A DNA stretch of 42,793 nucleotides, from the IMG/VR virus record IMGVR_UViG_2667527787_000008; one strand, written 5' to 3'. The DNA is from a virus (taxonomy: Duplodnaviria > Heunggongvirae > Uroviricota > Caudoviricetes). Positions 1 to 42,793 of this stretch are shown here, piece after piece. Below the pieces are notes generated by a model. The model was given only the letters and a program-made list of their open reading frames with translations. It was not told the DNA's origin and ran no database searches. How positions within the stretch are numbered: the stretch's first letter is position 1; each line of letters begins with the position of its first letter. The position numbers and the translations under genes are program-made.

Positions 1-1194
1 ATGATCACCGACACAAAGCTCAGGAAGGCGCTCGGCAAGAAAAGAGATGATATCGAGATTATTTCTGATTCGCACGGGCTCAACGCCAGAATCAGCCAGG
101 CCGGAAAAATATCATTTTTCTATCGGTATCGCTGGGCCGGTAAAGCGGTAAAACTCAATGTTGGTGATTATCCTGCAATGAGTATCACCCAGGCAAGAGA
201 GCGTCGCCAACAATTCAGAAACTGGTTAACTGAGGGACTGGATCCGCGAGAGCAGGTGAAGCTGGATAAGCAGACCCGACAGGAAGCGATGTCCGTTGCC
301 GAAGCGTTCAATTACTGGATTGAAAGGCACTGTATCGCTAACGGGCTAGTTAAAGTCGATTACTATCGCCAGGTGTTTGAGAAACATATCGCCGAACCGA
401 TGAAGAATGTCAAAGTCGATAACACAGCGAAAATGCACTGGATCAACGTCTTCGATTCTATAGAAAGCAGGGTGATGGCTCATTACATGCTTTCGCTGTG
501 CAAACGGGCCTTTAGGTTCTGCGTTAACAGAAGTGTGATCGCCTCAAACCCACTCGAGGGATTACTGCCATCTGATGTCGGGCAAAAGCCTAAAAAGAGA
601 ACTCGCAGGATGGACGATGACGATCTGCGCAAAATCTATCAGTGGTTGAAAAGCCATATGTCGATAGAGTCCGTTTTCCTGGTGAAATTTATTATGCTTA
701 CCGGATGCCGTACGGCTGAGATTCGACTTAGTGAGAGATCATGGTTTCGATTGGATGATAATGAGTGGGTCGTGCCTGCGGGCAGTTATAAAACTCGGGT
801 ACATATTAGAAGGGGACTCTCAGACGCCGCCGTTAACCTGGTCAGAAATCACCTCAAGAAAATAAACACCAATCACCTGGTGACTTCACAACGTAAAATT
901 GATGGCGGGATCAAAGATTCGCCCGTTCATTCACCTGTGGCATCCAATTACGCCCGTTCTATTTGGAATGGAACAGGTATGGCAGAGTGGTCGCTTCATG
1001 ATATGAGGCGGACGATAGCCACAAATCTCTCTGAGTTAGGTTGCCCGCCGCACGTAATTGAAAAGCTGCTCGGGCATCAGATGGTGGGGGTTATGGCGCA
1101 TTACAACCTTCATGACTATATCGATGATCAGAAACACTGGCTCCGCGTTTGGCAGAGCCATCTTGAAGAGATCATCGGAGAGCCCTTCAGTTAA
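1..1194 (+). CDS. int: Tyrosine recombinase / phage integrase, P4-type with N-terminal arm-binding domain
   Basis: 397 aa ORF; N-terminus [14 protein letters not shown]...[10 protein letters not shown] typical of P4-family integrases; C-terminal catalytic region with HDMRRT, LLGH and HY motifs. Confidence 0.85.
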
Positions 1195-1433
1195 TTTATC
1201 TTCTTTTTATCCTCCCACTCTTTGATTGACTCAGAGCGCCAGCGGTTAGGGTTGCCGGGCCAGTCAGGGGGTGGGAACGGGCATACGAAGCCCCGAGGCA
1301 TTGTGTCTGCACTTTGCCATGACCAAAGGGTTTTGCGTGAAATTTTGTAGCGACTGGTCAGGTCTGACGTTACCAAAATATCATCCATAGCTCTCTCCAG
1401 TTGCCCGTTCGGGCCATTCAAAATCTTTTTCAA
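1191..1433 (-). CDS. AlpA/Xis-family excisionase-like winged-helix regulator
   Basis: 80 aa; motif SRKTLWSWQ...[21 protein letters not shown] resembles the AlpA/Xis pattern (FP.P...RW...W); adjacent to int. Confidence 0.55.
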
Positions 1434-1672
1434 CCAACCTGCCCGGGCAGGGAGCGGAGACGGCGCATGCCGGTCATCGCTGTGGCCACGTAGCTCGCCT
1501 TTCGGTTCACCACCTCCACCCAGACTTTCACGCCTTCAACCTTCACCGTATAAGTCTCTTTCATCTTGCTTCGCCCATAGTCGCCATATGTTTGCAAGTG
1601 AGCTGCCAGCGCGATGTCGCATGCTTGGCGAGCTAAAGGTGATTGCTTACTTCCTCGATTGATCAGTCGCAT
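1430..1672 (-). CDS. Hypothetical protein, leftward early operon
   Basis: 80 aa ORF co-oriented with and overlapping the xis-like gene by 4 nt. Confidence 0.35.
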   Translation of the reverse strand: MRLINRGSKQSPLARQACDIALAAHLQTYGDYGRSKMKETYTVKVEGVKVWVEVVNRKASYVATAMTGMRRLRSLPGQVG

Positions 1673-1710
1673 ATAATCTCCTTGAGGGAGGGTTACCCCT
1701 CCCGGTCTCG

Positions 1711-2829
1711 TCAGGCCACGTATTCCGGTTTCATATCCGCCAGGGTGATGCTGAATTGATCGTGCAGTTCATCGCCTAAGTGACGCTTTGAAGATGCAAG
1801 CATGCGCTCGGCTTCAGCGAACCGTTCGGATGCATGCGGCTCGTCGGGCTGGGGCAGGGATTTAATAGCCTCCTCAACCTTGTTGCGTGCATCCACTAGG
1901 TAATAACGCTTTACGGCTTTGTTTTTCAGCTCGGTGAATAGTGCGGATCCCAGCGTAGCTTTCGCCGTTTCAATGTCGGCACGCAGCGATTTGGCGCTAT
2001 CCACGTCCTGAGCAGATTCGATGCGTTCGCGGAAATCATCGGCAAGAGAGTCGACATTTACCGACGATTCCTGTGCGCTTTGCGTGGTTGTGACGGTGTC
2101 ACCTGAGATATCAGCCAGGCTAACGCGTTGCGGCGTTGGGTTGATCTCTTTTTCTGTGCGCTGTTCAATCTCATCAGGGGTGTACACACCAAGAACAACT
2201 GCAGGGCAATACAGGCGCGCCCAGTATTTGAGTGCCAGATAAGCGATCTGCTGTTTCGGGTTTGATACCCAAAGTGGAGAATTACGTGTGATTACGCTGG
2301 AGAGGAAAACAGGCTCTCCCCAGGTGATATCACTTTCACCGCGAATAACGGCACCTACCCGTACCGACAGTCCTTGTTCATCAGCACTTTCCCAACCGCG
2401 TACCATTTCTTTCTTGTCGTACGTCCCGCCACCTTTCGCAGGCTTTTTAACGGTTATCTCGCGGCTGCTGGCACATTTCGACCAGTCGCCCTCGTACTCA
2501 TAGTGAAAGCGGCCAACGATGGCGTTTGAGCTGGAGATCACCGCATTAACCAGTTGCGCTTCGTATCCCAGGACACCGTTAACCAGGTGCGTCTTTTGCG
2601 CCACGGCGTAAGGGTTCATACCCCACTGCATCGCCTGCATGATGATGGCCATGCAGTCTGCCGGATTGCCGCGGAGGTGCTCAGGCACCGTTACGGCTGC
2701 CTGTGCCATCAACCCGGCGACAGACTGAAGCTGGGTTAAAGCCTGCACGTTGAAAATGGCATTGCTGGCTGAGATCGTGTTTGGAGTCTGCTGTTCAGCG
2801 GTTACGATATTCGTGTTTTCCATCATCAT
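1711..2829 (-). CDS. RecT/Red-beta-like single-strand annealing recombinase
   Basis: 372 aa ORF immediately downstream of the RecE-like gene; motif QWGMNPYAVAQKTHLVNGVLGYEAQL resembles the conserved core of RecT/Bet annealing proteins. Confidence 0.5.
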   Translation of the reverse strand: MMMENTNIVTAEQQTPNTISASNAIFNVQALTQLQSVAGLMAQAAVTVPEHLRGNPADCMAIIMQAMQWGMNPYAVAQKTHLVNGVLGYEAQLVNAVISSSNAIVGRFHYEYEGDWSKCASSREITVKKPAKGGGTYDKKEMVRGWESADEQGLSVRVGAVIRGESDITWGEPVFLSSVITRNSPLWVSNPKQQIAYLALKYWARLYCPAVVLGVYTPDEIEQRTEKEINPTPQRVSLADISGDTVTTTQSAQESSVNVDSLADDFRERIESAQDVDSAKSLRADIETAKATLGSALFTELKNKAVKRYYLVDARNKVEEAIKSLPQPDEPHASERFAEAERMLASSKRHLGDELHDQFSITLADMKPEYVA

Positions 2830-2834
2830 TCCCC

Positions 2835-5800
2835 TTATGCCTGAGTACGCAGCGCTTCAAGGCGGCGCAGGTCGAAGTCGTTCAGTTCGTCGGTGTAGTC
2901 AGCAGTGATTGGCGCTGGCCATTCACCTGTGTCGAATCCGGTTGCGATATTGCGCATCGCTTTGCGGTACTCGAGCATACCCAGCTCCAGTAGTTCAGCG
3001 GATGCCTCGATGATGGCGATCCAGTGGTAGTTCTCGTCTTTGTTGACGAAAATCCAGAAGAACTGATCCAGCGCTGCGGTTTCGCAGTACATAGCCGCGC
3101 TCAGGTGATAATCACGTTCAATAATTTCCCGGTGTAGCCTGGCGCGCAGGCTTTCCTGCTTAACATTCCACATGCTGATGGTTTTCAGGTCAGCACCGAT
3201 ACGCACGCCGTCTAGGTCGATCTCAAGGTCAGGGCGCACACGAACTTCCAGTCCCGTCTCCTCGTCAAAGCCAAAGTAGCTCACCTCAACGGCGCGGCTC
3301 GGGTGGGTTAGCAGCATGCCTGCGGTCGGGTGCGAGAGCAGTGCTGACTGAATTGCCTGCGCGGTGGCAAGTTGCTGGTGGGTAACCAGCACTTTCCCTT
3401 CCGGGTTGTTGCGCCACGCATCGAGCAGCTCGTCGGCGAACACTGCATCTGGTTTGACTGCCTTCACGGCCTGAATCAGATCGGCCTTCGTGCCAGAGAC
3501 TTTCAGCGGTTGCAGCTTCTGAGCTTCCTGCGCGACCAGGTCAGGATTGATAATCGCAAGTTGTTCGAGTAGTGCGTCGCGGCTGCCGCTGGTTTTAATC
3601 TGCGCTGGCAGGGTGGCGTTGTACTCTTTGATGCACGCCTTCATTGCTGTTGCTGTCTTCTTCTGATCTGCATCGATACGTTGGAATTCAGCTGGCAGCG
3701 CCATATAGTTCTGCGCCGTTTCATCCAGGCTAGCGCCCAGCGGCACCAGCGCTGGCAGGGTGGCGTTGTATTCATCCAGCAAAGCTTTGATATCGTCTGC
3801 GCTCAGTTGCGCTGGCAGGCTGGCGTTGTACTCATCAATAAACGCGCGGATCGTTGCCGTGGTGGTAAATGCACCTTCCGGAATTACGGGTTCAACGCTA
3901 AATTCTTCATCGAGCTGTTCTGGCTGCAACGCCAGCGCATGTACCAGGTTTCCCATGTCCAGCACTGAGGAGCGCTCTTTGACGATGGTTTTCTCAACGT
4001 GGCGCGCATTGAAGTACATCAGCGAAACGCGCGCATCTTTTACCTGGGTGGAACTGATGCCGTTGGCAGCGTGGTAAACCTCGTTCGGCAGACCTTCATA
4101 GCGCCCAGGCTCGAAGTAATCGGGGTAAAAAACAGCTTGTTCGTCAGATTGCGCCTCTGGCTCGACGTGTGCCAAAACTGGTTCAGTCTGGTTTACAGAA
4201 TCGCTATTTTGAGCGACAGATTCCGTATTTTGGTTTACATCGGCCTGCTGGCCGGGATGTGACTCTTCACCAGTTTCCAGACTGCTTTCGCCTGACTGCA
4301 TTTCATTACCAACATTTTTTTCATCACTGACAGTTTCTTGAACCTGCACATTGCTGGTGGTTTCCGTAGCCTGTTTCGTGCCATGAGTTGCTGAGTTCTG
4401 CAGTAAAGCCGTAACATCGAATATTCCGTTGCCGACATTTTTAACCAGTTCTTGTTCGGCTTTATGTGGTTGTGCTGTCGCTTCCTCTGCGCGGCGGCGT
4501 GCTTCTTCTTCACGTACGCGTTGCAGGTTCTCTTCGTGAGTGCAGAAGGGTTTGCGTGGAGACTCCTTACTTTCAGGTTGGGGAATTTCCTGTGTTGCGG
4601 GCTCAGCTTCATGCAATGGCAATAACTCAACAGCAGCATTAAACGCAGCAGTCATGGTCCGGTTAACAAACTCCAGGTGAGCGACAGGAGTTAGATGAAT
4701 ATTTTCCGGCGCGATACGTATCAGGTTAAAAATAGCTGTGCGGTTAACGCCAAGAACGCCGGGTTGATTGCGCAGAATGCTGCTCCATGATTTCCACGGT
4801 TCTTCTTTTTTGGTCACGATTTCTTTAGCGCGACGAAGAATGCTGCCCGGGATCTCGAAGTGGTTGAAGTCCATAGGCAGAAGGGCACATGCAATCTCTA
4901 AATCGAGAGTGTCAAGGGTATGGTATGCATCAGGTCCACGGTCAGTGACGTAACCGCCGTTGGCATTGGTTCCGGAATCAGTACGCTGAACACTACTGAT
5001 GTGATTACCGGCAGCCCATTCACGCGCCAGGATGCCACGGTCAATGTAATCAGTCGCCGCCCACATTCTGGTGAAACGGAGTACCAGCGCGAGTTCGTGA
5101 CGCTTGTCCTGGCTGAACACTTTGCGAATGGCATCGGTGTAGCGCCACAGGTCTTTGGTGTCGTAACCCTTCACGTCCGGGCAGTTCTCAGCAGCTAACA
5201 GCAAGTTCTGGACGTAACTGTTATCAGTGTCCATCTCCAGCGCGCCGATAGCTTCGTACTCTTCGCGGGTTACGTGGTGGCGCAGTTCGTCGGCGGTGAA
5301 CTGGGAAAGCAGTTGCTTACGAAACGGCATCTGCACTACCGGGTAGAGGGTTGAGTCGTCGTCGTGTTCGTCCAGCGTGATGCCAGCGGTTTCTGGCAGC
5401 GTTGACTCAGTAGTTATGTGACTATCAACGGTCTGAGCCGTTTTCTCGTCAGAGTTTTCAGCTGTGACTTTTGGCATCCAGGTGCGGTCATCGTTCTGCA
5501 GTTCGTAGCGTTTGCACCAGGTGTAATCCACTGCGCCTTCTTCCGGCAGGTCGTCATATACCGGGAAATCGGTGCGGATTGGTTTGGCATAATCTTTACC
5601 GCGGCCAGTTTCTTCAATTCCGGCTTCTTCCAGTGCCACATCGAGTTGGAGATTGGCGCGCGCTACACTTTTCGCAGTGAACCAAATCACTGCATCTTTC
5701 TTGCCAGACTTCTGACTGGCTTTTATCAGATGGAAAAATTCCATGTGAGATCCTCTTTTTTGAGTGTTAGAATCCCCGGGCCAGAGATAGCGCCCATTGG

Positions 5801-5849
5801 ATGTTTTTTGGTTTGGTATAAATTCCGGTGTAACTTTGGTCGGTGGCAC
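2835..5849 (-). CDS. RecE-like exonuclease VIII (large multidomain protein, C-terminal nuclease domain)
   Basis: 1004 aa ORF, GTG start; position upstream of the RecT-like gene as in Rac recE-recT; central tandem EYNA(S/T)LPA repeats. Confidence 0.5.
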   Translation of the reverse strand: MPPTKVTPEFIPNQKTSNGRYLWPGDSNTQKRGSHMEFFHLIKASQKSGKKDAVIWFTAKSVARANLQLDVALEEAGIEETGRGKDYAKPIRTDFPVYDDLPEEGAVDYTWCKRYELQNDDRTWMPKVTAENSDEKTAQTVDSHITTESTLPETAGITLDEHDDDSTLYPVVQMPFRKQLLSQFTADELRHHVTREEYEAIGALEMDTDNSYVQNLLLAAENCPDVKGYDTKDLWRYTDAIRKVFSQDKRHELALVLRFTRMWAATDYIDRGILAREWAAGNHISSVQRTDSGTNANGGYVTDRGPDAYHTLDTLDLEIACALLPMDFNHFEIPGSILRRAKEIVTKKEEPWKSWSSILRNQPGVLGVNRTAIFNLIRIAPENIHLTPVAHLEFVNRTMTAAFNAAVELLPLHEAEPATQEIPQPESKESPRKPFCTHEENLQRVREEEARRRAEEATAQPHKAEQELVKNVGNGIFDVTALLQNSATHGTKQATETTSNVQVQETVSDEKNVGNEMQSGESSLETGEESHPGQQADVNQNTESVAQNSDSVNQTEPVLAHVEPEAQSDEQAVFYPDYFEPGRYEGLPNEVYHAANGISSTQVKDARVSLMYFNARHVEKTIVKERSSVLDMGNLVHALALQPEQLDEEFSVEPVIPEGAFTTTATIRAFIDEYNASLPAQLSADDIKALLDEYNATLPALVPLGASLDETAQNYMALPAEFQRIDADQKKTATAMKACIKEYNATLPAQIKTSGSRDALLEQLAIINPDLVAQEAQKLQPLKVSGTKADLIQAVKAVKPDAVFADELLDAWRNNPEGKVLVTHQQLATAQAIQSALLSHPTAGMLLTHPSRAVEVSYFGFDEETGLEVRVRPDLEIDLDGVRIGADLKTISMWNVKQESLRARLHREIIERDYHLSAAMYCETAALDQFFWIFVNKDENYHWIAIIEASAELLELGMLEYRKAMRNIATGFDTGEWPAPITADYTDELNDFDLRRLEALRTQA

Positions 5850-5882
5850 CGGACGTGAATCTCGCCTTGCGCGGGGTTTTCG

Positions 5883-6044
5883 TTATGCTTCGTGGGCCAT
5901 CTGGTCGAACGAAGCGCAACGTACTGAACAGTAATCACGTTGCTCGCGTTTCAACTGCGTGCCGTGGATAAAGAGCAGTTCGTTTTTAACTTCCTTCCCT
6001 TGCTTGATCGGCTTGCGGCAGTACGCGCATTTTTTCTCCTGCAT
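5883..6044 (-). CDS. Small zinc-ribbon protein (53 aa, CxxC...CxxxC), YdaE-like position upstream of recE-like gene
   Basis: Hand-translated ORF MQEKKCAYCRKPIKQGKEV...DYCSVRCASFDQMAHEA with a GGAG ribosome-binding site; too short for the ORF track. Confidence 0.4.
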   Translation of the reverse strand: MQEKKCAYCRKPIKQGKEVKNELLFIHGTQLKREQRDYCSVRCASFDQMAHEA

Positions 6045-6055
6045 AACTCACTCCG

Positions 6056-6262
6056 TTAATGGCTAAGGCCATGTCCTAAACCGTTTAGATAAACCTCAAC
6101 CAGCAAATCTTTGGTGTAGGTACGTTCGATGCCACGGTGAAGATACAGGCGACCGCGTGCGTTAGCAGATGCGGTCCAGGTTGAGTCTTTGTGTTTTACA
6201 AGCATCCCCGGCTGAACTGCGCCGCGGTTTACTGTCTGTGTACCGTAGTGCTGATGAACCAT
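6056..6262 (-). CDS. Hypothetical small protein (68 aa from internal ATG; ORF open to 6406 with TTG)
   Basis: ATG at 6262 preceded by a GGAGA ribosome-binding site; sits between the oL region and the zinc-ribbon ORF (kil/N-like position), no recognisable motif. Confidence 0.3.
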   Translation of the reverse strand: MVHQHYGTQTVNRGAVQPGMLVKHKDSTWTASANARGRLYLHRGIERTYTKDLLVEVYLNGLGHGLSH

Positions 6263-6519
6263 GATGTTCTCCACTATTGCTGAGTGAACTTCGCTGGTGG
6301 TGCCGTGACGCTGATCTTCACAGTTGAGCGTTTTAACTCTGCAATTCACCACCGCGAAGCTCACTTCTGTGTTTGCCCTTGTCGCCAGGCTGGCGGAACG
6401 TTTCAAACCTACTGCGCGTTAATATCACCACCTCATTCCGGTTTTCGTATGCCCCGGACGGCTACTTCGTGGGCTCCATGCCTGGGTGGTTCGTGGTGCG
6501 TCTTGGTGAGTTAGATTAA

Positions 6520-6580
6520 ATCACTGGTTTATATATGTGTCAACTTAAGGTTAGTGTTAATTGTAAATCTGAGGTTTATG
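6520..6580. promoter_or_regulatory. Putative leftward operator/promoter region (oL-like) with GGTTTAT repeats
   Basis: Motif TAAATCTGaGGTTTA at about 6564-6578 recurs in the repressor/cro intergenic region; second GGTTTAT at about 6526-6532. Confidence 0.3.
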
Positions 6581-6617
6581 TGGCTGGGTTTTGTGACACG
6601 TCTGCAGAATCGCAGGC

Positions 6618-6645
6618 AAAAAAAATCCCGACGCGTGGTCGGGAT
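6618..6645 (-). terminator. Rho-independent terminator closing the repressor-linked operon
   Basis: 7 bp GC-rich stem (TCCCGAC / GTCGGGA) with 5 nt loop, followed on the minus strand by a run of 8 U. Confidence 0.55.
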
Positions 6646-6717
6646 GAGAAGGTTCGGGGAAGGCGACAGAGTTAGTAGCTGAGAGCCTTATAACTCAGGC
6701 GTATTGACCAAATCTGA

Positions 6718-7239
6718 CTAAAAGAAGTGCATAAAAGCTTTGTACAGCCCTGTACCAATGGCGATAATCGCAGGGACACCTAAGAGAATCGCCAATTTAG
6801 CATCAGAGATTTTCTTGTCCACTGTGTCTGATGAGGGCTTTTTGTCTACAGACTCTTTGATACTAGACAGCCTCTCCAAAACTACAGCCATATTTTTGTC
6901 CAGTGAATTCACTGTCGTATCAACTTTTGAAACTGTGTTTTTTATCTCGGCAACATCTTTCTTGATGTGGGCAACTTCAACCTCAAGAATAGCCAATCTC
7001 TTTTCCATGTCGTCACCTCCATCTTCAGTTGACGTATGAATGATTTCAGTATCATCCATAGCAACTGATGTGACAATCCGTTTTTGTTTATCCGAAGCGG
7101 CAAAACTACAAGCACCCATAAGGAAGGTTGCTTGGCTCGAAGCTACTGATGAAAACTCTAAGCCTACTGTAGCTCCGCTATGGTCTGAATATGCAATCAA
7201 TAACTTCCCTTCACCAAGAGATGATTGAGCCGCATCCAT
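6718..7239 (-). CDS. Tail-anchored coiled-coil membrane protein (173 aa), candidate exclusion/abortive-infection effector
   Basis: ATG at 7239; central heptad-like region (EKRLAILEVEVAHIKKDVAEIKNTV...), C-terminal hydrophobic helix LAILLGVPAIIAIGTGLY; low GC; follows the 93 aa gene after a double TAA stop. Confidence 0.5.
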   Translation of the reverse strand: MDAAQSSLGEGKLLIAYSDHSGATVGLEFSSVASSQATFLMGACSFAASDKQKRIVTSVAMDDTEIIHTSTEDGGDDMEKRLAILEVEVAHIKKDVAEIKNTVSKVDTTVNSLDKNMAVVLERLSSIKESVDKKPSSDTVDKKISDAKLAILLGVPAIIAIGTGLYKAFMHFF

Positions 7240-7245
7240 CAATTA

Positions 7246-7527
7246 TTATTCCTCAAACATACTTTTTAAGGATTGATAAAAATCATAAGCCTTTTGTTTG
7301 CTTAAAGTCACAGACACAACTTTGGTTCGCTGCATGCCCTTGACGACTATATCCGCATTATCCGTACCGATGATCGGGCTGCTATTCAGGAACACAAAAT
7401 TGTAAACTTCGTAACCGGCATTTTGTGTGCCGATTGTTACGACACCGTCAGCATTGGTCTCGATGAAATTTTTCGCTTCGATTACATCATTAAGATGCAT
7501 AAGTTCGACGGTTGTTTCTTTAGACAC
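7246..7527 (-). CDS. Hypothetical 93 aa protein, first gene of the repressor-linked cassette
   Basis: GTG start with GGAGGA ribosome-binding site 64 nt downstream of the repressor stop; same strand; low GC; no recognisable motif. Confidence 0.5.
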   Translation of the reverse strand: MSKETTVELMHLNDVIEAKNFIETNADGVVTIGTQNAGYEVYNFVFLNSSPIIGTDNADIVVKGMQRTKVVSVTLSKQKAYDFYQSLKSMFEE

Positions 7528-7591
7528 CGAATCCTCCAGAAGATATTAAATCTTGAAATATTTTTATTACATGGAATTAGATACTACTGGT

Positions 7592-7981
7592 TTAGGTTTG
7601 CTCACCTTGCGATCGAATCCGACCCTTCATGTACTTCTCGTACAGCTCATCTAACTCTTTCAGGCGAAGCGCAAAAATGCGGAGCATGTTCTGCTGCTCT
7701 TCTTCCGGTAACTGGCGGTAGAGCTCGAGCAAACGCTGTTCGTCCGGTTTGAGACCGTCTTTCTCCCCAACGTCTTCACCGAGTAGCCAGGCGACAGAAA
7801 TACCAACAGCGTCGGCTATGGCCAGTGCCGATTTCTTACTAATCACGCCTTTTTTGAACCAGCCGTTTACGGCCTGAGGGGTGACTCCAGCTATTCTTGC
7901 CATGTCTGCTTTGGTAACGCCGCGATCAGTGATCTCAGTAAGGCGCTCCACCAGAACGAGGTTGGGTTCTTCTTTTCTCAT
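7592..7981 (-). CDS. Prophage repressor, DicA-like Cro/C1-type HTH protein (129 aa)
   Basis: HTH segment TKADMARIAGVTPQAVNGW; C-terminal LLELYRQLPEEEQ... resembles DicA; the ORF-track N-terminal extension to 8251 is rejected; divergent from the cro-like gene. Confidence 0.7.
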   Translation of the reverse strand: MRKEEPNLVLVERLTEITDRGVTKADMARIAGVTPQAVNGWFKKGVISKKSALAIADAVGISVAWLLGEDVGEKDGLKPDEQRLLELYRQLPEEEQQNMLRIFALRLKELDELYEKYMKGRIRSQGEQT

Positions 7982-7994
7982 ATGGTCATTGTAA

Positions 7995-8058
7995 ATATTT
8001 GGTTTATGCACGCAATAAATCCAAAGTTTGCATGAAGTATAAATCTGTGGTTTACTTC
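7995..8058. promoter_or_regulatory. Putative oR-like operator/divergent promoter region
   Basis: Intergenic region between divergent repressor and cro-like genes; GGTTTAT at about 8001-8007 and TAAATCTGtGGTTTA at about 8040-8054, shared with oL. Confidence 0.35.
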
Positions 8059-8083
8059 TGCTATCAATAAGCAGGAGAAGCAC

Positions 8084-8302
8084 ATGTCCGCACTCGATAA
8101 AGCAATTAAAGCCGCTGGCTCTGCCAGAAAGCTCAGCATCGCGCTTGGTGTGACGAGTATGTCTGTAAGTCATTGGAAGAATCGTGACCAAGGGATCGTC
8201 CCGCCAAGCTATATCTTCCCGATTTTCAAAATGACAGGCGTAACCCCCCACGAGCTGCGCCCTGATCTCTATCCAAATCCCACTGACGGATTACCAAAGT
8301 AG
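8084..8302 (+). CDS. Cro-like HTH regulator (YdaS/DicC-type)
   Basis: 72 aa; AGGAGA ribosome-binding site; motif KLSIALGVTSMSVSHWKNRD; divergent from the repressor. Confidence 0.6.
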   Translation: MSALDKAIKAAGSARKLSIALGVTSMSVSHWKNRDQGIVPPSYIFPIFKMTGVTPHELRPDLYPNPTDGLPK

Positions 8303-8313
8303 GAGCACTGACA

Positions 8314-8871
8314 ATGCAAACACTTTCTTTTCAACAGAATAACAGAGCGCCATCAGAGCACCTGAAATTCCAGTATCAACACAGTGAGGCTGAAGGCCAG
8401 CCGGTCGATCACCGGGCTATCTGTTCTGCCGTCCGCGCCTGGGCGGCGGCAGAGGGCCGCGTGGCGGTCGCTCTGGCGATTAAAGAGGCTGCCGAACAGG
8501 CCGAGCTTGACAGCATTGACATGACCGGCAGCGCCGATGTGTGGAACGTGAAGCTGTTTCGCTGGCTGGACAACCACGAGAAATCACCGGCCTACCGGGC
8601 GAACGTCGAGCAGCTGGCGCCGGTAATAATTTCGGTTCTGCCGCTGGCGTACCGGGATCGCGTGATTAAGCACGACTGCTTTGCGGTTCGTGTCGCCAGG
8701 TCGGTGAAAGAAGACGCTGAGGCGATACAGGCTGTCGTCCTCAAAGCCCCCAGACACGAACGGATGAAGGAAATCAGCGAGAGCATCGTAGCCAAGCTCT
8801 ACCTGGACGGACCTGATTCTGTGGCGCCCATTATGGCGATGGTTACAACGATGCTGGGTGGTGCGCTATGA
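8314..8871 (+). CDS. Putative CII-analog / YdaT-like early regulatory protein
   Basis: 185 aa ORF directly after the cro-like gene; assignment by position and weak resemblance only. Confidence 0.35.
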   Translation: MQTLSFQQNNRAPSEHLKFQYQHSEAEGQPVDHRAICSAVRAWAAAEGRVAVALAIKEAAEQAELDSIDMTGSADVWNVKLFRWLDNHEKSPAYRANVEQLAPVIISVLPLAYRDRVIKHDCFAVRVARSVKEDAEAIQAVVLKAPRHERMKEISESIVAKLYLDGPDSVAPIMAMVTTMLGGAL

Positions 8872-9015
8872 CGGGCTCAGAAATGGCGAAAGCCGCGGTG
8901 CTCGAACACCAACGGCTTTCAGGTGCAAAAACTGTGCGTAATTGCGGAGAACAGTATGTCAAATACCGCTGAAATATTCAAATTCCCCACACAGCAGGGG
9001 AAACAGGAGAGCAGC

Positions 9016-9867
9016 ATGGCTGAACTGGAGAAAGGCTATTTGCGCCTGGCCAACCAGATTCAGGATGCCCTGTGTATCGTCGAACTATCCGGGCGCGAGT
9101 TCCGGGTGCTGAATGCTATCGTTCGTCTGACCTATGGCTGGTCTAAGAGTTCTGACCGCATCGCCAATAGCCTCATTGCAGATAAAACGACGCTGAAGGT
9201 GAAACACGTCTCTGAAGCCGTGTTGAGCCTTGCCTATCGGAACATCATCATCCTGCGCCGCATTGGGCAAACCAGATACATAGGGATTAATACCAGCCTG
9301 GATAAATGGGCGTATACCAAGCCAAATTGCATGAAGTGTCCAGCGGTGTTTCCTGCTGCTGAAGTTGTCACATGGGTTATTACCATCCCTGAATTCAGGG
9401 ATAGCAATTTTACCCCTTCAATCATCCCTGAAAACGGGGATAACCATCCCCAAAAACAGGGAGAGGTATCCCTGAAAACAGGGAACACCAAAGACATTCT
9501 TCCAAATACAAATATAAATACAGATCTAACCCCCTCTAATCCCCCAAAGGGGAAGGGTAAGTTTGACCCGCTGACGATTCCCGTTCCTGAGTGGCTTGAT
9601 TCTGTGTCCTGGAGTGAGTGGGTGGCCTACCGCCAACAGTCTGGCAAAGCCATCAAGACCGAAATGACGGTCACCAAAGCATTCAAGTTGCTCAAGGCTT
9701 GCCTGGACGCTGGGCATGACCCCGTTGATGTGATCAACACCAGTATCGCCAACGGGTACCAGGGACTGTTTAAACCGAAGTTCGCTCTCAACGCTCGCAA
9801 AACGGGCAGGGATGTGAACCGCATTTCTGAGCCAGACAAAACAATCCCACCCGGATTCAGGGGGTAA
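9016..9867 (+). CDS. Replication initiator, lambda O-like (replisome organiser)
   Basis: N-terminal motif LANQIQDALCIVELSGREFRVLNAIVRLTYGWSK typical of the phage O N-terminal domain; iterons inside the coding region; start at 9016 chosen for the AGGAGA ribosome-binding site (track ORF opens at 8923). Confidence 0.7.
   Translation: MAELEKGYLRLANQIQDALCIVELSGREFRVLNAIVRLTYGWSKSSDRIANSLIADKTTLKVKHVSEAVLSLAYRNIIILRRIGQTRYIGINTSLDKWAYTKPNCMKCPAVFPAAEVVTWVITIPEFRDSNFTPSIIPENGDNHPQKQGEVSLKTGNTKDILPNTNINTDLTPSNPPKGKGKFDPLTIPVPEWLDSVSWSEWVAYRQQSGKAIKTEMTVTKAFKLLKACLDAGHDPVDVINTSIANGYQGLFKPKFALNARKTGRDVNRISEPDKTIPPGFRG
9385..9484. repeat. Origin of replication iterons (four 17-18 bp palindromic repeats) inside the O-like gene
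   Basis: ATCCCTGAATTCAGGGAT, ATCCCTGAAAACGGGGAT, ATCCCCAAAAACAGGGAG, ATCCCTGAAAACAGGGA spaced 39/22/22 bp, followed by an AT-rich stretch at about 9490-9530; resembles ori-lambda. Confidence 0.6.
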
Positions 9868-9869
9868 GC

Positions 9870-10208
9870 ATGCCAAGACCAAATACACCAGAAGAGCAGG
9901 CGGCACTTATCCGGGTGATCATCGAAGAGGTGAAAATCCGTGGACGCTTAACCGTTAGCGAGGCATCACAGATGTTGTCGCTGCATCGTCAGACTGCTGA
10001 GAAGTATTTCCGCGTAGCAGCCGAACGCGGCGAACTCATTCGTTACGGTCGTCTAGATTTGTTCAGGGACCCAAAGGCTGTAATTGATTTCGATCTCCAA
10101 CGATTCTCATACGGTTCGAGTAAGCCTCTGATTGAGTTACCAGCAGATTTTCGGGGAAGTGCGGTTATGCGTCGGGTTATAGATATCGTGGGGAGGATGC
10201 CAGCATGA
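9870..10208 (+). CDS. Hypothetical small HTH-like protein in the replication-partner position
   Basis: 112 aa ORF immediately after the O-like gene; possible HTH LTVSEASQMLSLHRQTAEKYF; no helicase-loader motifs. Confidence 0.4.
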   Translation: MPRPNTPEEQAALIRVIIEEVKIRGRLTVSEASQMLSLHRQTAEKYFRVAAERGELIRYGRLDLFRDPKAVIDFDLQRFSYGSSKPLIELPADFRGSAVMRRVIDIVGRMPA

Positions 10209-10399
10209 CAACCGAAAAACTGGCGTTGAATTATGACCCAGCCGATCCCGACAAGATGCGATTACCGGCTGGCATAACATGTGGTAATTGCCACCATATC
10301 CATCGTTGTAAAGCAATTTTTGGACACACGGAGTCGAACACATATTGCGATTGGTCACCGTCGCGATTTACTGCTGGCATTGGCGTGAAGGGGGTGTGA
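10205..10399 (+). CDS. Hypothetical Cys-rich small protein
   Basis: 64 aa, start overlaps the upstream stop; CGNCHHIHRC...C pattern. Confidence 0.35.
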   Translation: MTTEKLALNYDPADPDKMRLPAGITCGNCHHIHRCKAIFGHTESNTYCDWSPSRFTAGIGVKGV

Positions 10400-10403
10400 G
10401 TCA

Positions 10404-10604
10404 GTGGAAAAATGTAATCGCTGTATAGTCGGCCTGATTGGGTCGCAGCCAGTTCTTTCCAGTGACTGGGCTAATGCGGTCGTAAATTTTGAAATCGTAA
10501 TTGCTGACTGGAACGAGAAAACCAAACGCTTTGCCGTTCCGCATCCTGGATTCGCCCATAAGTTCAATTACTGCCCGCATTGCGGAAACAAGGTAGAGGA
10601 CTAA
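10404..10604 (+). CDS. Hypothetical zinc-ribbon small protein
   Basis: 66 aa, GTG start; CNRC ... CPHC pairs. Confidence 0.35.
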   Translation: MEKCNRCIVGLIGSQPVLSSDWANAVVNFEIVIADWNEKTKRFAVPHPGFAHKFNYCPHCGNKVED

Positions 10605-10607
10605 CCC

Positions 10608-11165
10608 ATGACAACTAACAACCACCCGGCGCACGGTCCTGTATCACTTGATCGCTTGCACCAGATACGCGAAATACTCAGCAAAGCAGCAGCACAAAGC
10701 GACGGCGGTAATCTCGGCTACGCAATGGCTGATGCAGTGAAGGTGATTGATGGGGTTCTGGAGTCGATAGCCCGTGAGCAGGTACGCTGTGAACATGCAG
10801 CATGGTCAGATGAAACATTCGGCGATGTCGGTCCAGTTGGTCCGCTGAAGCACCTTTCCAAAGAAGCTATCGAGGCTGCTGCGGAACCAGACGAGATGAG
10901 CGAATGGGCTGACATGCAATTCCTGTTATGGGATGCGCAACGTCGTGCCGGTATCAGTGATAAGCAGATTACCCTGGCGATGGTAGAAAAGCTGGCGGTT
11001 AACAAAAACCGCCAGTGGCCAGAGCCGAAAGACGGTGAACCGCGACTGCATATCAAAGCGCAGTCAGAATCGGTGCTTCCTGGAATTGAATGCGATATCT
11101 GCGGACATGTATCTACTGACCCAGAGGGACGGCACTACTACTGCGAGGATAACAGTAATGATTGA
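10608..11165 (+). CDS. DUF550-like protein (dATP/dGTP pyrophosphohydrolase-type domain) with C-terminal Cys cluster
   Basis: 185 aa; motif HLSKEAIEAAAEPDEMSEWADMQFLLWDAQRRAGIS...NKNRQWPEP resembles the DUF550 nucleotide pyrophosphohydrolase domain common in prophage nin regions. Confidence 0.5.
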   Translation: MTTNNHPAHGPVSLDRLHQIREILSKAAAQSDGGNLGYAMADAVKVIDGVLESIAREQVRCEHAAWSDETFGDVGPVGPLKHLSKEAIEAAAEPDEMSEWADMQFLLWDAQRRAGISDKQITLAMVEKLAVNKNRQWPEPKDGEPRLHIKAQSESVLPGIECDICGHVSTDPEGRHYYCEDNSND

Positions 11166-11337
11166 TAAATACCGTTTGGAGAATATGCGACGCGAAAGCG
11201 GCGAAAAGGGAGAACTCGGGACATGCCGTTTGAAGGTGACATGCATAATGCCCTAGTCGATGCGAAACATCAGGCTATGTATGTCTCAGCCATCTGGAAG
11301 CTGCTAATCATCACCCCAGATAACAGCGAGGCATAAC

Positions 11338-11539
11338 ATGACTGAGCAACCTGATGATCTCCTCACTCCGGGCGAGGTATGCCAGAAGCTGGGAATTACG
11401 CAAAAAACATTATGTAAATGGAATACAGAACACCGACACCGGTCTACATTGGCCCCGTGTAAAGTTCAGCGCTAAGATTGTTCGCTATGAGCGCCGTAGC
11501 ATAGAAGCTTTTATCCAGAAATGCCGGAGCCAATATTGA
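11338..11539 (+). pseudogene. AlpA-like HTH regulator split by an apparent +1 frameshift (pseudogene or sequencing error)
   Basis: Frame 1 from ATG about 11338: MTEQPDDLLTPGEVCQKLGITQKTLCKW... stops at about 11475; frame 2 (track ORF 11354..11539) carries the matching C-terminus GLHWPRVKFSAKIVRYERRSIEAFI. Confidence 0.35.
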
Positions 11540-11579
11540 TCTAATGTGGGGCTATTGTTTTTTAACAAATGCCCCTCAT

Positions 11580-11960
11580 TTAACTTTTTTGTGTGTTAAG
11601 TCCAATTCTGACTCCACACATAAAATCACCAATACCTGCGCCAACACTGTTCCCATCAGCAACATAATCACCTTTGAAAGCTAATTTCCCATCCATATAG
11701 AAGAATCTTATCTCCCCATATCCACTATCACAGTCGGCATCTTTAATACTAACTTTGTAGTACTCTACTTTTTTATTTTTTGTTTGATACATGAACAAGG
11801 CAGATGAATCACCTTTTACATTTCTAAATGTGCCTTTTTTTGCTGAAAAAATGCCATCATCAGCTGTAGTAACCTCAACCCAGTTACTTGTCGTTTCAGC
11901 AAAAGCAACACTTGCAACAAAAAGAGCAGAAAAGCCCAGTAATGCGATTTTCTTAGCCAT
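11580..11960 (-). CDS. Secreted (Sec signal peptide) small protein, low-GC moron
   Basis: ATG at 11960; signal peptide MAKKIALLGFSALFVASVAFA then mature domain of about 105 aa with 2 Cys; AT-rich codon usage. Confidence 0.55.
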   Translation of the reverse strand: MAKKIALLGFSALFVASVAFAETTSNWVEVTTADDGIFSAKKGTFRNVKGDSSALFMYQTKNKKVEYYKVSIKDADCDSGYGEIRFFYMDGKLAFKGDYVADGNSVGAGIGDFMCGVRIGLNTQKS

Positions 11961-12090
11961 AAACAATATTCCATTTATTTAGGATTTTTCTTGATTCTAT
12001 CTGTGTTTTAAATAACGTTCAACTACACACCGCATGCCTTCTTAAATGGGCATGGAGAGCCATTCAACCCCGTAGCTTTAGCAACGCAAC

Positions 12091-12273
12091 TTGCGCGAGA
12101 ATGTTCCGCTTTTAAGTCGCAGCGAGACAAGACTCATGAGTAACATAAAGTTAACCCGCTACGTCGGTTTTTCACTCTCTATTGTATATGCTATTTTTTA
12201 TGCAATAAGAGCGATTCGTAGGACTCTTCTGGGGAAGGTATGGATTCAACAATCGACGAAGAAAAACGCATAG
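12091..12273 (+). CDS. Possible small hydrophobic peptide ORF
   Basis: Internal ATG at about 12136 gives a 45 aa peptide with one predicted TM helix (YVGFSLSIVYAIFYAI); weak ribosome-binding site. Confidence 0.2.
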   Translation: MRENVPLLSRSETRLMSNIKLTRYVGFSLSIVYAIFYAIRAIRRTLLGKVWIQQSTKKNA

Positions 12274-12437
12274 AATTTGAAAAATTCATCATTGAAAGGT
12301 TTGGTGATGCAGTTAATCTCCGCAGAGCGAAAAATGGCGGTAATGGATATATATCATGGGAGGCGGCTGTCGCATGGATTGTCTGGAGGGAGCGCTCATC
12401 CCATCATGAAGCAACGCCTACCTCTGACGGGAACTGA
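12240..12437 (+). CDS. Hypothetical small protein, low-GC island
   Basis: 65 aa ORF MDSTIDEEKRIEFEKFIIERFGDAVNLRR..., protein-like composition. Confidence 0.3.
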   Translation: MDSTIDEEKRIEFEKFIIERFGDAVNLRRAKNGGNGYISWEAAVAWIVWRERSSHHEATPTSDGN

Positions 12438-12621
12438 ATTAGTATGGTGCTGCCCGGAGCATCCTGTCATTCACTATGTACTCCCGCTTAGCCACGTCAT
12501 TTTAGATTTGATTTTGGTCCACCATGAGCGAGAAGCGGACCTAGAGAGGCGTTGGTACCGCGAACATGGTCACAGCAAAGCCAGAGCTATTTGGTTGCTC
12601 CGAACAGAATATTTTAGTTAG
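12409..12621 (+). CDS. Hypothetical small protein (overlaps the previous ORF in another frame; possible frameshifted single gene)
   Basis: ATG at about 12409 within track ORF 12277..12621; MKQRLPLTGTELVWCCPEHPV... Confidence 0.2.
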   Translation, partial: KQRLPLTGTELVWCCPEHPVIHYVLPLSHVILDLILVHHEREADLERRWYREHGHSKARAIWLLRTEYFS

Positions 12622-12660
12622 GGCTCGGAACGAGACTGTCGTGAAAACCTTATGTCTCTT

Positions 12661-13224
12661 CTATCCTGCATCTTCTTCGACATTGTATTTTCGTTGCTCA
12701 ATATCCCATGGAAGCGCAGGTTGTTTGCGAACTAGTTTTCTTTTGCCGTTTGAGAAAAAATAAGTTCTGAGTTCTAAAAAATGGCGGCGTTTTTTCGTTT
12801 GAGGCTCATAGGTGATAAGAAAAAAAATCAAAGGCCTGCTTGCTTCACTCCATATTCTACTTGCTTTTTCAATAACAATATTGATGTTTTCATGCTGACA
12901 ATATGAGATGAATGTGGAGAAATAGCACTTGTCGTTTTTTTCAAGCAGTTTGTCTAACTCGTTAACGCTATCTCTGTCTGCCTGATTATACTCCCACTCA
13001 ACATAGGTTAAAATTTGATTGTCTGGATATTGTAGGACCGCATCGGTACGCCCGCCTTGTTCAAAAAATGTTCTTGCGCCCATTAACTTTGCACACTCGC
13101 GCATGACCAGGCCAACATGAATGGTCCAGTTGGAACGGTTGATATATTCACCTTTGAACACAGGGAAATCTTGATACCACACACAATTAAACAGACAGAT
13201 AAAATCGCGCTCTACTCGCTTCAA
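12661..13224 (-). CDS. Hypothetical 187 aa protein, low-GC moron (TTG start; internal ATG alternative)
   Basis: Long ORF in an AT-rich island between the replication/nin genes and dinI-like gene; no recognisable family. Confidence 0.4.
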   Translation of the reverse strand: MKRVERDFICLFNCVWYQDFPVFKGEYINRSNWTIHVGLVMRECAKLMGARTFFEQGGRTDAVLQYPDNQILTYVEWEYNQADRDSVNELDKLLEKNDKCYFSTFISYCQHENINIVIEKASRIWSEASRPLIFFLITYEPQTKKRRHFLELRTYFFSNGKRKLVRKQPALPWDIEQRKYNVEEDAG

Positions 13225-13456
13225 CGCCTCCCCCCCATTTTTTCAATAGATGATTTTTAAACTGATAAGCAATATCTCATATCGGCTATTTGTTACTAGA
13301 CTTTAGGATTTTAATATCTGTGTTCCGATTAATGTGCTTCAGGTTGTTAATTCGGATTGATTTCACCTCTTATCACTTATCCATAGCTGATTTATCTACC
13401 ATGAAGTGAACAAAGCCCACTCACAGCACTAACCACTCCTTTGCTGATTGAAAAAG

Positions 13457-13570
13457 ATGAATGCAAGTTGGATAACGCTTTGCCTCATGGTCATACAGGT
13501 GCTCATTGATGATGCGATACAGAGGGCGAATCTCTCGGGATTGTGCCGGCAGAAAGAAATTGCCGCTTAA
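13457..13570 (+). CDS. Candidate small membrane peptide (37 aa)
   Basis: Hand-translated MNASWITLCLMVIQVLIDDAIQRANLSGLCRQKEIAA with one hydrophobic helix; intrinsic terminator 17 nt downstream. Confidence 0.3.
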   Translation: MNASWITLCLMVIQVLIDDAIQRANLSGLCRQKEIAA

Positions 13571-13586
13571 TATAACACTGCTAATT

Positions 13587-13612
13587 CAACCCGCTACGGC
13601 GGGTTTTCTTTT
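13587..13612 (+). terminator. Rho-independent terminator
   Basis: Hairpin AACCCGC-TACG-GCGGGTT followed by TTTCTTTTTTT. Confidence 0.5.
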
Positions 13613-13677
13613 TTTACAACTGACAGAAAATTAACAATTTGTGCTCTTAAAACGTTGATCATTTCCGCGCATAGGTA

Positions 13678-13697
13678 TACTGTATAAAAACACAGTA
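13678..13697. promoter_or_regulatory. LexA (SOS) box upstream of the DinI-like gene
   Basis: TACTGTATAAAAACACAGTA matches the CTGT-N8-ACAG consensus, about 20 nt upstream of the start. Confidence 0.6.
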
Positions 13698-13715
13698 CAT
13701 GCAATGGGGGCCATT

Positions 13716-13949
13716 ATGAAAGTTGAATTAACCATTGATCGCATGAAAGAACTTCCTAAAGGCGCAGTACCAGCACTGGAGAAAGAACTGCTTAAGCGCC
13801 TGAATGATCACTATGACAATTGCAGGCTCACAATCCGCCGTGCCGGGGCCGATGGGTTAAGTGTTTTTGGTGGTGACAAGGACGATAAAAAGAAAATTGA
13901 ATCAATCCTCCAGGATACCTGGGAAAGCGCTGACGACTGGTTTTATTAG
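13716..13949 (+). CDS. dinI: DinI-like DNA-damage-inducible protein
   Basis: MKVELTIDRMKELPKGAVPALEKEL...LSVFGGDKDDKKKIESILQDTWESADDWFY aligns along its length with E. coli DinI; LexA box upstream. Confidence 0.75.
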   Translation: MKVELTIDRMKELPKGAVPALEKELLKRLNDHYDNCRLTIRRAGADGLSVFGGDKDDKKKIESILQDTWESADDWFY

Positions 13950-14066
13950 AATTGCGCTTAAGGCTGGCGCGCATTTTTCAGAATACCGCAATTTGCGTAA
14001 CCCTCTGATGCTGCTGCCGACAATCTTTAATCGCGTCTGTTAGTCGCTCGAAGGGAGAACATAAAT

Positions 14067-14315
14067 GTGAGTGATTCAGCTTTGCAAACGTCAGAAGACA
14101 ACTGGTATGACATTGTAAGAAGGTCTGACGGCTGCGTGGTGTTTAGCTTTCCTTCATCGGGCAGGCATCTAATTTATCGCGTCAATGGCATGGTTTCTAT
14201 GCGGCCTTTGCTGGATGATGAAGAGGTCTTTACTCCTAATGGTTTTATGCAGTTTATTAACCGTCTCGGCTACCGGGTAACCCAACCTTCTGATAATATG
14301 AAATCAACGGTCTGA
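14067..14315 (+). CDS. Hypothetical nin-region protein
   Basis: 82 aa ORF, GTG start with GGGAGA ribosome-binding site. Confidence 0.35.
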   Translation: MSDSALQTSEDNWYDIVRRSDGCVVFSFPSSGRHLIYRVNGMVSMRPLLDDEEVFTPNGFMQFINRLGYRVTQPSDNMKSTV

Positions 14316-14349
14316 ACAACCGTAACCTACTGCGCCACGGAGAGAAACC

Positions 14350-14949
14350 ATGGCGCACGAACTACAACTCATCAAGCAGTCATCAGGAATCCTGATCCCC
14401 GCGACGCCGGAGACCAGCGATATTCTGCAATCAAAAATCAAACTCGGCGCCGTGCTGGTAGCCGACTTCAAACAGGTCCGCAATCCGGCTTTCCACCGCC
14501 GCTTCTTCGCGCTTTTAAACCTCGGGTTCGAATACTGGGAGCCAACCGGCGGGGCGATCTCTTCCAACGAACGCAAGCTGGTGACCGGCTATGCCAGATT
14601 TCTGGCCTCCTACGGCGGGAACGAAGGGGCGCTGCTGGATGCCGCTGAGCAATATCTCGAGCGCATCGCTGATAAGCGCACGGGCAGCATCAGCGCCTGC
14701 AAGTCATTCGACGCCTACCGCGCCTGGGTAACCATCGAATCCGGCCACTACGACGCGATACAGCTGCCTGACGGCACCCTCCGCAAACACCCCCGCAGCA
14801 TCGCCTTCGCCAATATGGACGAAACCGAGTTCCAGCAACTCTACAGGGCCGCACTCGATGTTCTGTGGCGTTGGATCCTGTCCAGGGCATTCAAGAGCCG
14901 TAGCGACGCGGATAATGCCGCTGCGCAGCTCATGAGCTTCGTGGGGTGA
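14350..14949 (+). CDS. Hypothetical nin-region protein (199 aa)
   Basis: ORF with good coding character; position corresponds to ybcN/ninB-type genes of DLP12-like prophages; family not confirmed. Confidence 0.5.
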   Translation: MAHELQLIKQSSGILIPATPETSDILQSKIKLGAVLVADFKQVRNPAFHRRFFALLNLGFEYWEPTGGAISSNERKLVTGYARFLASYGGNEGALLDAAEQYLERIADKRTGSISACKSFDAYRAWVTIESGHYDAIQLPDGTLRKHPRSIAFANMDETEFQQLYRAALDVLWRWILSRAFKSRSDADNAAAQLMSFVG

Positions 14950-15155
14950 TGCCGATGAAAGAAACATGGTTCCAGCACACCGAGTGCACCACGCAGCAGG
15001 CCGACGAGCTCATGGCGGAATACCGGCGCCGCGGCGTGAAGGTAGAGCGAAGCCTGAATCCCGATTACGTCACCTGGACCGTCAGCGCCCGGCTGCCGGA
15101 GGCGCACCGGCAGGAACGTACGCCGCGGTCACTCCGTCAGAAGGTCTGGGGGTGA
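14946..15155 (+). CDS. Hypothetical small nin-region protein
   Basis: 69 aa ORF whose start overlaps the previous stop. Confidence 0.3.
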   Translation: MMPMKETWFQHTECTTQQADELMAEYRRRGVKVERSLNPDYVTWTVSARLPEAHRQERTPRSLRQKVWG

Positions 15156-15157
15156 GC

Positions 15158-15448
15158 ATGGCGGATTTACGCAAAGCTGCGCGCGGTCGCGAATGTCAGG
15201 TTCGGATCCCCGGCGTGTGCAACGGCAACCCAGACACAAGCGTGCTGGCGCATATTCGCCTGGCCGGGCTGTGCGGTACCGGAATTAAGCCGCCTGATCT
15301 GATTGCCACCATTGCATGCAGCAGCTGTCACGACGAAATCGACCGCCGCACTCGCCTGGTCGACGCGGATTATGCAAAGGAGTGCGCGCTGGAGGGCATG
15401 GCCCGCACGCAGGTTATCTGGCTGAAAGAGGGGAAGGTGAAAGCGTGA
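15158..15448 (+). CDS. ybcO: YbcO-like Cys-rich nin-region protein (DUF1364-type)
   Basis: 96 aa [37 protein letters not shown]...[12 protein letters not shown]...; closely resembles DLP12 YbcO, located just upstream of rusA. Confidence 0.6.
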
Positions 15449-15807
15449 GCGAGTACAAAATCACATTGCCGTGGCCACCGAGTAATAACCGCTATTACCG
15501 ACACAATCGCGGGCGTACGCACATCAGCACGGAAGGGCAGGCTTACCGCGACCGCGTGGCCCAAATCATCAAAGACCAGCTGCTGGATATCGGCATCTCC
15601 GGCCCGGTGAAGATTCGCATCGAGTGCCATATGCCTGCCCGCCGCCGCCGTGACCTGGACAACCTGCAGAAGGCCGCGTTCGACGCGCTTACTAAGGCCG
15701 GATTCTGGCAGGACGATCAGCTGGTGGACGACTACCGCGTTATACGGATGCCCGTCGTCAGGGGCGGCAGGCTGGAGCTGACCATCACCGAACTGGGGGA
15801 CTTATGA
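15445..15807 (+). CDS. rusA: Holliday-junction resolvase RusA
   Basis: 120 aa from GTG; [33 protein letters not shown]...[26 protein letters not shown]...[12 protein letters not shown] is near-identical in pattern to E. coli RusA. Confidence 0.85.
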
Positions 15808-15944
15808 CATCAGAACTGATTGAGGTAATCCGCATGCGCTGGACACGCCTCCGCATTTATCGCCGCCCGGGTTCGGTGCTGGTGGACTACCGCATTCTTC
15901 GCAATTTTATTCGCATTAACCAGTTGGCAGGAGCTGCTGCATGA
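15804..15944 (+). CDS. ylcG: YlcG-like small protein (46 aa) nested between rusA and Q
   Basis: ATGA overlaps at both ends (rusA stop/start, stop/Q start); [46 protein letters not shown]; same position and size as DLP12 ylcG. Confidence 0.4.
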
Positions 15945-16771
15945 ACCTCGAAAACACCGTGAAATACCACTTCGCCAAATCGACGCTGATTAGCGACTCT
16001 CCGCGCGCTACGGCCTCCGACTCGCTGACCGGAACGGACATCATGGCAGCCATGGGCATGACCCAGGAACGCGCCGCCATGGGCTACAGTGCCTTTCTCG
16101 GAAAGATGGGCATCAGCAACAACGATCGGGAGAGAGCGATCGAGCTGCTGGCCCAGTATGCGCTGACAAAATGCGATAGCGTGGCTGCCCTGCGCAAACT
16201 GGACGCTGGGGTTAAACCGCTGGTGATGCGCCAGCTTGCTACCTTCGCTTTTGAGGACTATTCCCGCAGCGCCGCCAGCGTCAAGAGGTGCGAATGTTGC
16301 GCAGGGCAGGGGTTCATTGAGGCTGACGTTTTTAGTATGAAAACCAGCATCTCTGGCTGCGCAAAAGACATCATTCAAAAATCAAAAAAATGGGGGCTGA
16401 AGGTTATCCCTTCGCAGCATCAGAATCGGCGTGAGGTGAAAGAGGTGGCCCGGGTGCTGTGCTCGGCCTGCAAAGGGAAGAAGGTCGTCAGCTGCGCATG
16501 TAATGACTGCCAGGGGCGCGGAAAAGCTGTCAGCAAGACGCTGACAGAAAAGCAGGGCGCGCCGGTGATGGCCGACTGCAAGCGCTGCGGCGGGCGCGGG
16601 TATGAGCGGATCCCCTCGACTGAGGCATATGCGGCTGTTTGCCTTATTACCGACGCCATTACTCTGGACACCTGGAAAAAGTCAGTGAAGCCGTTTTACG
16701 ACCGGCTGATCACCAAATTCGACATGGAAGAAGCGTGGGCCGAATCGCAACTGCGAGCAATAACTCGATAA
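15941..16771 (+). CDS. Late-gene antiterminator Q (zinc-finger type)
   Basis: 276 aa with several CxxC pairs (CECCAGQG, CSACKG, CACNDCQGRG, CKRCGGRG); immediately upstream of the lysis cassette. Confidence 0.7.
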   Translation: MNLENTVKYHFAKSTLISDSPRATASDSLTGTDIMAAMGMTQERAAMGYSAFLGKMGISNNDRERAIELLAQYALTKCDSVAALRKLDAGVKPLVMRQLATFAFEDYSRSAASVKRCECCAGQGFIEADVFSMKTSISGCAKDIIQKSKKWGLKVIPSQHQNRREVKEVARVLCSACKGKKVVSCACNDCQGRGKAVSKTLTEKQGAPVMADCKRCGGRGYERIPSTEAYAAVCLITDAITLDTWKKSVKPFYDRLITKFDMEEAWAESQLRAITR

Positions 16772-16866
16772 AGCACCAATTAATCGCTGTCGATTTTATC
16801 GTGAGCTATTTACTTTTCCCGAATCTGTGTTAATTTCTCTCCAACGATGGGTTACTGCCTTCGTTT

Positions 16867-16905
16867 AAAGCCCTGCGGTTAACCCCGCGGGGCTTTGCCG
16901 TTTCT
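16867..16905 (+). terminator. Putative intrinsic terminator downstream of Q
   Basis: Hairpin GCCCUGCGG-UUAAC-CCGCGGGGC (one G-U pair) followed by a U-rich tract. Confidence 0.4.
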
Positions 16906-17151
16906 GGAGGGTATGAAAATGTAGAGTAGAACGGACACACCGTAGCCGAAAGGCAATGCAGCAGTCATGATGCTGCCCCGAGTCGCCATTGAGCGAGCCT
17001 GTGTAGTGACGGGTCAGGGTTCATAGATTAAAAATAGCTCCGGTAAAGCAGCGCGAAAGCCAGACGCGCACCGGTGATAAGCGGCGATGATGCGACAGCA
17101 GCTCAAGGGCATGAGCGTGGCCACTCCGGGAAGTGGCAAAGAATTTATAGA

Positions 17152-17180
17152 GGCTCGCATACGCGGGCCTTTTCTTTTTC
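17152..17180 (+). terminator. Putative tR-prime-like terminator upstream of the lysis genes
   Basis: Imperfect hairpin GGCTCGC-ATAC-GCGGGCC followed by TTTTCTTTTTC; the late promoter/qut site probably lies between the two terminators. Confidence 0.4.
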
Positions 17181-17279
17181 AGGCTCCGGGAAACCTCCTC
17201 AACAAGCCTTGTTGTTAATGCAGCCCGAGAGCCTGATCCCCATTACACATAGCACCCCGAAATAATCGGAGGTGAGAGC

Positions 17280-17495
17280 ATGTTACGCATGGAAAAACTA
17301 ACCACTGGCATCGCCTATGGTGCATCAGCGACTAACGCTGGTTACTGGAGCCTGCAGTTGCTTGACCAGGTGTCACCATCGCAGTGGGCAGCCATTGGTG
17401 TGCTTGGCAGCCTGGTGTTCGGGCTGCTGACGTATCTGACAAACCTGTATTTCAAAATCAAAGAGGACCGGCGCAAAGCCGCCAGGGGGGAATAG
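17280..17495 (+). CDS. Pinholin, phage-21 S-type holin with dual-start motif
   Basis: 71 aa [71 protein letters not shown]; Met1 and Met4 starts. Confidence 0.8.
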
Positions 17496-18031
17496 TGGCT
17501 GACAGATCAAAGCTTAGCGCTGCGGTATTAGGTCTTATCCTCGCCGGTGCGTCAGCGCCCGTTATTCTCGATCAGTTCCTGAATGAGAAGGAAGGCAACA
17601 GCCTGATTGCTTATCAGGACGGTGGCGGCGTCTGGACTATTTGCCGCGGCGCCACGCTGGTAGATGGTAAACCAGTTCGCCAGGGCATGAAGCTGACGCA
17701 GGCCAAATGTGACCAGGTGAATGCCGTTGAGCGAAATAAAGCGCTGGCCTGGGTTGAACGCAATATCAGGGTGCCGCTGACCGAACCGCAAAAGGCCGGA
17801 ATAGCTTCTTTCTGCCCGTATAACATCGGGCCCGGTAAGTGCTTCCCCTCGACGTTCTATAAGCGCATCAATGCCGGTGACCGTAAAGGGGCATGCGAAG
17901 CGATCCGCTGGTGGATAAAAGATGGCGGCCGGGATTGCCGGCTAACCAAGGGGCAGAAGAACGGATGCTTCGGTCAGGTGGAACGCCGCGACCAAGAAAG
18001 CGCGTTGGCATGCTGGGGGCTCGATAAATGA
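17495..18031 (+). CDS. SAR endolysin (lysozyme with N-terminal signal-arrest-release domain)
   Basis: GTG start overlapping the holin stop; hydrophobic Gly/Ala-rich N-terminus then lysozyme-like domain; follows the pinholin as in phage 21/DLP12. Confidence 0.8.
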   Translation: MADRSKLSAAVLGLILAGASAPVILDQFLNEKEGNSLIAYQDGGGVWTICRGATLVDGKPVRQGMKLTQAKCDQVNAVERNKALAWVERNIRVPLTEPQKAGIASFCPYNIGPGKCFPSTFYKRINAGDRKGACEAIRWWIKDGGRDCRLTKGQKNGCFGQVERRDQESALACWGLDK

Positions 18032-18420
18032 AAGCTCGTCACATCATTGCGATTGCCATATTCCTCCTTTGCCTGTTCGGCGGGGCGTGCTGGTCGGCAT
18101 GGTATTACAGCGACAAAGCCAGTAGCGAAAAGGAGCGGGCCGATAGCGCAGAACAGCAGGCTGAGACCGCGAATGCTGTCACCGCGAACGTGATTCGGGC
18201 CGTGAGTATCATCAACGCCATTTCAGAGGCGAACCAGAATGCAAAGAACAAGATCGCACTGGAGTCACAGAGAGCCCAGGCAGATATCAAAGTGGCTGTT
18301 GCGGATGATGATTGCGCTCGTCGGCCTGTGCCTGCTGCAGCTGCTAACCGGCTGCGGGAATACGCGGACAGTTTACGTGCAGGCGCCGGTGGTGCCCCTG
18401 CCGGCGAACCTGACAGCTGA
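18028..18420 (+). CDS. Rz-like inner-membrane spanin
   Basis: 130 aa, N-terminal TM helix, coiled-coil periplasmic domain; start overlaps the endolysin stop. Confidence 0.7.
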   Translation: MKARHIIAIAIFLLCLFGGACWSAWYYSDKASSEKERADSAEQQAETANAVTANVIRAVSIINAISEANQNAKNKIALESQRAQADIKVAVADDDCARRPVPAAAANRLREYADSLRAGAGGAPAGEPDS

Positions 18421-18568
18421 AACACCACAGCCTGCCATTCCCGAGCCGCTGACCTACGGGGACAGTCTGGATCTGAATGTCAGTCTGCTATCGGCGCTGG
18501 GGCAATGCAATCGGGATAAGGCTGATATATGGAAGGTTGAACTTTCACGCACATCTCATTTTAAATAA
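18305..18568 (+). CDS. Rz1-like outer-membrane lipoprotein spanin (overlapped in the +1 frame of Rz)
   Basis: Lipobox LLTGC then proline-rich mature peptide; begins inside Rz and extends past its stop. Confidence 0.65.
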   Translation: MMIALVGLCLLQLLTGCGNTRTVYVQAPVVPLPANLTAETPQPAIPEPLTYGDSLDLNVSLLSALGQCNRDKADIWKVELSRTSHFK

Positions 18569-18749
18569 CAATATTTGCGAAAGTTACCCGTTTCGCTATC
18601 ATAAAAAATGTTAACCCACGGAAAGTTCAAGGAGGTCTTTTTGACCCAGTTTTTGGACTTCCCCTTAAGCAACCGTTGATCGTGACGTCAGGGTTCCTGA
18701 GCCAGGGGTAACAGAAATCGAGAGGATAGTGCGAAGGGAGAATTCCGAG

Positions 18750-18932
18750 ATGGATGACCATCTTGAGATTTTTACCACCCGCGTCTGGGACGTTGGAGTC
18801 TCCCGCCTTTCAGGTCACGCTGTTGGGTCAATTCATGAAAAGCCAAGGGGCTCAGGTGACGCTGCTTGGTTTGGCCCCGAAATGTCCGTCGCGTCATTAG
18901 GGATAACTGAACCTTGTAGTAATTCGCATTAG
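18750..18932 (+). CDS. Possible small ORF (60 aa) in the lysis-packaging intergenic region
   Basis: ATG with GGGAGA ribosome-binding site within track ORF 18729..18932; terminator 20 nt downstream; coding character weak. Confidence 0.2.
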   Translation: MDDHLEIFTTRVWDVGVSRLSGHAVGSIHEKPRGSGDAAWFGPEMSVASLGITEPCSNSH

Positions 18933-18951
18933 CTTGGCCTTCCTTTCACCT

Positions 18952-18976
18952 ACAAACCGCCTACGGGCGGTTTTTT
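18952..18976 (+). terminator. Rho-independent terminator
   Basis: AACCGCC-TACG-GGCGGTT followed by TTTTT. Confidence 0.5.
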
Positions 18977-19067
18977 AGTGTCAACGCTATGGACAAACTC
19001 ATCTTTATGGCTACATCCCCCGGAGGGGATGCGTAAAAGGCTTAAGAAAAATGATTTTGAAAAATGC

Positions 19068-19328
19068 TTATTGTGCTCTGCCTAGTAGAGCAGCGACTCT
19101 CTCGTTTAATTTTTCTAGGTATCCATCTTTAGCGGGAATGTCGAATTCGATGGGGTCGGCCTTAGAAACCCCTTCTAAATAAACATCTCCGAGGTGAGTT
19201 TCTTTCCCCACAACTCCGTTTAAAGCCGTTGATAATACAGCAATAGCAACACGAGAAGCGTGGCTGTGTAACTGTAACTCTTCAACCAAATCCTCAAGAT
19301 GGGCAATTCTTTTTTCTACATCTGACAT
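19068..19328 (-). CDS. Hypothetical antisense moron protein (86 aa)
   Basis: Minus-strand ORF between the lysis and packaging modules; N-terminal coiled-coil-like segment; lower GC than flanks. Confidence 0.45.
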   Translation of the reverse strand: MSDVEKRIAHLEDLVEELQLHSHASRVAIAVLSTALNGVVGKETHLGDVYLEGVSKADPIEFDIPAKDGYLEKLNERVAALLGRAQ

Positions 19329-19464
19329 AGTCGTTCCTTTGCATCAAAGTTCTTAGGGTTGAAACATGACACTTGTATAGAAGCAAAATAATTTTTGCCG
19401 CTAATACTTCGTCATTTTCAATGGTTACTATCGCCTCGTTTATTGGAATATTCCAGAGAGTTTT

Positions 19465-20172
19465 ATGGCAAAACCGGACTGGGGAAGCCTCCAAAGACGG
19501 TTCCTCGCCGAGCATGCCAAAACAGGTATATCGCCGAAAGAATGGTGCGAAGCGCAGGGACTGAATTATACATCTGCGCGCAGGTACATCAAAAAGCCTG
19601 CTGCGCAAAAAACTGCGCAAAAGGATGTGCGCAAAACTGCGCAAAGCCAGATGCCGCATGTAGTAGTGGTTGAAGCCTCTACGCCAGTTGAGGGCGATAC
19701 TGCGCAGGAAAACGCAGGCATCCTTAAACCACAGCATGAGCAGTTTGCGCAGAACATCGCGCGGGGCATGCCGCAGAAAGAGGCGGCGATATGCGCGGGC
19801 TATTCGCCTTCACGCGCTGATTCCCAGGCATCGATACTTTTCAAACGCCCGGATGTGCGCAGGCGCATCAGAGAGCTGCGTCAGGATGCCGCTCTGCTCG
19901 TATCATTCGACGCGAAAGACCTGGCTGAACTCTCCTACAAATCGGCGAAAGCCGCGCTGGACGCTGAGAAGTTTGGGCAGGTAGCCCCGAACATCAAAAA
20001 CGCCGCGCAGCTCACCGGCATCGACATGAGCAACAAAACGGAAGTGAATGTCGATCTGGCTGGCCTGAGTTACGGAAAGGTCTGCATCGTCACGCCGTCG
20101 AACTGCCCGCCTGAAGCGTGGGCAGCGCACATGGATAAGCTGCGCGAGGGAAAGCAGACAGCCCAACAATAA
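19465..20172 (+). CDS. Terminase small subunit
   Basis: 235 aa; N-terminal HTH-like region and motif [47 protein letters not shown] typical of small terminase subunits; directly upstream of the large subunit. Confidence 0.7.
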
Positions 20173-20207
20173 TCGATGGTGTCCTGTACTCATTCAGTAG
20201 CGACTGG

Positions 20208-21413
20208 GTGCTCGGGACGCTGTACGACGCACCGATAGGCTCTGTCCGCTGGCGCTGGACGTATGGCGGTCGTGGTGGCGGCAAATCGGTAGAGATTGCC
20301 CGCGCGCTGGTATTGTTGGGCGCTATCGAGCCAATGATCATCCTGTGCGCTCGTGAGTTCCAGAACTCTATCAACGATTCGGTACTGGCACTGCTGGACG
20401 CTGAAATCCACTCGCTTGGCCTGGCGCACTTCTACAAGGTCAAGAACAACGAGATAGAGGGCAGCAACGGCACGCGGTTTACCTTCAAAGGTCTGCGCAA
20501 CAACATCCAGAGCATTAAGTCGATGCACGGCATCAAAATATGCTGGGTAGAGGAAGCGCAAACCGTATCGCAGGATAGCTGGGACATCCTCGGTCCGACC
20601 GTTCGCGCCAATAAATCCGAAGTGTGGGTGTCGTTCAACCCGCGCGAAGCTACCGACCCGACCTACGCCATGATGGAGCGGCACCGCGCCGATCCCCCTG
20701 ATGGCGGAGCGATTATTACCTGCGTCAACTACTGCGATAACGCATTCTTCCCTGACGTGCTCAGGCACGAGATGGAATACTGCAAGCGTATCGACTTCGA
20801 GGCTTACGAGCATATCTGGCTGGGGCTGCCGAAGGCGCTCAGTGAGGCCGTTATCTTCTCCGGCAAGTACCGGGTTGAGGCATTCTCTGACGACCTGTGG
20901 AAAGAAGCCGATCGCCTGTTTTATGGGGCTGACTTCGGTTTCGCCAACGACCCATCCACTCTGGTCCGTTGCTTCATTATCGGCACCCGATTGTACATCG
21001 AGTACGAAGCCTACGGCGTCGGCGTCGAGCTGGACGAAATGGCGCAGTTCTATGACTCCATCCCGGAATCCAGAAAATGGCCCATTCACGGCGACTGCAG
21101 CCGGCCGGAGACCATCAGTTATCTTTCGCGTCAGGGCTTCATCATCGACGGCGCTACCAAATGGCCGGGGAGCGTTGAGGACGGCATTACCTACCTGAAA
21201 GGGTTCGAAGAAATCATCATCCATGAGCGCTGTAAGCACATGGTCGATGAGGCGCGCCTTTACTCCTACAAAACCGACCGCATGACCGGCGAAGTGCTGC
21301 CGGTTGTCGTGGATAAGCATAACCACCTGTGGGATGCCGTGCGCTACTCGCTGGATGGATACATCACAAGCGTTGGCGATCTCGGTGTCTGGGCCGCCCT
21401 GGGCAAACAATAA
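20208..21413 (+). CDS. Terminase large subunit
   Basis: 401 aa, GTG start; Walker A GGRGGGKS near the N-terminus; C-terminal nuclease-like region with conserved acidic residues. Confidence 0.85.
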
Positions 21414-21425
21414 TAGTGAGGGGAT

Positions 21426-22904
21426 ATGTCCCGAAAGAAACGCCAGAGCGGCGCACAAAAGCCCGTCCGGACTGGTGACGGGTACAACAACTTCGCGGCT
21501 AAGCTCGGCGGCTATACATCCAACATCCAGAGCGGTGGGAGCTATCAGCCTGGCTATATCTCGCGTAACCGCGTACAGCTGGAATTTGCGTATCGTTCAT
21601 CGTTTTTGGTGGGCGCCGGTGTAGACGCTATGGCCGATGATATGACCCGCAAGGGCATAAACATCAGTTCCAAGCTCGAGCCCGGACAGAAGGGTAAATT
21701 TGAGATGTTCTGGGATGACATTGCCATCTGGGACGGACTGAACGACACCCTGAAGTGGTCCCGGCTGTACGGCGGCGCGCTGCTGGTGGTGCTGCTGGAA
21801 GGGCAGGACATGTCCACTCCGCTGAAGCTCGACCGCATCAAAGAGGGTCAGTTCAAGGGGGTGATGTGCCTCGACCGCTGGCAGGTAACCCCGAGCTATT
21901 ACGACCTGGTGACCGATTACGGCCCGGAGTTCGGCAAGCCGAAGTACTACAAGGTGGTGACCAACCAGCAGGGGATCCCCCCGTGGAAGATTCACCACAG
22001 CCGCATTATCCGCATGGAAGGTGACACACTGCCATTCCAGCAGGCGCAGACCGAGAACGGCTGGGGAATGTCGGTAGTCGAGCGTATCTACGAGCGCATT
22101 CAGGCGTTCGATACCGCAACCGTCGGCACTACACAGCTGATTCACAAGGCGCACCTGCGTACCTACAGCATTGACGGATTGCGTAAGATTCTGGCCACTG
22201 GCGGCACGCTGGAAGATGGTCTGATGAAGCACATGGACATGATCCGTGAGTTCCAGACCATAGAAGGCATGACCATCATGGATAAGTCGGACGAGTTCCA
22301 GACCCACAGTTACTCGTTCGCCGGGATCGCTGATGTCATCCTGCGCTTTGCTGAGCAGGTATCCGGCGCAACTGGGATCCCGCTGGTGCGCCTGTTCGGG
22401 CAGTCACCATCCGGATTCAGCACCGGCGACGGGGATCTGGAGAACTACTACAGCCGCGTTAACTCGCTGCAGGAGCGCCGCCTGCGCCGACACATCCGCT
22501 GGCTGCTGGATATCTCCTGGCGCTCCCTGTTCGGACAGCCCCTGCCGGAAGACTTCACCTTCGAGTTCAACAAGCTCTGGGAGATGTCGGACACTGACCG
22601 GGCGACAATGGCCAGCAACGTGGCCACCGCCCTGGCGACTGCCGTGCGCGACATCGGTATGCCGCAGCATGCCGCGCTGAACGACCTGCGCAACCTGTCC
22701 GACATCATCGGTATCGGCGGCTCTATCACCGACAAGGATATTGAAGATGCCAAAGCAGAATGGGAGGAGGCTGAATCTGAAACCGAACCTCCGCCGCAAA
22801 TCGGAGCGCCAGTATCAGAAAAGTCTACAGGAGATAGCGCGTCAGTGCGGCGCGATAGTAACTGGCTCCTACGATGGTTCGGAAGCGAGCGCCGAGCAGG
22901 TTAG
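21426..22904 (+). CDS. Portal protein
   Basis: 492 aa ORF immediately after the terminase large subunit; acidic C-terminal tail; C-terminal 55 aa overlap the next gene and may be an artefact. Confidence 0.7.
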   Translation: MSRKKRQSGAQKPVRTGDGYNNFAAKLGGYTSNIQSGGSYQPGYISRNRVQLEFAYRSSFLVGAGVDAMADDMTRKGINISSKLEPGQKGKFEMFWDDIAIWDGLNDTLKWSRLYGGALLVVLLEGQDMSTPLKLDRIKEGQFKGVMCLDRWQVTPSYYDLVTDYGPEFGKPKYYKVVTNQQGIPPWKIHHSRIIRMEGDTLPFQQAQTENGWGMSVVERIYERIQAFDTATVGTTQLIHKAHLRTYSIDGLRKILATGGTLEDGLMKHMDMIREFQTIEGMTIMDKSDEFQTHSYSFAGIADVILRFAEQVSGATGIPLVRLFGQSPSGFSTGDGDLENYYSRVNSLQERRLRRHIRWLLDISWRSLFGQPLPEDFTFEFNKLWEMSDTDRATMASNVATALATAVRDIGMPQHAALNDLRNLSDIIGIGGSITDKDIEDAKAEWEEAESETEPPPQIGAPVSEKSTGDSASVRRDSNWLLRWFGSERRAG

Positions 22905-23498
22905 CGCCCGGCTGATAGATTACTCGCTGCTGATTGACGACTGGGCCGACCGGGTAGCCAAACGCATGTTCCTGCAGGTTGAGCAGGAGGAGTGGAACCA
23001 GTGGCGCTCTGTGTCGCAGGAAATCTCTGAGGGGCTGCGGGATGTTGTCGGCAATACGCCGGTGGGGTTCGTGGCTCAGGACATCGTATCCCGCAGGTGC
23101 AGCTGATTAAATCTCTTCCGCTGGAAGCTGCCGACCGCGTTCGTGACATCCAGGAGCGCGCAATGGAAGCCGTCATAAACGGTGAGCGCCCCGACGCGCT
23201 CTATCGGATGATTATGGAGTCCGGCGACGTGGCAGAGAGCCGCGCGAAGATGATCGCCCGCACCGAAATCGGCCGGGCCACGACAGCGCTCACCCAGGCG
23301 CGCGCTGAGTCGATTGGCTCTGAGGGCTACTGGTGGCGCATCGAAGGGGCCGGAACGCGCGATTCACATCGCTGGATGAAAGATAAGTTTGTGCGCTGGG
23401 ATAACCCGCCGACGCTGGACGGTATGACCGGGCACGCCGGGTGCCTGCCGAACTGCAAATGCTGGCCGGAAGTGCAGGTGCCAAATCCCAGGAAATAA
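22741..23498 (+). pseudogene. Mu F-like head morphogenesis protein split by a -1 frameshift (pseudogene or sequencing error)
   Basis: Track ORFs 22741..23106 and 23097..23498 lie in frames differing by -1; the second carries the Mu F-type motif RAKMIARTEIGRATT...GYWWRIEGAGTRDSHRWMKDKFVRWDNPP...HAGCLPNCKCWPE. Confidence 0.5.
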
Positions 23499-23507
23499 AA
23501 AAGCCAT

Positions 23508-23526
23508 CACAAGGATGGCTGGGAGG
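23508..23526 (-). terminator. Rho-independent terminator for the antisense moron
   Basis: Hairpin AGCCATC-ACAAG-GATGGCT followed on the minus strand by UUUUUUAUUU. Confidence 0.45.
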
Positions 23527-23535
23527 GAGGCTTTC

Positions 23536-23733
23536 TCAATCTACATAAACCCTGAATTGAGCTGAATTACCCTCTACGGCATCAATGCGAGCGTTCACCC
23601 CGAGCGCTGCAAGTTGGTCTTTGATTTTGGTGTAACGCTCGCCCTCAACATAGTCATTGTTGAGGCCAGTGGTGCGTGACCACTCATCTGCCATGCGATC
23701 CATCTTCGCTAACAATTCTGCTTTAGTGCTCAT
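23536..23733 (-). CDS. Hypothetical antisense moron protein (65 aa) inside the head module
   Basis: ATG at 23733 with strong AAGGAG ribosome-binding site; own terminator; MSTKAELLAKMDRMADEWSRTTGLNNDYVEGERYTKIKDQLAALGVNARIDAVEGNSAQFRVYVD. Confidence 0.5.
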   Translation of the reverse strand: MSTKAELLAKMDRMADEWSRTTGLNNDYVEGERYTKIKDQLAALGVNARIDAVEGNSAQFRVYVD

Positions 23734-23851
23734 TTCAAAACTCCTTTTGGTGGTGGGAATCAATGTTCATGTTTTCACTATCGAATTTAGAGTGTCAAGG
23801 CCGAAAATTAGTGGTGAAGAGCTCGTGCTAAAGCATTAGATAAACCCCAGT

Positions 23852-23876
23852 GGCCGCTACTGCGCGGCCTTTTTAC
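23852..23876 (+). terminator. Putative intrinsic terminator upstream of the scaffold gene
   Basis: Hairpin GGCCGC-TACTGC-GCGGCC followed by TTTTT. Confidence 0.4.
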
Positions 23877-23900
23877 TGCCCGCAATTCAGCAGGTAACCC

Positions 23901-25154
23901 ATGAAATACTTCTTCATTACCCGCCTTGGCGAAACGCGCTACCAGCTGGCGGACGGCTCCCTGCTGTGCAAAGACGTCCCGATCGCCCGCACCGGCACGC
24001 AAACCTATCTTCCCGAAGAAATCGGCCTTGAGCCTGGCGCAGATGGGCTGGTGGTCATCTATCGCACCGAGGACGAGGTTTTCTCTCCAGAGACTATGGC
24101 GAGCTTCGAGGGCATGGCGGTAACGCTGGATCACCCGGAAGACGGCGAAGGCAACATCGTTTTCGTTAACCCGGCGAACTTCGCGGAGCTGGCCCATGGC
24201 CATATCCAGAACGTCCGCCGCGGCACCGGCGATAAAACCGACCTGTTGATCGCTGATGTGCTGGTGAAGCGGCAGGAAGGCATCGATGCGGTCAACGCTG
24301 GTAAAAACCAGGTCAGCTGTGGCTACGACGCCCAGTACGTGCAAATCGGCCCGGGCAAGGGCAAGCAAACAGAAATCACAGGAAACCATCTGGCCATCGT
24401 TGATAAGGGCCGGGCGGGCTCCCGCTGTGCAATCGGGGATTCGGCCCCATCAAAACCAAAGGAGAAGCCTGCAATGTCATGGCTGAAAAAACTGGCTCAG
24501 GCCATTAAGACGAAAGATGAGGACGCGCTGACGAAGCTCATCGATGAAGCGCCGGACATGCCATCTGACGGCATGGGTTCCATCCCCGGCGTAACCATCA
24601 ACATGAACGTGCCTTCACAGGCTACCGCGCTGCCAGCAGACCAGAAGACCACGGTCGATGAAGATACCGATCCGGAAAAGAAAACCGGTGATGAAGAGGC
24701 GCCCGCCTGGGCGCAGGCTCTGATTGCTCGACTCGATAAGCTGGAAGGCAAAACTGGCGATGCTGATCTGGACGACGAAACCAAAACCGGTGACGAAGAC
24801 GCGAAAGAGGATGCGAAGGTAACCGGCGATGCGGCCTATAAGCGCAACATCATCGGCGACGCAGAGATCATCTGCCCGGGCTTCCAGCCTGCCGGCGACA
24901 AAGGCCTGAAGCGTCAGGTACTCAACCAGGCGCTGCGCACAGGCGACAGCCTGAAGGCGTTTGGCATTTCCGACTTCGCCAAAGCGCCGAAGGCCACTGT
25001 CGATGCGGTGTTTAAGGCTGCAGTCGAGATCAGTAAGGCAAAGAACCGCATCACCCCGCCTTCAGGCAAACCAACTGGCGACCGCGCCCGCGGCCCAATG
25101 TCCCCGGCTGAGTTGAACAAAATCAACGCCGAATTCTGGAAACGTAACAAATAA
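23901..25154 (+). CDS. Putative head scaffolding / prohead maturation protein
   Basis: 417 aa; acidic, Lys/Asp-rich low-complexity C-terminal half typical of scaffold proteins; upstream of the capsid genes. Confidence 0.5.
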   Translation: MKYFFITRLGETRYQLADGSLLCKDVPIARTGTQTYLPEEIGLEPGADGLVVIYRTEDEVFSPETMASFEGMAVTLDHPEDGEGNIVFVNPANFAELAHGHIQNVRRGTGDKTDLLIADVLVKRQEGIDAVNAGKNQVSCGYDAQYVQIGPGKGKQTEITGNHLAIVDKGRAGSRCAIGDSAPSKPKEKPAMSWLKKLAQAIKTKDEDALTKLIDEAPDMPSDGMGSIPGVTINMNVPSQATALPADQKTTVDEDTDPEKKTGDEEAPAWAQALIARLDKLEGKTGDADLDDETKTGDEDAKEDAKVTGDAAYKRNIIGDAEIICPGFQPAGDKGLKRQVLNQALRTGDSLKAFGISDFAKAPKATVDAVFKAAVEISKAKNRITPPSGKPTGDRARGPMSPAELNKINAEFWKRNK

Positions 25155-25165
25155 GGTAACCAACA

Positions 25166-25684
25166 ATGGCTGGTAAAGCTTATCTAACTCGCATGGGGCT
25201 GGGCTTCCCTGGTGCCGTAACTCGCCCGCAGGACCTCACCGCAGAGCCGGTGATTCTCGATGCCGCTAAGCCATTCCCTTCGTATGGTCTGGCTGGCAAA
25301 AACCTCAACGGTAAATTTGTGCCGCTGGAAGCTGGTGATGATATCGACGATGTTGACGGTATCTTCATTCGCCCATACCCGACCACCAACCCGACCGACG
25401 CTCGCGCGCTGGGCATCACGAGCGGTTATACCGGCGATGCCCTCAAGCGCGGTTATATCGCCGTAGCGGTGCCAGCAGCACAGGCCGGTACCGCCAAGAA
25501 GGGCGACAAGGTTTATATCCGCGTTGCTGAGCCTACTGCCTCCAGTCCTCTTGGTTCAGTGGTGCTCAAGCCAGACGCTACCGCAGAAAACACCCCGGAG
25601 CTGACCATCGCCAAAGTGATGGGGCCGGGGGACAGCAGCGCCACCACCACCCACGGCAACGTTGAAATCGCCTACAACATCTAA
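25166..25684 (+). CDS. Putative head structural/decoration protein
   Basis: 172 aa ORF between the scaffold and major capsid genes. Confidence 0.4.
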   Translation: MAGKAYLTRMGLGFPGAVTRPQDLTAEPVILDAAKPFPSYGLAGKNLNGKFVPLEAGDDIDDVDGIFIRPYPTTNPTDARALGITSGYTGDALKRGYIAVAVPAAQAGTAKKGDKVYIRVAEPTASSPLGSVVLKPDATAENTPELTIAKVMGPGDSSATTTHGNVEIAYNI

Positions 25685-25695
25685 AGGAACGATGA

Positions 25696-26640
25696 ATGAT
25701 TACCATTGATAAGGCCACCGTAGACGCTGCTGGCGTATTCCTGGTCGGCGAACTTGAACGCCTCGACCAGACGCTCAACCTGCCGCTGGTTAGCTATAAG
25801 TGGTCGCGCGATATGCCTCTGCGTAGCGATGTTTCTATCGCCGACGAGCAGTCATCTTTCACCAACACCGATCTGGCAGCCGCTGGTGGTGTAAACCCGA
25901 ACGGTAAAAACTGGATAGGCAAAAACTCCACCGCGCTTCCGCAGACCAATCTCTATATCGAGAAGACCGCACAGCCGCTTAGCCTGTGGGGTATGGAGCT
26001 GGGCTGGACCTTGCCGGAACTGGCTTCAGCGCAGCAGGTTGGACGCCCAATCGACAGCCAAAAGTATGATGCCATGCAGCTGAAATGGAACATGGACATC
26101 GATGAGCAGGTTTATATCGGCGACAGCGACATGGGTATCACCGGCCTGTTGAACCTTTCCCAGGTAACGCCGATCAGCGCAGCCAAAGCGTGGGCCACCG
26201 CCAGCCCTGACGAAATCGTACAGGACTTTAACCTCATCCTCTCCCAGGCATGGGTGACTTCAGGTTACGCAATTTGCCCGAAAAAAGTCGGCCTGGCGCC
26301 GGAGTTATTCGGCCTGCTGGCAAGCAAGAAGGTTTCTGATGCGGGCAATATCTCCGTGCTGGAGTACGTGAAAGTTAACTGTATCGCGTTCCAGGAAAAC
26401 GGCGAACCGCTGGAAATCGTGTCCATGAAATGGGCATCCAAACGCGGCGCGGCTGGTGCACACCGCGTTGTAGCGTACACCCAGGATGAGAAATTCATTC
26501 GCTTCCCGCTGGTGCCGCTGCTGAATACCCCGCTGGAATACCGCGGCCTGTATCAGCTGACAACCTACTACGGCCGCCTGGGCCAGGTGGAAACCCCGTA
26601 CGGCAACACCATTGCCTACATGGACGTGCCTGCAGCTTAA
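25696..26640 (+). CDS. Major capsid protein
   Basis: 314 aa ORF at the canonical position after the scaffold, strong coding character. Confidence 0.65.
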   Translation: MITIDKATVDAAGVFLVGELERLDQTLNLPLVSYKWSRDMPLRSDVSIADEQSSFTNTDLAAAGGVNPNGKNWIGKNSTALPQTNLYIEKTAQPLSLWGMELGWTLPELASAQQVGRPIDSQKYDAMQLKWNMDIDEQVYIGDSDMGITGLLNLSQVTPISAAKAWATASPDEIVQDFNLILSQAWVTSGYAICPKKVGLAPELFGLLASKKVSDAGNISVLEYVKVNCIAFQENGEPLEIVSMKWASKRGAAGAHRVVAYTQDEKFIRFPLVPLLNTPLEYRGLYQLTTYYGRLGQVETPYGNTIAYMDVPAA

Positions 26641-26677
26641 CCCCTATGGCGGGGCAACCCGCCGTTCTGGAGAGAAC

Positions 26678-27043
26678 ATGAAATATCTCGTTAATACCGG
26701 GACCGTGCTGCGCTTTGCCGATGGTTCGCAGGTAGAACTTACCCCTGGCGTGCACAGCTTCGATAAGCGCGTTACCGAGCACTGGGCTTTTGGTGCGCAT
26801 GCGCAGGCCATCAGTGAAGAAGATCTGAAGCAGAGCCAGGGAGGCGAAGACCTCTCGCTTAAGATCTCGGCGCTGGAATCCACCATCGCCGGCCTGCAGC
26901 AGCAGGTGACGGATAAGGATGTCACTATCGCAGAGCAGTCAGACACCATCGCCGGCCTGCAGCAGCAGCTGGATGATCTGACTGAGAAGCTTGCATCACA
27001 GGAGGCTGGCAATGCCAAAAAACAGCCTTCTGCCAACAAGTGA
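26678..27043 (+). CDS. Hypothetical coiled-coil head-associated protein with internal repeat
   Basis: ATG at 26678 with GGAGA ribosome-binding site; duplicated segment TIAGLQQQ encoded by a 25 bp exact direct repeat. Confidence 0.45.
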   Translation: MKYLVNTGTVLRFADGSQVELTPGVHSFDKRVTEHWAFGAHAQAISEEDLKQSQGGEDLSLKISALESTIAGLQQQVTDKDVTIAEQSDTIAGLQQQLDDLTEKLASQEAGNAKKQPSANK

Positions 27044-27419
27044 TCAATTCCGCACCGACTTTCCTGAGTTTGCCAACACCACCCGCTATCCAGACGCCGC
27101 GGTAAATTTTTACCTCTGCCAGGCTGACGCCATCCTCAATCAGGATGTGCACGGCGACCAGTTCGTTTACCTGGCGGAGCTGTTCACTGCGCATTACGTT
27201 GAGCTGCGTGGTCGCGCGCTGGCGGGCGCCTCTGGCGGCTTTGTCAGTAGCGGTGGCAGCGGCGTAGCGTCGTCGAAGTCTGTCGATAAGGTCAGCGTCA
27301 GCTATGACAACTCGGGCACCATCAACCCTGACGCCGGATTCTGGAATAAAACCGGATACGGCCAGGAGTTCTTCTGGTGGTGGTTGATGTTCGGTGCTGG
27401 CGGGCGGCAACTGTTATGA
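27012..27419 (+). CDS. Putative head-tail connector / head completion protein
   Basis: 135 aa from ATG with GGAGG ribosome-binding site; position between capsid and tail genes. Confidence 0.4.
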   Translation: MPKNSLLPTSDQFRTDFPEFANTTRYPDAAVNFYLCQADAILNQDVHGDQFVYLAELFTAHYVELRGRALAGASGGFVSSGGSGVASSKSVDKVSVSYDNSGTINPDAGFWNKTGYGQEFFWWWLMFGAGGRQLL

Positions 27420-27922
27420 GCGGCGTGAAGGTCAGGGCAGACAATGCCGCATCCGTGCTGGCCGGGCTGGACAGAGTGTCCCGCATGGATGTGCTGGTGG
27501 GCATCCCTGAATCCAACGCTGTGCGTGAGGATGGGGAAGATCTCAACAACGCTGAGATCGCCTATCTGCAATCCACCGGGGCGACGGTCCGGCTCGGTGG
27601 GCAGGAGGTGACCTTGCCGCCGCGCCCGTTCCTGGACATCGGTATTGAGGATTCGGCAAAGGTAACTGCTGAGCACCTCAAGGCGGCCGCAGGTCATGCG
27701 CTCGATGGCAATTTCTCTGGTGCTGAGCGCGAGCTTACCAGCGCAGGTCAGCTGGCATCGGATGCCGCGAAGCGCGTTATTACGGATGGTGATCGGCTGG
27801 CACCAATATCCGATTTCACTATCCAGAAACGCAGAGAGCGCGGGTACGCAGGCATTAAGCCGCTGTATGACCATGGCTATCTGCTTCGCTCGATCACCTT
27901 CGTTGTGAGAGGTAAAAAATAA
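27416..27922 (+). CDS. Putative head-tail joining protein
   Basis: 168 aa; ATGA overlap with the upstream stop. Confidence 0.4.
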   Translation: MSGVKVRADNAASVLAGLDRVSRMDVLVGIPESNAVREDGEDLNNAEIAYLQSTGATVRLGGQEVTLPPRPFLDIGIEDSAKVTAEHLKAAAGHALDGNFSGAERELTSAGQLASDAAKRVITDGDRLAPISDFTIQKRRERGYAGIKPLYDHGYLLRSITFVVRGKK

Positions 27923-28308
27923 TGCCTTTTCTCGATGTCACCGATGTGTTGTCGGATCCTGATTTTTGCGATTACACGCTGGTCTGCATCCGCAACCACC
28001 AGGCGAAGGATGCTGACGGCTTCGTGACCAATACGCCGGAGGATATTCCGTTTAACGGCGTGGTCACCGTCGACCGCTCGCTGGAAGCCCGGCGCATGGC
28101 GGCAGGGCAGGTTATTGGCGGCGCAATCCTGGTGGTTACCACCTTCCGCTTAACGCAGGGCCTGCCCGGTCAGGATGCTGACGTGGTGCTCTACAACGGG
28201 CGGCATTACCGCGTAACGTTTGTGGATCCGTACACCTCATATGGTGCCGGGTTCGTTCAGGCCCACTGTGAGCTGGTGGAGTTTAACGGAGGTACGCCAG
28301 TTGAATGA
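27922..28308 (+). CDS. Putative tail completion/neck protein
   Basis: 128 aa ORF, start overlaps the upstream stop. Confidence 0.4.
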   Translation: MPFLDVTDVLSDPDFCDYTLVCIRNHQAKDADGFVTNTPEDIPFNGVVTVDRSLEARRMAAGQVIGGAILVVTTFRLTQGLPGQDADVVLYNGRHYRVTFVDPYTSYGAGFVQAHCELVEFNGGTPVE

Positions 28309-28843
28309 CACCACACATCCCGGATACCTGACGCCTACCAGCCAGCCGCCGCAGTACGACCAGGCGCTTGAGCGCGAGCTCAGCCGGTGGATTCGCGGTG
28401 TTTCTGGCCTGCCGGATGGCATGGCCATACCACGCTTTACTGACCCTCAGCCAGCGATCCCGGTGCTGGGCACCAACTGGTGCGGGTTTGGTATCACAGA
28501 CTTCCAGGACACAGCCAACCCGGCATCGGTCACCAGGGACGACGACACCGACTACCAGTGGCAATTCGAATCGCTGGTGGTGCTCTGCTGTTTCTACGGC
28601 CCTGCAGGCCAGGCTTACGCCAAAACGTTTCGTAACGGTCTGTTCGTGTCCCAGAACAACGCTGAGCTAAATCGCGTCGGCCTCACGCTCGGCGAGGTGG
28701 GCCGAATCATCCCGGCGCCCGAGCTCGTTAACAACCAGTGGCAGCGTCGCTACGACCTGTCTGTGACGCTACGCCGCAAAACGGTACGCGAGTACGGCAT
28801 CAAATCCATCCTCTCTGCTCCAGTACAATTTTTCGGAGATTAA
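28220..28843 (+). CDS. Putative neck/tail terminator protein (start uncertain; TTG at 28301 with GGAGG ribosome-binding site is an alternative)
   Basis: ORF directly upstream of the sheath gene. Confidence 0.4.
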   Translation: MWIRTPHMVPGSFRPTVSWWSLTEVRQLNDTTHPGYLTPTSQPPQYDQALERELSRWIRGVSGLPDGMAIPRFTDPQPAIPVLGTNWCGFGITDFQDTANPASVTRDDDTDYQWQFESLVVLCCFYGPAGQAYAKTFRNGLFVSQNNAELNRVGLTLGEVGRIIPAPELVNNQWQRRYDLSVTLRRKTVREYGIKSILSAPVQFFGD

Positions 28844-28846
28844 ATC

Positions 28847-30337
28847 ATGCCTAACGGCTTATCTGTATCACGCGTCGTTCGCGTGCAGGTCGCGCTCGCC
28901 GTTCGCGCGGCGGCCGGGCGTAACTTCGGCGCGCTGCTGGTTCTCGGCACCGCCGACGTAATCACTGCCCCGGAAGTGATGCGCCTTTACCAGGATATCG
29001 AAAGTGTCGCCACCGACTTTGGCACTACCGCTGAAGAGTACAAGGCGGCAAACCTTTACTTCCAGCAGTCGCCGCAGCCCCGCGATCTTTATATCGGAAA
29101 ACTGGAACGCGCCTCCAGCCCGGCAACGGCCGGCAAGCTCACTGGTGCTGTACTGACCTCTGCAGAGCAGGCAATCGCAAACTTCACCGCGGTTGACGAT
29201 GGCGCGATTAAGATCTCGGTGGACGGCACTGTTAAAACCGTAACGGGTATCGACCTGTCAGCGGTGACCGATCTGGCCGGAGTAGCGACGGCCATCACTG
29301 CGAAACTTACCGGCACCGCCGTTTCCTACGTGGCCGGCTCGAATCAGTTTGTGGTGACGTCTTCCACTACCGGGGCCACCTCAGCAATTGGTATTCCTGT
29401 TGCTGCCGGCACTGGCACTGACCTGGCGCCGCTGCTGGGCATTGACTCAGCGCATAACCCAACCGTGTCAAACGGCCAGGATGCTTCATCTTCAGTGCTG
29501 CCGTCGGTGAACACAGCGCTGAACTACTCAGCCGACTGGTACGGCCTGGTTATCGCCGATACTGCAATGACGGACCAGGACCATATCGATGTTTCTGCCC
29601 TGATCGGCTCTGCGAGCGATTCCCGGGTGTACGGTGTGACGACTGCGGCGGCCGAGGTCCTGGACTCAACCAGCACCACGGATATTGCCTACAGGCTGAA
29701 AGCCGCCGGTTATGGCCGCACGTTCTGCCAGTACAGCCAGGTGCCTTATGCCGCAGCCTCTGCCTTTGGTCGCGCGTTCACAGTAAATTTCCTGGGTAAC
29801 AACACCACCATTACCCTGAAATTCAAGCAGGAACCGGGCATTACTGCCGAGACGATCACCGCGCAGCAGGCCGATACGCTCAAGGCAAAAAACTGCAACG
29901 TATTTGTGCGCTACGCCAACGATACCGCCATCATCCAGGAAGGCGTGATGTCCAACGGCGATTTCTTCGACGAGCGCCACGGCCTCGACTGGCTGCAGAA
30001 TTACGTCCAGAACAACCTCTGGAACCTGCTTTACACCTCAACCACCAAAATCCCGCAGACCGAAGCGGGCGTGACGCGCCTGGTGACCAATGTCGAACAG
30101 TCGATGGACCAGTCTGTAAACAACGGTCTGGTGGCACCGGGAATCTGGAACGGCGGTGACGTCGGACAGCTGACATCAGGCGATATGCTGACCAAAGGCT
30201 ATTACGTTTACGCGAACCCGCTCAACGCCCAGGCGCAGGCAGATCGTGAAGCGCGTAAGGCGCCGGTGATTCAGGTAGCAACCAAACTGGCGGGGGCTAT
30301 CCACTTCGCTGATGTATTAATCGACGTGGTGCGCTAA
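28847..30337 (+). CDS. Contractile tail sheath protein
   Basis: 496 aa ORF followed by a tube-sized gene, chaperone and tape measure, the canonical myovirus order. Confidence 0.7.
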
Positions 30338-30348
30338 GGGGGCACTGA

Positions 30349-30789
30349 ATGAGCACTTATTCTTTTCTGGATATCACGGGGTCAATGACTGGCCCCACCG
30401 GGGTGATTGACCTCGGCGCCGGTTCTGCCAACTCCGAAGAGGGCATTACCATCGCCATGGTCGAAAACAAAAACACCATGACGATCGGCGCTGACGGCGA
30501 GGGCATGCACTCCCTGCACGCCGGCAAGGCTGGAACGGTAACCGTTAACCTTCTGAAAACCTCGCCGGTGAACAAAAAGCTGTCTCTGGCCTACAACGCG
30601 CAAAGCCAGTCCTCAGCGCTGTGGGGTAATAACGTCTTTGTGTTCCGCAACACTGCATCTGGCGACATCATGACCGCGCGCGGCGGCGCCTTCCAGAAGC
30701 ACCCCGACTGGCAGAACGCCAAAGAGGGCGGGACGGTGGCCTGGGTGTTCGACTGCATCAAAATTGACCCGTTCCTGGGGGAGTATTAA
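30349..30789 (+). CDS. Tail tube protein
   Basis: 146 aa ORF immediately after the sheath gene. Confidence 0.65.
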   Translation: MSTYSFLDITGSMTGPTGVIDLGAGSANSEEGITIAMVENKNTMTIGADGEGMHSLHAGKAGTVTVNLLKTSPVNKKLSLAYNAQSQSSALWGNNVFVFRNTASGDIMTARGGAFQKHPDWQNAKEGGTVAWVFDCIKIDPFLGEY

Positions 30790-30792
30790 TTC

Positions 30793-31218
30793 ATGGAAAT
30801 TACTATCAAGTATCAGCAGTACCGTATCGCTAAGTTAAGCGTTTTCGAACAGCTGAAGGTATCCCGCAAGCTGCTGCCGGTTCTGGCGGGTCTGGTTTCT
30901 GACTTCCGTAACATCCAGACGAAGCTGAATGCCAAAGACACCGAAGGCGCGATGGAAAGTATTCTTCCGAAGATCGCTGGCGCCGTTTCCGGCCTCAGTG
31001 ATGATGATGTGAATGCGATCCTTTTTCCCTGCCTGCAGGTGGTGGCGCGCAAACACTTGAGCGCCTGGGTGCCGGTGTGCCAGCAGGGCACCATGGCCTT
31101 TGACGATATCGACCTGTTCGTGATGCTGCAGCTTGTGGCGCGGGTGGTCGCCGATTCGCTGGGAAATTTTTTGCAAGGACTTCCTACCAGCGAGACGAAC
31201 ACCCAGCCTGCGGAATAA
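30793..31218 (+). CDS. Tail assembly chaperone (G-like)
   Basis: 141 aa ORF between the tube and tape measure genes; slippery heptamer near its 3-prime end. Confidence 0.6.
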   Translation: MEITIKYQQYRIAKLSVFEQLKVSRKLLPVLAGLVSDFRNIQTKLNAKDTEGAMESILPKIAGAVSGLSDDDVNAILFPCLQVVARKHLSAWVPVCQQGTMAFDDIDLFVMLQLVARVVADSLGNFLQGLPTSETNTQPAE

Positions 31219-31406
31219 CCTTTAACACCCTGCCGGGCGGTGAGGATTACATCCTTCGCCCGGCGCTCGCCTTCAACCTCGATCAGAAAGACCTCGACAG
31301 CGGTGCAGTGGACCTGTGCCGCATCGCGCTGCTTAACGATTACCTCGATATGCGTGACGATAACGACGCGCGCGTAGCCAAATGGAGAGCCCAGAACAAT
31401 GGCTGA
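30793..31406 (+). CDS. Tail assembly chaperone frameshift fusion (GT-like), made by a programmed -1 frameshift at about 31161-31167
   Basis: The -1 frame is open from the slippery site G_GGA_AAT to a TGA at about 31404-31406 and encodes about 80 protein-like residues overlapping the tape measure start. Confidence 0.45.
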
Positions 31407-33378
31407 TACTATCCGTGATTACCTGGTCTCTCTGGGGTTCGATATCGACGGCGCGGGCCAGGCGAAGTTTGAAGCCACGCTCAAAGGTGTGGCCGCGAAC
31501 GTCGTAAAACTGGGGGCCATAGTTGAGTCGACGGGGCTGGCCATTGTGGGCTTCACCGCCTCGATCGCCAGCGGCCTTGATAAACTCTACTGGGCCGCGG
31601 AACGCACCGGGGCATCGGTCAACGGCATCAAGGCGCTTGGCTATGCTGCCTCACAAACCGGCTCCAGCGCCGAGGCTGCCCAGAACTCACTGGAGAGCCT
31701 GGCGCGCTTCATGCGCAGCAATCCCGGCGCCGAAGGCTTCCTGAACCGCCTGGGGGTGCAGACCCGGGACGCTTCCGGACAGATGCGCGACATGTCGGCT
31801 ATCTTCACCGGCGTCGGCCAGCGCCTCAGCAGCATGCCCTATTATCGAGCCAATCAGTTCGCGCAGATGCTGGGCATTGACGAAAACACGCTGATGGCAA
31901 TGCGGCGAGGAATGTCCGGCTTCACGGCTGAATACCAGTCGATGATGCAGAAGACAGGCTTCGATGCTGACAGGGCCGCGCAGCAGTCCAACAAGTTCAT
32001 GACCTCAATGCGCAACTTCGTTTCGCTACTGGGGATCTTGCGCGATAAGGTTGGCTCGAATCTGGCCGGCGGCCTGAGCGGCACGCTGAACAATCTCAGC
32101 AAGCAGATGCTGGAGAACTGGCCGAAGATAGAGGGCGTGGTCACGAAGATAGTGAAGGGGGTGCTCTTTGCTGCTGATGTCATTACCCAGATGGCGTGGC
32201 GCGTCTCGCAGGCGGTAGGCGGCCTGATTGAGTGGTTTAAAAAGCTGCCGCCGGATATACAGCAGCTAATCATGCTGGTGTCCGGGCTGGTTTCGGCGTG
32301 GCAGCTGCTTAACGCTGAGTTCCTCAAATCGCCGATAGGTATCGTAATCGCGCTAGGCTCGGCGCTGTTCGCGCTTTACGACGACTACAAAACCTGGAAA
32401 GAAGGCGGTCAAAGCCTGCTGCCCTGGGATAAATGGGAGCCAGAAATAGAGGCTGCCCTGAAATCGCTTGGCGAGCTGCGGGATTCTGTGAAGGCGATAG
32501 GGGTTGAAATCGCAAAGCTGCTCAATATCAACCTCAAAAACTGGACCCTTAAAGGCGACATCGACAACCTCACTAAGCAGTTCGGTGAGTTTGGCAAGAT
32601 GATTAAGATGATTGGCGACCTGATAAACGCCATCAACGAGGGGCGTTGGAAAGATGCTTATGCGATCGGCAAGAACCTGCTGGCACAAGGGCAAGGCCAG
32701 GATGCTCTACCTGCAGTATCTGACAGCGCTAACAATACTGCTGACTGGATAGAGGGCAAGACGGGGTTCGACCCGCGAAGCATCGGGAAAACAATAAACG
32801 GGTGGATTTTCGGCAAAGAAGAGGGCGGCTCAGACCAGCAGGAGAGCGGCCCGGGCAAGACGCTGGCCGACCGTAACAACAATCCTGGCAACCTGCGCCC
32901 CGTCGGCGGCACCGGTTTTACCTCTCATCAGACGCCGCTTGATGGTTGGATGGCAATGGCCAGGCAGATCCGTCTTTATTTCACCGGAAAAAGCGCGGCC
33001 GCCGGGTATGAAAAACTCCAGTCAATATGGGACATCATCCACAAATACGCACCTGCCAGCGACAACAACGACCCCGAGGCCTATTCGAACTTCGTAGCCA
33101 ATATGATGGGCGTGGGCGCTAAGGACACGCTGAACCTGAGCGACCCGCAGCAGTTCAGCAACCTTCTGCAGGCCATGTCCAGGAAGGAAGGTTACGGTCA
33201 GTGGAATTCCCCATTGGCCAGCGTTGCCGCTACGCAGGCAGCCGCGCAGATCAGCCAGGAAACGAACATCAATATTTACGGCGCGAGCGACCCGGCATCC
33301 ACTGGCCGGGAGGTTGCCGATCGTCAATCCGGCGTTAATTCCCGTCTTACTCAGCAGCTACAACCGAGGGTCTACTGA
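31399..33378 (+). CDS. Tail tape measure protein
   Basis: 659 aa, Ala/Gly/Gln-rich with long predicted helices; follows the chaperone pair. Confidence 0.75.
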   Translation: MADTIRDYLVSLGFDIDGAGQAKFEATLKGVAANVVKLGAIVESTGLAIVGFTASIASGLDKLYWAAERTGASVNGIKALGYAASQTGSSAEAAQNSLESLARFMRSNPGAEGFLNRLGVQTRDASGQMRDMSAIFTGVGQRLSSMPYYRANQFAQMLGIDENTLMAMRRGMSGFTAEYQSMMQKTGFDADRAAQQSNKFMTSMRNFVSLLGILRDKVGSNLAGGLSGTLNNLSKQMLENWPKIEGVVTKIVKGVLFAADVITQMAWRVSQAVGGLIEWFKKLPPDIQQLIMLVSGLVSAWQLLNAEFLKSPIGIVIALGSALFALYDDYKTWKEGGQSLLPWDKWEPEIEAALKSLGELRDSVKAIGVEIAKLLNINLKNWTLKGDIDNLTKQFGEFGKMIKMIGDLINAINEGRWKDAYAIGKNLLAQGQGQDALPAVSDSANNTADWIEGKTGFDPRSIGKTINGWIFGKEEGGSDQQESGPGKTLADRNNNPGNLRPVGGTGFTSHQTPLDGWMAMARQIRLYFTGKSAAAGYEKLQSIWDIIHKYAPASDNNDPEAYSNFVANMMGVGAKDTLNLSDPQQFSNLLQAMSRKEGYGQWNSPLASVAATQAAAQISQETNINIYGASDPASTGREVADRQSGVNSRLTQQLQPRVY

Positions 33379-33953
33379 TGGATATTTTATCGGTCATCTT
33401 CCGGCTGCAGTCTCGGAAAATAGGTATTTTTGTACCTGACGTGGTGGTGTCGGAGAAGCATGTTGATGCCCTGGAAATCACTGAACATCCGGTGGAGTTT
33501 GGCGCCGCCATAAACGACCACGCCTATAAGCGCGCCAGCGAGGTCACTATGGAGTGCGGGTTTGCCGGCGGCGGGTCGGTACTCGACCTGGTAAATCTGT
33601 CCAGCATAGGCTTGCGGGTTGGCGAGAGCCCAAGGGAGATTTATCAGCAGTTGCTGGATCTGCAGAAATCCCGGGTGCCGTTTGATGTTGTTACCGGCAA
33701 GCGCACCTACAGCAATATGCTGATACGCGCTATCGAGGCCACGACGGACCGAACCAGCGAAAATGTGCTGTCATGCGTTCTGACGCTGCGGGAAGTGATC
33801 ATGTCGGATACGCAGAGCATCACTGTTACGGATAAGGCCAACATGCAGGAGGGAGTCAGCACCGCGCCAGTACAGAATACAGGGATGAAATCTCTGGTGC
33901 CGACCAGCAGCTCATCTGTAATTCAAAAGATAGCCGATTTTGCGAGGGGATAA
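33378..33953 (+). CDS. Putative tail/baseplate protein
   Basis: 191 aa ORF, start overlaps the tape measure stop. Confidence 0.45.
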   Translation: MDILSVIFRLQSRKIGIFVPDVVVSEKHVDALEITEHPVEFGAAINDHAYKRASEVTMECGFAGGGSVLDLVNLSSIGLRVGESPREIYQQLLDLQKSRVPFDVVTGKRTYSNMLIRAIEATTDRTSENVLSCVLTLREVIMSDTQSITVTDKANMQEGVSTAPVQNTGMKSLVPTSSSSVIQKIADFARG

Positions 33954-34258
33954 TGAGCGTTAATGAGATTCCGATGATCCCTGATAACCAGGAGTTTCGC
34001 ATCACCCTGGGCGACATAAGCTACACGCTCCGCGTGCTATGGCGCGACGATGCTGGCTGGATAATGGACGTTATGGATAGCGGCGCGCAGCCTCTGTTAA
34101 TGGGCGTCCCCCTGGTGCCGGGGGTTAACCTTTTGGCTCAGTATCCGGATCTGGGGATATCTGGCGCACTGGTGGTCATGACAGACAACGGAGCCCCTGA
34201 ATACCCGACGAAAACAAACCTTGGTGCCTCGAGCCATCTTTATTTTGTTCAGGAATAG
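33953..34258 (+). CDS. Putative tail/baseplate protein
   Basis: 101 aa ORF, ATGA overlap with the upstream gene. Confidence 0.4.
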   Translation: MSVNEIPMIPDNQEFRITLGDISYTLRVLWRDDAGWIMDVMDSGAQPLLMGVPLVPGVNLLAQYPDLGISGALVVMTDNGAPEYPTKTNLGASSHLYFVQE

Positions 34259-34261
34259 CCC

Positions 34262-35332
34262 ATGACTATTAACTGGAATCGCCATTTTGAACTGCGGCTT
34301 CTGAACGACAAGGGGAATGGCATATCCCTGTCGGACTTTAAAGTTACCTTCGCAATCGACTGGTTTAACTCGATGTGGCCACGTGTGGCGACGCTTAAAA
34401 TTTACAACCTCAAGCGTGACACAATCACCCGGATTACGGGGGATGAGTTTTCTCGCATTACCATCATAGCCGGTTATAACGGCCTGGCGCCGACGGTTAC
34501 TGAAAGCGAGGTTGGGCAGGTTACCGAGATTTCATCTGAGCAAACCGGCCAGACGCGCGGGCAAAATTACGGAGTCATTTTTGATGGGGAGATTCGTTTT
34601 ACGATAACCGGGCGCGATAATCCTACCGATATTTTTACGCTAATTCAGTCGGTAGATGGTCATAAGGCGTTCAACGAAGCCGTATCGTCCGGCAGCCTGG
34701 CGGCAGGATATAAGCTTGCCGACGTGCATACACTTCTGATGAAGGACTTTTCGCCTTACGGCATCACCCAGGGCATCACCGGGCAGTTCCCTGACAGGGT
34801 GATGCCACGCGGTCGCGTCTTCTTCGGCGCAACGCGCGACTACATGAGCAACCTAGCGGCGCAGTGCGAGGCTAACTGGCAATTTGTCGACGGCCAGCTG
34901 CAAATGGTGCCTGAGAATAAATATCTCCATGAAGCGATCGTGCTTAACACCAAAACTGGCCTGGTCGGTATGCCTCAGCAAACCATGGGGGCAGGCGTTA
35001 ATGTGCGCTGTCTCATTAATCCAAACATTCGGGTTAACGGGCTTATTCAGTTGAACCAGGACTCGGTGTATCGCTCGCAATTACCGAACGATGAGATCCA
35101 AAGATCACAGGCAAGGATTACTGAGGCAAATGATAATGGTAATCTTAGTACAGGCAGCGCGACGCTTGCGCAGCCCGCCAGTGTGGCAACTGATGGCGTT
35201 TACATAGTTCAGTCAATCAGCTACACCGGCGATACGAGAGGGAATCCGTGGTATATGGATCTCATGTGTATGGCCAGAGGGGCGCGTGATTTACAATCGA
35301 ATACGGCCCTACAGCGAACGGCTCCACAATGA
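34262..35332 (+). CDS. Putative baseplate hub protein
   Basis: 356 aa ORF upstream of the spike and baseplate genes (Mu P-like position). Confidence 0.5.
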   Translation: MTINWNRHFELRLLNDKGNGISLSDFKVTFAIDWFNSMWPRVATLKIYNLKRDTITRITGDEFSRITIIAGYNGLAPTVTESEVGQVTEISSEQTGQTRGQNYGVIFDGEIRFTITGRDNPTDIFTLIQSVDGHKAFNEAVSSGSLAAGYKLADVHTLLMKDFSPYGITQGITGQFPDRVMPRGRVFFGATRDYMSNLAAQCEANWQFVDGQLQMVPENKYLHEAIVLNTKTGLVGMPQQTMGAGVNVRCLINPNIRVNGLIQLNQDSVYRSQLPNDEIQRSQARITEANDNGNLSTGSATLAQPASVATDGVYIVQSISYTGDTRGNPWYMDLMCMARGARDLQSNTALQRTAPQ

Positions 35333-35685
35333 AAAAAATACTTTTTTTGGTTTCTTTAGCATTCGTCAGTTTTTCTTCTACAGCGGCAAACACCGCTTAT
35401 ATGAAGTGTGGTCCCTTTACTTTCTCAACCTCATCAAGCAACGACGGATATCCGAGGATAAACGGAGCAAAGCCTGATAGTCAGAAGGTGACATTCCTCA
35501 AAAAAGAGGGAGATTATGACAATATTAAAATGCAATGGATTGTCATGAATGAGAATTCTGGGCAGCGCTATGGTCTTGATTATATAAAACGCAATGGGAG
35601 AGGGATACTCAATGCCGAGGCCATCAGAATGAACATGAATGAACCTCGAGTGTTTGGAACTTACGACTGCGTGAAGGCTAAGTAA
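35329..35685 (+). CDS. Secreted small protein (signal peptide, 2 Cys), low-GC moron coupled to the baseplate hub gene
   Basis: ATGA overlap with the hub stop; MKKILFLVSLAFVSFSSTAA signal peptide; AT-rich relative to flanks. Confidence 0.55.
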   Translation: MKKILFLVSLAFVSFSSTAANTAYMKCGPFTFSTSSSNDGYPRINGAKPDSQKVTFLKKEGDYDNIKMQWIVMNENSGQRYGLDYIKRNGRGILNAEAIRMNMNEPRVFGTYDCVKAK

Positions 35686-35692
35686 TTTAATA

Positions 35693-35712
35693 AAGGCGCC
35701 GGAACTACCGGC
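35693..35712. terminator. Hairpin between convergent moron genes (putative bidirectional terminator)
   Basis: GCGCCGG-AACTAC-CGGCGC stem-loop; U-rich on the minus-strand side. Confidence 0.35.
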
Positions 35713-35718
35713 GCTCAG

Positions 35719-36069
35719 TTACTCGTCTTTAAAACTTATAATTTTGTACTGCTCCAGTACTTCTGAAAGCTCCTTTGATGTCAGATTTTGTATTTCGATC
35801 GTACCTTTTTCAGTGGTTACCGTTATTTTTTTTGATGATCTGGTCTGTAACCATTTTCTCGCTATCGATGCAATGGCGATACAAGCTGGTGATGATGTGA
35901 TAACGGTAATAGATATTTCGAGAATTGTGCCAATAGCGCCAGGAGAATCACCCGTTCTGACTCTTTTACTTACTACATAGTCATTAGCGGGTATGTTATC
36001 CTGGATTACAGGAAGTAACTCTTTCCAAATAGCTGGAGTAAATTTTATGGTTGTTTCTGATTTTGGCAT
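35719..36069 (-). CDS. Hypothetical antisense moron protein (116 aa) inside the baseplate operon
   Basis: ATG at 36069; AT-rich; convergent with the secreted-protein gene; no recognisable family. Confidence 0.45.
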   Translation of the reverse strand: MPKSETTIKFTPAIWKELLPVIQDNIPANDYVVSKRVRTGDSPGAIGTILEISITVITSSPACIAIASIARKWLQTRSSKKITVTTEKGTIEIQNLTSKELSEVLEQYKIISFKDE

Positions 36070-36249
36070 AAAGGTTTCAGGCCCCTATCGAGAGAAGCTA
36101 AAAATTGCCTACCGGCTTTTCCTTAGCAGCCTGTATCTTGCTACAAATCACGACGTTACCGTGGTTCTAAGCAAAACCTATATTAAGAGCTGCAATGAAG
36201 ATAAATAGCACGCATTAACTCACCCTCAAATCCTGACATTTGATCAGTA

Positions 36250-36272
36250 ACCCGCCTCGGCGGGTTTTTTAT
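36250..36272 (+). terminator. Rho-independent terminator just upstream of the baseplate spike gene
   Basis: AACCCGCC-TCG-GCGGGTT followed by TTTTTATT. Confidence 0.45.
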
Positions 36273-36287
36273 TACCTGGAGAAAGCT

Positions 36288-36941
36288 ATGCCAGTATCAG
36301 CCCGCGCGCAGGACGGCAACGAATCGCAGACTCTTGAGGCGCACCGCCACGCCATTTTCGGCAGCCTGCGCGTGGCTTTGCCGGGGATCATCCAGTCCTT
36401 TGACCCTGAAACAGTGACATGCACCGTGCAGCCAGCCATCTACGGTCAGCGGCTCAGCGACGATGGCGCTCTGGTTTCTGAGGAGATACCGATTTTGCCA
36501 GACGTTCCAGTGGTGTTCCCCCGCGGCGGTGGCTGCACGTTAACCTTCCCGGTAAAGGCCGGTGACGAGTGCCTCCTGGTCTTCTCCGATCGCTGCATCG
36601 ACTTCTGGTGGCAGAGCGGCGGGGTGCAGGAACCGGTTGACCCGCGCCAGCATGACCTGAGTGATGCGTTTGCCATTGTGGGTCCGCAGTCGCAGGCGCA
36701 GAAAATCAGCAGCATCAGTACCAGTGCGGTTGAACTGCGCAGTGACGACGGTGGAACAAAACTGAGCCTTAACCCTTCATCCGGAGCGATAACGGGAACC
36801 GCGCCGGGAGGCTTCAACCTTAACGGTCTGAAAATTCTGCCTGACGGCCGCCTGCAGCTGGTGGATGGCTCCATGGTTGATAAGCATACGCATGGCGGCG
36901 TGGAAGTCGGCGGCAGCAATACGAAACCACTGGGAGGGTAA
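36288..36941 (+). CDS. Baseplate spike / assembly protein V-like
   Basis: 217 aa from ATG with GGAGA ribosome-binding site; C-terminal HTHGGVEVGGSNT-type motif; followed by W-like and J-like genes. Confidence 0.55.
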   Translation: MPVSARAQDGNESQTLEAHRHAIFGSLRVALPGIIQSFDPETVTCTVQPAIYGQRLSDDGALVSEEIPILPDVPVVFPRGGGCTLTFPVKAGDECLLVFSDRCIDFWWQSGGVQEPVDPRQHDLSDAFAIVGPQSQAQKISSISTSAVELRSDDGGTKLSLNPSSGAITGTAPGGFNLNGLKILPDGRLQLVDGSMVDKHTHGGVEVGGSNTKPLGG

Positions 36942-36943
36942 TT

Positions 36944-37297
36944 ATGCGATACCGACGCGAAGACGACGACGGGGACTACACCTTCGGCCAGGGCGATGAC
37001 ACCTTTCTGGTCAACTCACCCGAGTGCGTGGCCCAGGCCGTTAAAACGCGCTTTGAACTGTGGAAGGGGCAATGGTTTCTGGACACAACCGAGGGCACAC
37101 CCTATATCCAGTCGGTTCTGGGAAAGCAAAGGCCTGAGGTTTATAACCTTGCGATCAGGGATCGCATCAGCACCACACCTGGCGTTCTGTCCATACTGGC
37201 CTTTGATACCGTGAATGAAAGCACGACACGCCGGGTAACGTTCACAGCCACCATAAACACTATCTACGGACAAACCACCCTTACCAGCGAGGCATAA
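36944..37297 (+). CDS. Baseplate protein W/gp25-like
   Basis: 117 aa ORF in canonical position between the V-like and J-like genes. Confidence 0.55.
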   Translation: MRYRREDDDGDYTFGQGDDTFLVNSPECVAQAVKTRFELWKGQWFLDTTEGTPYIQSVLGKQRPEVYNLAIRDRISTTPGVLSILAFDTVNESTTRRVTFTATINTIYGQTTLTSEA

Positions 37298-38497
37298 ATG
37301 GCCCTCAATTTGGACACGCTCGGCTTATCGGCAACGGTAACCGCTGAGGGGATCAGCGCGCCTGATTACCAGACAATACTGGACACCCTGACCAACTACT
37401 TTAAGCAGATATATGGCAGCGATGCTTATCTGGATCCTGACAGCAAAGACGGGCAGATGGTGGCGCTGGTGGCCCTGGCTATTCACGATGCTAACAACAC
37501 GGCCATTGCTGTTTACAACAGCTTTTCGCCTGCCACCGCTTATGGCGCAGGGCTGAGCAAGAACGTGAAAATAAACGGTATTAAAAGGAGAACGGCTACC
37601 AACTCAACGGTTGATTTGCTGCTTACCGGCGCGGCCGGTACGACCATTTCGAATGGCTCCGTCAGGGATAAGAATGGCCTGGTCTGGAGCATGCCGGCTT
37701 CCGTGGTAATTGGTTTAGACGGGACGGCGACGGTCACTGCCACCTGCTCAAATAGCGGCGCAGTGGCCGCGCTGTCCGGAACGGTCACGACCATTAACAC
37801 ACCGACCCGCGGCTGGACTTCGGTAACTAACCCCGCGGCGGCCACCGTCGGATCCCCGGCGGAAACCGACGCAGAGCTGCGCATCCGGCAGGGGCAGAGT
37901 GTCGCGCTACCCTCCATCACGCCGTTTGAAGGGGTGGACGGCGCGATAGTGAACGTTGCAGGGGTTACACGTCACAAGCTCTACGAGAATGATACCGGCA
38001 CGACCGACAGTAATGGGCTGCCGCCACACTCTATCTCTGCCATCGTGGATGGCGGCGATCTGACTGAAATCGCCCAGGCCATCCGGGGCAATAAGGGGCA
38101 GGGGGTGTCAACGTATGGTGCGACAGCCGTCACGGTGCCGGATAAATACGGTAATCCCCATGTGATTCGCTTCTCCCGGTCAACGGATGTTCCTATTTAT
38201 GGACATATAACGCTGAAAGCTTTCGCGGGTTACACATCACAAATAGGTAAGGAGATTCAGCAGGCCGTTGCGGATTACATCAACGACCTGACGATCGGTG
38301 ATTCGGTGCTGCTGAGCCGCATTTATTCACCTGCCAACCTCGGGGTGGTCAGCGGCGGTAGCGCGCGTTATTACGACATCCAGGAATTACTCATCGGTAA
38401 ATCAGCAGGATCCGTAGCATCGGCAAACATAACCATAGCCTACGACGAATCAGCTTCATGTAAACCGGCAAACATCGTTATCACGGTGACGTCATGA
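37298..38497 (+). CDS. Baseplate J-like protein
   Basis: 399 aa ORF upstream of the tail-fibre genes (position of e14 jayE and Mu gp47). Confidence 0.65.
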   Translation: MALNLDTLGLSATVTAEGISAPDYQTILDTLTNYFKQIYGSDAYLDPDSKDGQMVALVALAIHDANNTAIAVYNSFSPATAYGAGLSKNVKINGIKRRTATNSTVDLLLTGAAGTTISNGSVRDKNGLVWSMPASVVIGLDGTATVTATCSNSGAVAALSGTVTTINTPTRGWTSVTNPAAATVGSPAETDAELRIRQGQSVALPSITPFEGVDGAIVNVAGVTRHKLYENDTGTTDSNGLPPHSISAIVDGGDLTEIAQAIRGNKGQGVSTYGATAVTVPDKYGNPHVIRFSRSTDVPIYGHITLKAFAGYTSQIGKEIQQAVADYINDLTIGDSVLLSRIYSPANLGVVSGGSARYYDIQELLIGKSAGSVASANITIAYDESASCKPANIVITVTS

Positions 38498-39174
38498 GTA
38501 GGTACACGGATCTAATCACTAACTACCACGCCACTAAGCCGAAATACCTCGATCACATCGATCTTAGTACCCGTCCCCTGATTGATATCACGTCAGCCAC
38601 AAGGGGCCTGGTGAGTGCGTTTGACATTGATACGGCTGTTGGCGTGCAACTCGATATTCTCGGACTCTGGATTGGACGTAGCCGTATAGTCAGCCAGCCC
38701 ATTAGTGGCGTTTATTTCAGTTGGGACACGGAGGGGCTCGGATATGACCAGGGCGTATGGCAGGGGCCATATGATCCTGACTCCGGCTATACGACGCTTA
38801 GCGATGATACCTATCGCACTATTCTGAAAGCAAAAATCGCTATTAACAACTGGGACGGGCGTAACGACTCGCTTCCGGACATTCTTGACACTGCCACAGT
38901 GGGTTCGGGCCTGAAGATGCAGATCGTCGACAATCAGGACATGACGATATCGGTCTGGGTATTTCCCGAGACTGATATTTCTGATGTGTCTCTCGAACTG
39001 ATCGCCGCTATCAAACAGGGCTATCTCACCGTTAAAGCCGCTGGCGTCTGGGCCGGTGATGTTGAAATGCCTTCGGTTGAAACACCGTCCGAAGGAACAA
39101 AATTCTTTGGATTTGACATGGATAACGAATACATCGCCGGTTTTGATGACGGCGCATGGGGGAGATTACTTTAA
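38494..39174 (+). CDS. Baseplate/tail protein (I-like, position of e14 ymfQ)
   Basis: 226 aa ORF, overlaps the upstream stop; precedes the tail fibre. Confidence 0.5.
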   Translation: MSRYTDLITNYHATKPKYLDHIDLSTRPLIDITSATRGLVSAFDIDTAVGVQLDILGLWIGRSRIVSQPISGVYFSWDTEGLGYDQGVWQGPYDPDSGYTTLSDDTYRTILKAKIAINNWDGRNDSLPDILDTATVGSGLKMQIVDNQDMTISVWVFPETDISDVSLELIAAIKQGYLTVKAAGVWAGDVEMPSVETPSEGTKFFGFDMDNEYIAGFDDGAWGRLL

Positions 39175-39953
39175 TGGCTGGAACTAATGATTTTAAAGCG
39201 TTTGCGACAGATGCTAATGCAAATGTTACCTCGCAGGAGGAATGGGAGACGCTAACCGCACTGAAGAAAGGATTCTCCTCGGGTAAAGCATCCAGCGCAC
39301 AGGTCAGTAAAGCGCTGCGCCAACCGTCGACGATGGCGGCTGTACTGGGGCAGTTTATCGCGAACGCCGAACTGGACGCGCTCGATGATGGTGACGTTGA
39401 TGGACTGGTGGCAAAGCTGGCGACAGCGATTACCACAAACCTTGGTTTGGGAGAAGGCTCAGCATTACCCGTTGGCGTACCTGTTCCGTGGCCTTCAGCC
39501 ACACCGCCGACAGGCTGGCTGAAATGCAACGGTGCCGCTTTTTCTGCTGAAGAATACCCGGAACTGGCAAAGGCTTACCCGACAAATAAATTGCCTGATT
39601 TACGTGGTGAGTTTATTCGTGGCTGGGATGACGGGCGTGGAGTGGATAGCGGTCGTACTTTATTAACGAATCAAGAGCATGCAGTAATTTCTCATAATCA
39701 TGGAATACCTACAAAAGTGGGGTCAGTTACTAATATCCCGTATGGAATAGAACAGGTTATATCTGATGAAACCATTTTTTCATCAGCAAAAACAGTTGGT
39801 GTGGATTACTGGTCTAACAGTGAAAGAGTTTTTACTTATACCTCTGGTGGAAGAAATGGTGCTGAATCAGTGAGTTCACCTGATGCCTCCTCTTTAATTA
39901 AAGAAACCAGACCACGGAACCTAGCATTTGCGTATATCGTGAGGGCTGCATAA
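39174..39953 (+). CDS. Tail fibre protein (constant N-terminus plus currently expressed variable C-terminus, Sv)
   Basis: GWLKCNGAAFSAEEYPELAKAYPTNKLPDLRGEFIRGWDDGRG tail-collar-type motif; inversion crossover site at codon about 96; AT-rich 3-prime part. Confidence 0.7.
   Translation: MAGTNDFKAFATDANANVTSQEEWETLTALKKGFSSGKASSAQVSKALRQPSTMAAVLGQFIANAELDALDDGDVDGLVAKLATAITTNLGLGEGSALPVGVPVPWPSATPPTGWLKCNGAAFSAEEYPELAKAYPTNKLPDLRGEFIRGWDDGRGVDSGRTLLTNQEHAVISHNHGIPTKVGSVTNIPYGIEQVISDETIFSSAKTVGVDYWSNSERVFTYTSGGRNGAESVSSPDASSLIKETRPRNLAFAYIVRAA
39432..39457. other. Left crossover site of the invertible tail-fibre segment (gix/hix-like)
   Basis: ACCACAAACC-TT-GGTTTGGGAGAA; inner half-site repeated in inverted orientation at the right site. 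Confidence 0.5.
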
Positions 39954-40555
39954 TGGTGAAAGCAAAATTAAACAGTGCGTTTATTGCCACCGTGGCAGGT
40001 GAAATCACTGTGTACAACTACCGGGGCGACACCCGCGAATACATATCCTCATCGGTTGAGTATCTGCCTGTGGGGGTGGGTATTCCTGCCAATTCCTGTA
40101 CCGATGCGCCCGGCACACATAAAGCTGGTTATGCAATCTGCCGTTCTGCAGATTTTAACTCATGGGAATATGTGCCAGACCATCGCGGTGAAACGGTATA
40201 TAGCACTGAAACAGGAGAATCAAAAGAAATCACAGCTCCGGGTGATTACTCTGAAAATACAACTACTATCGCCCCGTTAACGCCATTCGATAAATGGGAT
40301 GGTGAGAAATGGGTGACCGATACTGAGGCACAGCATAGCGCCGCAGTAGACGTGGCAGAAGCACAGCGCCAGTCGCTGATTGATGCTGCTATGGCTTCCA
40401 TCAGTCTGATTCAGCTGAAATTGCAGGCCGGGCGGCAACTGACGCAAGCAGAAATCACTCGCCTTAACGCTGTGCTGGATTACATTGACACGGTGACGGC
40501 AACAGATACCAGCACCGCGCCGGATGTCATCTGGCCTGAACTGCCGGAGGCGTAG
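39953..40555 (+). CDS. Tail fibre assembly protein (Tfa)
   Basis: 200 aa; C-terminal motif LNAVLDYIDTVTATDTSTAPDVIWPELP typical of the tail fibre assembly family. Confidence 0.7.
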   Translation: MVKAKLNSAFIATVAGEITVYNYRGDTREYISSSVEYLPVGVGIPANSCTDAPGTHKAGYAICRSADFNSWEYVPDHRGETVYSTETGESKEITAPGDYSENTTTIAPLTPFDKWDGEKWVTDTEAQHSAAVDVAEAQRQSLIDAAMASISLIQLKLQAGRQLTQAEITRLNAVLDYIDTVTATDTSTAPDVIWPELPEA

Positions 40556-40970
40556 GCCATTCAATATCTGGAGCACTGGAGGTATCAACCAGTTCCAGTG
40601 CGTCCAGATAATCCAGCCACAAATTATATTGCGCCAGTTCCTCACTTTTCAGACGACCAATCGCCGCTTTGCCAGGCCACTGATGAGTATTGATGTAGGT
40701 ATTGACTTCAGAAACCAAAGATATTTTTTTCATTTCAGCCGTCAACACCTCATCCTCTTTTGAAGGGGGTGGGGAATTAATCCATACTGGCCGTCCTGAA
40801 CTGTCAGCGCCAATTTCTTTCCCTTCTGGATGCAGCCCAAGAAATTGCTCATATGTTTCTCTGGTAATTTCAATAACATCATCAGGAAGCGTTCCCGCAT
40901 CCTCATATTCTGGAAACAATTCTTGCAGATAAAAACTTTTACTTCCGGGTGAAAAGAATACTGAGTTCAT
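40527..40970 (-). CDS. Alternative tail fibre assembly protein (Tfa-prime) within the invertible segment
   Basis: 147 aa; C-terminal LWLDYLDALELVDTSSAPDIEWPTPP paralogous to Tfa; convergent with and overlapping tfa. Confidence 0.65.
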   Translation of the reverse strand: MNSVFFSPGSKSFYLQELFPEYEDAGTLPDDVIEITRETYEQFLGLHPEGKEIGADSSGRPVWINSPPPSKEDEVLTAEMKKISLVSEVNTYINTHQWPGKAAIGRLKSEELAQYNLWLDYLDALELVDTSSAPDIEWPTPPAVQAR

Positions 40971-40972
40971 TC

Positions 40973-41425
40973 TTACCGTCCAATGATTAATGCTGAGACG
41001 CTGGTATCTGAAGGAAAGGCTGCATTCAGTGGTTTGTCGACTTTGAACACAATCGTATTATTCCCCCTGACAGCGGCAAAAGAACAAACCGCAGTCGCGT
41101 ATGAACCTGTAATATTACTGGATACACCACCATAAGCTGTTGTTGATACCAGAGGGATAACGCCCAGCACCTTATTAGGAAATACAAAGGGCAATGTGGC
41201 TGTGGCAATATAAGACTTATTAGAACCTGTAATGGCATAAGCATTATCAGTCATTCCATTCATCGCCACCGGGCCGCTTATACTTACAGTAACCATCTGA
41301 ATGATTAGCCCGTCAGGTTGACGAATCACAAAATTTCCATTGCCACCAGTAACCGTCCAGAAAGACATATCAGGGATTTGGTTTTCCCCGTTGCCCACAT
41401 TCCGTTTTGCCGCTTCTCCCAAACC
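40973..41425 (-). CDS. Promoterless alternative tail-fibre C-terminal segment (Sv-prime)
   Basis: Begins with GLGE encoded by GGTTTGGGAGAA, the same as the current junction in the expressed fibre; Gly/Thr/Ser-rich fibre-like composition. Confidence 0.6.
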   Translation of the reverse strand, partial: GLGEAAKRNVGNGENQIPDMSFWTVTGGNGNFVIRQPDGLIIQMVTVSISGPVAMNGMTDNAYAITGSNKSYIATATLPFVFPNKVLGVIPLVSTTAYGGVSSNITGSYATAVCSFAAVRGNNTIVFKVDKPLNAAFPSDTSVSALIIGR

Positions 41426-41439
41426 AACCTTTTTTATAA
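41414..41439. other. Right crossover site of the invertible segment (gix/hix-like)
   Basis: TTCTCCCAAACC-AA-CCTTTTTTATAA resembles Hin/Gin crossover sites; about 60 bp upstream of the invertase start. Confidence 0.5.
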
Positions 41440-41498
41440 CCATCAAAAATCTGGTGATGCTTCGCCGTTTCTCCTGTTTTCATAACAGGAGAAATCCC

Positions 41499-42047
41499 AT
41501 GATTTACGGTTATGCCCGAGTATCAACAAACCACCAGGACACTGAATTGCAACTAACGGCGCTCAAGTCAGCGGGTTGTGAGAAAATTTTTGAAGAGCAT
41601 GCCAGCGGGAGGAAATCGAATCGGCCGGTTCTAAAACGGCTGATCGCCACTATGCAGCCGGGGGATGAACTGGTGGTCTGGAAGCTGGACAGGATAGGCC
41701 GCAACGTTCTGCATGCGCTGTTGATGTTCCAGCAGTTACAGGAAAAGGGTATCAACTTCCGCAGTATTACCGATGGCGTGGATCTCAAAACAGCCAGCGG
41801 CCGCTATAACTTTCGTAACATCCTTTCCGCAGCACAATATGAATCTGATCTTAATAGCGAACGTACCTTAGCAGGGCTGGCCGTAGCCAGGGCAAAAGGG
41901 CGAGTTGGTGGTCGCAGGCCTAAGTTCACGGATGAGCAATGGCGGGAAATGGGGGAGCGGATGGCAACCGGTGAATCACGACAAAGCGTATCAAAAACGT
42001 ATGGAGTAGGGCTCTCAACTCTGTATAAAAAGTTTCCAGCTAGCTGA
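41499..42047 (+). CDS. Serine DNA invertase (Pin/Gin/Hin/Cin family)
   Basis: 182 aa MIYGYARVSTNHQDTELQLTALKSAGCEKIFEEHASG... with catalytic Ser in YARVST and C-terminal HTH; adjacent to the invertible segment. Confidence 0.85.
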   Translation: MIYGYARVSTNHQDTELQLTALKSAGCEKIFEEHASGRKSNRPVLKRLIATMQPGDELVVWKLDRIGRNVLHALLMFQQLQEKGINFRSITDGVDLKTASGRYNFRNILSAAQYESDLNSERTLAGLAVARAKGRVGGRRPKFTDEQWREMGERMATGESRQSVSKTYGVGLSTLYKKFPAS

Positions 42048-42067
42048 TAACGGGAAAGAAACAGAGA

Positions 42068-42105
42068 AGGGCACAAATATTGTGTACTTTAATGTGCCCT
42101 TTAAT
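42068..42105. terminator. Putative bidirectional terminator between invertase and yciI; probable prophage right boundary region
   Basis: Stem AGGGCACA / TGTGCCCT with long loop, T-rich on both sides. Confidence 0.3.
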
Positions 42106-42165
42106 TTATTGATTGGTGGTTGAATTGTCCGTAACTTTTTGATTTAAGTGCAAATTTCTAATAAA

Positions 42166-42462
42166 TTAGAACGCTTTCTTAAATGGTTTCACTGAAACGT
42201 GTTCATAGACTCCTGCCGCTACGTACGGGTCAGCATCGGCCCAGGCCTGAGCTGCTTCCAGCGATTCAAATTCAGCAATAACGGTTGAGCCAGTAAATCC
42301 CGCAGCCCCTGGATCGTTACTGTCTACCGCTGGCATTGGACCAGCTGTCAACAAACGACCTTCATCATGCAGTAACTGTAAACGTGCTAAATGTGCCGGA
42401 CGAACGGAAAGGCGTTTTTCGAGGCTATCAGCTTTGTCTTGAGCGTAAATAACATACAACAC
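42166..42462 (-). CDS. yciI: YciI-like protein (chromosomal)
   Basis: About 98 aa from GTG with AGGAG ribosome-binding site; adjacent to and divergent from tonB as in E. coli. Confidence 0.6.
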
Positions 42463-42604
42463 GGGCACAACTCCTTGTTCGGGAAAGTTGTAAAGTACGT
42501 TATTTGAAAGGGCGAAGATCTGCAACGGAAAGATGATGTCTTTGTTAAGGCCATGCATAAAGTAAGGGTAATTACGCCAAAAATGACATTTTCACTGATC
42601 CTGA

Positions 42605-42650
42605 TCGTCTTGCCTTATTGAATATGATTGCTATTTGCATTTAAAATCGA
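42605..42650 (+). promoter_or_regulatory. tonB promoter region with Fur-box-like sequence
   Basis: TTGAATATGATTGCTATTTGCATTTAAAATCGAGA upstream of the tonB start, AT-rich iron-box-like repeats. Confidence 0.4.
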
Positions 42651-42685
42651 GACCTGGTTTTTCTACTGAAATGATTATGACTTCA

Positions 42686-42793
42686 ATGACCCTTGATTTA
42701 CCTCGCCGCTTCCCCTGGCCGACGTTACTTTCGGTCTGCATTCATGGTGCTGTTGTGGCGGGTCTGCTCTATACCTCGGTACATCAGGTTATT
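42686..42793 (+). CDS. tonB: TonB, N-terminal fragment (truncated by the window end)
   Basis: Translation MTLDLPRRFPWPTLLSVCIHGAVVAGLLYTSVHQVI matches the TonB N-terminal anchor. Confidence 0.85.
   Translation, partial: MTLDLPRRFPWPTLLSVCIHGAVVAGLLYTSVHQVI

Follow-up and report, generated by a model that had tools for sequence, protein, structure and literature searches.

A repressor-linked two-gene moron of Enterobacterales prophages as a candidate phage-exclusion module

A pair of small genes, designated A and B, was analyzed in a dormant prophage of E. coli (virus record IMGVR_UViG_2667527787_000008), where the window refers to the whole stretch of 42,793 nucleotides. The pair was found behind the prophage repressor gene, and, with belief and doubt about equally weighted, it is considered an autonomous, horizontally mobile two-gene moron that would be expressed in lysogeny, most likely to exclude other phages. 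This reading as an exclusion or abortive-infection system is suggested by the position of the genes, the architecture of their products, and their modular evolution. In phage lambda, the anti-phage genes rexAB sit right behind the repressor gene. The slot between the repressor and oL, occupied by rexAB in lambda and by bstA in BTP1, has been described as a mosaic hotspot (PMC8585504, PMC7067206).

On the minus strand of the window, the repressor gene (7592-7981) was followed by gene A (7246-7527), then by gene B (6718-7239), and finally, at 6617-6645, by an intrinsic terminator. The repressor (129 aa; start ATG 7981, stop at 7592) was assigned to the short HTH repressors of the DicA/RacR type by Pfam and NCBIfam profiles (Pfam HTH_3, 1.5e-6, and Phage_CI_repr, 8.6e-4; NCBIfam DicA, 1.9e-8). 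An S24 peptidase domain was absent from its 129 residues, and divergent YdaS/Cro and YdaT/cII-like genes adjoined it. The operator motif TAAACCNNNNATTTA occurred in exactly four copies, two in the oR region (7992-8054, minus strand; copies at 7992-8006 and 8040-8054) and two in the oL region (6515-6578, minus strand; copies at 6517-6531 and 6564-6578), with about 0.5 hits expected by chance and none of 100 shuffles reaching five. The operator copies thus flank the cassette on both sides and place it within the immunity region, after the repressor and before oL. A putative leaderless promoter of the repressor was placed by eye from the sequence (minus strand; -35 TTGCGT at 8015-8010, -10 TACAAT at 7993-7988), its -10 ending 6 nt ahead of the ATG at 7981. 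A putative pL located in the same manner (minus strand; -35 TTGACA at 6543-6538, -10 TTTAAT at 6520-6515) faces kil, ydaE, and recE, and the Kil protein encoded downstream of it matched phrog_294 (2e-36).

The 64-nt spacer from the repressor stop to gene A (7528-7591, minus strand) holds a GGAGGA ribosome-binding site (7532-7537), and a search of this spacer for a terminator-like site found none. The repressor gene, A, and B are predicted to share one transcript. The repressor-A-B unit is closed by the terminator at 6617-6645 (minus strand), an equivalent of tImm, in which ATCCCGAC-CACGC-GTCGGGAT (read from 6645 to 6617) forms a stem of 8 bp with five GC pairs and a loop of 5 nt, followed by T8. 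Equivalents of this terminator are already annotated in HK544 and VT1-Sakai. A strong terminator before a putative oL had been part of the original prediction and was located here, with the four operator copies backing both oL and oR. The GC content was 0.397 in A and 0.42 in B versus 0.518 in the repressor gene and 0.528 in the window, so that the higher AT content first claimed for both genes holds and the cassette is foreign by composition (~40% versus 53% GC).

Gene A (7246-7527, minus strand) encodes a soluble, acidic protein of 93 aa. Its reading frame, with a GTG start (7527-7525), the GGAGGA at 7537-7532, and a TAA TAA stop, was confirmed as earlier described, as was the 173-aa gene behind it. 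The GTG start is favored over the 84-aa PGAP call because homologues begin at the same residues. The protein matched PHROG 12039 (phrog_12039), a family without known function, over its full length (1.6e-47, positions 1-93 of 93), and only ~14 true representative clusters of A were present among 1.84 billion proteins. No TM segment was found in A by hydropathy, PDB profile searches with A returned no match, and prediction gives it a beta-rich fold and a C-terminal helix. Of the proposed structure prediction and defense scan, both of which were run, the latter gave no defense match in PADLOC, while AlphaFold2 reached a pLDDT of 41.3 for A alone (14-sequence alignment) and 43.0 for a fused A-linker-B (11-row paired alignment). 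At a pLDDT of only 41-43, the models give neither a fold nor an A-B interface and, for that reason, are unfit for fold searches. A paralogous relationship between A and the N-domain of B, both as hairpin-helix units, was considered and dropped (hhalign probability 0.1%).

Gene B (6718-7239, minus strand; start ATG 7239) encodes a protein of 173 aa that matched PHROG 12602 (phrog_12602; 2.7e-54, positions 1-147 of 183), again a family without known function. Alignments of homologues delimited an N-terminal domain of a beta-hairpin and a helix (aa 1-70; 7030-7239, minus strand) and a Gly-rich hinge, TEDGGDD (7009-7029, minus strand), with an invariant G74 and a nearly invariant G75; the hinge is also conserved in a second alignment. 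It is followed by a coiled coil of about nine heptads (aa 78-135; 6835-7008, minus strand), identified by heptad analysis, with a register unbroken over aa 76-140 and L/I/V/M at 89% of the a/d positions versus 11% elsewhere. The coiled coil ends at a KKPS motif, of which K134, P135, and S136 are invariant in the alignment. Hydropathy revealed a single C-terminal TM helix, AKLAILLGVPAIIAIGTGLYKAF (aa 147-169; 6733-6801, minus strand), which is the only hydrophobic segment of the protein (KD 1.96 in a 19-residue window) and has ~4 residues beyond it. Hydropathy and heptads thus agree with the topology first proposed for the 173-aa protein, in which an N-domain and a coiled coil precede a single TM helix at the C-terminus. 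Since no signal peptide is present, the N-terminus is probably inside, and B is predicted to be a tail-anchored inner-membrane protein whose cytoplasmic stalk of about nine heptads carries a small N-terminal domain. Both genes showed a dN of 0.1-0.45, a saturated dS, and a dN/dS of 0.06-0.36, and both are under purifying selection.

Profile searches of Pfam, NCBIfam, PADLOC, and PDB identified no curated family or structure for A or B. As in the original prediction, no family was recognized beyond PHROGs without known function, and clear homology to proteins of unrelated known function was not found in these four collections. PADLOC-DB v2.0.0, with defense data to 2023, gave no specific match for A or B, nor for any of the additional proteins scanned, which represented five more A classes and three more B variants. 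No Rex family profile was among the Pfam, NCBIfam, and PADLOC matches of A or B, and the BstA profile of PADLOC matched neither protein; the same library finds BstA in the sibling prophage H6. The comparison with rexAB and sieB first drawn stands for position; the likeness to SieB is limited to it, and the Pfam SieB profile matched neither A nor B. In related phages, a separate sieB is located beyond N. A literature search by accession, locus tag, and keyword found no functional study of A or B, and the screen of Brenes and Laub 2025 may name the family. The absence of homology between A or B and validated defense proteins in PADLOC v2.0.0 is a counterpoint to the exclusion reading.

Several candidate relatives were rejected. 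SlyX, IcmG/DotF, LmuB, and similar proteins gave generic coiled-coil matches to B, all under the cut-offs of Pfam, NCBIfam, and PADLOC. Designed WD40 repeat proteins were the sole PDB matches of the B N-domain, with no single stretch significant, and they are regarded as an artefact because weak matches to a repeated beta-hairpin get summed. In addition, a weak B-profile match at 26612-27043 of the window was attributed to coiled-coil noise in the head-gene region.

A survey of neighboring genes upheld the linkage to repressors that had been suspected. Gene A was followed by B after 4-7 nt in 41 of 41 loci, and the order cI-A-B was kept even with the most divergent A homologues; A and B are an obligate, tightly spaced pair. 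More than 12 different repressor sequences from several unrelated clusters preceded the pair, which stood behind the repressor in every phage backbone examined. For example, in HK544, a true lambda cI precedes the pair, which stands in place of rexAB. Intact A-B pairs were also found in tail-gene moron slots. The pair has thus moved among many immunity types and phage backbones. The C-terminal module of B was confined to the Enterobacterales, where it occurred in at least 269 protein clusters. B proteins sharing this module were partnered by at least six A families. Each of the 22 unique pairs that contain the 93-aa A type had the corresponding type of B N-terminus, although their TM tails were of three types, represented by 11, 3, and 8 pairs. 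By sequence comparison, A types correspond one-to-one with types of the B N-terminus, the coiled-coil/TM part being conserved or swapped independently.

Because three unrelated TM tails are interchangeable, the TM helix could be an anchor only and not a pore-forming effector, a further counterpoint to the abortive reading. Such tails would also suit a protein that needs only to be located at the membrane, as in superinfection exclusion without abortion, where A/B on the cytoplasmic side of the inner membrane would block genome entry or early ejection and the cell would survive, as with SieA, Imm, or HK97 gp15-like proteins. The evidence of position, expression in lysogens, and membrane location that favors the abortive reading would apply equally here. 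However, B is nearly all cytoplasmic, with little beyond its TM helix, and A and B showed no homology to known entry blockers in Pfam or PADLOC. Entry blockers known to date consist of one membrane protein, either periplasm-facing or polytopic, and need no soluble partner, unlike B, which comes with A. We therefore hold non-abortive exclusion to be rather unlikely.

Another alternative is a role in the prophage's own development, either in the lysis-lysogeny switch (RexA-like) or in lysis timing (as an XhlA-like holin accessory), and B is weakly similar to XhlA-type hemolysin/holin-associated proteins. Like B, XhlA-type proteins are small and combine a cytoplasmic coiled coil with a C-terminal TM helix. 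B matched PHROG 'hemolysin' families (phrog_937, 1.4e-5; PHROG 1193, 5.7e-3) in the coiled coil only, and one UniRef member of the B family is named 'Hemolysin XhlA', yet the XhlA family was absent from the Pfam matches of B at E<=1. The pair is co-oriented with the repressor, and RexA is reported to bias the lambda switch (PMC11077077). In contrast, more than 12 unrelated repressors are compatible with the pair, which is found outside immunity regions as well, the terminator isolates it from pL, and its context is an immunity region, not a lysis cassette with holin and endolysin. Elsewhere, behind Q, the prophage encodes a holin, a lysozyme, and an Rz1 of its own. A developmental role is consequently judged improbable.

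Evidence on expression came from the A homologue ECs2991, which was seen by iTRAQ proteomics in the uninduced O157:H7 strain 86-24, a strain that carries repressor-A-B. The same protein was among those up-regulated in unfiltered rumen fluid, alongside ElaB and YqjD. This listing, together with a shared architecture of a cytoplasmic helical part and a C-terminal anchor, would fit a lysogenic conversion unrelated to phages, with the pair acting as a membrane-tethered factor of stress or physiology comparable to ElaB, YqjD, and YgaM. These DUF883 proteins are, like B, tail-anchored in the inner membrane; their genes, however, are single chromosomal ones that lack a partner and are not linked to phages. 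Pfam gave only sub-threshold coiled-coil matches for B, none of them to DUF883. Furthermore, neither the strict tie to phage immunity regions and moron slots nor the arms-race-like diversification of A and the B N-terminus would be expected of a housekeeping-type stress factor, and there seems only a small chance that this account is correct.

Natural alleles bear on another alternative, a toxin-antitoxin-like addiction module that stabilizes the prophage, with B as a membrane toxin restrained by A. In KL53, an IS3 takes away the TM end of B and leaves A intact, which indicates that A alone is tolerated and is what such a module would allow. In strain 86-24, a deleted prophage remnant retains the repressor and the pair, as addiction would also predict, and the obligate pairing, with the small gene first and the membrane protein 4-7 nt after it, likewise fits such a module. 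On the other hand, A carried no DNA-binding or antitoxin family signature in Pfam, NCBIfam, and PDB profile searches, and the module appears to rely on the repressor promoter, not on an autoregulated operon. Addiction as the function of the pair is thus thought to have a slim chance. Toxin-antitoxin and defense functions are compatible with each other.

The exclusion reading draws on comparison with known systems, foremost lambda RexAB. The lambda cI-rexA-rexB layout is repeated as originally noted: the genes directly follow the repressor in the same orientation, with a terminator before oL/pL, and the gene for the soluble protein comes first and that for the membrane protein second. In the same slot of HK544, a phage with lambda immunity, the pair has taken the place of rexAB. 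A and B have no sequence relationship to RexA or RexB in Pfam or PADLOC. RexA is a DNA-binding protein of 279 aa, whereas A has 93 aa and no detectable domain. RexB is a polytopic protein of four TM helices; B has a long coiled coil and only a single TM helix, at its C-terminus. To our knowledge, the mechanism of RexAB is still unclear after 60 years. RexB has been described as an ion channel (PMC8585504).

True homologues of A and B were identified in HK544 (HK544c104/HK544c103) and in the Stx1 prophage Sp15 / VT1-Sakai (ECs2991/ECs2992; H0053), where identity amounts to 74-75% for A and to 55% for B, the latter over 96% of its length. Both share the layout cI, A, B, terminator, oL, and N, and differ in their B, which has another TM tail (type c, 183 aa), and in S24-type cI repressors. 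The pair is annotated there only as conserved hypothetical, and A has no annotation in AP000400. In sibling Rac-like prophages, the slot is empty or differently filled, for instance, in prophage H6, by a split BstA homologue (PADLOC 2e-15) that is annotated with a KilA-N domain. Slot cargo is not always defensive, a counterpoint to the exclusion reading. BstA is a validated abortive-infection gene. It resembles the pair as a prophage defense gene tied to the repressor locus and present in the same slot in H6, but it is a single gene without a membrane anchor and showed no homology to A or B in PADLOC. BstA is thought to use the repressor promoter and acts at phage DNA replication sites (PMC8585504). 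Similarly, mycobacteriophage Sbash gp30/gp31 and a RexAB-type system of P. putida are two-gene, prophage-expressed defenses near a repressor that have been likened to RexAB, the latter lying downstream of a cI-like repressor gene with two extra genes between (PMC12894663). Their proteins and hosts are unrelated to those of A-B, with no PADLOC or Pfam match.

In the lysogen, A-B would be transcribed as the end portion of the repressor transcript. If the pair does abort infection, A may bind the N-terminal tip of B, forming a specificity (sensor) head at the inner face of the membrane. A product of an infecting phage would engage this head, the oligomeric state of the stalk would shift, and the TM helices would cluster, whereupon the inner membrane might be perturbed or depolarized and the infection aborted. 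The logic would be RexA/RexB-like, carried out by unrelated proteins, and self-harm would be limited upon prophage induction, when repressor transcription is turned off. More tentatively, the pair may be the founder of a sizeable Enterobacterales-specific prophage-defense family, in which a swappable soluble sensor (A and the tip of B) is mounted on a tail-anchored coiled-coil stalk whose TM ends can be swapped too, clustering of the single-pass anchors upon ligand binding aborts infection, and the rexAB slot is taken in many lambdoid, Rac-like, and P22-like phages, among them the Stx1 phage of E. coli O157:H7.

Should the function be confirmed, A-B would add a sequence-unrelated family to the few repressor-linked prophage exclusion systems (RexAB, BstA), with a membrane component far simpler than RexB, i.e., one TM helix on a coiled coil. 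Clustering of single-pass helices as anchors would, if true, be a new effector principle, and its mechanism would be easy to dissect because natural domain swaps part the sensor from the output. Even if it is not a defense, the pair would remain an abundant, lysogen-expressed prophage pair in an important pathogen. Of the complete E. coli genomes, ~2% carried it, O157:H7 strains for the most part, and it is located in the Stx1-converting prophage. It could thereby influence the range of phages, including those used in therapy, that grow on these pathogens, as well as the competition among Stx phages. The presence of an A-B pair in the repressor-oL slot is not new, as GenBank EF120455 (2007) already listed it there as two conserved hypothetical genes.

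The window holds a complete E. coli prophage of approximately 42 kb, which in strain NCTC11023 is placed between kch and yciI. Its early region is Rac-like and encodes an integrase, RecT, RecE, YdaE, Kil (phrog_294, 2e-36), the region of the two-gene cassette, YdaS/Cro-like and YdaT/cII-like proteins, and a replication gene. The RecE-like ORF is intact (2835-5849, 1004 aa); in the otherwise same prophage of NCTC11023 it is annotated as two genes (L001 5336-8245). On the minus strand, a short HTH repressor gene (7592-7981; HTH_3, 1.5e-6; DicA-like, 1.9e-8) is followed by 64 nt of spacer, which lacks any terminator-like site and includes a GGAGGA ribosome-binding site (7537-7532). Gene A (93 aa) then runs from GTG 7527 to 7246 and is closed by TAA TAA, gene B (173 aa) runs from ATG 7239 to 6718, and a terminator hairpin, ATCCCGAC-CACGC-GTCGGGAT with T8, lies at 6645-6617. 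The repressor, both genes, the double stop, and the terminator were thus all confirmed where the original prediction had placed them.

The 15-mer TAAACCNNNNATTTA has exactly four exact copies in the 42.8-kb window, where approximately 0.5 would be expected by chance. Two copies past the terminator (6517-6531 and 6564-6578) were read as oL operators and two between the repressor and cro (7992-8006 and 8040-8054) as oR operators. They form two pairs, spaced 47-48 bp, at the two ends of the repressor-A-B block; this immunity type probably uses them as its operators and has only two on each side, not three. A putative promoter read by eye (TTGACA-17 nt-TTTAAT) overlaps the first oL copy and is directed towards kil. 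The operator positions and the terminator place the repressor, A, and B together within the immunity region, separated from pL by the terminator. This repressor-A-B-terminator-oL order is the lambda cI-rexA-rexB-tImm-oL arrangement, as had been proposed from the gene layout. A putative repressor promoter (TTGCGT-16 nt-TACAAT, 7981-8015) ends 6 nt upstream of ATG 7981, which suggests a leaderless mRNA like the product of lambda pRM; PGAP places the repressor start at GTG 8011.

A and B are real genes: in comparisons with the Citrobacter, Enterobacter, and Cronobacter homologues and with those of other E. coli phages, dS was saturated, dN was 0.1-0.45, and dN/dS was 0.06-0.36. Since the N-terminus that the GTG start gives A is retained in its homologues, the 93-aa reading was preferred over the 84-aa call of PGAP. 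Both genes are more AT-rich than the prophage backbone, as originally noted, with a GC content of 0.397 in A and 0.42 in B versus 0.518 in the repressor gene and 0.528 in the window. No hydrophobic segment was found in A. B comprises an N-terminal region of approximately 70 aa (predicted beta-hairpin and helix), an invariant GG(D) hinge, a coiled coil (approximately aa 78-135) of unbroken heptad register (L/I/V/M at 89% of a/d positions versus 11% elsewhere) that terminates at an invariant KKPS motif, and a single hydrophobic helix (aa 147-169, KD 1.96) with about four residues beyond it, in agreement with the topology first described. Because a signal peptide is absent and the N-terminal 146 aa are acidic, we infer that B is tail-anchored with its N-terminus inside. 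A membrane or stress function unrelated to phages, like that of ElaB/YqjD, seems unlikely for this pair.

In Pfam, NCBIfam, and PADLOC v2.0.0, A had no match and B had coiled-coil matches only, all below threshold; PDB profile searches with A were empty. This upholds the earlier statement that neither gene belongs to a recognised family. The matches obtained were to PHROGs, 12039 (A) and 12602 (B), both families of unknown function; the C-terminal half of B also matched phrog_3556, and XhlA-type 'hemolysin' PHROGs matched B weakly and in the coiled coil only. The only PDB profile match of the B N-terminal domain, to designed WD40 repeats, was rejected as an additive artefact. AlphaFold2 gave no usable model for A alone (pLDDT 41) or, from a paired alignment, for A fused to B through a linker (pLDDT 43).

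The exact cassette was present in 13 of 5,426 complete E. coli genomes, and diverged copies of A and the B N-terminal domain in 106, mainly O157:H7. Loci were retrieved through protein identity and from IMG/VR; 41 of them carry an A homologue, and in every case B starts 4-7 nt past A. Only the HK544 locus is incomplete, and B is present in phage HK544 itself. The linkage to repressors, for which a survey of neighbours had been suggested, is conserved: the same-strand gene upstream of the pair is a phage repressor in all 41 loci. These repressors include more than 12 different sequences, among them short proteins of the RacR/DicA type, several unrelated cI proteins of the S24 type, and the authentic cI of lambda, on Rac-like, lambda-like (cI-A-B-N-sieB), and P22-like backbones. 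The sole exception, found outside these loci, was a Rahnella metagenome contig with a DUF3024 gene before the pair. Only about 14 genuine A clusters emerged when 1.84 billion representative proteins were searched with a profile, and two of the most divergent, when inspected, were both cI-A-B. The named phages with the pair are HK544 and VT1-Sakai. In HK544, a wild phage of lambda immunity, the pair occupies exactly the place of lambda rexAB, and the GenBank annotation reads oL, Timm-like terminator, HK544c103 (B), HK544c104 (A), cI, pRM, oR. In VT1-Sakai (prophage Sp15, Stx1; O157:H7 Sakai), B is H0053/ECs2992 and A is ECs2991, and the terminator after H0053 is annotated as the pRM transcript end. 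The pair was already deposited in the rexAB position in 2007 (EF120455) as two 'conserved hypothetical' genes, hence its presence there is not new. At one locus (L068 3296-3670), a third same-strand gene follows the pair; its 124-aa product has a TM helix at the N-terminus and a coiled coil, a mirror image of the B architecture.

The C-terminal module of B (hinge, coiled coil, KKPS, TM) was found in at least 269 clusters at 90% identity; matches bearing an organism name were all from Enterobacterales, and named matches were nearly all 'hypothetical'. Shorter B proteins of approximately 90-150 aa carry other N-termini, each with a different small gene upstream. At least six A families were distinguished (93, 87-91, 88, 119 with Cys pairs, 136-187, and 139 aa), and Pfam and PADLOC matched none of them. 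Remote homology is probable between the 93-aa and 88-aa classes (collinear in hhalign, 59%, E 9e-5), and the 87-aa class is only weakly similar. Which type of N-terminus B carries can be predicted from the A family across 51 unique pairs, with agreement in 22/22 pairs of the 93-aa family; the TM tails of these 22 pairs are of three unrelated versions (11, 3, and 8 pairs). A and the B N-terminus behave as one evolving unit, with recombination within the stalk. The interchangeable tails could be swappable effectors or a mere anchor, and the latter would favor a tethering role or a non-lethal exclusion; one that blocks phage entry is rather improbable. Most pairs lie downstream of a repressor, and some are separately oriented inserts near antirepressor genes or between tail genes (between gpK-like and gpI-like genes, adjoining gpL), so that the pair is an autonomous mobile unit. 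These sites outside immunity regions, the many unrelated repressors served, and the prophage's own holin-lysozyme-Rz1 cassette weaken the view that the pair regulates the phage's own switch or lysis, which we consider very unlikely.

The interval between repressor and oL was compared among sibling Rac-like prophages that have the same flanks or very similar ones. It was empty in some, and in others held a 466-467-aa unknown protein or a 117-aa ORF with a FumD-like ORF; phage PHB10 has three small ORFs there. In E. coli H6 (L115 4458-5219), it contains a BstA homologue (PADLOC BstA, 2e-15) that is divided between two ORFs, one with the KilA-N part and one with the C-terminal part. The cI-N interval is described as a mosaic hotspot with rexAB and bstA (PMC8585504, PMC7067206), and bstA transcription is thought to use the cI promoter (PMC8585504). 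A RexAB-type system of P. putida lies downstream of a cI-like repressor gene, with two additional genes between (PMC12894663). A convergent ORF family of 64-69 aa often lies between the cargo and pL, whichever cargo is present (L004 6552-6749; L009 6025-6234; L091 3311-3505; L115 4221-4427; L112 4252-4461, named FumD by PGAP); tblastn found no counterpart in the window.

An iTRAQ study of uninduced O157:H7 86-24 identified 394 proteins; one was the A homologue ECs2991 (10 kDa, Q8X2Z1), which is listed as up-regulated in unfiltered rumen fluid versus LB. This strain carries repressor-A-B-N-sieB in a partly deleted prophage. The remnant (L120 1-5538) retains sieB, N, B, A, repressor, and cro, with a truncated capsid gene directly after cro; the immunity block with the cassette outlasted a large deletion. 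In E. coli KL53 (L116 1917-3501, NZ_CP030919.1), an IS3 element in the 3' part of gene B leaves a product of 119 aa that has lost the TM helix, a natural B knock-out. With A and the repressor intact, A alone is evidently tolerated. An addiction module of the toxin-antitoxin kind is given little probability.

The cassette fits a prophage-encoded phage-exclusion module. This reading draws on where the pair lies, its obligate nature, its movement between immunity types, its foreign composition, protein detection at the lysogen level, the membrane-bound partner, and the variable head with a conserved or swapped tail. An abortive version, with a sensor and a membrane output, has about an even chance; A would bind the B N-terminus, and from that step on we infer the course. 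As a candidate repressor-linked exclusion module, the cassette is directly testable. The literature and databases covered gave no account of its function, no definition of the family, and no defence-database entry for the pair, and the family-level architecture and the A/B co-variation appear undescribed so far. The chief threat to this novelty is the Brenes and Laub 2025 screen, in which prophages of E. coli were reportedly examined for defence genes.

Elsewhere in the window, two more low-GC ORFs (0.36-0.40), 11580-11966(-) and 12661-13224(-), are annotated as hypothetical and lie on the strand opposite to the adjoining replication-module genes; the former starts with a signal-peptide-like sequence, MFMAKKIALLGFSALFVASVAFA. 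Both are probably additional morons. At approximately 39950-42600 (L119 2399-4835), a recombinase gene adjoins duplicated, oppositely oriented tail-fibre and tail-fibre-assembly genes; this arrangement at the end of the prophage resembles an invertible segment for host range.

Follow-up and report, generated by a model that had tools for sequence, protein, structure and literature searches.

Our analysis indicates that the interval 11540-13650 is a cargo hotspot of a Rac-like prophage in which two unrelated cassettes are stacked, one (cassette A) encoding a predicted secreted protein that is read as an envelope factor, and the other (cassette B) encoding a 187 aa protein that is a plausible candidate for a defence nuclease. 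We assign to this reading as a whole a probability of roughly 0.55. All positions are those of the window, that is, the whole stretch of DNA that was analyzed (42,793 nt).

Layout of the interval

The host element is a Rac-like lambdoid E. coli prophage with the slot in its nin-type region, and the interval is a mosaic at this variable slot, bounded by replication and early genes on one side and by the LexA-boxed dinI gene on the other. The initial annotation described a single AT-rich accessory island. The sharp drop in GC over about 2 kb was confirmed, the GC content of 11540-13650 being 0.405 vs. the mean of 0.528 for the whole 42.8 kb window (standard deviation 0.061 in 400 bp windows), and the minimum 400 bp value of the window (0.35) falls inside the interval. 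The single island, on the other hand, has to be abandoned: the drop consists of two dips, at approximately 11450-12200 and 12650-13700, and the sequence between them (approximately 12200-12650) has a GC content of 0.45-0.51. The coding sequences of the two cassettes (GC 0.365 and 0.399 vs. 0.528 in the window) are both on the minus strand, opposing the plus-strand phage early operon. The interval is composed of two independently mobile single-gene cassettes with separate histories, together with pseudogene debris, and not of one 2 kb island. The debris comprises the 3' stub of an exoribonuclease gene, an xis-like HTH gene with a frameshift, the 3' end of an integrase gene, a phrog_660-like fragment, and the 3' end of a cytosine methyltransferase gene. 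The features of the region are as follows.

10608..11165, plus strand: DUF550 / dATP-dGTP pyrophosphohydrolase gene, left flank (Pfam PF04447, E 6.7e-41; RefSeq annotation)
11217..11336, plus strand: pseudogene of a 3'-5' exoribonuclease, reduced to a 3' stub of 37 codons (RefSeq pseudogene with the N-terminus missing; tblastn and blastn matches)
11338..11539, plus strand: xis-like HTH DNA-binding gene (phrog_4745), inactivated (PHROG matches split over two frames)
11543..11580, no strand assigned: strong terminator-like hairpin separating cassette A from the convergent HTH gene (folding energy -17.1 kcal/mol; z = -5.1 for the plus strand, -4.4 for the minus strand)
11580..11960, minus strand: cassette A coding sequence, 126 aa (ORF and RefSeq call)
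11994..12022, minus strand: sigma-70-like promoter candidate for cassette A, TTGAAC-17-TAGAAT (consensus scan; match to consensus only)
12064..12110, minus strand: putative remnant of a tyrosine integrase 3' end (from coordinates)
12148..12173, plus strand: left copy of the 26 nt direct repeat D1, left edge of the 1.4 kb B module (L080 junction alignment)
12240..12437, plus strand: orf65, RefSeq hypothetical protein (phrog_660 match, E 6.9e-5, positions 94-143 of 193)
12522..13422, minus strand: cassette B mobile unit, i.e. the coding sequence flanked by some 140 bp on its downstream side and by a conserved, presumably regulatory upstream stretch of some 200 bp (DNA identity in unrelated flanks)
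12661..13224, minus strand: cassette B coding sequence, 187 aa predicted PD-(D/E)xK nuclease (TTG start preceded by GGGGGGAGG)
13522..13570, plus strand: 3' remnant of a DNA cytosine methyltransferase gene (WEM25 homology starts at 13522, under an annotated methyltransferase pseudogene)
13583..13615, plus strand: right, intact copy of the 26 nt repeat, right edge of the B module (terminator scan; repeat D1; L080 junction)
13678..13697, plus strand: consensus-like LexA (SOS) box, TACTGTATAAAAACACAGTA, upstream of dinI (pattern search, read from sequence)
13716..13949, plus strand: dinI-family gene, right flank (Pfam PF06183, E 4e-26; RefSeq annotation)

The cassettes have the attributes of morons or accessory cargo: deviant GC, orientation independent of the operon, presence/absence polymorphism among related prophages, and their own flanking signals, the promoters among the latter being assigned from consensus or conservation only. 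The LexA box is the sole CTGT-N8-ACAG match in the window and belongs to the flank, outside the cargo. The window also encodes RusA, a recombination nuclease (RefSeq), and contains no tRNA. A small RNA in the non-coding segment 13225-13620 was considered and dropped, since the Rfam scan of 11000-14200 gave no RNA family; the stem and T-run there are read as the terminator of the lost methyltransferase gene.

Variability of the slot and decayed fragments

The full interval is present in only three of 5,426 complete E. coli genomes, while in other relatives the same slot holds tRNA-Ile, a methyltransferase stub or a lipoprotein gene (the latter upstream of dinI in L081-85), in agreement with the proposal of accessory cargo in the nin region. 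An assembly chimera is unlikely, because the three complete genomes and many viral contigs agree. On the left, homology to other prophages of the same family stops at approximately 11056-11068; on the right, the flank common to other Rac-like prophages (E. coli WEM25) begins at 13522.

The exoribonuclease gene is full-length (190 aa) in L071, at 2597-3169, and the HTH gene is intact (66 aa) in L070-L079, with both halves in one frame in L071 and L076; here it is broken by a 1 nt insertion, a single extra T in the alignment at 11458. At the other end of the cassette, homology to L070-79 and L089 reaches position 12110, inside the 3' end of the integrase ORF of L071 (470-1873). L071 shows the donor arrangement, in the order int, cassette A, xis-HTH, exoRNase. 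In our reading, cassette A came in along with the int-proximal end of a different prophage (exoribonuclease stub, xis-like HTH gene and integrase 3' end), and this baggage then decayed. The hairpin at 11543..11580 is followed by a T-rich tail on the plus strand.

The B module is delimited by the two copies of D1 (26 nt, 85% identity between copies, 1435 bp spacing). The right copy is an intrinsic-terminator-like hairpin (13588-13605) with a T-run (-12.8 kcal/mol, z = -4.3), and the left one is a degenerate version of the same hairpin that has lost 2 nt from its 3' arm. In L080, cassette A is directly upstream of dinI, and the B module is absent. The 1.4 kb module was probably gained, or can probably be lost, via recombination at the duplicated terminator repeat. 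The two unrelated low-GC cassettes are stacked here in an orientation against the early operon, and each has an upstream region of its own, an arrangement that would be expected to permit expression in the lysogen.

The small hydrophobic peptides proposed on the plus strand (12091-12621) do not withstand comparison with related copies. The candidate orf114 has premature stops (S32*, W93*) in ten near-identical copies. The frame of the 45/60 aa "TM peptide" crosses the degenerate terminator copy and its T-rich tail, and is only about 20 codons long in L080; both ORFs were rejected as genes. The third, orf65, is approximately 46% identical, over a stretch of 41 aa, to proteins of 101 aa adjoining xis-int and carries a nonsense change (E12*) in two copies, and is probably a decaying fragment of a longer gene of the early left operon (phrog_660 / SfV orf28-like).

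With five pseudogene fragments around the two minus-strand ORFs, and with spurious ORFs on the plus strand, one might suppose that the entire region is decaying, non-functional debris and that both minus-strand ORFs are idle. This is scarcely credible, as both ORFs are intact and length-conserved across genera, and their exact sequences occur on more than 700 contigs each. The selection analysis (dN/dS of 0.05-0.2 for the two cassettes at dS up to 1.8) effectively refutes it.

Cassette A encodes a predicted periplasmic protein

The secreted protein noted on the minus strand was recovered as a RefSeq call of 126 aa. Its N-terminus is MAKKIALLGFSALFVASVAFA followed by ETT, with a signal peptidase I site between AFA and E and without a lipobox cysteine. 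In the AF2 model (pLDDT 84) the signal peptide (residues 1-21) is followed by seven beta-strands and a C-terminal helix. Alignments of the family show two invariant cysteines, Cys77 and Cys115, placed in the model after beta5 and in the helix 106-125, respectively. The product is probably a Sec-exported, soluble periplasmic protein with a predicted disulfide bond. The gene is under purifying selection (dN/dS 0.15-0.2).

The minimal mobile unit, defined by the minimal homology in L086-88 and L008-12, is approximately 11560-12023. The family is limited to Enterobacteriaceae and always prophage-borne, recurring at prophage edges and between int and xis. Scans of the protein against Pfam, PHROGs, PADLOC and NCBIfam gave nothing usable, family profiles had no true match among PDB sequences, and a wider profile search reached neither Pseudomonas nor any annotated protein. 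We consider cassette A a candidate for a prophage-borne envelope factor involved in lysogenic conversion.

A more specific assignment would make the protein a periplasm-acting enzyme or toxin akin to a muramidase of P. aeruginosa, PseM/TdeM, or else a relative, adhesin-like, of Protein E from H. influenzae; it would then not be a neutral or exclusion-type envelope factor. The cysteine pattern is as described for these proteins, and as in them the model predicts an antiparallel beta-sheet and, after it, a helix, which the conserved cysteine pair could tether to the sheet; Sec-dependent export is a further likeness to PseM. We nevertheless regard this assignment as doubtful. Foldseek of the model against PDB, like the profile searches, gave no significant match. 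The cassette A protein, whose last residue is 126, stops directly behind this helix and so lacks the C-terminal dimerization and active-site helices of PseM (residues 145-186, the dimer interface and part of the active site). Moreover, no intact gene was found next to cassette A, hence there is no adjacent immunity gene, and a constitutive periplasmic toxin without one would damage the lysogen. As for Protein E, it is a lipoprotein, while the cassette A product has no lipobox.

Cassette B belongs to a small conserved family

The minus-strand ORF of 187 aa stands as initially annotated, and so does its lack of a known family: Pfam, PHROG, PADLOC, NCBIfam and PDB sequence profiles gave no match, and PADLOC-DB v2 in particular gave none at E up to 1. 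Among 66 family members the scans yielded nothing usable, with one marginal match to PADLOC-DB v2. A match to a phage housekeeping protein, named in the initial annotation as a result that would speak against its proposal, was not found. The term "orphan", however, does not apply. Length-conserved homologs are present in Pantoea, in many Pseudomonas species and in Dehalococcoidia, forming a small, unnamed, patchily distributed family (185 cluster representatives in 1.84 billion), and the gene is under strong purifying selection (dN/dS 0.05-0.06).

The cassette is defined by DNA identity between copies in unrelated flanks. Positions 12522-13422 are 83% identical to a low-GC, solitary copy in Pantoea wallisii (L017), and 12662-13418 are 90% identical to the viral contig L059. 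No sigma-70 site was found upstream of cassette B by the consensus scan, and the conservation of about 200 bp of upstream sequence suggests that a promoter may lie there. The conserved TTG start may hold expression low. A small conserved ORF in the upstream region was considered and rejected, since orf39 matches near-identical copies only.

Predicted fold and active site of the cassette B protein

The AF2 model of the cassette B protein is confident and has a restriction-endonuclease fold, with BamHI as the top fold match and the alpha-beta-beta-beta-alpha-beta core of the PD-(D/E)xK superfamily present. In the alignment of the 66 members, whose identity goes down to 22%, Glu in positions 55, 76 and 78 forms the only invariant columns; the conservation of D61 is 90% or higher. 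In the model D61 opens strand beta2 and the ExE residues sit in beta3, in agreement with the PD-(D/E)xK catalytic motif, while E76-W-E78 provides a BamHI-type glutamate in the last catalytic position. Such a glutamate is rare, and the active site of BamHI and OkrAI is E/D/ExE, with E111/E113 and E99/E101, respectively, as the ExE residues (PMC3025578). By motif and predicted strand position, E55, D61 and E76-x-E78 correspond to the rare ExE active site of BamHI. The spacing between E55 and D61 is 6 residues, vs. 17 in BamHI. When all PDB sequences were searched with profiles of the family, no restriction endonuclease was matched up to E = 10. The protein consists of one domain of 187 aa, in which no Pfam modified-base reader domain (SRA, EVE, wH and similar) was found. 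It is predicted to be a minimal PD-(D/E)xK nuclease with a BamHI-type E...D...ExE metal site.

The size and fold of the protein fit minimal Type IIP enzymes (OkrAI, 194 aa; BamHI, 213 aa), as does the ExE variant, and the cytosine methyltransferase stub at 13522-13570 is 300 bp from cassette B. Cassette B might then be an orphan BamHI-like Type II restriction enzyme with a palindromic site, whose methyltransferase is unlinked, lost or replaced by one of the host. This is highly improbable, as the stub is a part of the conserved phage flank and not of the cassette, and the cassette travels alone, whereas a classical restriction enzyme that did so would be lethal. Furthermore, no intact methyltransferase is annotated in the prophage or within 7 kb on either side of the homolog in eight annotated contexts, and no partner gene is shared across clades. 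At 21 further loci 136 neighbour families were matched, and the 25 listed as most frequent include no methyltransferase family.

Genomic context of cassette B homologs

In gammaproteobacteria, the homologs recurrently occur near known defence genes in prophages, an integrative and conjugative element (ICE) and defence islands. The ICE carries a SIR2_2 gene; other homologs are near a Gabija-like pair of an OLD-TOPRIM ATPase and a UvrD helicase, near an SRA-HNH gene and a RES-Xre pair, near a TIR-domain gene, or near WYL, SIR2 and BrxR genes, and one is a reverse-strand insert in an unrelated Pseudomonas prophage. The neighbourhoods at the 21 further loci include Shedu, DarTG, a Type IV REase, PD-T7-1, PD-T7-5, IetA and PDC-M53. 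The tally of defence neighbours, about 20 of 149, is a rough count on crude ORF calls without a matched background. No gene is consistently adjacent across clades, and a conserved partner or antitoxin gene beside cassette B was rejected, as no neighbouring ORF is conserved.

The contexts in other groups are of a different kind. Neighbours of the Dehalococcoidia homologs are housekeeping genes (aminoacyl-tRNA synthetase, PolA, Fpg, purA), not defence genes. In the P. fluorescens group the homolog has a syntenic position, flanked by an SDR gene and a cytochrome c gene, and one more homolog is solitary next to the fdn operon. In view of these three contexts, a cellular role is possible for the entire family. 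A PADLOC match in Dehalococcoidia ("RTasPolA") was not accepted as a defence reverse transcriptase; it is most likely PolA, which was also found by Pfam.

It can therefore be asked if cassette B encodes a cellular nuclease of repair, recombination or other housekeeping that hitch-hikes on mobile elements and in the prophage is neutral cargo or an aid to phage DNA metabolism. The presence of PolA and Fpg among the Dehalococcoidia neighbours and the stable synteny in the P. fluorescens group agree with such a role, strong purifying selection suits any conserved enzymatic function, and nin regions of lambdoid phages often carry recombination nucleases such as RusA. We consider this explanation unlikely. 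The family is very small and its distribution patchy, the enterobacterial copies are low-GC and found in unrelated contexts, and the gene, which is reversed and has an upstream region to itself, lies outside the phage operon. Moreover, its gammaproteobacterial neighbours are repeatedly defence genes or mobile elements.

Quite improbable is a selfish function, in which the protein, either as a homing-type endonuclease that stands by itself or as an addiction-module toxin, would promote the spread or retention of its own cassette and not benefit the host. PD-(D/E)xK homing endonucleases exist, and a single small low-GC gene with about 340 bp of conserved flanks at many unrelated sites could be one of them, but these sites do not share the common target gene expected for homing. 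There is no conserved adjacent antitoxin ORF, and the gene is vertically stable in some Pseudomonas lineages.

A stand-alone, methyltransferase-independent anti-phage nuclease is the most likely role of the gammaproteobacterial branch of the cassette B family, including this copy. The defence cargo suggested for the region remains a candidate function, supported for the 187 aa gene by its fold, catalytic residues and gammaproteobacterial neighbourhoods. The nuclease would protect the lysogen against phages, and may distinguish self from non-self by recognizing modified DNA or particular DNA structures. More tentatively, the family may represent a new group of minimal (about 187 aa), single-domain endonucleases of BamHI type (ExE) that act as stand-alone, methyltransferase-independent defence against phages, move among prophages, ICEs and defence islands in cassettes of about 0.9 kb, and tell phage DNA from that of the host with no recognizable sensor domain.

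If the 187 aa protein does function as a defence nuclease, it would be among the smallest single-gene restriction-type systems known, and how a bare BamHI-like catalytic domain with neither methyltransferase nor sensor spares the host chromosome would be a mechanistic question. Cassette B could also be a compact new nuclease scaffold, and, being a lone small gene for which three catalytic mutants suggest themselves, it is readily testable. Should the defence role not hold, what is left is a moron hotspot of the usual kind that codes for two conserved hypothetical proteins.

Comparison with known systems

From the Type IIP group of BamHI, OkrAI, BstYI and BglII, cassette B differs by the lack of detectable sequence similarity and of a cognate methyltransferase, by an N-terminal E-R-D-F helix and a C-terminal QPALPW motif that are specific to its family, by the E55-D61 spacing, shorter than that of BamHI, and by moving as a solitary cassette.

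A solitary nuclease gene in Pseudomonas defence islands, with neither methyltransferase nor conserved partner, resembles Type IV enzymes and END nucleases. The latter are a methyltransferase-less single-gene defence, in which a PLD-family nuclease is fused to an inactive EndoIII sensor (PMC12191111). Type IV enzymes, in turn, generally carry a separate modification-reading domain, while cassette B is a single PD-(D/E)xK domain with no recognizable sensor. The same fold is found in NucC (CBASS and type III CRISPR), HamA (Hachiman) and SduA of Shedu; these require partner genes or a cyclic-nucleotide signal, whereas for cassette B neither a conserved partner nor a matching PADLOC model was found.

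At the level of the locus, the closest likeness is to the morons of lambdoid prophages, such as bor and lom of lambda: single genes of deviant GC with their own upstream region, oriented against the phage operon or independently of it, present in some of the related prophages and absent from others. The difference is that two morons of different source are stacked here, one of which brought a decayed int-proximal tail, while the other is bracketed by a duplicated terminator. This makes the locus an unusually clean example of how a hotspot is built, with single-gene cassettes swapped at a duplicated terminator.

Prophage setting and base composition

A complete lambdoid prophage of Rac-like type makes up the window; its order is integrase, RecET, the repressor region, replication genes, the nin-type region (DUF1367, DUF1364, RusA, YlcG, Q), lysis, head, contractile tail and Pin-type recombinase; in E. 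coli ES7 the prophage is inserted between kch and yciI/tonB. The interval 11540-13650 is flanked by the DUF550/dATP-dGTP pyrophosphohydrolase gene on one side and by dinI on the other. The fall in GC content reported here by the initial annotation is real (0.405 against 0.528 ± 0.061 in 400 bp windows over the whole window), and the lowest 400 bp value of the window, 0.35, falls inside the interval. The GC profile is bimodal, each dip corresponding to one minus-strand ORF, with a segment of GC 0.45-0.51 between them. Both ORFs, cassette A (11580-11960, a secreted protein of 126 aa) and cassette B (12661-13224, 187 aa), are found where they had been placed initially, and are also called by RefSeq. 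Only 3 complete E. coli genomes out of 5,426 have the full interval, and no deposited phage genome has it; the exact proteins of cassettes A and B, by contrast, are each encoded on over 700 contigs, mostly of E. coli and the Citrobacter freundii complex.

GC below 0.40 (400 bp windows) is also seen at about 6900-7650, 19050-19450 and 35650-36100 of the window. These three pockets, possibly additional moron-type cargo, coincide with minus-strand ORFs, e.g. 6718-7242 (174 aa) and 35719-36069 (116 aa). The DUF2570 (spanin-like) lysis gene at 18028-18300 (18729-19001 in locus L001), which overlaps an Rz1-like lysC gene, is a RefSeq pseudogene lacking the C-terminus, and the lysis cassette may be defective. 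The far end of the prophage (about 40277-42793; 3443-5219 in locus L013) is laid out like an invertible host-range segment, with the Pin-type serine recombinase beside two tail-fibre assembly genes of opposite orientation.

Modular structure of the interval

The region was compared with 100 loci by blastn and tblastn and resolved into modules. The interval is a cargo hotspot that swaps cassettes at a terminator repeat, and it holds two independent, selected, reverse-strand single-gene cassettes amid pseudogene debris.

Remnants and sites in and around the interval (window coordinates)
Exoribonuclease remnant: last 37 codons, RefSeq pseudogene
xis-like HTH gene: broken by one inserted T at 11458
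Integrase remnant: about 46 nt of the 3' end
12148-12173 (degenerate) and 13583-13608 (intact): 26 nt imperfect direct repeat, the duplicated L080 hairpin
13522-13570: 3' end of a methyltransferase gene, the same gene being seen in WEM25
13588-13605: hairpin with T-run, best read as the terminator of the lost methyltransferase gene
13678-13697: LexA/SOS box close to consensus, TACTGTATAAAAACACAGTA; the prophage dinI lies about 20-40 bp downstream

The left part, 11217-12110, is 86-95% identical to a group of prophages (L070-L079, L089) with the order host, integrase, cassette A, intact 66 aa xis-like HTH gene, full-length 190 aa 3'-5' exoribonuclease gene. The minimal cassette A unit (about 11560-12023) is found alone at prophage edges in Klebsiella aerogenes and others (78-80% identity). 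In the related loci L080-L085 cassette A lies upstream of dinI without cassette B, and in L080 the two genes are directly adjacent. L080 has a single intact hairpin AACCCGCTTCGGCGGGTT, whose left flank corresponds to window 12100-12147 and the right flank to window 13609 onward; in the window, the 26 nt repeat flanks a module of 1,435 bp on both sides. Cassette B proper occupies 12522-13422 of this module. In Pantoea wallisii a solitary insert of low GC shares 83% identity with this stretch, and a different prophage carries, at its tail-fibre end, a copy of 12662-13418 with 90% identity. The hairpin at 13588-13605 is assigned to the lost methyltransferase gene because 13522-13570 is the 3' end of that gene.

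The slot upstream of dinI exchanges cassettes, since it carries different cargo in L081-L085 (e.g. L081:5030-5830, minus orientation), namely a small lipoprotein gene (beginning MKKFLLLGMVLPVLSGC) with two terminator-like hairpins around it. The slot of WEM25 contains a cytosine-methyltransferase stub only, and in L015 (E. coli EC23HZZ201, NZ_CP168035.1) a minus-strand tRNA-Ile (4011-4102) and several small hypothetical genes lie between the replication genes and dinI. The LexA box is the sole CTGT-N8-ACAG site in the 42.8 kb window, suggesting that the prophage dinI is SOS-regulated.

Pure debris is a less likely reading of the region as a whole: dN/dS is 0.05-0.06 for cassette B (at dS 0.33-1.8, against enterobacterial homologs) and 0.15-0.2 for cassette A. 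Enterobacterial copies of cassette B retain the TTG start and about 200 bp of upstream sequence.

The plus-strand small ORFs proposed as genes at 12091-12621 did not hold up. The frame orf114 has two premature stops in ten near-identical copies and was rejected. The frame of the 45/60 aa 'TM peptide' runs through the degenerate terminator copy and a T-rich tail, and has about 20 codons only in L080. The frame orf65 is similar to the middle of a longer phage family, phrog_660 (SfV orf28-like, 101 aa, adjoining xis-int), and has a nonsense change in two copies.

Cassette A

The signal peptide and AFA cleavage site attributed to the 126 aa protein were confirmed: MAKK is followed by a 14-residue hydrophobic core and AFA|E, a textbook Sec/signal peptidase I signal with no lipobox. 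Members of the family, in 56 clusters reaching down to about 44% identity, come from Enterobacteriaceae only and contain no Pfam domain. Its invariant residues are W27, K41, C77, G80, G82, G91, G103, S105 and C115, and its motifs are D-C-D-x-G-[YF]-G and D-Y-[VI]-x-x-G-x-S-V. One relative, P0238 (249 aa), is a tandem duplication, and since both halves retain the C-x-x-G-[YF]-G and late cysteine motifs, an autonomously folding domain is supported. The recurrent presence of cassette A at prophage edges, in int-xis gaps and in this hotspot makes it a candidate lysogenic-conversion factor.

There is a tendency for envelope-protein morons to cluster at cassette A. The cassette A homolog of L080 is immediately adjoined by a lipoprotein gene of low GC (0.41; 6761-7165, beginning MIKFLMLIVVTLTIAGC), and that of K. 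aerogenes has a YecR lipoprotein gene as its neighbour.

Two known proteins offer a comparison for the cassette A model. Protein E has a six-stranded sheet and a C-terminal helix disulfide-tethered to the end of beta4 (PMC6652776). PseM (PA0989), a Sec-signal-bearing muramidase toxin acting in the periplasm, is apparently identical with TdeM, judged by size and description; its strand order, and its disulfide between Cys87 (end of beta5) and Cys134 (next helix), correspond to what the cassette A model suggests (PMC12494544). However, the C-terminal 40 residues that build the dimer and active site of PseM are missing in cassette A, no immunity gene is found at cassette A, and neither Foldseek against PDB (no significant match) nor profile searches matched it, so that relatedness of the modelled protein to PseM or Protein E is a lead only.

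Cassette B

The initial description of the 187 aa protein as an orphan was not borne out. Length-conserved homologs (52-96% identity) are found in Pantoea and about 17 Pseudomonas species, and remote ones (31-37%) in Dehalococcoidia and in a single Bathyarchaeia MAG. Only 185 relatives emerged when 1.84 billion cluster representatives were searched with a profile, nearly all of them single-domain proteins of 185-215 aa. The protein is named 'hypothetical protein' in every source, and family members have no match in Pfam, PADLOC, NCBIfam or PDB sequence searches.

Among 66 members (down to 22% identity) only E55, E76 and E78 are invariant, with D61, H36 and W77 conserved in at least 90%. D61 at the start of beta2 and E76-W-E78 within beta3 have the canonical PD-(D/E)xK placement. 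The active-site residues are E77/D94/E111/E113 in BamHI and E71/D86/E99/E101 in OkrAI, and hardly any other restriction enzyme is known to have a glutamate in the last catalytic position (PMC3025578). E76-x-E78 therefore gives the family the BamHI-type ExE variant, in which E55, D61, E76 and E78 would correspond one by one to the four BamHI residues. Cassette B is a member of an unnamed family that has a BamHI-type nuclease core and lacks a methyltransferase: none is annotated in the window prophage, and none was seen within ±7 kb of homologs in eight annotated contexts. A classical orphan Type II enzyme, which would share this core, is a less likely reading. The same applies to a selfish endonuclease, for which the solitary and scattered inserts might speak, with the lack of a common target gene and of a conserved adjacent antitoxin ORF on the other side.

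No gene consistently adjoins cassette B homologs across clades. In gammaproteobacteria the cassette occupies the nin-type slot of the window prophage and the tail end of another. One homolog is a reverse-strand insert in an HK97-like Pseudomonas prophage, between the small terminase and packaging HNH genes. Other homologs lie in an ICE, adjoining integrase and SIR2_2 genes; two genes away from a Gabija-type OLD-TOPRIM ATPase and UvrD pair; in an island that also contains an SRA-HNH gene, a nuclease predicted to be pPIWI-associated and a RES-Xre pair; next to a TIR protein; and with SIR2/BrxR on one side and a WYL regulator plus AddAB-like nucleases on the other. When 149 crude ORFs neighbouring the gene at 21 further loci were scanned as a batch, they matched Shedu SduA (3e-302), a Type IV REase (5e-125), DarT/DarG, PD-T7-1, PD-T7-5, IetA and PDC-M53A/B, as well as Mrr_cat and NACHT domains. 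Being raw counts with no background rate computed, this enrichment is indicative, not a statistic.

In one Pseudomonas subclade (L029-L032, about 6558-6869) the 187 aa homolog is directly followed by a same-strand ORF of 103 aa (beginning MMDNAEALKLVDAVF), possibly a clade-specific partner.

The main rival to a defence function is that the family would act as a cellular nuclease. Contrary to the defence contexts, homologs from Dehalococcoidia adjoin the housekeeping genes aaRS, PolA, Fpg and purA, one Pseudomonas lineage keeps its homolog in a syntenic SDR/cytochrome c locus, and one enterobacterial copy lies beside the fdn operon.

Proposed role and comparison with known systems

The island itself is ordinary prophage biology, and the 187 aa family is the part that deserves experiment. 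In the proposed reading, both cassettes would be expressed in the lysogen, the cassette B protein would cut DNA and, in this branch, it would protect the lysogen from other phages. END nucleases are a recent case of methyltransferase-less, single-gene, restriction-like defence in Pseudomonas; their fold is not that of cassette B, and they include an explicit sensor domain (PMC12191111).

Follow-up and report, generated by a model that had tools for sequence, protein, structure and literature searches.

The window analysed here, a stretch of viral DNA of 42,793 nucleotides, carries a short open reading frame (ORF) lodged between rusA and the antiterminator gene Q, and the question it raises is what this frame is: (i) a gene whose protein product matters in its own right, (ii) a translated bridge between rusA and Q whose peptide has no function, (iii) an untranslated ORF that is open by chance, or (iv) the imprint of a conserved RNA element or of a gene on the opposite strand. 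A preliminary description, made from the sequence, had drawn attention to the ORF, to the overlaps at both of its ends and to its place, which it likened to that of ylcG in prophage DLP12. We consider the first answer very probable: the frame would be a genuine protein-coding ylcG, belonging to the accessory genes that a lambdoid prophage has in its nin region, carried on the NinB-to-Q message and specifying a basic hairpin product.

The reading frame and its operon

The sequence and the ORF coordinates agree on an ORF of 46 aa nested between rusA and Q with an ATGA at each end, as the preliminary description had it (Table 1). The first ATGA carries the rusA stop (TGA, 15805-15807) together with the ylcG start, and the second carries the ylcG stop (TGA, 15942-15944) together with the start of the 276-aa Q (ATG at 15941). 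Within the open stretch of its frame, the ATG at 15804 is the sole start codon before the conserved motif of the family. An upstream extension of ylcG, or its fusion with rusA by a frameshift, was considered and rejected: upstream of ylcG, its frame stays open over 36 codons in the window but over no more than 3-5 in several relatives.

Table 1. Features of the rusA-ylcG-Q region, with positions counted from the first letter of the window
Feature	Position	Strand	Evidence and remarks
Nin-type gene chain, DUF1367/NinB to Q	14350..16771	+	ORF coordinates, junction sequences, family matches
rusA, Holliday-junction resolvase, upstream partner	15445..15807	+	PF05866, NF007305
Shine-Dalgarno-like CUGGGGGA for ylcG	15788..15800	+	Within the last rusA codons; duplex -8.4 kcal/mol
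rusA stop/ylcG start ATGA	15804..15807	+	Sequence; NTGA in 28/28 loci
ylcG	15804..15944	+	46 codons plus stop; ORF list, NF033498, PHROG 2705, dN/dS, AF2 model
Q Shine-Dalgarno GCAGGAGC	15926..15933	+	In ylcG codons 42-44 (Ala-Gly-Ala); duplex -6.6 kcal/mol
ylcG stop/Q start ATGA	15941..15944	+	Sequence; NTGA in 20/28 loci
Late-gene antiterminator Q, 276 aa, PF03589 type	15941..16771	+	PF03589, PHROG 127

RusA matches PF05866 (E = 7.7e-21) and NF007305 (232.9 bits against a cut-off of 200), and its residues 1-119, counted from the GTG at 15445, align with positions 1-119 of the 120 in the NF007305 profile. Q matches PF03589 (E = 1e-43) and PHROG 127 (E = 1.8e-100), in the latter case with residues 1-276 on profile positions 1-252 of 253. 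The boundaries of both genes are supported, since these profile alignments begin at position 1. The chain to which they belong comprises six genes separated by gaps of at most 2 nt, in the order DUF1367/NinB, an ORF of 68/69 aa, ybcO, rusA, ylcG, and Q. Overlaps of 4 nt are the rule throughout this nin-type operon, and the GTG start of rusA at 15445 itself overlaps the ybcO stop as GTGA. Such overlaps are typical of the whole operon and so tell us little that is specific to ylcG.

The region from 14350 to 16771 has the same overlapping-chain architecture as the ninR region of phage lambda, where small delayed-early genes are joined by ATGA-type overlaps just upstream of Q, and where the genes before Q are ninG, ninH, and ninI. 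Kroeger and Hobom reportedly described that region in 1982 under the title 'A chain of interlinked genes in the ninR region of bacteriophage lambda'.

The length of the ylcG ORF is not significant when taken alone. At the local base composition, 46 successive codons would be free of stops with a probability of about 0.13, and the ORF stands in a crowd: the 3-kb neighbourhood is overlapped by 53 ORFs that reach 20 aa or more, and many of them are spurious.

Membership in the YlcG family

Judged from its sequence, the ORF is an already known and catalogued small prophage gene of the YlcG family. The NCBIfam model NF033498 ('YlcG family protein') gives it a score of 85.3 bits against a cut-off of 30 (E = 1.7e-24), aligning residues 1-40 with positions 1-40 of a 41-position profile, and PHROG 2705 matches it with E = 6.7e-27, residues 1-45 lying on profile positions 1-45 of 46. 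A search against a local copy of Pfam-A returned no match for the 46-aa protein of the window; homologues in a large protein collection bear the precomputed Pfam label PF26818. The 239 homologues found in that collection are mostly 46 aa long and bear the NCBI name 'YlcG family protein'. Wherever a named record has a plausible source, it comes from Enterobacteriaceae.

Members of the family are single-domain proteins of about 46 residues with the core R.RW.RLR.YR.PG(S/T).L.DYRIL.N. The protein encoded in the window has 46 residues and carries the residue of every invariant column in an alignment of 73 sequences (R12, W13, L16, L26, V27, D28, Y29, R30, L32, N34, R37, I38, and G43). Its gene also occupies the position characteristic of the family, in the nin region, with a resolvase-type gene ahead of it and Q immediately behind, and the same gene neighbourhood is found in DLP12, Gifsy-1/2, HK225, mEp237, and a Klebsiella phage. 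In the HK225 record, the ylcG CDS is unannotated.

The exact ylcG sequence of the window is already annotated in RefSeq, and curated NCBIfam, Pfam, and PHROG models exist for the family. In 16 complete E. coli RefSeq genomes, the 1-kb surroundings are 99.8-99.9% identical to the window and the 141 nt of ylcG are 100% identical; in 16 of 16, PGAP annotates ybcO, rusA, a 'YlcG family protein' (WP_053271629.1), and an antitermination protein, with the same 4-nt overlaps. By tblastn, the family was found in 75 of 50,697 phage records, among them Gifsy-1, Gifsy-2, HK225, mEp237, several phages named 'Lambda_ev', and Klebsiella and Enterobacter phages. An exhaustive profile search of 1.84 billion representatives yielded 72 clusters (at 50% identity), nearly all of 40-65 aa; the longer clusters look frameshifted, chimeric or over-extended, and no informative domain fusion was seen among the 72.

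DLP12 carries ylcG in the same place, straight after rusA and with the same ATGA overlap, in the order ybcO-rusA-ylcG-Q, as the preliminary description had supposed. The alignment that it had proposed was made: the DLP12 protein (b4509, YP_588439.1), which like that of the window has 46 aa and the core R.RW.RLR.YR.PGSVL.DYRIL.N, is 55% identical to it over 40 residues. The equivalence of the ORF with ylcG is borne out by the NF033498 score, by this identity with the K-12 protein, by the shared place and rusA overlap, and by the RefSeq annotation. The two loci differ downstream: DLP12 has an 85-nt spacer and then quuD, a Q of 127 aa and of the PF06530 type, whereas in the window ylcG directly overlaps the 276-aa Q of the PF03589 type. 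DLP12 retains a vestigial ATGA that opens an ORF of only 8 codons.

In Gifsy-1, STM2618 (YP_001700622.1) is 79% identical to the window protein over residues 1-43. It likewise shares 4 nt with the gene on either side and has the antiterminator Q as its immediate downstream neighbour, but the gene before it encodes NinG instead of RusA and its Q belongs to PF06323. A note in the Gifsy-1 record ties this copy to YLCG_BP82, ORF45 of phage 82. The mEp237 locus (gp54, YP_007111427.1) resembles the window in gene order (DinI, NinB-like, a small ORF, ybcO-like HNH, RusA, YlcG, and a 276-aa Q), and both of its ylcG junctions are 4-nt overlaps. Its Q is 82% identical to that of the window, but its YlcG falls on the DLP12-like branch and matches the window protein with 62% identity over only 29 residues, so that a mosaic breakpoint lies at the ylcG borders.

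Conservation across 28 loci and the competing explanations

We compared 28 loci, consisting of the window, DLP12, 20 loci from enterobacterial genomes, and six phages. The enterobacterial loci were obtained by a pattern scan with one genome per species; a 21st (L022), a truncated contig of 667 nt, was left out. Together the 28 loci span at least 13 genera. The ylcG frame is open in every one of them, is 43-48 aa long and starts at the homologous codon, and the core motif R.RW..LR.Y..(P/R)GS/T.L.DYRIL.N is present in nearly all.

The start codon varies between ATG, GTG, and TTG (7 of 28 are non-ATG) and is never lost, and the 5' junction has the form NTGA in all loci (ATGA in 21, GTGA in 4, and TTGA in 3), whatever the upstream gene. 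The latter encodes a DLP12-type RusA in 9 loci, NinG in 12, a RusA of a second clade in 3, and two unidentified small proteins in 2 loci each. Q follows ylcG in 28/28 loci and belongs to PF03589 (14 loci), PF06323 (10) or PF06530 (4), three families with no detectable similarity to one another; ten combinations of upstream and downstream genes were observed. At the 3' junction, NTGA is found in 20 loci, TAATG in 3, an 11-nt overlap in 1 (Gifsy-2), and a gap of 62-85 nt in 4, which means that the 3' end of ylcG overlaps Q in some way in 24/28 loci. The gap is found in exactly the four loci with a short PF06530 Q, namely DLP12, ev243, L019, and L023, and ylcG is intact in each. The spacer and the overlap are both common states among relatives. 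The chain of three overlapping genes put forward in the preliminary description holds for the window, as it does for most relatives; it is not a feature of DLP12, where ylcG overlaps rusA only and stands 85 nt from quuD.

A Shine-Dalgarno-like stretch precedes every ylcG start, with a mean duplex energy of -8.2 kcal/mol with the 3' end of 16S rRNA over the 28 loci, and a Shine-Dalgarno sequence likewise precedes every Q start (mean -6.4 kcal/mol over 28 starts); the background at random positions of the window is -2.3 +/- 2.6 kcal/mol. In the overlapping loci, the Q Shine-Dalgarno is a GGAG inside ylcG codons 42-44, and this location explains why the Ala-Gly near the C-terminus of YlcG is so highly conserved (A42 and G43 were invariant in our first alignment, of 18 sequences).

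Codon-level variation was analyzed in a core of 35 codons, from which the overlaps were excluded and which is represented by 26 distinct DNA sequences. Variable sites at codon positions 1, 2, and 3 number 19, 20, and 34 of the 35, respectively (Fisher p = 3.5e-6 for position 3 versus positions 1+2). The median pairwise dN/dS of YlcG is 0.15 (Nei-Gojobori, all pairs); on locus subsets matched to the controls it is 0.18-0.22, with medians of 0.12 for the RusA control and 0.09 for the Q control. For Enterobacter bugandensis, the closest non-identical relative, pN is 0.013 versus a pS of 0.22. In the two other plus-strand frames and the three minus-strand frames, between 10 and 26 of the 26 sequences carry stops. 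By these measures, the amino-acid sequence of YlcG is under purifying selection, which rules out an ORF open by chance and speaks against a bridge that acts purely in cis. The preliminary description had made the ORF depend on conservation of its frame in homologous prophages; that comparison, with the frame kept in 28/28 loci under purifying selection, leaves the proposal standing. The coding call is decided by the family match and the codon-level conservation, not by the length of the ORF.

Among the other explanations, the one that survives best, though we regard it as improbable, is that ylcG acts in cis only, as a translated bridge from rusA to the Q start that sets the output of Q and yields a peptide without function. 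Both ends of ylcG overlap its neighbours and the Q Shine-Dalgarno lies within its codons, as such a bridge would have it, and the orf45-anrP pair of the Gifsy-1 IsrK system offers a precedent: experiments demonstrated that a small ORF there is coupled to the next gene through an AUGA, mutational evidence established that translation of orf45 is needed for anrP, and conservation of orf45 is at the level of the nucleotide and not of the amino-acid sequence (PMC4825925). Furthermore, uncontrolled Q is toxic (PMC4825925), which makes a tight control of Q translation plausible. Like ylcG, orf45 is a small ORF (45 codons) of a lambdoid prophage, in its case one of Salmonella, and it has an AUGA in which its stop and the following start overlap (PMC4825925), but it is not homologous, occupies another locus, downstream of antQ, and has an unconserved amino-acid sequence. 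The pattern in ylcG is the opposite one, with amino acids kept while synonymous sites are nearly saturated (34/35; dN/dS 0.15), with a length fixed at 43-48 aa and with the core motif in nearly all loci. Moreover, no bridging is possible in the four gapped loci, where an intact ylcG lies 62-85 nt from Q. The identity of ylcG with the 'orf45' of Gifsy-1 was also considered and was rejected, as the ORF downstream of antQ is a different one.

It is very improbable that the frame is an untranslated ORF, open by chance in GC-rich DNA and annotated by propagation only. The likelihood of 46 open codons (about 13%), the many spurious ORFs around, the lack of a match in the local Pfam-A search, and the HK225 record without annotation would all fit such an origin. 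They are outweighed by the E-values of the two profile matches (1.7e-24 and 6.7e-27), by a frame that stays open over the same length in 28/28 loci of at least 13 genera, with variation specific to codon position and dN/dS far below 1, and by the Shine-Dalgarno before every start, the start codon being swapped but never lost.

Hardly credible, finally, is the proposal that the conserved element is an RNA (a structured leader or an antisense target for Q) or else a minus-strand gene: lambda Q is regulated by an antisense transcript, and an antisense ORF of 163 aa (15887-16378, minus strand) overlaps the 3' end of ylcG, but the RNA of 15770-15990 is predicted to fold less stably than its shuffles do on average (z = +0.95, with 164 of 200 shuffles folding at least as well), an Rfam search of the whole window gave no family at gathering score, variation is concentrated at the third codon positions of the plus-strand frame, the minus-strand frames across the core hold stops in 10-26 of 26 sequences, the antisense ORF is not kept open in relatives, and the sole promoter-like site found is a weak minus-strand match inside Q (16284-16257). 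As a gene candidate, the 163-aa ORF was rejected as not conserved: its longest open stretch in relatives ranges from 49 to 164 aa, with frame shifts.

Translation, product and possible role of ylcG

A protein-coding ylcG would be expressed as part of one uninterrupted delayed-early message, NinB-...-ybcO-rusA-ylcG-Q, on which ribosomes ending rusA would restart on ylcG and those ending ylcG would restart on Q, while the Shine-Dalgarno at each start would also permit independent initiation. We infer both the co-transcription and the actual coupling. The genes are on the same strand, their stops and starts overlap, and over the whole of 14350-16771 a consensus pattern scan detected no promoter- or terminator-like site on the plus strand. 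The overlaps are consistent with coupling, as is the occurrence of weak GTG or TTG starts at the overlap in 7 of 28 loci. Translational coupling of rusA, ylcG, and Q, which the preliminary description had taken the overlaps to imply, is plausible from the sequence and would be normal for nin regions; de novo initiation at ylcG and at Q is equally possible. Overlaps need not mean obligatory coupling here, because both starts have a Shine-Dalgarno of their own and no occluding RNA structure was found.

A study of HusR treats rusA-ylcG as a single HusR-activated operon, whose mRNA in stationary phase was more than five-fold higher in the wild type than in a husR deletion by RT-qPCR, and credits the stationary-phase induction of ylcG to Hemm et al. 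2008 (PMC12844172). The gene is also listed among those of an ASKA overexpression screen for glycogen phenotypes (PMC2853380) and among IS-disrupted genes of an evolved strain (PMC11471845). The literature search found no experiment on the function of the window allele or of any YlcG family member; full-text matches to 'ylcG' were mostly unrelated acronyms, the relevant ones being mentions at the level of the operon or in overexpression screens, and the supplements of small-protein papers and of a PIRT-seq paper contained nothing on ylcG. The NCBIfam model NF033498 carries the name 'YlcG_phage_expr'. The purifying selection, the Shine-Dalgarno sequences, and the cited induction of K-12 ylcG are indirect indications that YlcG is made as a protein.

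The predicted product is strongly basic, with 9 Arg among its 46 residues and a pI of 11.7, in keeping with the earlier remark that the ORF is Arg-rich. An AF2 model, built from the 73-sequence alignment without K-12 YlcG, has one helix at residues 3-18 and another at 22-45, which meet at the conserved turn Y-R-R-P-G (mean pLDDT 73.6, pTM 0.42), and with moderate confidence YlcG is predicted to fold as a two-helix hairpin. The best match in a sequence profile search of the PDB was an insignificant one to eL15 (E = 0.26), a Foldseek search of the model against the PDB and BFVD returned nothing with E < 1, and none of the PADLOC defence models matched YlcG. Helical hairpins match non-specifically in structure searches. 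This basic, helix-turn-helix-shaped hairpin would act in trans; here too, we infer the fold and the biochemical role. From charge and context, we tentatively suggest that YlcG might bind nucleic acid or a nucleic-acid enzyme, a possibility to which we give less weight than to its denial.

Lambda has a Q gene and is not known to carry a ylcG homologue; for this reason, and since tblastn detected the family in no more than 75 of the 50,697 phage records, Q does not need ylcG for its function. A bolder idea, drawn from gene position and charge, is that YlcG is a general accessory of the early-to-late switch. It is suggested by the location of ylcG directly before Q in all 28 loci, in front of three unrelated Q families and behind five kinds of upstream gene, and we consider it unlikely. 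If it were true, YlcG could act on a target common to all Q types, for which the paused RNA polymerase or late-promoter complex, the nascent late RNA, and the Rho/Nus factors are candidates, and it could tune the timing or the host toxicity of antitermination.

Records of ylcG go back to the phage 82/DLP12 rusA-region entries (YLCG_BP82) or earlier. Its recovery here illustrates that real genes of fewer than 50 codons can be retrieved by reading the sequence where ORF tracks and some phage records miss them. What is documented for ylcG is selection at the protein level, a constant placement before Q, and a Q ribosome-binding site within its last codons, and these make YlcG a small, well-defined target for work on small phage proteins or on the control of Q synthesis.

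The junction between ylcG and PF06530-type Q genes

Q, the late-gene antiterminator gene that follows ylcG, belongs to one of three families, PF03589 (as in the window), PF06323 or PF06530. The short PF06530-type Q genes start 62-85 nt 3' of ylcG, yet the ylcG stop is still ATGA. Three loci illustrate this: (i) in K-12 DLP12 and phage ev243, the ATGA at the ylcG stop opens only an 8-codon ORF (MKSEITIN, then a stop), and (ii) in locus L019, it is directly followed by ATGAACCTG, whose bases match the opening codons of Q of the PF03589 type. These sites look like recombination scars that a swap of the Q module at the ylcG/Q junction would have left.

Features described in this section and below
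Feature	Location	Strand	Remarks
68/69-aa ORF	window 14946-15155	+	between the DUF1367/NinB-like gene and ybcO; PHROG 1212 (unknown function)
Antisense ORF, 163 aa	window 15887-16378	-	TTG start; inside Q; overlaps last 58 nt of ylcG
Q, 276 aa	window 15941-16771	+	PF03589 match, residues 183-268
Q-holin interval	window 16771-17280		510 nt, non-coding; holin gene at 17280
Terminator-like hairpin	window 17149-17172		strong; 10-bp stem, T-run; within Q-holin interval
ATGA at ylcG stop, K-12 DLP12	L002 4868-4895
ATGA at ylcG stop, phage ev243	L028
ATGA at ylcG stop, L019	L019 2638-2702
PF06323-type Q, Leclercia adecarboxylata NCTC13032	L012 2638-3018		after ylcG
ylcG ORF, phage HK225	L026 2501-2638; NC_019717.1 41894-42031		intact, 45 aa
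Prophage block, E. coli VE-T2	L001; NZ_AP027960.1 2740573-2747573		ybcO-rusA-ylcG-Q-lysis

Q and its surroundings in the window

The Q protein of the window contains several cysteine motifs of the CxxCxGxG type, and its residues 174-221 resemble the DnaJ central zinc-finger domain PF00684 with a score (24.1 bits) below the cut-off of 32.7. On the opposite strand, GC-rich codon usage probably accounts for the antisense ORF; among relatives that share this Q family, the longest antisense run without a stop varies from 49 to 164 aa and the frame changes.

In the interval that separates Q from the holin gene, one would expect to find the late promoter, the Q-utilisation site and the terminator overridden by Q. 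Gifsy-1 and a Klebsiella phage carry tRNA genes at the corresponding place, whereas none is present between Q and holin in the window.

Upstream, the start of the 68/69-aa ORF overlaps the preceding stop, either as GTGA at 14946 or as TGATG with the ATG at 14949, the latter being the start chosen in RefSeq, and a 2-nt gap follows the ORF. Its product has no match in Pfam or NCBIfam; the ORF is another small conserved nin gene, to which its PHROG assigns no function.

ylcG in phage records, assemblies and probable prophage remnants

The HK225 ylcG, flanked by a RusA-like gene and by Q, has an ATGA overlap at its 5' end and TAATG at its 3' end; no CDS is annotated for it in the phage's record. 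In several further phage records, ylcG is listed as 'hypothetical protein' or left unannotated. The enterobacterial type of ylcG was also found in two Gram-positive assemblies, on a tiny contig (L022, 667 nt) of Actinomadura rugatobispora and in P0094, named Bacillus amyloliquefaciens; these occurrences most likely reflect contamination, not true host range.

The Leclercia Q is open for 127 aa only, compared with 225-229 aa in its relatives; it is probably truncated or pseudogenised, in a decaying prophage. The VE-T2 block is 99.9% identical over the 1-kb query, with an integrase gene about 1.1 kb away and an adjoining RecT fragment that the annotation marks as partial. The window has about 13 kb of early genes between its first ORF (1-1194) and the nin block, which makes the VE-T2 copy look like what a deletion has left of the window's prophage.

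Follow-up and report, generated by a model that had tools for sequence, protein, structure and literature searches.

An antisense single-gene cassette in a cargo slot between the Mu F-like and DUF2213 head genes of an Escherichia coli prophage

Gene and signals at the Mu F/DUF2213 junction

The window, namely the whole stretch of 42,793 nucleotides analyzed here and to which all coordinates refer, was identified as an E. coli prophage, and the region was matched by five complete E. coli chromosomes with 99.8–100% identity. An annotated copy of the prophage (NZ_CP062811) was used for the gene layout. In this copy, the early genes are Rac/lambda-like (RecET, a repressor, the replication genes O and P, and RusA), and a gene for a Q-type antitermination protein is followed by lysis genes and then by a long plus-strand late operon, which encodes, in order, the small and large terminase subunits, a DUF1073 portal, the Mu F-like protein, the DUF2213 protein, a cement protein, a DUF2184 major capsid protein, and a contractile tail. 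The prophage adjoins yciI and tonB in the host. Among described phages, the closest were temperate myophages of Klebsiella. One of them, Mulock, has been isolated and combines lambda-like functions with a morphogenesis module of the type found in the window (PMC6856289).

The gene of interest is embedded in the head portion of the late operon. On its left side lies the Mu F-like head morphogenesis gene (22966–23498, plus strand; Pfam Phage_Mu_F, E = 1.5e-13), which in the window is interrupted by a 1-nt deletion near 23094, a frameshift relative to NZ_CP062811 that may mark a defective prophage or a sequencing error; the extra base at this site was present in all five complete E. coli genomes with the cassette. 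On its right side lies the DUF2213 (Pa193_gp24) gene of the protease/scaffold type (23901–25154, plus strand; Pfam DUF2213, E = 2e-42). The original prediction had placed the small gene between a Mu F-like gene and a scaffold gene. The former neighbor was correctly named, whereas the label "scaffold" turned out to be approximate, since PHROGs assigns the DUF2213 gene to PHROG 1961 and PHROG 530, "head maturation protease."

Between the two flanking genes, the minus-strand ORF was found where the original prediction had located it (CDS 23733 to 23536, including the stop codon). It starts with an ATG at 23733, ends with a TGA stop codon at 23538–23536, and encodes a small acidic protein of 65 aa (MSTKAELL...RVYVD). 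An identical gene is annotated by PGAP of NCBI as WP_053271619.1, a hypothetical protein, and a literature search with this accession returned no paper. As had also been claimed, a Shine–Dalgarno sequence, AAGGAG, was evident on inspection, 7 nt before the ATG (23746 to 23741, minus strand), and an AAAGGAG block was kept in an alignment of the upstream regions of five loci, covering the 170 nt before the ORF.

Seven protein clusters, each exactly 65 aa in length and sharing 71–100% identity, were first found among 5.8 billion proteins. Far from lacking conservation, the ORF was thus 65 aa throughout, and its dN/dS values between the window and the diverged loci were 0.07–0.20 as determined by the Nei–Gojobori method, with dS ranging from about 0.2 to more than 1 and synonymous sites near saturation. 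In the seven contigs with diverged members, the gene was always antisense and flanked by Mu F and DUF2213, also in those with different terminase genes. The flanking head proteins had diverged to 63–97% identity and the small protein to 71–92%, and this similar divergence therefore argues that the gene has long travelled together with the head module. These comparisons indicate that the 65-aa ORF is a genuine, old protein gene under purifying selection.

The alignment of the upstream regions further revealed promoter-like elements on the minus strand. A putative −35 element matching the consensus perfectly, TTGACA (23793–23798), lies within CTTGACA, which was invariant in the five loci, 18 nt upstream of the −10 hexamer. 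The latter belongs to a putative extended −10 element, TG-A-AAACAT (23769–23777), where ATGAAAACAT was invariant in the five loci amid diverged bases. Upstream of the −35 element, a conserved box, CTTCACCACT (23810–23819), was present as CTTCAC(C/T)ACT in all five loci amid diverged sequence. As such a pattern of conservation is expected of a functional promoter, we infer that TTGACA, the 18-nt spacing and TG-A-AAACAT constitute the cassette's own promoter. It escaped the consensus scan, as the −10 hexamer agrees with the consensus at no more than three of six positions, and it had been overlooked in the original prediction as well. The CTTCACCACT box could be a regulator site or a UP-like element and, given its conservation, the putative promoter may need an activator; silencing by H-NS within the AT-richer insert could also occur. 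An operator-like inverted repeat in the promoter spacer (CACTCT...ATAGTG) was dropped from consideration as it was not conserved in the L004 group of loci.

Downstream of the ORF, a predicted intrinsic terminator (23492–23520, minus strand) was identified by scanning, folding, and conservation. It consists of a stem-loop (23520 to 23502) with a 7-bp stem, AGCCATC-CTTGT-GATGGCT, followed by the T-tract TTTTTTATTT, and folds at −9.6 kcal/mol (z = −2.4). In relatives, the loops were altered while the stem was kept, and in loci L004 and L005 the stem base had undergone a compensatory double change from A-U to G-C. The original prediction had credited the gene with an intrinsic terminator of its own, and these observations support that assignment. 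Since the T-tract overlaps the stop codon of the Mu F-like gene on the opposite strand, and the predicted transcript end falls within about 10 nt of this codon, the transcript would be confined to the insert and would not be antisense to head coding sequence. The terminator scan itself did no better than chance, finding four terminator-like sites in 2.5 kb where shuffled sequences gave an expectation of 2.8, and the comparison with relatives was therefore relied upon. The ORF, the promoter boxes, the ribosome-binding site and the two hairpins were judged credible because they are conserved while the surrounding sequence diverges.

A second hairpin of the terminator type (23852–23874, plus strand) was likewise recognized by scanning, folding, and its occurrence in relatives without the insert. 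It comprises GGCCGC-TACTGC-GCGGCC (23852–23869) followed by TTTTT, folds at −14.4 kcal/mol, and is situated 26 nt before the DUF2213 ATG at 23901. The intervening leader and translation-initiation region, ACTGCCCGCAATTCAGCAGGTAACCC (23875–23900, plus strand), was near-invariant in all relatives, with or without cargo. In Mulock, the sequence directly after the Mu F stop codon reads C-AGGCCGC-CAATGA-GCGGCCT-TTTC-AATGCCCGCAATTCAGCAGGTAACCC-ATG, the same hairpin and leader as in the window. The hairpin and its T-run occupied the same place in every cargo variant examined; in E. coli LHM10-1, a stem of wholly different sequence but of the same form, with a T-run, took its place. The original prediction was thus right that a plus-strand hairpin precedes the DUF2213 gene, but its assignment to the moron was rejected, and the hairpin is regarded as an ancestral element of the phage backbone because phages without the insert carry it. 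Considering that the prophage has a Q antiterminator, this hairpin, which lies ahead of the head genes needed in the greatest amounts, may stop stray transcripts when Q is lacking and let the polymerase pass once Q is present.

Cargo slot in related phages

The gap between the Mu F and DUF2213 genes was 51 bp in Mulock and in an ST540 prophage, versus 402 bp in the window. The insert, absent or replaced in relatives, was delimited to about 352 bp (roughly 23499–23850), as it is bounded by the Mu F stop codon on one side and by the pre-existing hairpin on the other. Its G+C content was 45–51%, against about 60% in the flanks, and it contained no second ORF besides the 65-aa gene. A small RNA considered for 23764–23875 was not retained; Rfam gave sub-threshold scores only (asX2, 20 bits; isrD, 14 bits), and no plus-strand promoter was called. 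With its conserved ribosome-binding site, putative promoter and predicted terminator, and with a G+C content lower than that of its flanks, the insert agrees with the description of a self-contained antisense single gene given in the original prediction.

The slot was surveyed by searching with an artificial "empty site" built from both flanks, followed by inspection of the matches, among which six states were seen. In Mulock, the ST540 prophage and many others, the site was empty, having the 51-bp gap. The 65-aa antisense gene was present in five of 5,426 complete E. coli genomes and in three identical IMG/VR viral contigs, which were added by a narrower alignment search; the cassette was absent from 50,697 phage and 72,556 plasmid records. 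Lysogens with the identical cassette are E. coli NCTC11023, Res13-Sevr-PER07-33, PSJ-22, ES7 and COL60J. E. coli GZ2408P, whose Mu F gene is 92% identical to that of the window, carried a forward-oriented 139-aa gene, while Klebsiella phage ST16-OXA48phi5.2 carried a forward-oriented 64-aa gene placed after the hairpin. A tRNA-like gene of about 110 nt was found in E. coli LHM10-1. Finally, two E. coli prophages and Yersinia phage YP3 shared a 96% conserved insert of 261 nt with no ORF longer than 33 aa. The comparison with related prophages lacking the insert, which the original prediction had proposed, thus returned either the 51-bp junction or unrelated cargo (loci L016–L021). None of the other cargos matched a known defense system.

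Taken together, these alignments indicate that the Mu F/DUF2213 junction is a cargo hotspot, and that the cassette is autonomous, sits in a swap-prone slot, and is dispensable for viable relatives. Defense and cargo hotspots of P2-like phages and P4-like satellites were reportedly described by Rousset et al. in 2022. Like the slot, these are fixed sites between conserved genes that accommodate many unrelated alternative cargos. They differ in that the slot belongs to a different phage group and position, and in that its cargos are tiny (0.1–0.5 kb), none of them matching a known defense system.

The small protein and its remote homologues

The 65-aa protein is acidic (pI 5.0), hydrophilic (GRAVY −0.57), free of cysteine, and soluble by prediction. 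All family members were likewise acidic, hydrophilic and cysteine-free, without transmembrane segments. Neither the protein nor 17–19 family members matched any entry in Pfam, PHROGs, NCBIfam, or PADLOC, and a search against sequence profiles of the PDB gave no match to the protein; the statement that it has no recognizable motif was therefore upheld. When 1.84 billion representative proteins were searched exhaustively with a profile, only 12 matches emerged, which include proteins of 64–75 aa with 30–40% identity and the common motif W-x5-(H/G)LSNDYSEGxRY. As judged from these searches, the protein belongs to a rare, uncharacterized family.

Structure prediction, also proposed at the outset, resulted in a confident model. 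With seven close sequences, AlphaFold2 reached a pLDDT of 66, which rose to 91.3 with a pTM of 0.74 upon addition of the remote homologues. The predicted fold comprises two helices (residues 3–20 and 28–43) followed by a β-hairpin with strands at residues 48–53 and 56–64. Conservation was strongest in the interhelical connector and in the first residues of the second helix. Glu30 stood out as the sole invariant polar residue, and Trp18 and Tyr34 were invariant as well. Fold searches with the pLDDT-91 model found only generic helical hairpins or insignificant matches, and thus no informative structural neighbor.

The genomic settings of the remote homologues were diverse. In Marinomonas sp. TW1, the homologue is monocistronic with terminators on both sides, and lies in an accessory island in the tail region of a P2-like prophage beside an nSTAND3/Mrr-type gene. 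In a phage-like contig, it directly follows a Gp49/HTH_37 (HigBA-like) gene pair, and on a conjugative element it occupies, in antisense orientation, the space between traG and a type I restriction-modification/Phd region. In a Methylobacter genome, a homologue retrieved by a narrower alignment is located next to hrpA on the chromosome with no obvious mobile context. What these remote homologues have in common is that each is a single stand-alone gene, mostly on a mobile element, with no conserved neighbor, which therefore speaks against involvement in head assembly and against membership in a fixed two-gene system. Given the ordinary chromosomal neighborhood of the Methylobacter homologue, a role in conflicts between mobile elements is only a guess.

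Two further leads were set aside. A 235-aa homologue (P0016) with an extra C-terminal portion of about 160 aa, suspected to be HEPN-like, was pursued as a domain fusion, and gave no Pfam or PDB match; the extra domain also occurs as a stand-alone family in variable regions, and in none of three loci examined was a member of the 65-aa family adjacent to it. Short metagenome contigs that were considered as possible transcripts proved to be ordinary low-coverage DNA contigs with the same architecture.

Candidate function and regulation of the cassette

The gene was found to be extra between genes that are adjacent in relatives, to be followed by a predicted terminator of its own, and to deviate in base composition from its surroundings, as morons do. 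We therefore consider it reasonably probable that the locus is a moron, that is, an autonomous single-gene accessory cassette inserted in reverse at a recombination-tolerant site of the late operon, whose oncoming transcription would silence it. Morons are said to have been defined by Juhala and Hendrix in lambdoid and HK97-type phages. Like the cassette, morons such as the Salmonella prophage locus STMMW_20121 of ST64B (PMC7067206) are extra genes between genes adjacent in relatives, and in such Salmonella loci they are antisense to lytic genes; an own promoter (putative in the present case), a factor-independent terminator, deviant base composition and dispensability are also shared. On the other hand, the product of the cassette falls into no described moron family, and its expression in the lysogen is a prediction. 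Antisense, self-promoted accessory genes in the lytic regions of Salmonella prophages are expressed in lysogens (PMC7067206).

According to the proposed mechanism, the host σ70 RNA polymerase would transcribe the cassette in the lysogen and right after DNA entry into a monocistronic mRNA of about 270 nt, beginning near 23762 and ending near 23495, from which the small, soluble, acidic protein with the two-helix and β-hairpin fold would be made. After induction, Q-modified late transcription would meet the cassette head-on and ignore both hairpins, a readthrough made plausible by the gene for a Q-type antitermination protein that precedes the late genes in the prophage. The cassette would then be shut down by promoter occlusion, polymerase collision, and formation of double-stranded RNA, so that its expression and that of the head genes would be mutually exclusive. 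A comparable arrangement is known from the noncontiguous operons of staphylococcal phage 80alpha (ith/tha), where an antisense gene with its own promoter (putative in the cassette) is nested in an operon, and where nested antisense genes give reciprocal regulation (PMC11087260). By analogy, the two transcription states of the cassette and the late operon can exclude each other, following the lysogeny–lysis switch. Unlike the cassette, whose predicted transcript is confined to the insert, the antisense gene of 80alpha runs across the coding sequence of its partner, and its product is the inhibitor of a defense gene of the same operon. The 65-aa protein would act outside head assembly, most likely by binding another protein through the conserved helix–helix connector GL-x-NDY-x-EG-x-RY. 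Its target may be guessed to be a protein of the host or of a rival mobile element, the outcome being exclusion or defense, or inhibition of a defense. The persistence of the gene with the head module through substantial divergence could also mean that its function is tied to the module.

A sub-case of the moron reading, which we regard as rather unlikely, is that the protein is an immediate-early inhibitor of host defense, similar to anti-CRISPR proteins or other small acidic inhibitors, that acts at infection and not in lysogeny. The slot would then correspond to the region that holds anti-CRISPR genes in Mu-like Pseudomonas phages, and a constitutive promoter would fire on DNA entry. In the Pseudomonas aeruginosa phages JBD30 and D3112, this region lies between a G-type morphogenesis gene and a protease/scaffold gene (PMC3993853; PMC4378225). 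It thus occupies an equivalent position among the head genes, and it resembles the slot in being a variable cargo site of likewise low G+C content (PMC4378225) and in holding small proteins in varying combinations. The small, acidic, cysteine-free and soluble nature of the protein, the occurrence of its family on phages and one conjugative element, and a putative promoter independent of phage factors would all fit such an inhibitor. However, anti-CRISPR operons are co-directional with the head genes and include the aca1 regulator, whereas the cassette is a single antisense gene with no Aca-type helix-turn-helix regulator alongside it and with no similarity to those genes or, in Pfam, PHROGs, NCBIfam and PADLOC, to anything annotated. 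Because orientation, operon structure and sequence all differ, the parallel is one of analogy and not of membership. Nor does the homologue of loci L014 and L015, lying beside a restriction-modification and ATPase defense cluster on the same element, point clearly to anti-defense.

A more far-reaching proposal, to which we give a small chance, is that the 65-aa protein founds an undescribed family of small acidic inhibitors, which would share the two-helix and β-hairpin fold with the connector W...LSNDYSEGxRY, would be distributed among phages, conjugative elements and a few chromosomes, and would neutralize a specific protein of bacterial immunity or of a competitor. Under this proposal, these lambda-like myoviruses would have, at the Mu F/DUF2213 junction, a counter-defense hotspot equivalent to the anti-CRISPR locus of Mu-like Pseudomonas phages.

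That the transcript matters instead of the protein, with antisense transcription tuning or blocking the late operon in the resident prophage or in a superinfecting relative, appears very unlikely to us. The cassette is indeed convergent with the late operon, an antisense RNA opposite structural genes excludes the superinfecting phage BTP1 (PMC7067206), and promoter-driven interference takes place in noncontiguous operons (PMC11087260). Against this stand the strong purifying selection on the amino-acid sequence, the length fixed at 65 aa together with the conserved Shine–Dalgarno sequence, and the occurrence of protein homologues in unrelated genomic settings. Furthermore, the predicted terminator would keep the transcript within the insert, leaving it complementary only to a non-coding part of the late mRNA.

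It is highly improbable that the gene is one half of a toxin–antitoxin or addiction module, or an orphan antitoxin or immunity protein, stabilizing the prophage, as no partner gene was found and the cassette is strictly monocistronic between two hairpins. Many antitoxins are small and acidic as well, and one homologue directly follows the HigBA-like Gp49/HTH_37 pair while another lies near a Phd/YefM gene; these neighbors, however, were not conserved across contexts, and no Pfam toxin or antitoxin family was matched. A GRAVY of −0.57 without any hydrophobic segment disagrees with a type I toxin, and for the antisense RNA of a type I system Rfam gave no match that reached threshold and the scan of the insert called no promoter on the plus strand.

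Lastly, the gene might serve the head module specifically despite its opposite orientation, for example by regulating or chaperoning the Mu F or DUF2213 protein or the assembly of the capsid. Such a dedicated factor would account for the single fixed position and for a divergence in parallel with the genes for portal, Mu F, DUF2213 and capsid, also at loci with a different terminase, but is hardly to be expected in view of viable relatives without the gene (Mulock; PMC6856289), unrelated cargo in the same slot of other relatives, a host-type putative promoter on the opposite strand that would be the wrong regulation for a late assembly factor, and remote homologues in elements without capsid genes.

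For the moron reading, then, the finding itself would be unsurprising to phage biologists, as antisense morons in late operons are well documented. If expressed as predicted, the gene would add one more lysogen- or early-expressed small protein to the repertoire of E. coli prophages, and, given the confident predicted fold and the lack of an informative structural neighbor, a screen for binding partners would be a cheap undertaking for this protein. The more useful result is the slot itself, whose precise bounds are the Mu F stop codon and the backbone hairpin. Phages related to Mulock swap small cargos at this site, namely three protein genes unrelated to one another, one tRNA-like gene, and a non-coding element that is conserved. 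Such hotspots have been productive ground for finding defense and counter-defense genes.

Variable contents of the Mu F-like/DUF2213 junction

The junction between the Mu F-like and DUF2213 genes in the head operon was found to carry diverse cargo among relatives of the prophage. As forward-strand cargo, a 139-aa gene was located in E. coli GZ2408P (locus L016, 938-1357) and a 64-aa gene in Klebsiella phage ST16-OXA48phi5.2 (locus L020, 938-1132), the latter lying downstream, not upstream, of the hairpin described below; searches against Pfam and PHROGs gave no match for either product. In E. coli LHM10-1 (NZ_CP037903; locus L018), the same junction is occupied by a tRNA-like gene of approximately 110 nt (909-1018), which is annotated as 'tRNA-OTHER' and scored 31 bits against the Rfam tRNA model, the gathering score being 29. 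ARAGORN called no tRNA in this gene, which may be a tRNA carrying an insertion. Two E. coli prophages and Yersinia phage YP3 shared an AT-rich insert of 261 nt at this position (893-1153 in each of the loci L017, L019, and L021), conserved at 96% among the three. This insert contains no ORF longer than 33 aa, gave no match in an Rfam search, and displayed an unremarkable folding energy (z = -1.0).

The fused family member, and further antisense genes of the window

P0016, a member of the 65-aa protein family encoded at loci L024 and L025, was revealed to possess a fused C-terminal domain of approximately 160 aa. This domain is also encoded alone by an unannotated stand-alone family (P0021-P0032), whose genes reside in variable regions adjoining a resolvase or PIN_10 gene; at the loci inspected, none of these stand-alone copies adjoined a gene of the 65-aa family.

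Within the window, a second self-contained antisense gene was identified inside the baseplate genes (approximately 35719-36069, minus strand), furnished with its own G+C-rich terminator directly 3' of the stop codon (35714-35696) and annotated in an identical prophage as 'effector-associated constant component EACC1'. A third antisense gene, for a hypothetical protein of 86 aa, was located between the lysis genes and the gene for the small terminase (approximately 19067-19327, minus strand). It is preceded, on its own strand, by a near-consensus promoter (TTGATG, 16 nt, TATAAT; 19592-19565) and by clustered TTGCGCAG hairpin repeats (19600-19643).

Integrity and possible control of the head genes

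The Mu F-like head morphogenesis gene of the window (22966-23498) is split into two ORFs of 121 and 133 aa in differing frames, owing to a 1-nt deletion near 23094 (TCCCG-CAGG versus TCCCGCCAGG in relatives). In each of the five complete E. coli genomes that carry this prophage, the extra C is present and the gene is uninterrupted, at 177 aa; the window copy therefore either belongs to a defective prophage or reflects a sequencing error.

At the downstream side of the junction, a terminator-type hairpin and a 26-nt leader (window 23852-23900) were matched in the related loci L002 and L016-L021. Whether or not cargo is present, every relative has the hairpin and the nearly invariant leader, TGCCCGCAATTCAGCAGGTAACCC, ahead of its DUF2213 gene; in L018 the stem sequence is wholly unlike the others, with the structure retained. 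This conserved terminator-type element, immediately upstream of the abundantly needed head genes, may depend on antitermination by Q, the protein encoded upstream of the prophage late genes.

Follow-up and report, generated by a model that had tools for sequence, protein, structure and literature searches.

An EACC1 homologue and an overlapping 53-codon gene between baseplate hub and spike genes: a candidate prophage defence module in the tail operon of a temperate phage

What are the low-GC genes that lie within the baseplate operon of this tailed phage, an E. coli prophage, and do they make up one cargo or several? The question is raised by positions 35329-36272 of the window, the whole stretch of 42,793 nucleotides of viral DNA that was analysed (IMG/VR record IMGVR_UViG_2667527787_000008). 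This segment is situated between the genes for the baseplate hub and the baseplate spike. Its GC content is 0.405 vs 0.555 in the structural region, of which it is the lowest-GC 944-nt stretch, and only 1.8% of such stretches window-wide are as low. An earlier note, made from the letters of the sequence, had described the segment as a single 0.9-kb moron cassette containing a secreted protein coupled to the hub gene, a convergent antisense gene, a hairpin separating the two and a clean terminator in front of the spike gene. Every one of these features is present where that note had placed it (Table 1), and the low GC content was read correctly. The single insert does not stand. The observations described below suggest that the segment may well consist of two independent units, one being ORF A and the other ORF B together with a small gene, ORF C. 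The assignment of the hub gene, for which the Pfam match is weak, is backed by its synteny with the genes for the Dit-like protein, the Pam3 plug, the spike and baseplate J.

Table 1. Features of the hub-spike junction (positions are those of the window)
Feature	Position	Strand	Description or basis
Baseplate hub gene	34262..35332	+	Weak Pfam E217_GP41 match, 26.7 bits vs cut-off 27; synteny
ORF A	35329..35685	+	118 aa; phrog_3443; small beta-barrel, predicted exported
Predicted Sec signal peptide of ORF A	35329..35385	+	Residues 1-19, cleavage after S-T-A; rule-based reading
GC-rich hairpin immediately downstream of the ORF B stop	35696..35714	-	Terminator scan; terminator-like on the minus strand only
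ORF B	35719..36069	-	116 aa; EACC1-like; convergent with ORF A
Hydrophobic, small-residue-rich segment of ORF B	35860..35916	-	Residues 52-70, ISITVITSSPACIAIASIA
R38-T39-G40-D41 codons, candidate proteolytic activation site of ORF B	35947..35958	-	Alignment with KrEACC1 R46-T47-Q48-D49
GGAG Shine-Dalgarno of ORF C	36035..36038	+	8 nt upstream of the start codon
ORF C	36047..36208	+	53 aa; 23-nt overlap with the ORF B start, opposite strand
Conserved non-coding box CCTGACATTTGATCAGTAA	36232..36250	.	Between the ORF C stop and the terminator; minus strand reads TGATCAAAT
Intrinsic terminator following ORF C, immediately ahead of the spike gene	36249..36272	+	Terminator scan
Baseplate spike gene	36288..36941	+	Pfam PF18352, E = 1.4e-43

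The start codon of ORF A overlaps the stop codon of the hub gene as ATGA (35329-35332), which bears out the coupling of the two genes. The protein matches the phrog_3443 profile at positions 3-113 of 115 (E = 3e-43), and its homologues form 46 clusters in Enterobacterales. Its N-terminus reads MKKILFLVSLAFVSFSSTA up to the predicted cleavage site and AN beyond it. This sequence can be divided into n-, h- and c-regions with S-T-A at positions -3 to -1, and its maximum 19-residue hydropathy is 1.58. By the same rules, ORF A and six homologues have a Lys/Arg n-region, a hydrophobic core and an A-x-A-type site. The cysteine pair, C27 and C114, is invariant in 43 homologues. The signal-peptide-like N-terminus and the two cysteines reported earlier are thus both found, and the cysteines belong to a conserved pair. 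An AF2 model of the protein (pLDDT 87) has seven strands, with low pLDDT at residues 1-20. In the proposed description the product of ORF A would be a small, disulfide-bonded beta-barrel that reaches the periplasm by export.

Twenty sequenced phages have ORF A at this one place, immediately behind the hub gene; among the carriers are Mulock, SEN34, YP3, Omnitron, vB_EcoM-683R1 and several Klebsiella phages. The divergence of ORF A (pN about 0.30, pS saturated) is similar to that of the hub gene. It is not essential, because it is absent or replaced in three loci (L004, L012 and L033). Conservation as an essential tail component was the finding that the earlier note had said would count against its reading of the segment as a payload cassette; ORF A is indeed conserved in its position across the tail family, which removes it from the variable insert, and essential it is not. 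The best description of ORF A would be an accessory gene that has long resided in this tail family and, as part of the late operon, is translated together with the hub gene. The conserved hub-spike position and the overlap with the hub stop codon, which hold across genera, could also mean that ORF A takes part in the structure or assembly of the baseplate and that its hydrophobic N-terminus is no cleaved signal peptide. We regard this as improbable, given the n-h-c regions and A-x-A site that can be read by rule in all homologues, followed by the conserved cysteine pair, a combination typical of periplasmic proteins, and given the loci that do without the gene. Moreover, the minimal baseplate of Pam3 has nothing between the hub and spike genes (PMC11633184).

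As a weak guess, ORF A might be an envelope-level exclusion or host-interaction factor. A fold search with its model in BFVD gave no match at E <= 0.001, and fold searches with the models of ORF A and ORF B gave no functional lead. The possibility that ORF A is an MliC/PliC-type lysozyme inhibitor, or another known periplasmic inhibitor, was considered and dropped: besides the empty BFVD search, a sequence search of the PDB returned chance nanobody matches only. Nor does the type of ORF A vary together with the type of hub or spike, as the identities are mosaic and patternless.

ORF B, as judged by sequence comparison, is a homologue of EACC1. It matches the corresponding Pfam family, PF19953, with 29.1 bits (cut-off 23.6) over profile positions 26-104 of 107, and no other Pfam family; 13 of 23 family representatives match PF19953 as well. 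The alignment with KrEACC1 has 35% identity over 98 aa in BLASTP (E = 1e-9), with the motif GTILEI identical, and a probability of 85% in hhalign (E = 6e-6). In the genome NZ_CP062811, PGAP labels ORF B as EACC1. With this family match, a dN/dS of 0.08-0.22 and an absence from related phages, the antisense gene that the earlier note had called is a real and conserved gene and a variable cargo, and its length, its convergence with ORF A and the hairpin between the two are as described there. The family to which ORF B belongs had escaped that note.

EACC1 proteins have a core in which a hydrophobic central segment carries a patch of small residues (PMC7159879). The central segment of ORF B, ISITVITSSPACIAIASIA, fits this description; its hydropathy is 1.83, and SSPAC-AIA is invariant. 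KrEACC1 forms pores after proteolysis and is non-toxic at full length, and Asp49 is its modelled protease cleavage site (bioRxiv 10.1101/2025.11.14.688446). The R-T-x-D41 motif of ORF B aligns with this aspartate and is a candidate cleavage site. T39 and D41 are invariant in 24 sequences, and D41 is also invariant in the 12 more distant relatives. A further trait of the EACC1 family is an N-terminal alpha+beta part that packs against the C-terminal strands, as autoinhibition. The AF2 model of ORF B, with a pLDDT of only 70, is arranged as beta-alpha-beta, loop, beta-alpha-beta-beta-alpha-beta, and R-T-G-D41 falls in a low-pLDDT loop. ORF B is read here as a latent pore-forming effector.

The supposedly non-coding space upstream of ORF B is occupied by ORF C, which was not seen by the earlier note. 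Gene callers often skip it, and annotation pipelines call either ORF B or ORF C, never both; in other genomes ORF C is annotated by PGAP as WP_016243572.1. The start codon and ribosome site of ORF C are located opposite the first codons of ORF B. Comparison across loci shows that ORF C is a protein-coding gene. The start and stop codons are conserved, the indels are in frame, and the substitutions at the three codon positions number 250:148:500, an excess at the third position. The dN/dS is 0.09-0.20, also outside the overlap, which indicates purifying selection. A Shine-Dalgarno sequence, GGAG(G) or GGTGG, is found at equal spacing in seven loci. The amino acid sequence remains conserved in loci in which the DNA has diverged, and every minus-strand frame in the region is closed. 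That ORF C is no gene, and that its conservation represents a promoter or a 5' untranslated region of ORF B, would agree with its being skipped by gene callers and with its lack of a family match; against the codon-level observations just listed, this explanation is very improbable. The region 36070-36272 was also considered as a structured RNA or small RNA, for which Rfam gave no match at E <= 1; the conservation there is due to the coding of ORF C.

ORF C has no match among the Pfam families, and searches of NCBIfam, PADLOC and PHROGs with a form extended to 71 codons were empty as well. It has no detectable similarity to anything, ORF B included, and because it resembles no known sequence its role as an antidote is a conjecture. 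A resemblance by eye to the beta-alpha-beta of ORF B had suggested that ORF C might be a free-standing copy of the N-terminal inhibitory part of the effector; the hhalign probability of this is 0.1%. The ORF C product may quite possibly be cytoplasmic.

As expected of a moron in the Hendrix sense, an extra transcription unit within a phage operon, each gene of the pair is followed by its own terminator: ORF B by one on the minus strand, ORF C by one on the plus strand. Both terminators are conserved. The hairpin past the ORF B stop is kept in 8 of 11 loci with differing stem sequences. The terminator after ORF C is kept in all loci and shows compensatory changes of the stem, for example from CCCGC/GCGGG to ACCGC/GCGGT. 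The clean terminator of the earlier note is therefore real, and it belongs to ORF C, a gene which that note had not seen. The box CCTGACATTTGATCAGTAA is conserved in all aligned loci, including one (L038) in which the EACC1 protein is only 34% identical. Read on the minus strand, TGATCAAAT could possibly be an extended -10 element for ORF B. Neither a consensus scan nor a PWM scan of seven loci turned up a sigma-70 promoter for ORF B or ORF C that was strong or constant in its placing.

Wherever a locus has ORF B it has ORF C too, overlapping in the same way, and elsewhere both are missing. The pairing persists in relatives that are about 30% identical and are located in other phage slots. In every case ORF C is co-oriented with the phage late genes, and ORF B is antisense to them in every context. 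Two decayed copies, L004 and L034, have lost ORF B and kept ORF C, and the reverse was never seen. The module is rare, being found in 13 of 5,426 complete E. coli genomes. All close relatives of ORF B with a named source organism are from Enterobacterales, and all close loci examined are prophages or viral contigs; among the distant relatives, the four informative contexts are all phage regions. The Mulock, SEN34, YP3, 683R1, ST16 and ST405 phages lack the pair and have unrelated genes in the slot, which is hypervariable and holds unrelated low-GC genes in related phages. Hence the comparison with related tail clusters that the earlier note had proposed confirms the variability of ORF B and ORF C and not that of ORF A. 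The same division is seen in the presence/absence polymorphism characteristic of morons, found for the pair and not for ORF A. ORF B and ORF C could well be a mobile two-gene module in a variable cargo slot before the spike gene, a reading that we hold with about as much belief as doubt. The hub-spike junction of this tail family is a cargo hotspot and is worth mining for defence genes.

A single moron cassette inserted as a unit, with a secreted periplasmic immunity or exclusion factor as its payload and the antisense gene as an unrelated passenger, would account for the deviant base composition, which is uniformly low over ORFs A, B and C (GC 0.37-0.41), and for the observations that ORF A is exported by sequence criteria and is replaceable or absent in L004, L012 and L033. 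We nevertheless consider it improbable. ORF A is found without ORF B and ORF C in many phages, and these are found without ORF A. Between the same pair of prophages, pS is saturated for ORF A, as it is for the hub gene, and is 0.55 and 0.28 for ORF B and ORF C. As the latter two are far less diverged, ORF A and the pair have different histories. Mosaic identity values across the loci suggest that the phylogenies of ORFs A, B and C are incongruent.

The EACC1-caspase two-gene conflict system has been described by Kaur et al. (2020, PMC7159879), and KrEACC1-KrAvs12 by Evans et al. (2025, bioRxiv 10.1101/2025.11.14.688446). There, the product of the adjacent 3' gene joins a caspase-like protease to sensor or effector domains in one fusion. 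No such gene is located within 6-8 kb of ORF B in about 35 loci, and no protease gene is its neighbour in the loci from E. coli, Klebsiella, Pantoea, Citrobacter and Symbiopectobacterium or in the four informative distant loci; in the annotation of the full prophage, neither a caspase-like protease nor a sensor gene occurs. Loci that resemble the canonical EACC1 system have no ORF C. In L043 and L044, which are such loci, the downstream genes are large, co-directional partners in which Pfam finds only TerB_N and TPR domains, or nothing. The PADLOC and NCBIfam models have no match for ORF A, B or C.

By combining these observations, it is possible to propose how the pair might work. We infer, with confidence and doubt about evenly matched, that ORF B and ORF C are a prophage defence toxin which is silenced or neutralised while the prophage transcribes its own late genes. 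As a latent monomer, ORF B would have to lose its N-terminal part by cleavage before it could form pores in the membrane; it has kept R-T-x-D, and no protease gene accompanies it. While the prophage is lysogenic, ORF B would be made from its own weak promoter and wait as a pro-toxin, with the two terminators insulating the unit. On infection by another phage a protease activity would appear and cut ORF B after D41, and the C-terminal part would then permeabilise the membrane, aborting the infection. When the prophage itself becomes lytic, Q-antiterminated late transcription would run antisense through ORF B and yield ORF C, and between them these two effects would switch the toxin off or neutralise it. 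The annotation of a 98%-identical prophage includes a Q-type antiterminator gene. More tentatively, the pair might be the temperate phages' own form of EACC1, in which a 53-residue gene, antisense across the translation start of the toxin, has taken the place of the dedicated caspase-like protease. The trigger would then be a protease of the invader or of the host, or else the small protein would gate the toxin. Against the proposed working of the pair weigh the lack of a convincing sigma-70 site, the rarity of the module, the only moderate model of ORF B, the empty PADLOC search, the fold searches without a functional lead and the lack of similarity of ORF C to anything; moreover, Asp-specific proteases are not known to be general in these hosts or phages.

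Two other functions of the pair have to be weighed. ORF B and ORF C might be a toxin-antitoxin or addiction pair that serves prophage stabilisation or phage-phage competition and does not sense infection, the pore-former being freed when expression of ORF C is lost. Their tight pairing, 5' ends that overlap as in type I toxin-antitoxin loci and the toxin-first order of decay in L004 and L034 all agree with this possibility. However, the cleavage motif of ORF B is strictly conserved and the characterised full-length EACC1 is harmless before cleavage, which argues for a proteolytic trigger rather than the mere loss of an antitoxin, and the constant orientation of ORF C with the late genes suggests control that is linked to the life cycle. 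An addiction pair is therefore unlikely in our judgement, although it is the strongest of the competing explanations. Alternatively, the pair could serve the phage's own lysis or its timing, as a holin-like pore with a regulator. EACC1 does form membrane pores, and in L037 the module is directly upstream of holin and endolysin genes with ORF C co-oriented. But late transcription should lower, not drive, the expression of a gene that is antisense to the late genes in all contexts, the 98%-identical prophage already has a class II holin, a lysozyme and an Rz1-like gene, and the module is missing from most relatives. A role in lysis is accordingly a poor prospect, somewhat behind addiction.

If the more tentative reading, of a phage form of EACC1 with a small antisense gene in place of the protease, is true, ORF B and ORF C would make up a previously undescribed two-gene system in which the geometry of the overlap ties the on or off state to prophage late transcription. 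Should the module work as proposed, several questions follow. How is a protease-gated pore-former triggered without a protease of its own, possibly by sensing the protease of an invading phage? How does the prophage escape being killed by its own toxin? And how common are overlapping antisense micro-genes as switches of phage operons?

The pair can be compared to several known systems. The classical morons in the tail regions of lambdoid phages include bor and lom of lambda and gp15 of HK97, and bor is antisense to late transcription. Like them, ORF B and ORF C are of low GC content, variable, located among tail genes and provided with their own terminators, and ORF B is antisense as bor is. 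The segment differs from them in that ORF A is conserved in position, that the scans found no clear promoter for ORF B or ORF C, and that the cargo of the pair is a putative protease-gated pore-former and not a surface or exclusion protein. The bacterial gasdermin-protease systems, as cited in bioRxiv 10.1101/2025.11.14.688446, likewise have a latent pore-former, inhibited by its own chain and freed by site-specific proteolysis. Gasdermins have no homology to ORF B, are larger and are encoded beside their protease.

The Tha/Ith noncontiguous operon of Staphylococcus aureus phages offers an analogy: a small inhibitor gene in antisense orientation turns a prophage defence off at induction, and Tha is a HEPN RNase in the lysogeny operon (Rostol et al. 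2024, PMC11087260). There, as here, a prophage effector is accompanied by a small gene on the opposite strand, and by analogy overlapping transcription could make their expression mutually exclusive and tie defence to the life cycle. The two systems have no sequence relationship. ORF B is a putative pore-former, placed antisense in the late operon, and it is ORF C that runs with the late genes.

The EACC1-caspase system, to which ORF B is related by sequence, is found mainly in actinobacteria and other multicellular bacteria (PMC7159879; bioRxiv 10.1101/2025.11.14.688446). ORF B resembles its EACC1 component in size, in the hydrophobic core of small residues, in having R-T-x-D at the place of Asp49 and in the 35% identity mentioned above. 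It differs in having no adjoining gene for a caspase-like protease or a sensor, in being carried with ORF C by temperate phages of Enterobacterales, antisense within their late operons, and in its pairing with a 53-aa overlapping gene that is missing from the canonical-like loci. EACC1 has so far been described only as one half of a pair with a caspase-like protease. In the clade described here it is phage-borne and enterobacterial, has the cleavage motif without the protease, lies antisense in late operons in every context examined, and is locked to a small overlapping gene.

The segment at 35329-36272 lies in the structural region of a lambdoid-type E. coli prophage of about 40 kb with a contractile tail, which is flanked by kch on one side and by yciI/tonB on the other. 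The gene order around it is Dit-like, Pam3-type plug, E217 gp41-like hub, the segment, spike, sheath initiator and baseplate J. Its GC content is 0.405, against a mean of 0.556 for the structural region, of which it is the lowest-GC 944-nt stretch; across the whole window, only 1.8% of stretches of that length reach so low a value. ORF A, ORF B, the ATGA overlap, the hairpin, the terminator and the low GC are all located where the earlier note had placed them. Its interpretation, a single moron cassette inserted between the hub and spike genes, is supported in part: the slot before the spike gene does take variable cargo, but ORF A is not a variable insert and the segment is not a single unit.

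Features of the segment and cargo of the equivalent slot in relatives (L numbers are loci compared with the window)
Feature	Source	Position	Strand	Remarks
ORF A	window	35329-35685	+	ATG overlaps hub TGA as ATGA
GC-rich hairpin	window	35696-35714		
ORF B	window	35719-36069	-	convergent with ORF A
ORF C	window	36047-36208	+	53 codons
Conserved box	window	36232-36250		non-coding, 19 nt
Terminator	window	36249-36272	+	
Slot cargo	L009	3282-3794		170-aa protein, R-x4-H (HEPN-like) motif
Slot cargo	L011	3309-3977	-	zinc-ribbon, membrane and tRNA_anti-like OB domains
Slot cargo	L006	4280-4726		membrane-anchored Cys-rich protein
Slot cargo	Mulock			membrane-anchored zinc-ribbon protein
Slot cargo	SEN34 and ST16			membrane-anchored proteins
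Slot cargo	683R1			protein with R-x4-H motif
Slot cargo	YP3			266-aa protein
Slot cargo	ST405		-	zinc-ribbon, membrane and OB-fold protein

Apart from its immunity region, the prophage is 98% identical to that in NZ_CP062811; the immunity and early region (6509-13549) is completely different, which looks like module exchange. The tail-fibre end of the window (about 39600-42300, from L001 10574-12668) is low in GC. Tail-fibre assembly genes in both orientations adjoin a serine recombinase gene there, an arrangement suggestive of an invertible host-range segment (Pin/Gin type).

ORF A is a conserved resident and an ordinary member of its family (phrog_3443, E = 3e-43). Its homologues form 46 clusters (Escherichia, Erwinia, Pantoea, Serratia and Salmonella), tblastn finds one in 20 sequenced phages, and it lies directly 3' of the hub gene in all six phages with inspected annotation (Mulock, SEN34, YP3, vB_EcoM-683R1, ST16-OXA48phi5.2 and ST405-OXA48phi1.2). 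The four-base overlap of the hub stop and the ORF A start is seen again in relatives, and ORF A has diverged between the window and other prophages about as much as the hub gene (pN about 0.30, synonymous sites saturated). In all homologues a Lys/Arg-rich start leads into a hydrophobic core and then an A-x-A site, and the first of two invariant cysteines comes within a few residues after that site. AlphaFold predicts (pLDDT 87) a beta protein of seven strands, the first 20 residues being disordered. ORF A is dispensable, since it is replaced in L004 (E. coli M172-1) by a 240-aa lipoprotein-like gene (5193-5915; sub-threshold BamD-like match, TIGR03302, 24 bits against a cut-off of 81) and is absent from L012 and L033. 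Taken together, these data make ORF A a late-operon accessory protein that evolves fast, is not essential and is predicted to be exported. In L012, a Klebsiella prophage, a reverse-transcriptase (RVT_1) gene at 1-180 adjoins the tail-fibre region and may be part of a diversity-generating retroelement.

The slot between ORF A and the spike gene is a hotspot for cargo: the genes that occupy it in relatives are unrelated and have a GC content of 0.38-0.43. Those of L009 (whose protein has no Pfam match), L011 and L006 are possible defence or exclusion genes. The junction between the hub gene and ORF A may also be open to cargo, because about 600 extra bases are found there in two IMG/VR prophages, L021 and L023 (about 4680-5290).

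In the window the slot holds ORF B and ORF C, with conserved terminators on both sides. Between the window and L002, pS is 0.55 for ORF B and 0.28 for ORF C, whereas the hub gene and ORF A are saturated, and identities across loci are mosaic; the B/C unit is thus exchanged among prophages separately from ORF A. The unit is rare. It occurs in 13 of 5,426 complete E. coli genomes, always as a single copy, and in one GTDB species representative, and was found neither on the plasmids nor in the sequenced phage isolates searched.

ORF B matches Pfam EACC1 (29.1 bits, cut-off 23.6), and PGAP gives this name to its homologue in some genomes. In the paper that defined it (PMC7159879), EACC1 is the constant 5' member of a two-gene system, and the 3' member codes for a caspase-like protease. 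EACC1 was later found to be an autoinhibited monomer, which the protease KrAvs12 cuts (modelled site Asp49) to release a toxic C-terminal fragment that permeabilises liposomes (bioRxiv 10.1101/2025.11.14.688446). ORF B is 35% identical to KrEACC1 (sequence from the supplement of that preprint) over 98 residues (E = 1e-9). Its R38-T39-G40-D41 aligns with R46-T47-Q48-D49 of KrEACC1, and GTILEI just past this motif is identical in both. Neither T39 nor D41 varies among 24 close relatives, and D41 is one of three positions invariant in 12 distant ones. The hydrophobic segment SSPACIAIASI, rich in small residues, is also invariant. In the AF2 model (pLDDT 70), D41 lies in a low-confidence loop that joins an N-terminal beta-alpha-beta unit to the remainder. 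By sequence, ORF B is a homologue of a pore-former gated by proteolysis, and it retains the cleavage motif.

The protease gene is absent in cis: no protease or sensor gene was found near ORF B in the E. coli, Klebsiella, Pantoea, Citrobacter and Symbiopectobacterium loci, in 18 IMG/VR contigs or in the annotated full prophage. An exhaustive HMMER search gave only 26 representatives at E <= 0.001. The relatives 30-35% identical to ORF B have four informative contexts, all in phage regions, and in every one the EACC1-like gene is antisense to the late genes. In two it sits in an island bounded by the tail tube/chaperone genes and the tape-measure gene, in the third it occupies the hub-spike slot, as in the window, and in the fourth it diverges from the holin and endolysin genes. 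In the second group of phages, those with the island (L036, 4762-7438; L039, 4433-7766), the island is on the minus strand and carries the EACC1-like/ORF C pair, an ORF6N (KilA-N-like) gene and small ORFs.

The space of about 220 nt that separates the spike gene from the ORF B start is more than a plain upstream region: it houses ORF C, which covers the first 23 nt of ORF B. ORF C is a real gene, because GGAG lies 8 nt 5' of its ATG, the conserved box and then the terminator follow it, and no minus-strand frame is open in its region. In an alignment of seven loci from five genera, moreover, its start and stop line up and indels are in frame. Substitutions per codon position are 250:148:500, and dN/dS is 0.09-0.20, also outside the ORF B overlap. 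In the otherwise equivalent prophages L001-L003, PGAP calls ORF C (WP_016243572.1) where ORF B is uncalled and vice versa, never both; with other gene callers, the small gene goes uncalled in distant loci. The box, CCTGACATTTGATCAGTAA, just before the terminator stem, is kept even in one locus where EACC1 is only 34% identical, and may act as a promoter, operator or RNA element.

Every locus with ORF B also has ORF C, overlapping it identically, and those that lack ORF B lack ORF C; ORF C is usually the better conserved of the two (e.g. 91% vs 74%). In distant loci its uncalled homologues have the equivalent overlap with the EACC1 start and the common motif G-[PS]-Y-x-x-K-[LI]...A...L...N..VT; all of them point in the direction of the phage late genes. 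Two decayed copies have lost ORF B with ORF C intact: in L034 ORF B is frameshifted, and in L004 it is truncated to 45 codons next to an intact 53-aa gene. ORF C is an obligate, overlapping and oppositely oriented partner of ORF B, co-directional with the late genes. It is too low in hydrophobicity to span a membrane and has no match among known families or structures. A proposal that it is a mimic of the N-terminal part of ORF B failed.

It is possible to propose how the pair might work. The lysogen would make ORF B as a latent toxin, which cleavage after D41 would activate on infection. The prophage's own late transcription, presumably Q-antiterminated since an antiterminator gene is annotated, would run antisense through ORF B and produce ORF C, and the two together would switch the toxin off; the part of ORF C in this is a guess. 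Sequence scans found no promoter for B/C.

The sequence of ORF B places it in the EACC1 domain family, but the B/C pair lacks the feature that defines the EACC1-caspase system. A large co-directional downstream gene, as in that system, is present in the weakest HMMER matches, and loci resembling the canonical system have no ORF C-like ORF. An EACC1-like gene with such a partner has not been described before. The closest tested analogue of the proposed B/C logic is the Tha/Ith noncontiguous operon (PMC11087260).

Follow-up and report, generated by a model that had tools for sequence, protein, structure and literature searches.

The right-hand part of the 42,793-nt viral sequence analyzed here (IMG/VR record IMGVR_UViG_2667527787_000008; "the window" refers to this whole stretch) carries a tail fiber gene, a second fiber tip on the opposite strand, and a serine recombinase gene, raising the question of whether this locus is a working switch and, if so, how it is operated. 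The initial annotation, made from the sequence alone, assigned it to the same class as the Mu G and e14 P segments, an assignment with which the gene layout agrees. We conclude that the locus is very probably a working site-specific inversion switch that supplies a temperate myovirus-type prophage with two alternative tail fiber tips. The carrier is an Escherichia coli prophage located at the phi80 attachment site beside yciI-tonB. Its right end was defined by comparison with phi80 as a phi80-type attR core (positions 42171 to 42187) at the 3′ end of yciI; phi80 similarity (window positions 41361 to 42187; positions 4863 to 5689 of the retrieved phi80 locus) stops exactly at the annotated attP core of phi80. 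The prophage contains terminase-to-baseplate genes, int, xis, and intact att ends and appears complete.

Organization of the fiber gene and the invertible cassette

The fiber gene (39174 to 39953, plus strand) encodes a 259-amino-acid protein with a Collar domain, and the start of its open reading frame (ORF) overlaps the stop codon of the upstream DUF2612 (Phage_Wedge1) gene. The gene is split. In the ORF table, its first 89 codons (39174 to 39441, plus strand) form a constant N-terminal part outside the segment, presumably the part that attaches to the baseplate, while the variable C terminus in the expressed position (39442 to 39953, plus strand) is of the collar type (Pfam Collar PF07484; E value, 1.7e−15). 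It is followed by tfa (39953 to 40555, plus strand), which encodes the 200-amino-acid assembly chaperone of the collar-type tip (Pfam Caudo_TAP PF02413; E value, 5.5e−32). On the minus strand lie a silent alternative fiber C terminus (40973 to 41427, within an ORF spanning 40973 to 41443) and tfa′ (40527 to 40970), listed in the ORF table with 147 amino acids and encoding the assembly chaperone of the alternative tip (Caudo_TAP; E value, 2.7e−28). Each tip is followed by its own tail fiber assembly gene, and the two sets converge, with the two Caudo_TAP genes on opposite strands and tfa′ overlapping tfa by 29 nt.

The silent tip is gp53-like. Its match to the Pfam model Gp53-like_C scored 24.4 bits, slightly below the 24.9-bit cutoff, and in relatives where this part occupies the expressed position it is annotated as gp53-like. 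The silent tip itself is labeled "hypothetical protein" in the records seen. It has no start of its own inside the cassette and, after inversion, would make up fiber codons 90 to 240. Both variable parts open with GGT TTG GGA GAA (GLGE) in the same codon phase, and an in silico flip at the central TT/AA of the crossover sites produced an uninterrupted, in-frame 240-amino-acid fiber, such that both alternative 3′ parts are in frame with the constant 5′ part. The initial annotation had described this arrangement, with a tip and tfa on the plus strand, tfa′ and an alternative C terminus on the minus strand, shared GLGE codons, and an in-frame fusion after inversion; all five genes, including the invertase gene, are as it stated, and the reading frame of the fusion is open. 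It had also called the alternative C terminus promoterless. A scan for promoters and terminators returned no more matches than in shuffled sequence, which is compatible with that description while neither favoring nor contradicting it.

Crossover sites and the inverted repeat

The sequence TTGGTTTGGGAGAA, noticed initially as two inverted copies inside Hin/Gin-like sites, occurs in exactly two perfect copies in the window, at 39442 to 39455 (plus strand) and 41414 to 41427 (minus strand). These lie within the longest inverted repeat that a repeat finder detected in the region (39430 to 39456 and 41413 to 41439; 27 nt, 81% complementary, arms 1,956 nt apart), of which 15 nt (TTGGTTTGGGAGAAG) are an exact inverted repeat. 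Allowing up to two mismatches, four matches to TTGGTTTGGGAGAA were found against 0.31 expected, a number reached in none of 100 shuffles. The 2-mismatch matches at 5579 and 5808 were rejected as chance occurrences, being in direct orientation inside a RecE-like gene and lacking a half-site partner.

Read as a half-site, a central dinucleotide, and a second half-site (12 + 2 + 12), the left crossover site (39430 to 39455) is TTACCACAAACC-TT-GGTTTGGGAGAA, with the central TT at 39442 and 39443, and the right site (41414 to 41439) is TTCTCCCAAACC-AA-CCTTTTTTATAA, with the central AA at 41426 and 41427. Both are 26 bp, imperfectly palindromic, inverted relative to each other, and identical in their central dinucleotides, and they bracket a cassette of 1,986 bp. 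The right site had been located exactly in the initial annotation, but the left site had been placed 2 nt too far to the right (39432 to 39457). The left site lies within the fiber coding sequence, its inner half encoding GLGE. Alignment with known crossover sites had been proposed as a check, and both sites line up, position for position, with pix (e14), gix (Mu), and cix (P1) as taken from reference records; no gix/hix consensus tables turned up in the literature searched.

A PinL-type invertase adjoins the cassette

The invertase gene (41499 to 42047, plus strand) lies outside the segment, its ATG 85 nt downstream of the start of the right crossover site. The encoded 182-amino-acid protein matches Pfam Resolvase (E value, 3.6e−39) and HTH_7 and is collinear with the Gin structure 3UJ3 across residues 1 to 181 (E value, 1.4e−56). 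It is a small serine recombinase in which an N-terminal catalytic domain, with its nucleophilic Ser (Gin S9/Hin S10), precedes a C-terminal helix-turn-helix; the protein is full length, and R7, the catalytic Ser9, R42, R65, and R68 are conserved. The initial annotation was correct in placing a serine invertase next to the segment, but the close kinship with Pin and Gin that it implied did not hold, as identity to Pin, Gin, and Cin is 52 to 55%. The enzyme is instead of the phi80 PinL type, sharing 100% identity with the invertase of mEp237 and 99.5% with PinL of phi80. A PinR/PinQ-type enzyme was rejected, with K-12 PinR only 36% identical, and no NCBIfam model is specific to the invertase or to the fiber parts. 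The enzyme is widespread in E. coli, being found on at least 1,000 contigs; the PinL-type members seen (the window, phi80/mEp237, Omnitron, mEpX1, SKA5, and KpGz_1) are 44 to 61% identical to the Gin/Cin/Pin clade. A literature search found no functional study of pinL. Several Pin-like invertases are often present per E. coli genome, and action in trans is possible.

The siphoviruses phi80/Lula, HK225, and mEp237 share with the window the invertase (99.5 to 100% identity), the right-hand crossover region upstream of it, attP/attR, and the int-xis module. A scan of mEp237 located the crossover site itself, its spacing to the invertase gene unchanged (85 nt from the ATG), and found no second site in that phage that shares its central dinucleotide; the right-site region is also conserved in phi80. 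Whereas the window holds a complete two-tip cassette that has flipped, these phages carry only a remnant, which in phi80 consists of a collar-domain pseudogene fragment beside a pinL gene truncated at 172 amino acids.

By analogy with the Hin/Gin paradigm, PinL would be the catalyst of inversion. Alternatively, the cassette could be flipped by the invertase of another prophage in the same host, with the adjacent PinL-type gene silent or inactive. Pin-like invertases do act in trans, as documented for PinQ of the Qin prophage, which inverts the e14 P segment (PMC12529663), and the inner half-sites of the window (TTCTCCCAAACC) recur unchanged in e14 pix and in a P2-like cassette that is served by a classical Pin-like enzyme. 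The Shine-Dalgarno sequence of the window gene is moreover buried in a stable hairpin, and pinL of phi80 is itself truncated. We nevertheless regard inversion in trans as unlikely: the window PinL shows neither truncation nor loss of any catalytic residue, it adjoins the cassette in the same position in every relative inspected, whichever cassette is carried, and the outer half-site beside it (…AAAGG before the core) is conserved together with the gene in mEp237.

Comparison with known invertible segments

The class of invertible tail fiber host-range switches includes Mu G, P1 C, e14 P, and p15B Min. The layout of the window is that of the P segment of e14 in E. coli K-12, which likewise comprises a short fiber with its constant N terminus outside, a tip with tfa, a converging tfa′ with a silent tip, and an invertase just outside the segment. 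The inner half-sites of pix are identical to those of the window (TTCTCCCAAACC, and GGTTTGGGAGAA on the other strand), as is the central TT/AA, and the cassette DNAs are 85 to 90% identical over their alignable parts. The two differ in that the window invertase is only 55% identical to PinE, the outer half-sites are dissimilar, the K-12 cassette is in the opposite orientation, and e14 is a cryptic remnant at icd, whereas the window prophage is apparently complete and lies at the phi80 att site. Mu G and P1 C share the arrangement of Sc/Sv/U and Sv′/U′, with the 26-bp gix or cix inside the fiber gene and the invertase outside; however, Gin and Cin are 52% identical to the window invertase, and the Mu G segment is ∼3 kb with a central TC/GA, compared with 2.0 kb and TT/AA here.

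The likeness to e14 also bears on whom the switch serves. Kirigo et al. (2025) found that inversion of the e14 P segment yields a chimeric fiber, StfE2, that blocks T2 adsorption (PMC12529663). With this precedent in a homologous segment, flipping in the window could mainly benefit the lysogen, one of the prophage-made fibers blocking adsorption of other phages. This seems improbable to us, because the prophage, unlike e14, appears complete, which makes the classical host-range role available and sufficient, and because transcription of fiber genes is normally off unless a prophage is induced.

A P2-like prophage of E. coli 20A24 (NZ_CP147044.1) carries a 1,986-bp cassette that is 99.95% identical to that of the window, with a single mismatch. 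In contrast to the window, the cassette is fused there to an unrelated constant part, giving a 519-amino-acid fiber, and is accompanied by a classical Pin-like invertase of 188 amino acids with 54% identity to PinL. Identity between the two prophages ends within ∼6 nt of the central dinucleotides. The near-identity of the cassette in an otherwise unrelated prophage indicates that cassettes are exchanged as complete units at the crossover sites.

Both orientations occur in public genomes

The native 259-amino-acid fiber has an exact counterpart, WP_057688093.1, on 32 contigs, and the predicted 240-amino-acid flipped fiber has one on 16 (WP_244473369.1). Inversion should also leave a silent 175-amino-acid collar fragment next to the invertase, and this too has an exact match in the protein collection (WP_072145017.1). 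Exact-protein look-up followed by contig retrieval led to the flipped form itself: a locus in GCA_001413475.1 aligned to the flipped window with 100.000% identity over 7,620 nt (0 mismatches, 0 gaps). Against the native window, the same locus split into three blocks of 100% identity whose overlaps consist of the 15-nt repeat, placing the breakpoints within the exact repeat at 39442 to 39456. A locus in GCA_001413485.1, an assembly with an adjacent accession number, has the native orientation and is 100% identical to the window over 3,603 nt. Both orientations therefore occur in nature with otherwise identical sequence, and since no difference appeared at any of the 7,620 positions compared for the flipped locus or the 3,603 for the native one, the flip is recent and took place precisely at the predicted sites. 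With both states known at 100% identity, the crossover can be confined without experiment to the exact 15-nt repeat that surrounds the central dinucleotide. The initial annotation had held that finding a single orientation only would speak against a switch; the exact flipped fiber and a flipped locus are both present in public assemblies.

At least 14 complete E. coli genomes carry the constant part at 99 to 100% identity, followed there by differing variable parts. The expressed tip is of the collar type in at least four of these, gp53-like in six, and of other types in the remainder; those inspected carry the same invertase at the same chromosomal site. Searches of RefSeq complete E. coli genomes with a flipped 3.25-kb query and 500-nt junction probes gave no record covering ≥80% of the flipped query, and the exact allele is absent from that set. 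Citrobacter phage Omnitron carries a homologous switch in the opposite orientation. Additionally, several sequencing runs contained stand-alone contigs of 1,986 nt with ends exactly at the central dinucleotides, the expected product of a de Bruijn assembler when reads hold both orientations; these are allelic cassettes (94 to 96% identical) and are not tied to a particular prophage.

RecA-dependent exchange usually needs 23 to 27 bp. That the switch is inactive in the source strain, with the database orientations reflecting rare past events or RecA-dependent recombination between short repeats, is highly improbable: although the orientation evidence is at the level of assemblies, and most assemblies with the exact allele hold one unbroken contig across the segment (e.g., a native 53.5-kb contig of SRR1631198; a flipped contig comes from SRR30400982), the absence of any difference between flipped and native loci points to a very recent flip, the exact repeat is below the usual RecA requirement, the flipped form of the exact allele is on at least 16 contigs from independent sources, and the cassette-only contigs end at the central dinucleotide.

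Proposed operation of the switch

In the working switch that we favor, codons 1 to 89 would always be transcribed with the late baseplate operon, being outside the segment, while the receptor-binding C terminus and its chaperone would be housed in the 1,986-bp cassette. Following the Hin/Gin paradigm, PinL dimers would bind the two 26-bp sites and cut both at the central TT/AA, and a 180-degree rotation of half of the tetramer followed by religation would leave the cassette reversed. The window orientation would give the 259-amino-acid collar-type fiber with the 200-amino-acid Tfa, and the flipped orientation the 240-amino-acid gp53-like fiber with the 147-amino-acid Tfa′. A population of lysogens would therefore be expected to release two kinds of virion with different receptor specificity.

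Regulatory surfaces of the invertase

In the Hin/Gin class, inversion involves an enhancer of ∼65 bp bounded by two Fis sites, located ∼100 bp from one crossover site within the 5′ part of the invertase gene (PMC3798978). Scanning the window invertase gene with the degenerate 15-bp consensus GNNYRNNWNNYRNNC identified no pair of Fis sites 46 to 50 bp apart, in a low-powered scan that failed also in gin, cin, and pin. Codon-level analysis of synonymous-site conservation along the invertase gene gave no clear enhancer peak in either clade.

The Fis-contact patch in helix 1 of the DNA-binding domain (Hin Q151, R154, and L155) has been described as "uniquely conserved among DNA invertases" (PMC3798978), and the corresponding residues are Q, R, and L in each of Gin, Cin, PinE, the P2-like invertase, and YP3. 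The window enzyme has E, E, and R, a charge-reversed patch (Q151E, R154E, L155R). Of the basic helix-B residues that contact enhancer DNA (Hin K47, K/R48, and K/R51) (PMC3798978), two of three are kept in the window enzyme, which has K, R, and A. The helix-E switch residues Hin F105, F106, and M109 keep the dimer inactive until activation by Fis (PMC4513852); here the window enzyme has N, F, and I, with only the F106 equivalent (F105 in the window numbering) retained, and Arg replaces Hin H107. Compared with Hin, the enzyme therefore differs at F105, H107, M109, Q151, R154, L155, and K51, which are N, R, I, E, E, R, and A, respectively. In PinL types, the "phenylalanine switch" residue Hin F105 is replaced by Asn, or by Ser in KpGz_1, and Hin H107 by Arg. 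The Hin F105N mutant shows faster, partly Fis-independent inversion in vivo and induces the SOS response (PMC4513852).

Since the Hin Fis-contact residues are not conserved, regulation of this enzyme may not follow the Hin/Gin model. We tentatively raise the less probable idea that PinL types form a separate natural clade of fiber-segment invertases with diverged regulatory surfaces, which might activate without Fis or through another contact or host factor. Upstream of the gene, a 12-bp hairpin (41467 to 41495, plus strand) contains the invertase Shine-Dalgarno sequence AGGAGA (41487 to 41492) in its 3′ arm; RNA folding of positions 41440 to 41515 gave −24.9 kcal/mol (z = −4.5 against 200 shuffles), and the homologous repeat in phi80 is annotated as IR3. 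The hairpin may act as a translational brake on the invertase. If PinL types are indeed activated without Fis or by another contact or factor, the enzyme would represent in nature what the Fis-independent mutants are in the laboratory, and would reveal by what means chromosome damage from an invertase of this kind is avoided, perhaps through the hairpin over its ribosome-binding site.

Implications for phage biology

Invertible fiber segments are textbook biology, and this switch adds an example and not a principle. It is, however, the intact form of a module that in the laboratory phage phi80/Lula is reduced to a stump, pinL and a collar pseudogene, and its presence in the window explains the apparently purposeless invertase of phi80. 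The occurrence of the same 2-kb cassette, with one mismatch, behind a different constant part and beside a different invertase sharply illustrates that crossover sites double as joints at which phage families swap host-range cassettes. Both fiber forms should be given in the output of prophage annotation pipelines, for use in phage engineering and in predicting host range.

Crossover sites and the in-frame alternative fiber tip

Two perfect copies of the 14-mer TTGGTTTGGGAGAA are present in the 42.8-kb window, at 39442-39455 (+) and 41414-41427 (−). Allowing up to two mismatches raised the number of matches to four (0.31 expected), a count reached by no shuffle. A repeat finder ranked 39430-39456/41413-41439 (27 nt, 81% complementary, 1,956 nt apart) as the region's longest inverted repeat, and its exact part measures 15 nt. 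Set out as 12+2+12 nt, the left site (39430-39455) reads TTACCACAAACC-TT-GGTTTGGGAGAA and the right site (41414-41439) TTCTCCCAAACC-AA-CCTTTTTTATAA; the initial annotation had placed the right site exactly and the left site 2 nt off. It had also proposed alignment with known sites, and the reference sites pulled from reference records by one pattern scan have the same structure: CTCTCGAAAACC-TT-GGTTTGGGAGAA and TTCTCCCAAACC-AA-CGTTTATGAAAA for e14 pix, TTATCCAAAACC-TC-GGTTTACAGGAA and TTCCTGTAAACC-GA-GGTTTTGGATAA for Mu gix, and CAATCCTAAACC-TT-GGTTTAAGAGAA and TTCTCTTAAACC-AA-GGTATTGGATAA for P1 cix. The inner halves of the window sites are identical to those of pix. Two direct 14-nt near-copies resembling the inner half (TTGGTTTGG[C/T]ATAA, at 5579-5592 and 5808-5821) lie in the RecE-like exonuclease gene; neither is matched by a palindromic partner, and both are probably due to chance.

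The gene content described earlier for the segment is supported by Pfam matches. The plus strand carries the 259-aa fiber gene (39174-39953; Collar, E value, 1.7e−15) and tfa (39953-40555; 200 aa, Caudo_TAP), and the minus strand carries tfa′ (40527-40970; 147 aa, Caudo_TAP) and the silent alternative tip (40973-41443; Gp53-like_C at 24.4 bits, below the cutoff of 24.9). A 182-aa serine invertase gene (41499-42047, plus strand; Resolvase and HTH_7) adjoins the segment, as had been noted. The left site falls within the fiber gene, after codon 89, and its inner half encodes GLGE. On the minus strand, an open frame crosses the right site as ..VGLGEAAKRN.., its GLGE codons in phase with those of the fiber gene, so the claim of a shared GLGE start holds for both variable parts. 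Reverse-complementing 39442-41427 in silico gave an unbroken 240-aa fiber, composed of the constant 89 residues, LGLGE, and the gp53-like tip, which bears out the predicted in-frame fusion after inversion. A promoter scan found six σ70-like sites compared with 5.7 in shuffled sequence, and since this is no excess, it weakly suggests that the silent tip is without an evident promoter.

Both orientations in public genomes

Orientation was assessed by exact-sequence look-up of proteins, followed by retrieval of the contigs encoding the 240-aa protein. The native 259-aa fiber (WP_057688093.1) was found on 32 contigs and the predicted flipped 240-aa fiber (WP_244473369.1 and others) on 16. The 175-aa silent collar fragment expected next to the invertase after inversion is also present (WP_072145017.1). 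One contig encoding the flipped fiber, L017 (GCA_001413475.1, JRRR01000017.1), matched the window with 39442-41427 inverted at 100.000% over 7,620 nt, with no mismatches and no gaps; against the native window, it aligned as three 100% identical blocks (+, −, +) overlapping by the 15-nt repeat. The native contig L026 (GCA_001413485.1, JRRS01000180.1), whose accession is adjacent to that of L017, matched the native window at 100% over 3,603 nt. Public sequences thus hold both orientations rather than a single one. As L017 and L026 are otherwise identical and differ only in segment orientation, inversion at the predicted sites must have been very recent. Because the exact repeat measures 15 nt, the product resolves the exchange no more finely than those 15 nt; exchange at the central dinucleotide would follow from the Hin/Gin mechanism.

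The look-up also returned partial proteins of the same clusters on contigs of about 1.84 to 1.99 kb. Contigs from several sequencing runs measured 1,986 to 1,995 nt and both began and ended exactly at the central dinucleotides (TTGG...CCAA). A k-mer assembler would isolate the segment in this way when reads hold both orientations, because the branch point then coincides with the outer edge of the exact repeat. The cassette-only contigs are allelic cassettes (94 to 96% identical) whose carrier is not known, and they show within-culture switching for cassettes of this family rather than for the window's own copy. The exact tfa protein occurred in 196 blocks of the collection, and in 62 of these the longest carrying contig was under 2 kb; for the junction-spanning fibers, this was so in 1 of 56 blocks (native) and 1 of 21 (flipped).

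At least 14 complete RefSeq Escherichia coli genomes share the constant part at 99 to 100% identity. Among them, the expressed tip is of the collar type in at least four, gp53-like in six, and of further types in others, and the invertase lies at the same yciI site in those inspected. Citrobacter phage Omnitron carries a homologous switch in the opposite orientation.

Cassette exchange and the phi80 remnant

The window cassette (39442-41427) differs by 1 nt (99.95% identity over 1,986 bp) from positions 5007-6992 of the P2-like prophage locus of E. coli 20A24 (NZ_CP147044.1), where the constant part preceding it, in a 519-aa fiber, is unrelated and the accompanying invertase is of the classical Pin-like type. 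The two sequences cease to be identical within about 6 nt of the central dinucleotides. Within the window's own family, the nearest prophage has a cassette only 82 to 92% identical, and this comparison points to recent exchange of cassettes between phage families. Whole cassettes thus travel between families, the crossover sites serving as joints. Such exchange was reportedly proposed long ago for the fibers of Mu, P1, P2, and p15B, by Haggard-Ljungquist in 1992 and Sandmeier in 1994.

In phi80 (JX871397.1, 4733-5519), a minus-strand collar-domain pseudogene fragment lies directly upstream of pinL, which is cut to 172 aa with loss of the end of the HTH. In phage mEp237 (locus L006, 4916-5549), the invertase is full length and one matching site precedes it at a distance of 85 nt; a pattern scan of this locus found no partner site with the same central dinucleotide. 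From these comparisons, phi80 keeps only a decayed stump of the switch module, of which the window carries the intact form.

The carrier prophage

Window positions 1-1666 are 99.1% identical to phi80 int-xis, and 1-4674 (the int-xis-RecT-RecE module) are 95.6% identical to mEp237. At the other end, 41361-42187 match the phi80 pinL region at 93.7% and that of mEp237 at 96.0%, and this match stops exactly at the attP core annotated in phi80. Given these matches at both ends, the window, which begins 15 nt into int, is almost a whole prophage, from int to attR (42171-42187) at the yciI 3′ end beside tonB. The structural genes are myovirus-type rather than phi80-like. They encode Baseplate_J, a wedge protein with DUF2612, and a DUF3383 protein that is probably the sheath and whose homologues bear the label XkdK-like. 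Distant relatives of these genes occur in Yersinia phage YP3, Salmonella phage SEN34, and Citrobacter phage Omnitron; no isolated phage comes close, and YP3 gives the best match (19% coverage, 78% identity). The prophage at the phi80 attachment site is thus a chimera of phi80/mEp237-type ends and myovirus-type structural genes.

Within the baseplate cluster, on the opposite strand, a 116-aa gene (35719-36069, minus strand) encodes an EACC1 (Effector Associated Constant Component 1) domain (E value, 1e−6). It occupies the same place in several relatives and is replaced in others, and it therefore looks like an inserted accessory gene (“moron”). In two genomes (NZ_CP035860.1 and NZ_CP134376.1), the prophage family is reduced to a stump in which a truncated baseplate J gene is joined to a YdaT-like toxin gene; the invertase, a cassette, and the constant part of the fiber persist beside yciI.

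A divergent invertase clade

The window invertase is 100% identical to that of mEp237 and 99.5% identical to PinL of phi80 and HK225, compared with 55% to PinE, 52% to Gin, 52% to Cin, and 36% to PinR; PinE, Gin, and Cin are 73 to 88% identical among themselves. The enzyme aligns collinearly with the Gin structure, and its catalytic residues are conserved. At the positions of Hin F105, H107, and M109, where classical enzymes have F, H, and M, it carries N, R, and I, and all seven PinL-clade sequences compared have N/S, R, I, and Y in helix E, versus F, H, M, and M in Gin/Cin/Pin. Phe105 and Met109 hold the inactive Hin dimer, and Hin F105N inverts faster and partly independently of Fis in vivo, with strong SOS induction (Chang et al., PMC4513852). 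In Hin, the patch that contacts Fis, described as “uniquely conserved among DNA invertases,” consists of Q151, R154, and L155, and enhancer DNA is bound through residues 47, 48, and 51 (McLean et al., PMC3798978). The window enzyme has E, E, and R in place of the classical Q, R, and L of the patch, which is not constant within the PinL clade, and A in place of K/R at Hin K51. In its own numbering, the departing residues are 50, 104, 106, 108, 114, 150, 153, and 154. Judged by these alignments, the enzyme would be Gin-type in chemistry and sites and appears to lack two regulatory features that define the Fis-dependent family. A search for an enhancer by Fis-site pattern gave no pair spaced 46 to 50 bp in the window's invertase gene and, likewise, no convincing pair in gin, and conservation at synonymous sites showed no clear peak along the gene.

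Upstream of the coding sequence, a stable 12-bp hairpin (41467-41495) buries the ribosome-binding site of the invertase, whose Shine-Dalgarno sequence forms part of the 3′ arm; the fold of 41440-41515 was predicted at −24.9 kcal/mol (z = −4.5), and a homologous repeat is annotated as IR3 in phi80. The hairpin may act as a translational brake that keeps invertase expression low. The mEpX1 invertase (JQ182727.1, 3501-4049) is a natural recombinant, of the classical Pin/Gin type over its first ~60 residues and identical to PinL over the remainder. Should the classical enhancer sit toward the 5′ end of the gene, a classical enhancer may be paired with a PinL body in this hybrid.

Biological meaning of the switch

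The invertible-fiber observation is confirmed and its interpretation supported, the window switch being intact and demonstrably flipped. The switch itself belongs to a known kind of invertible tail-fiber segment; the clade of its invertase is uncharacterized and is the sole part of the finding with real potential for novelty. On the classical reading, which draws on the anatomy and on the precedents of Mu, P1, and e14, a lysogen population would release virions of two receptor specificities. Inversion of the homologous e14 P segment yields a fiber chimera that blocks T2 adsorption (PMC12529663), and a host-protective side effect of the window's switch is, by analogy, possible.
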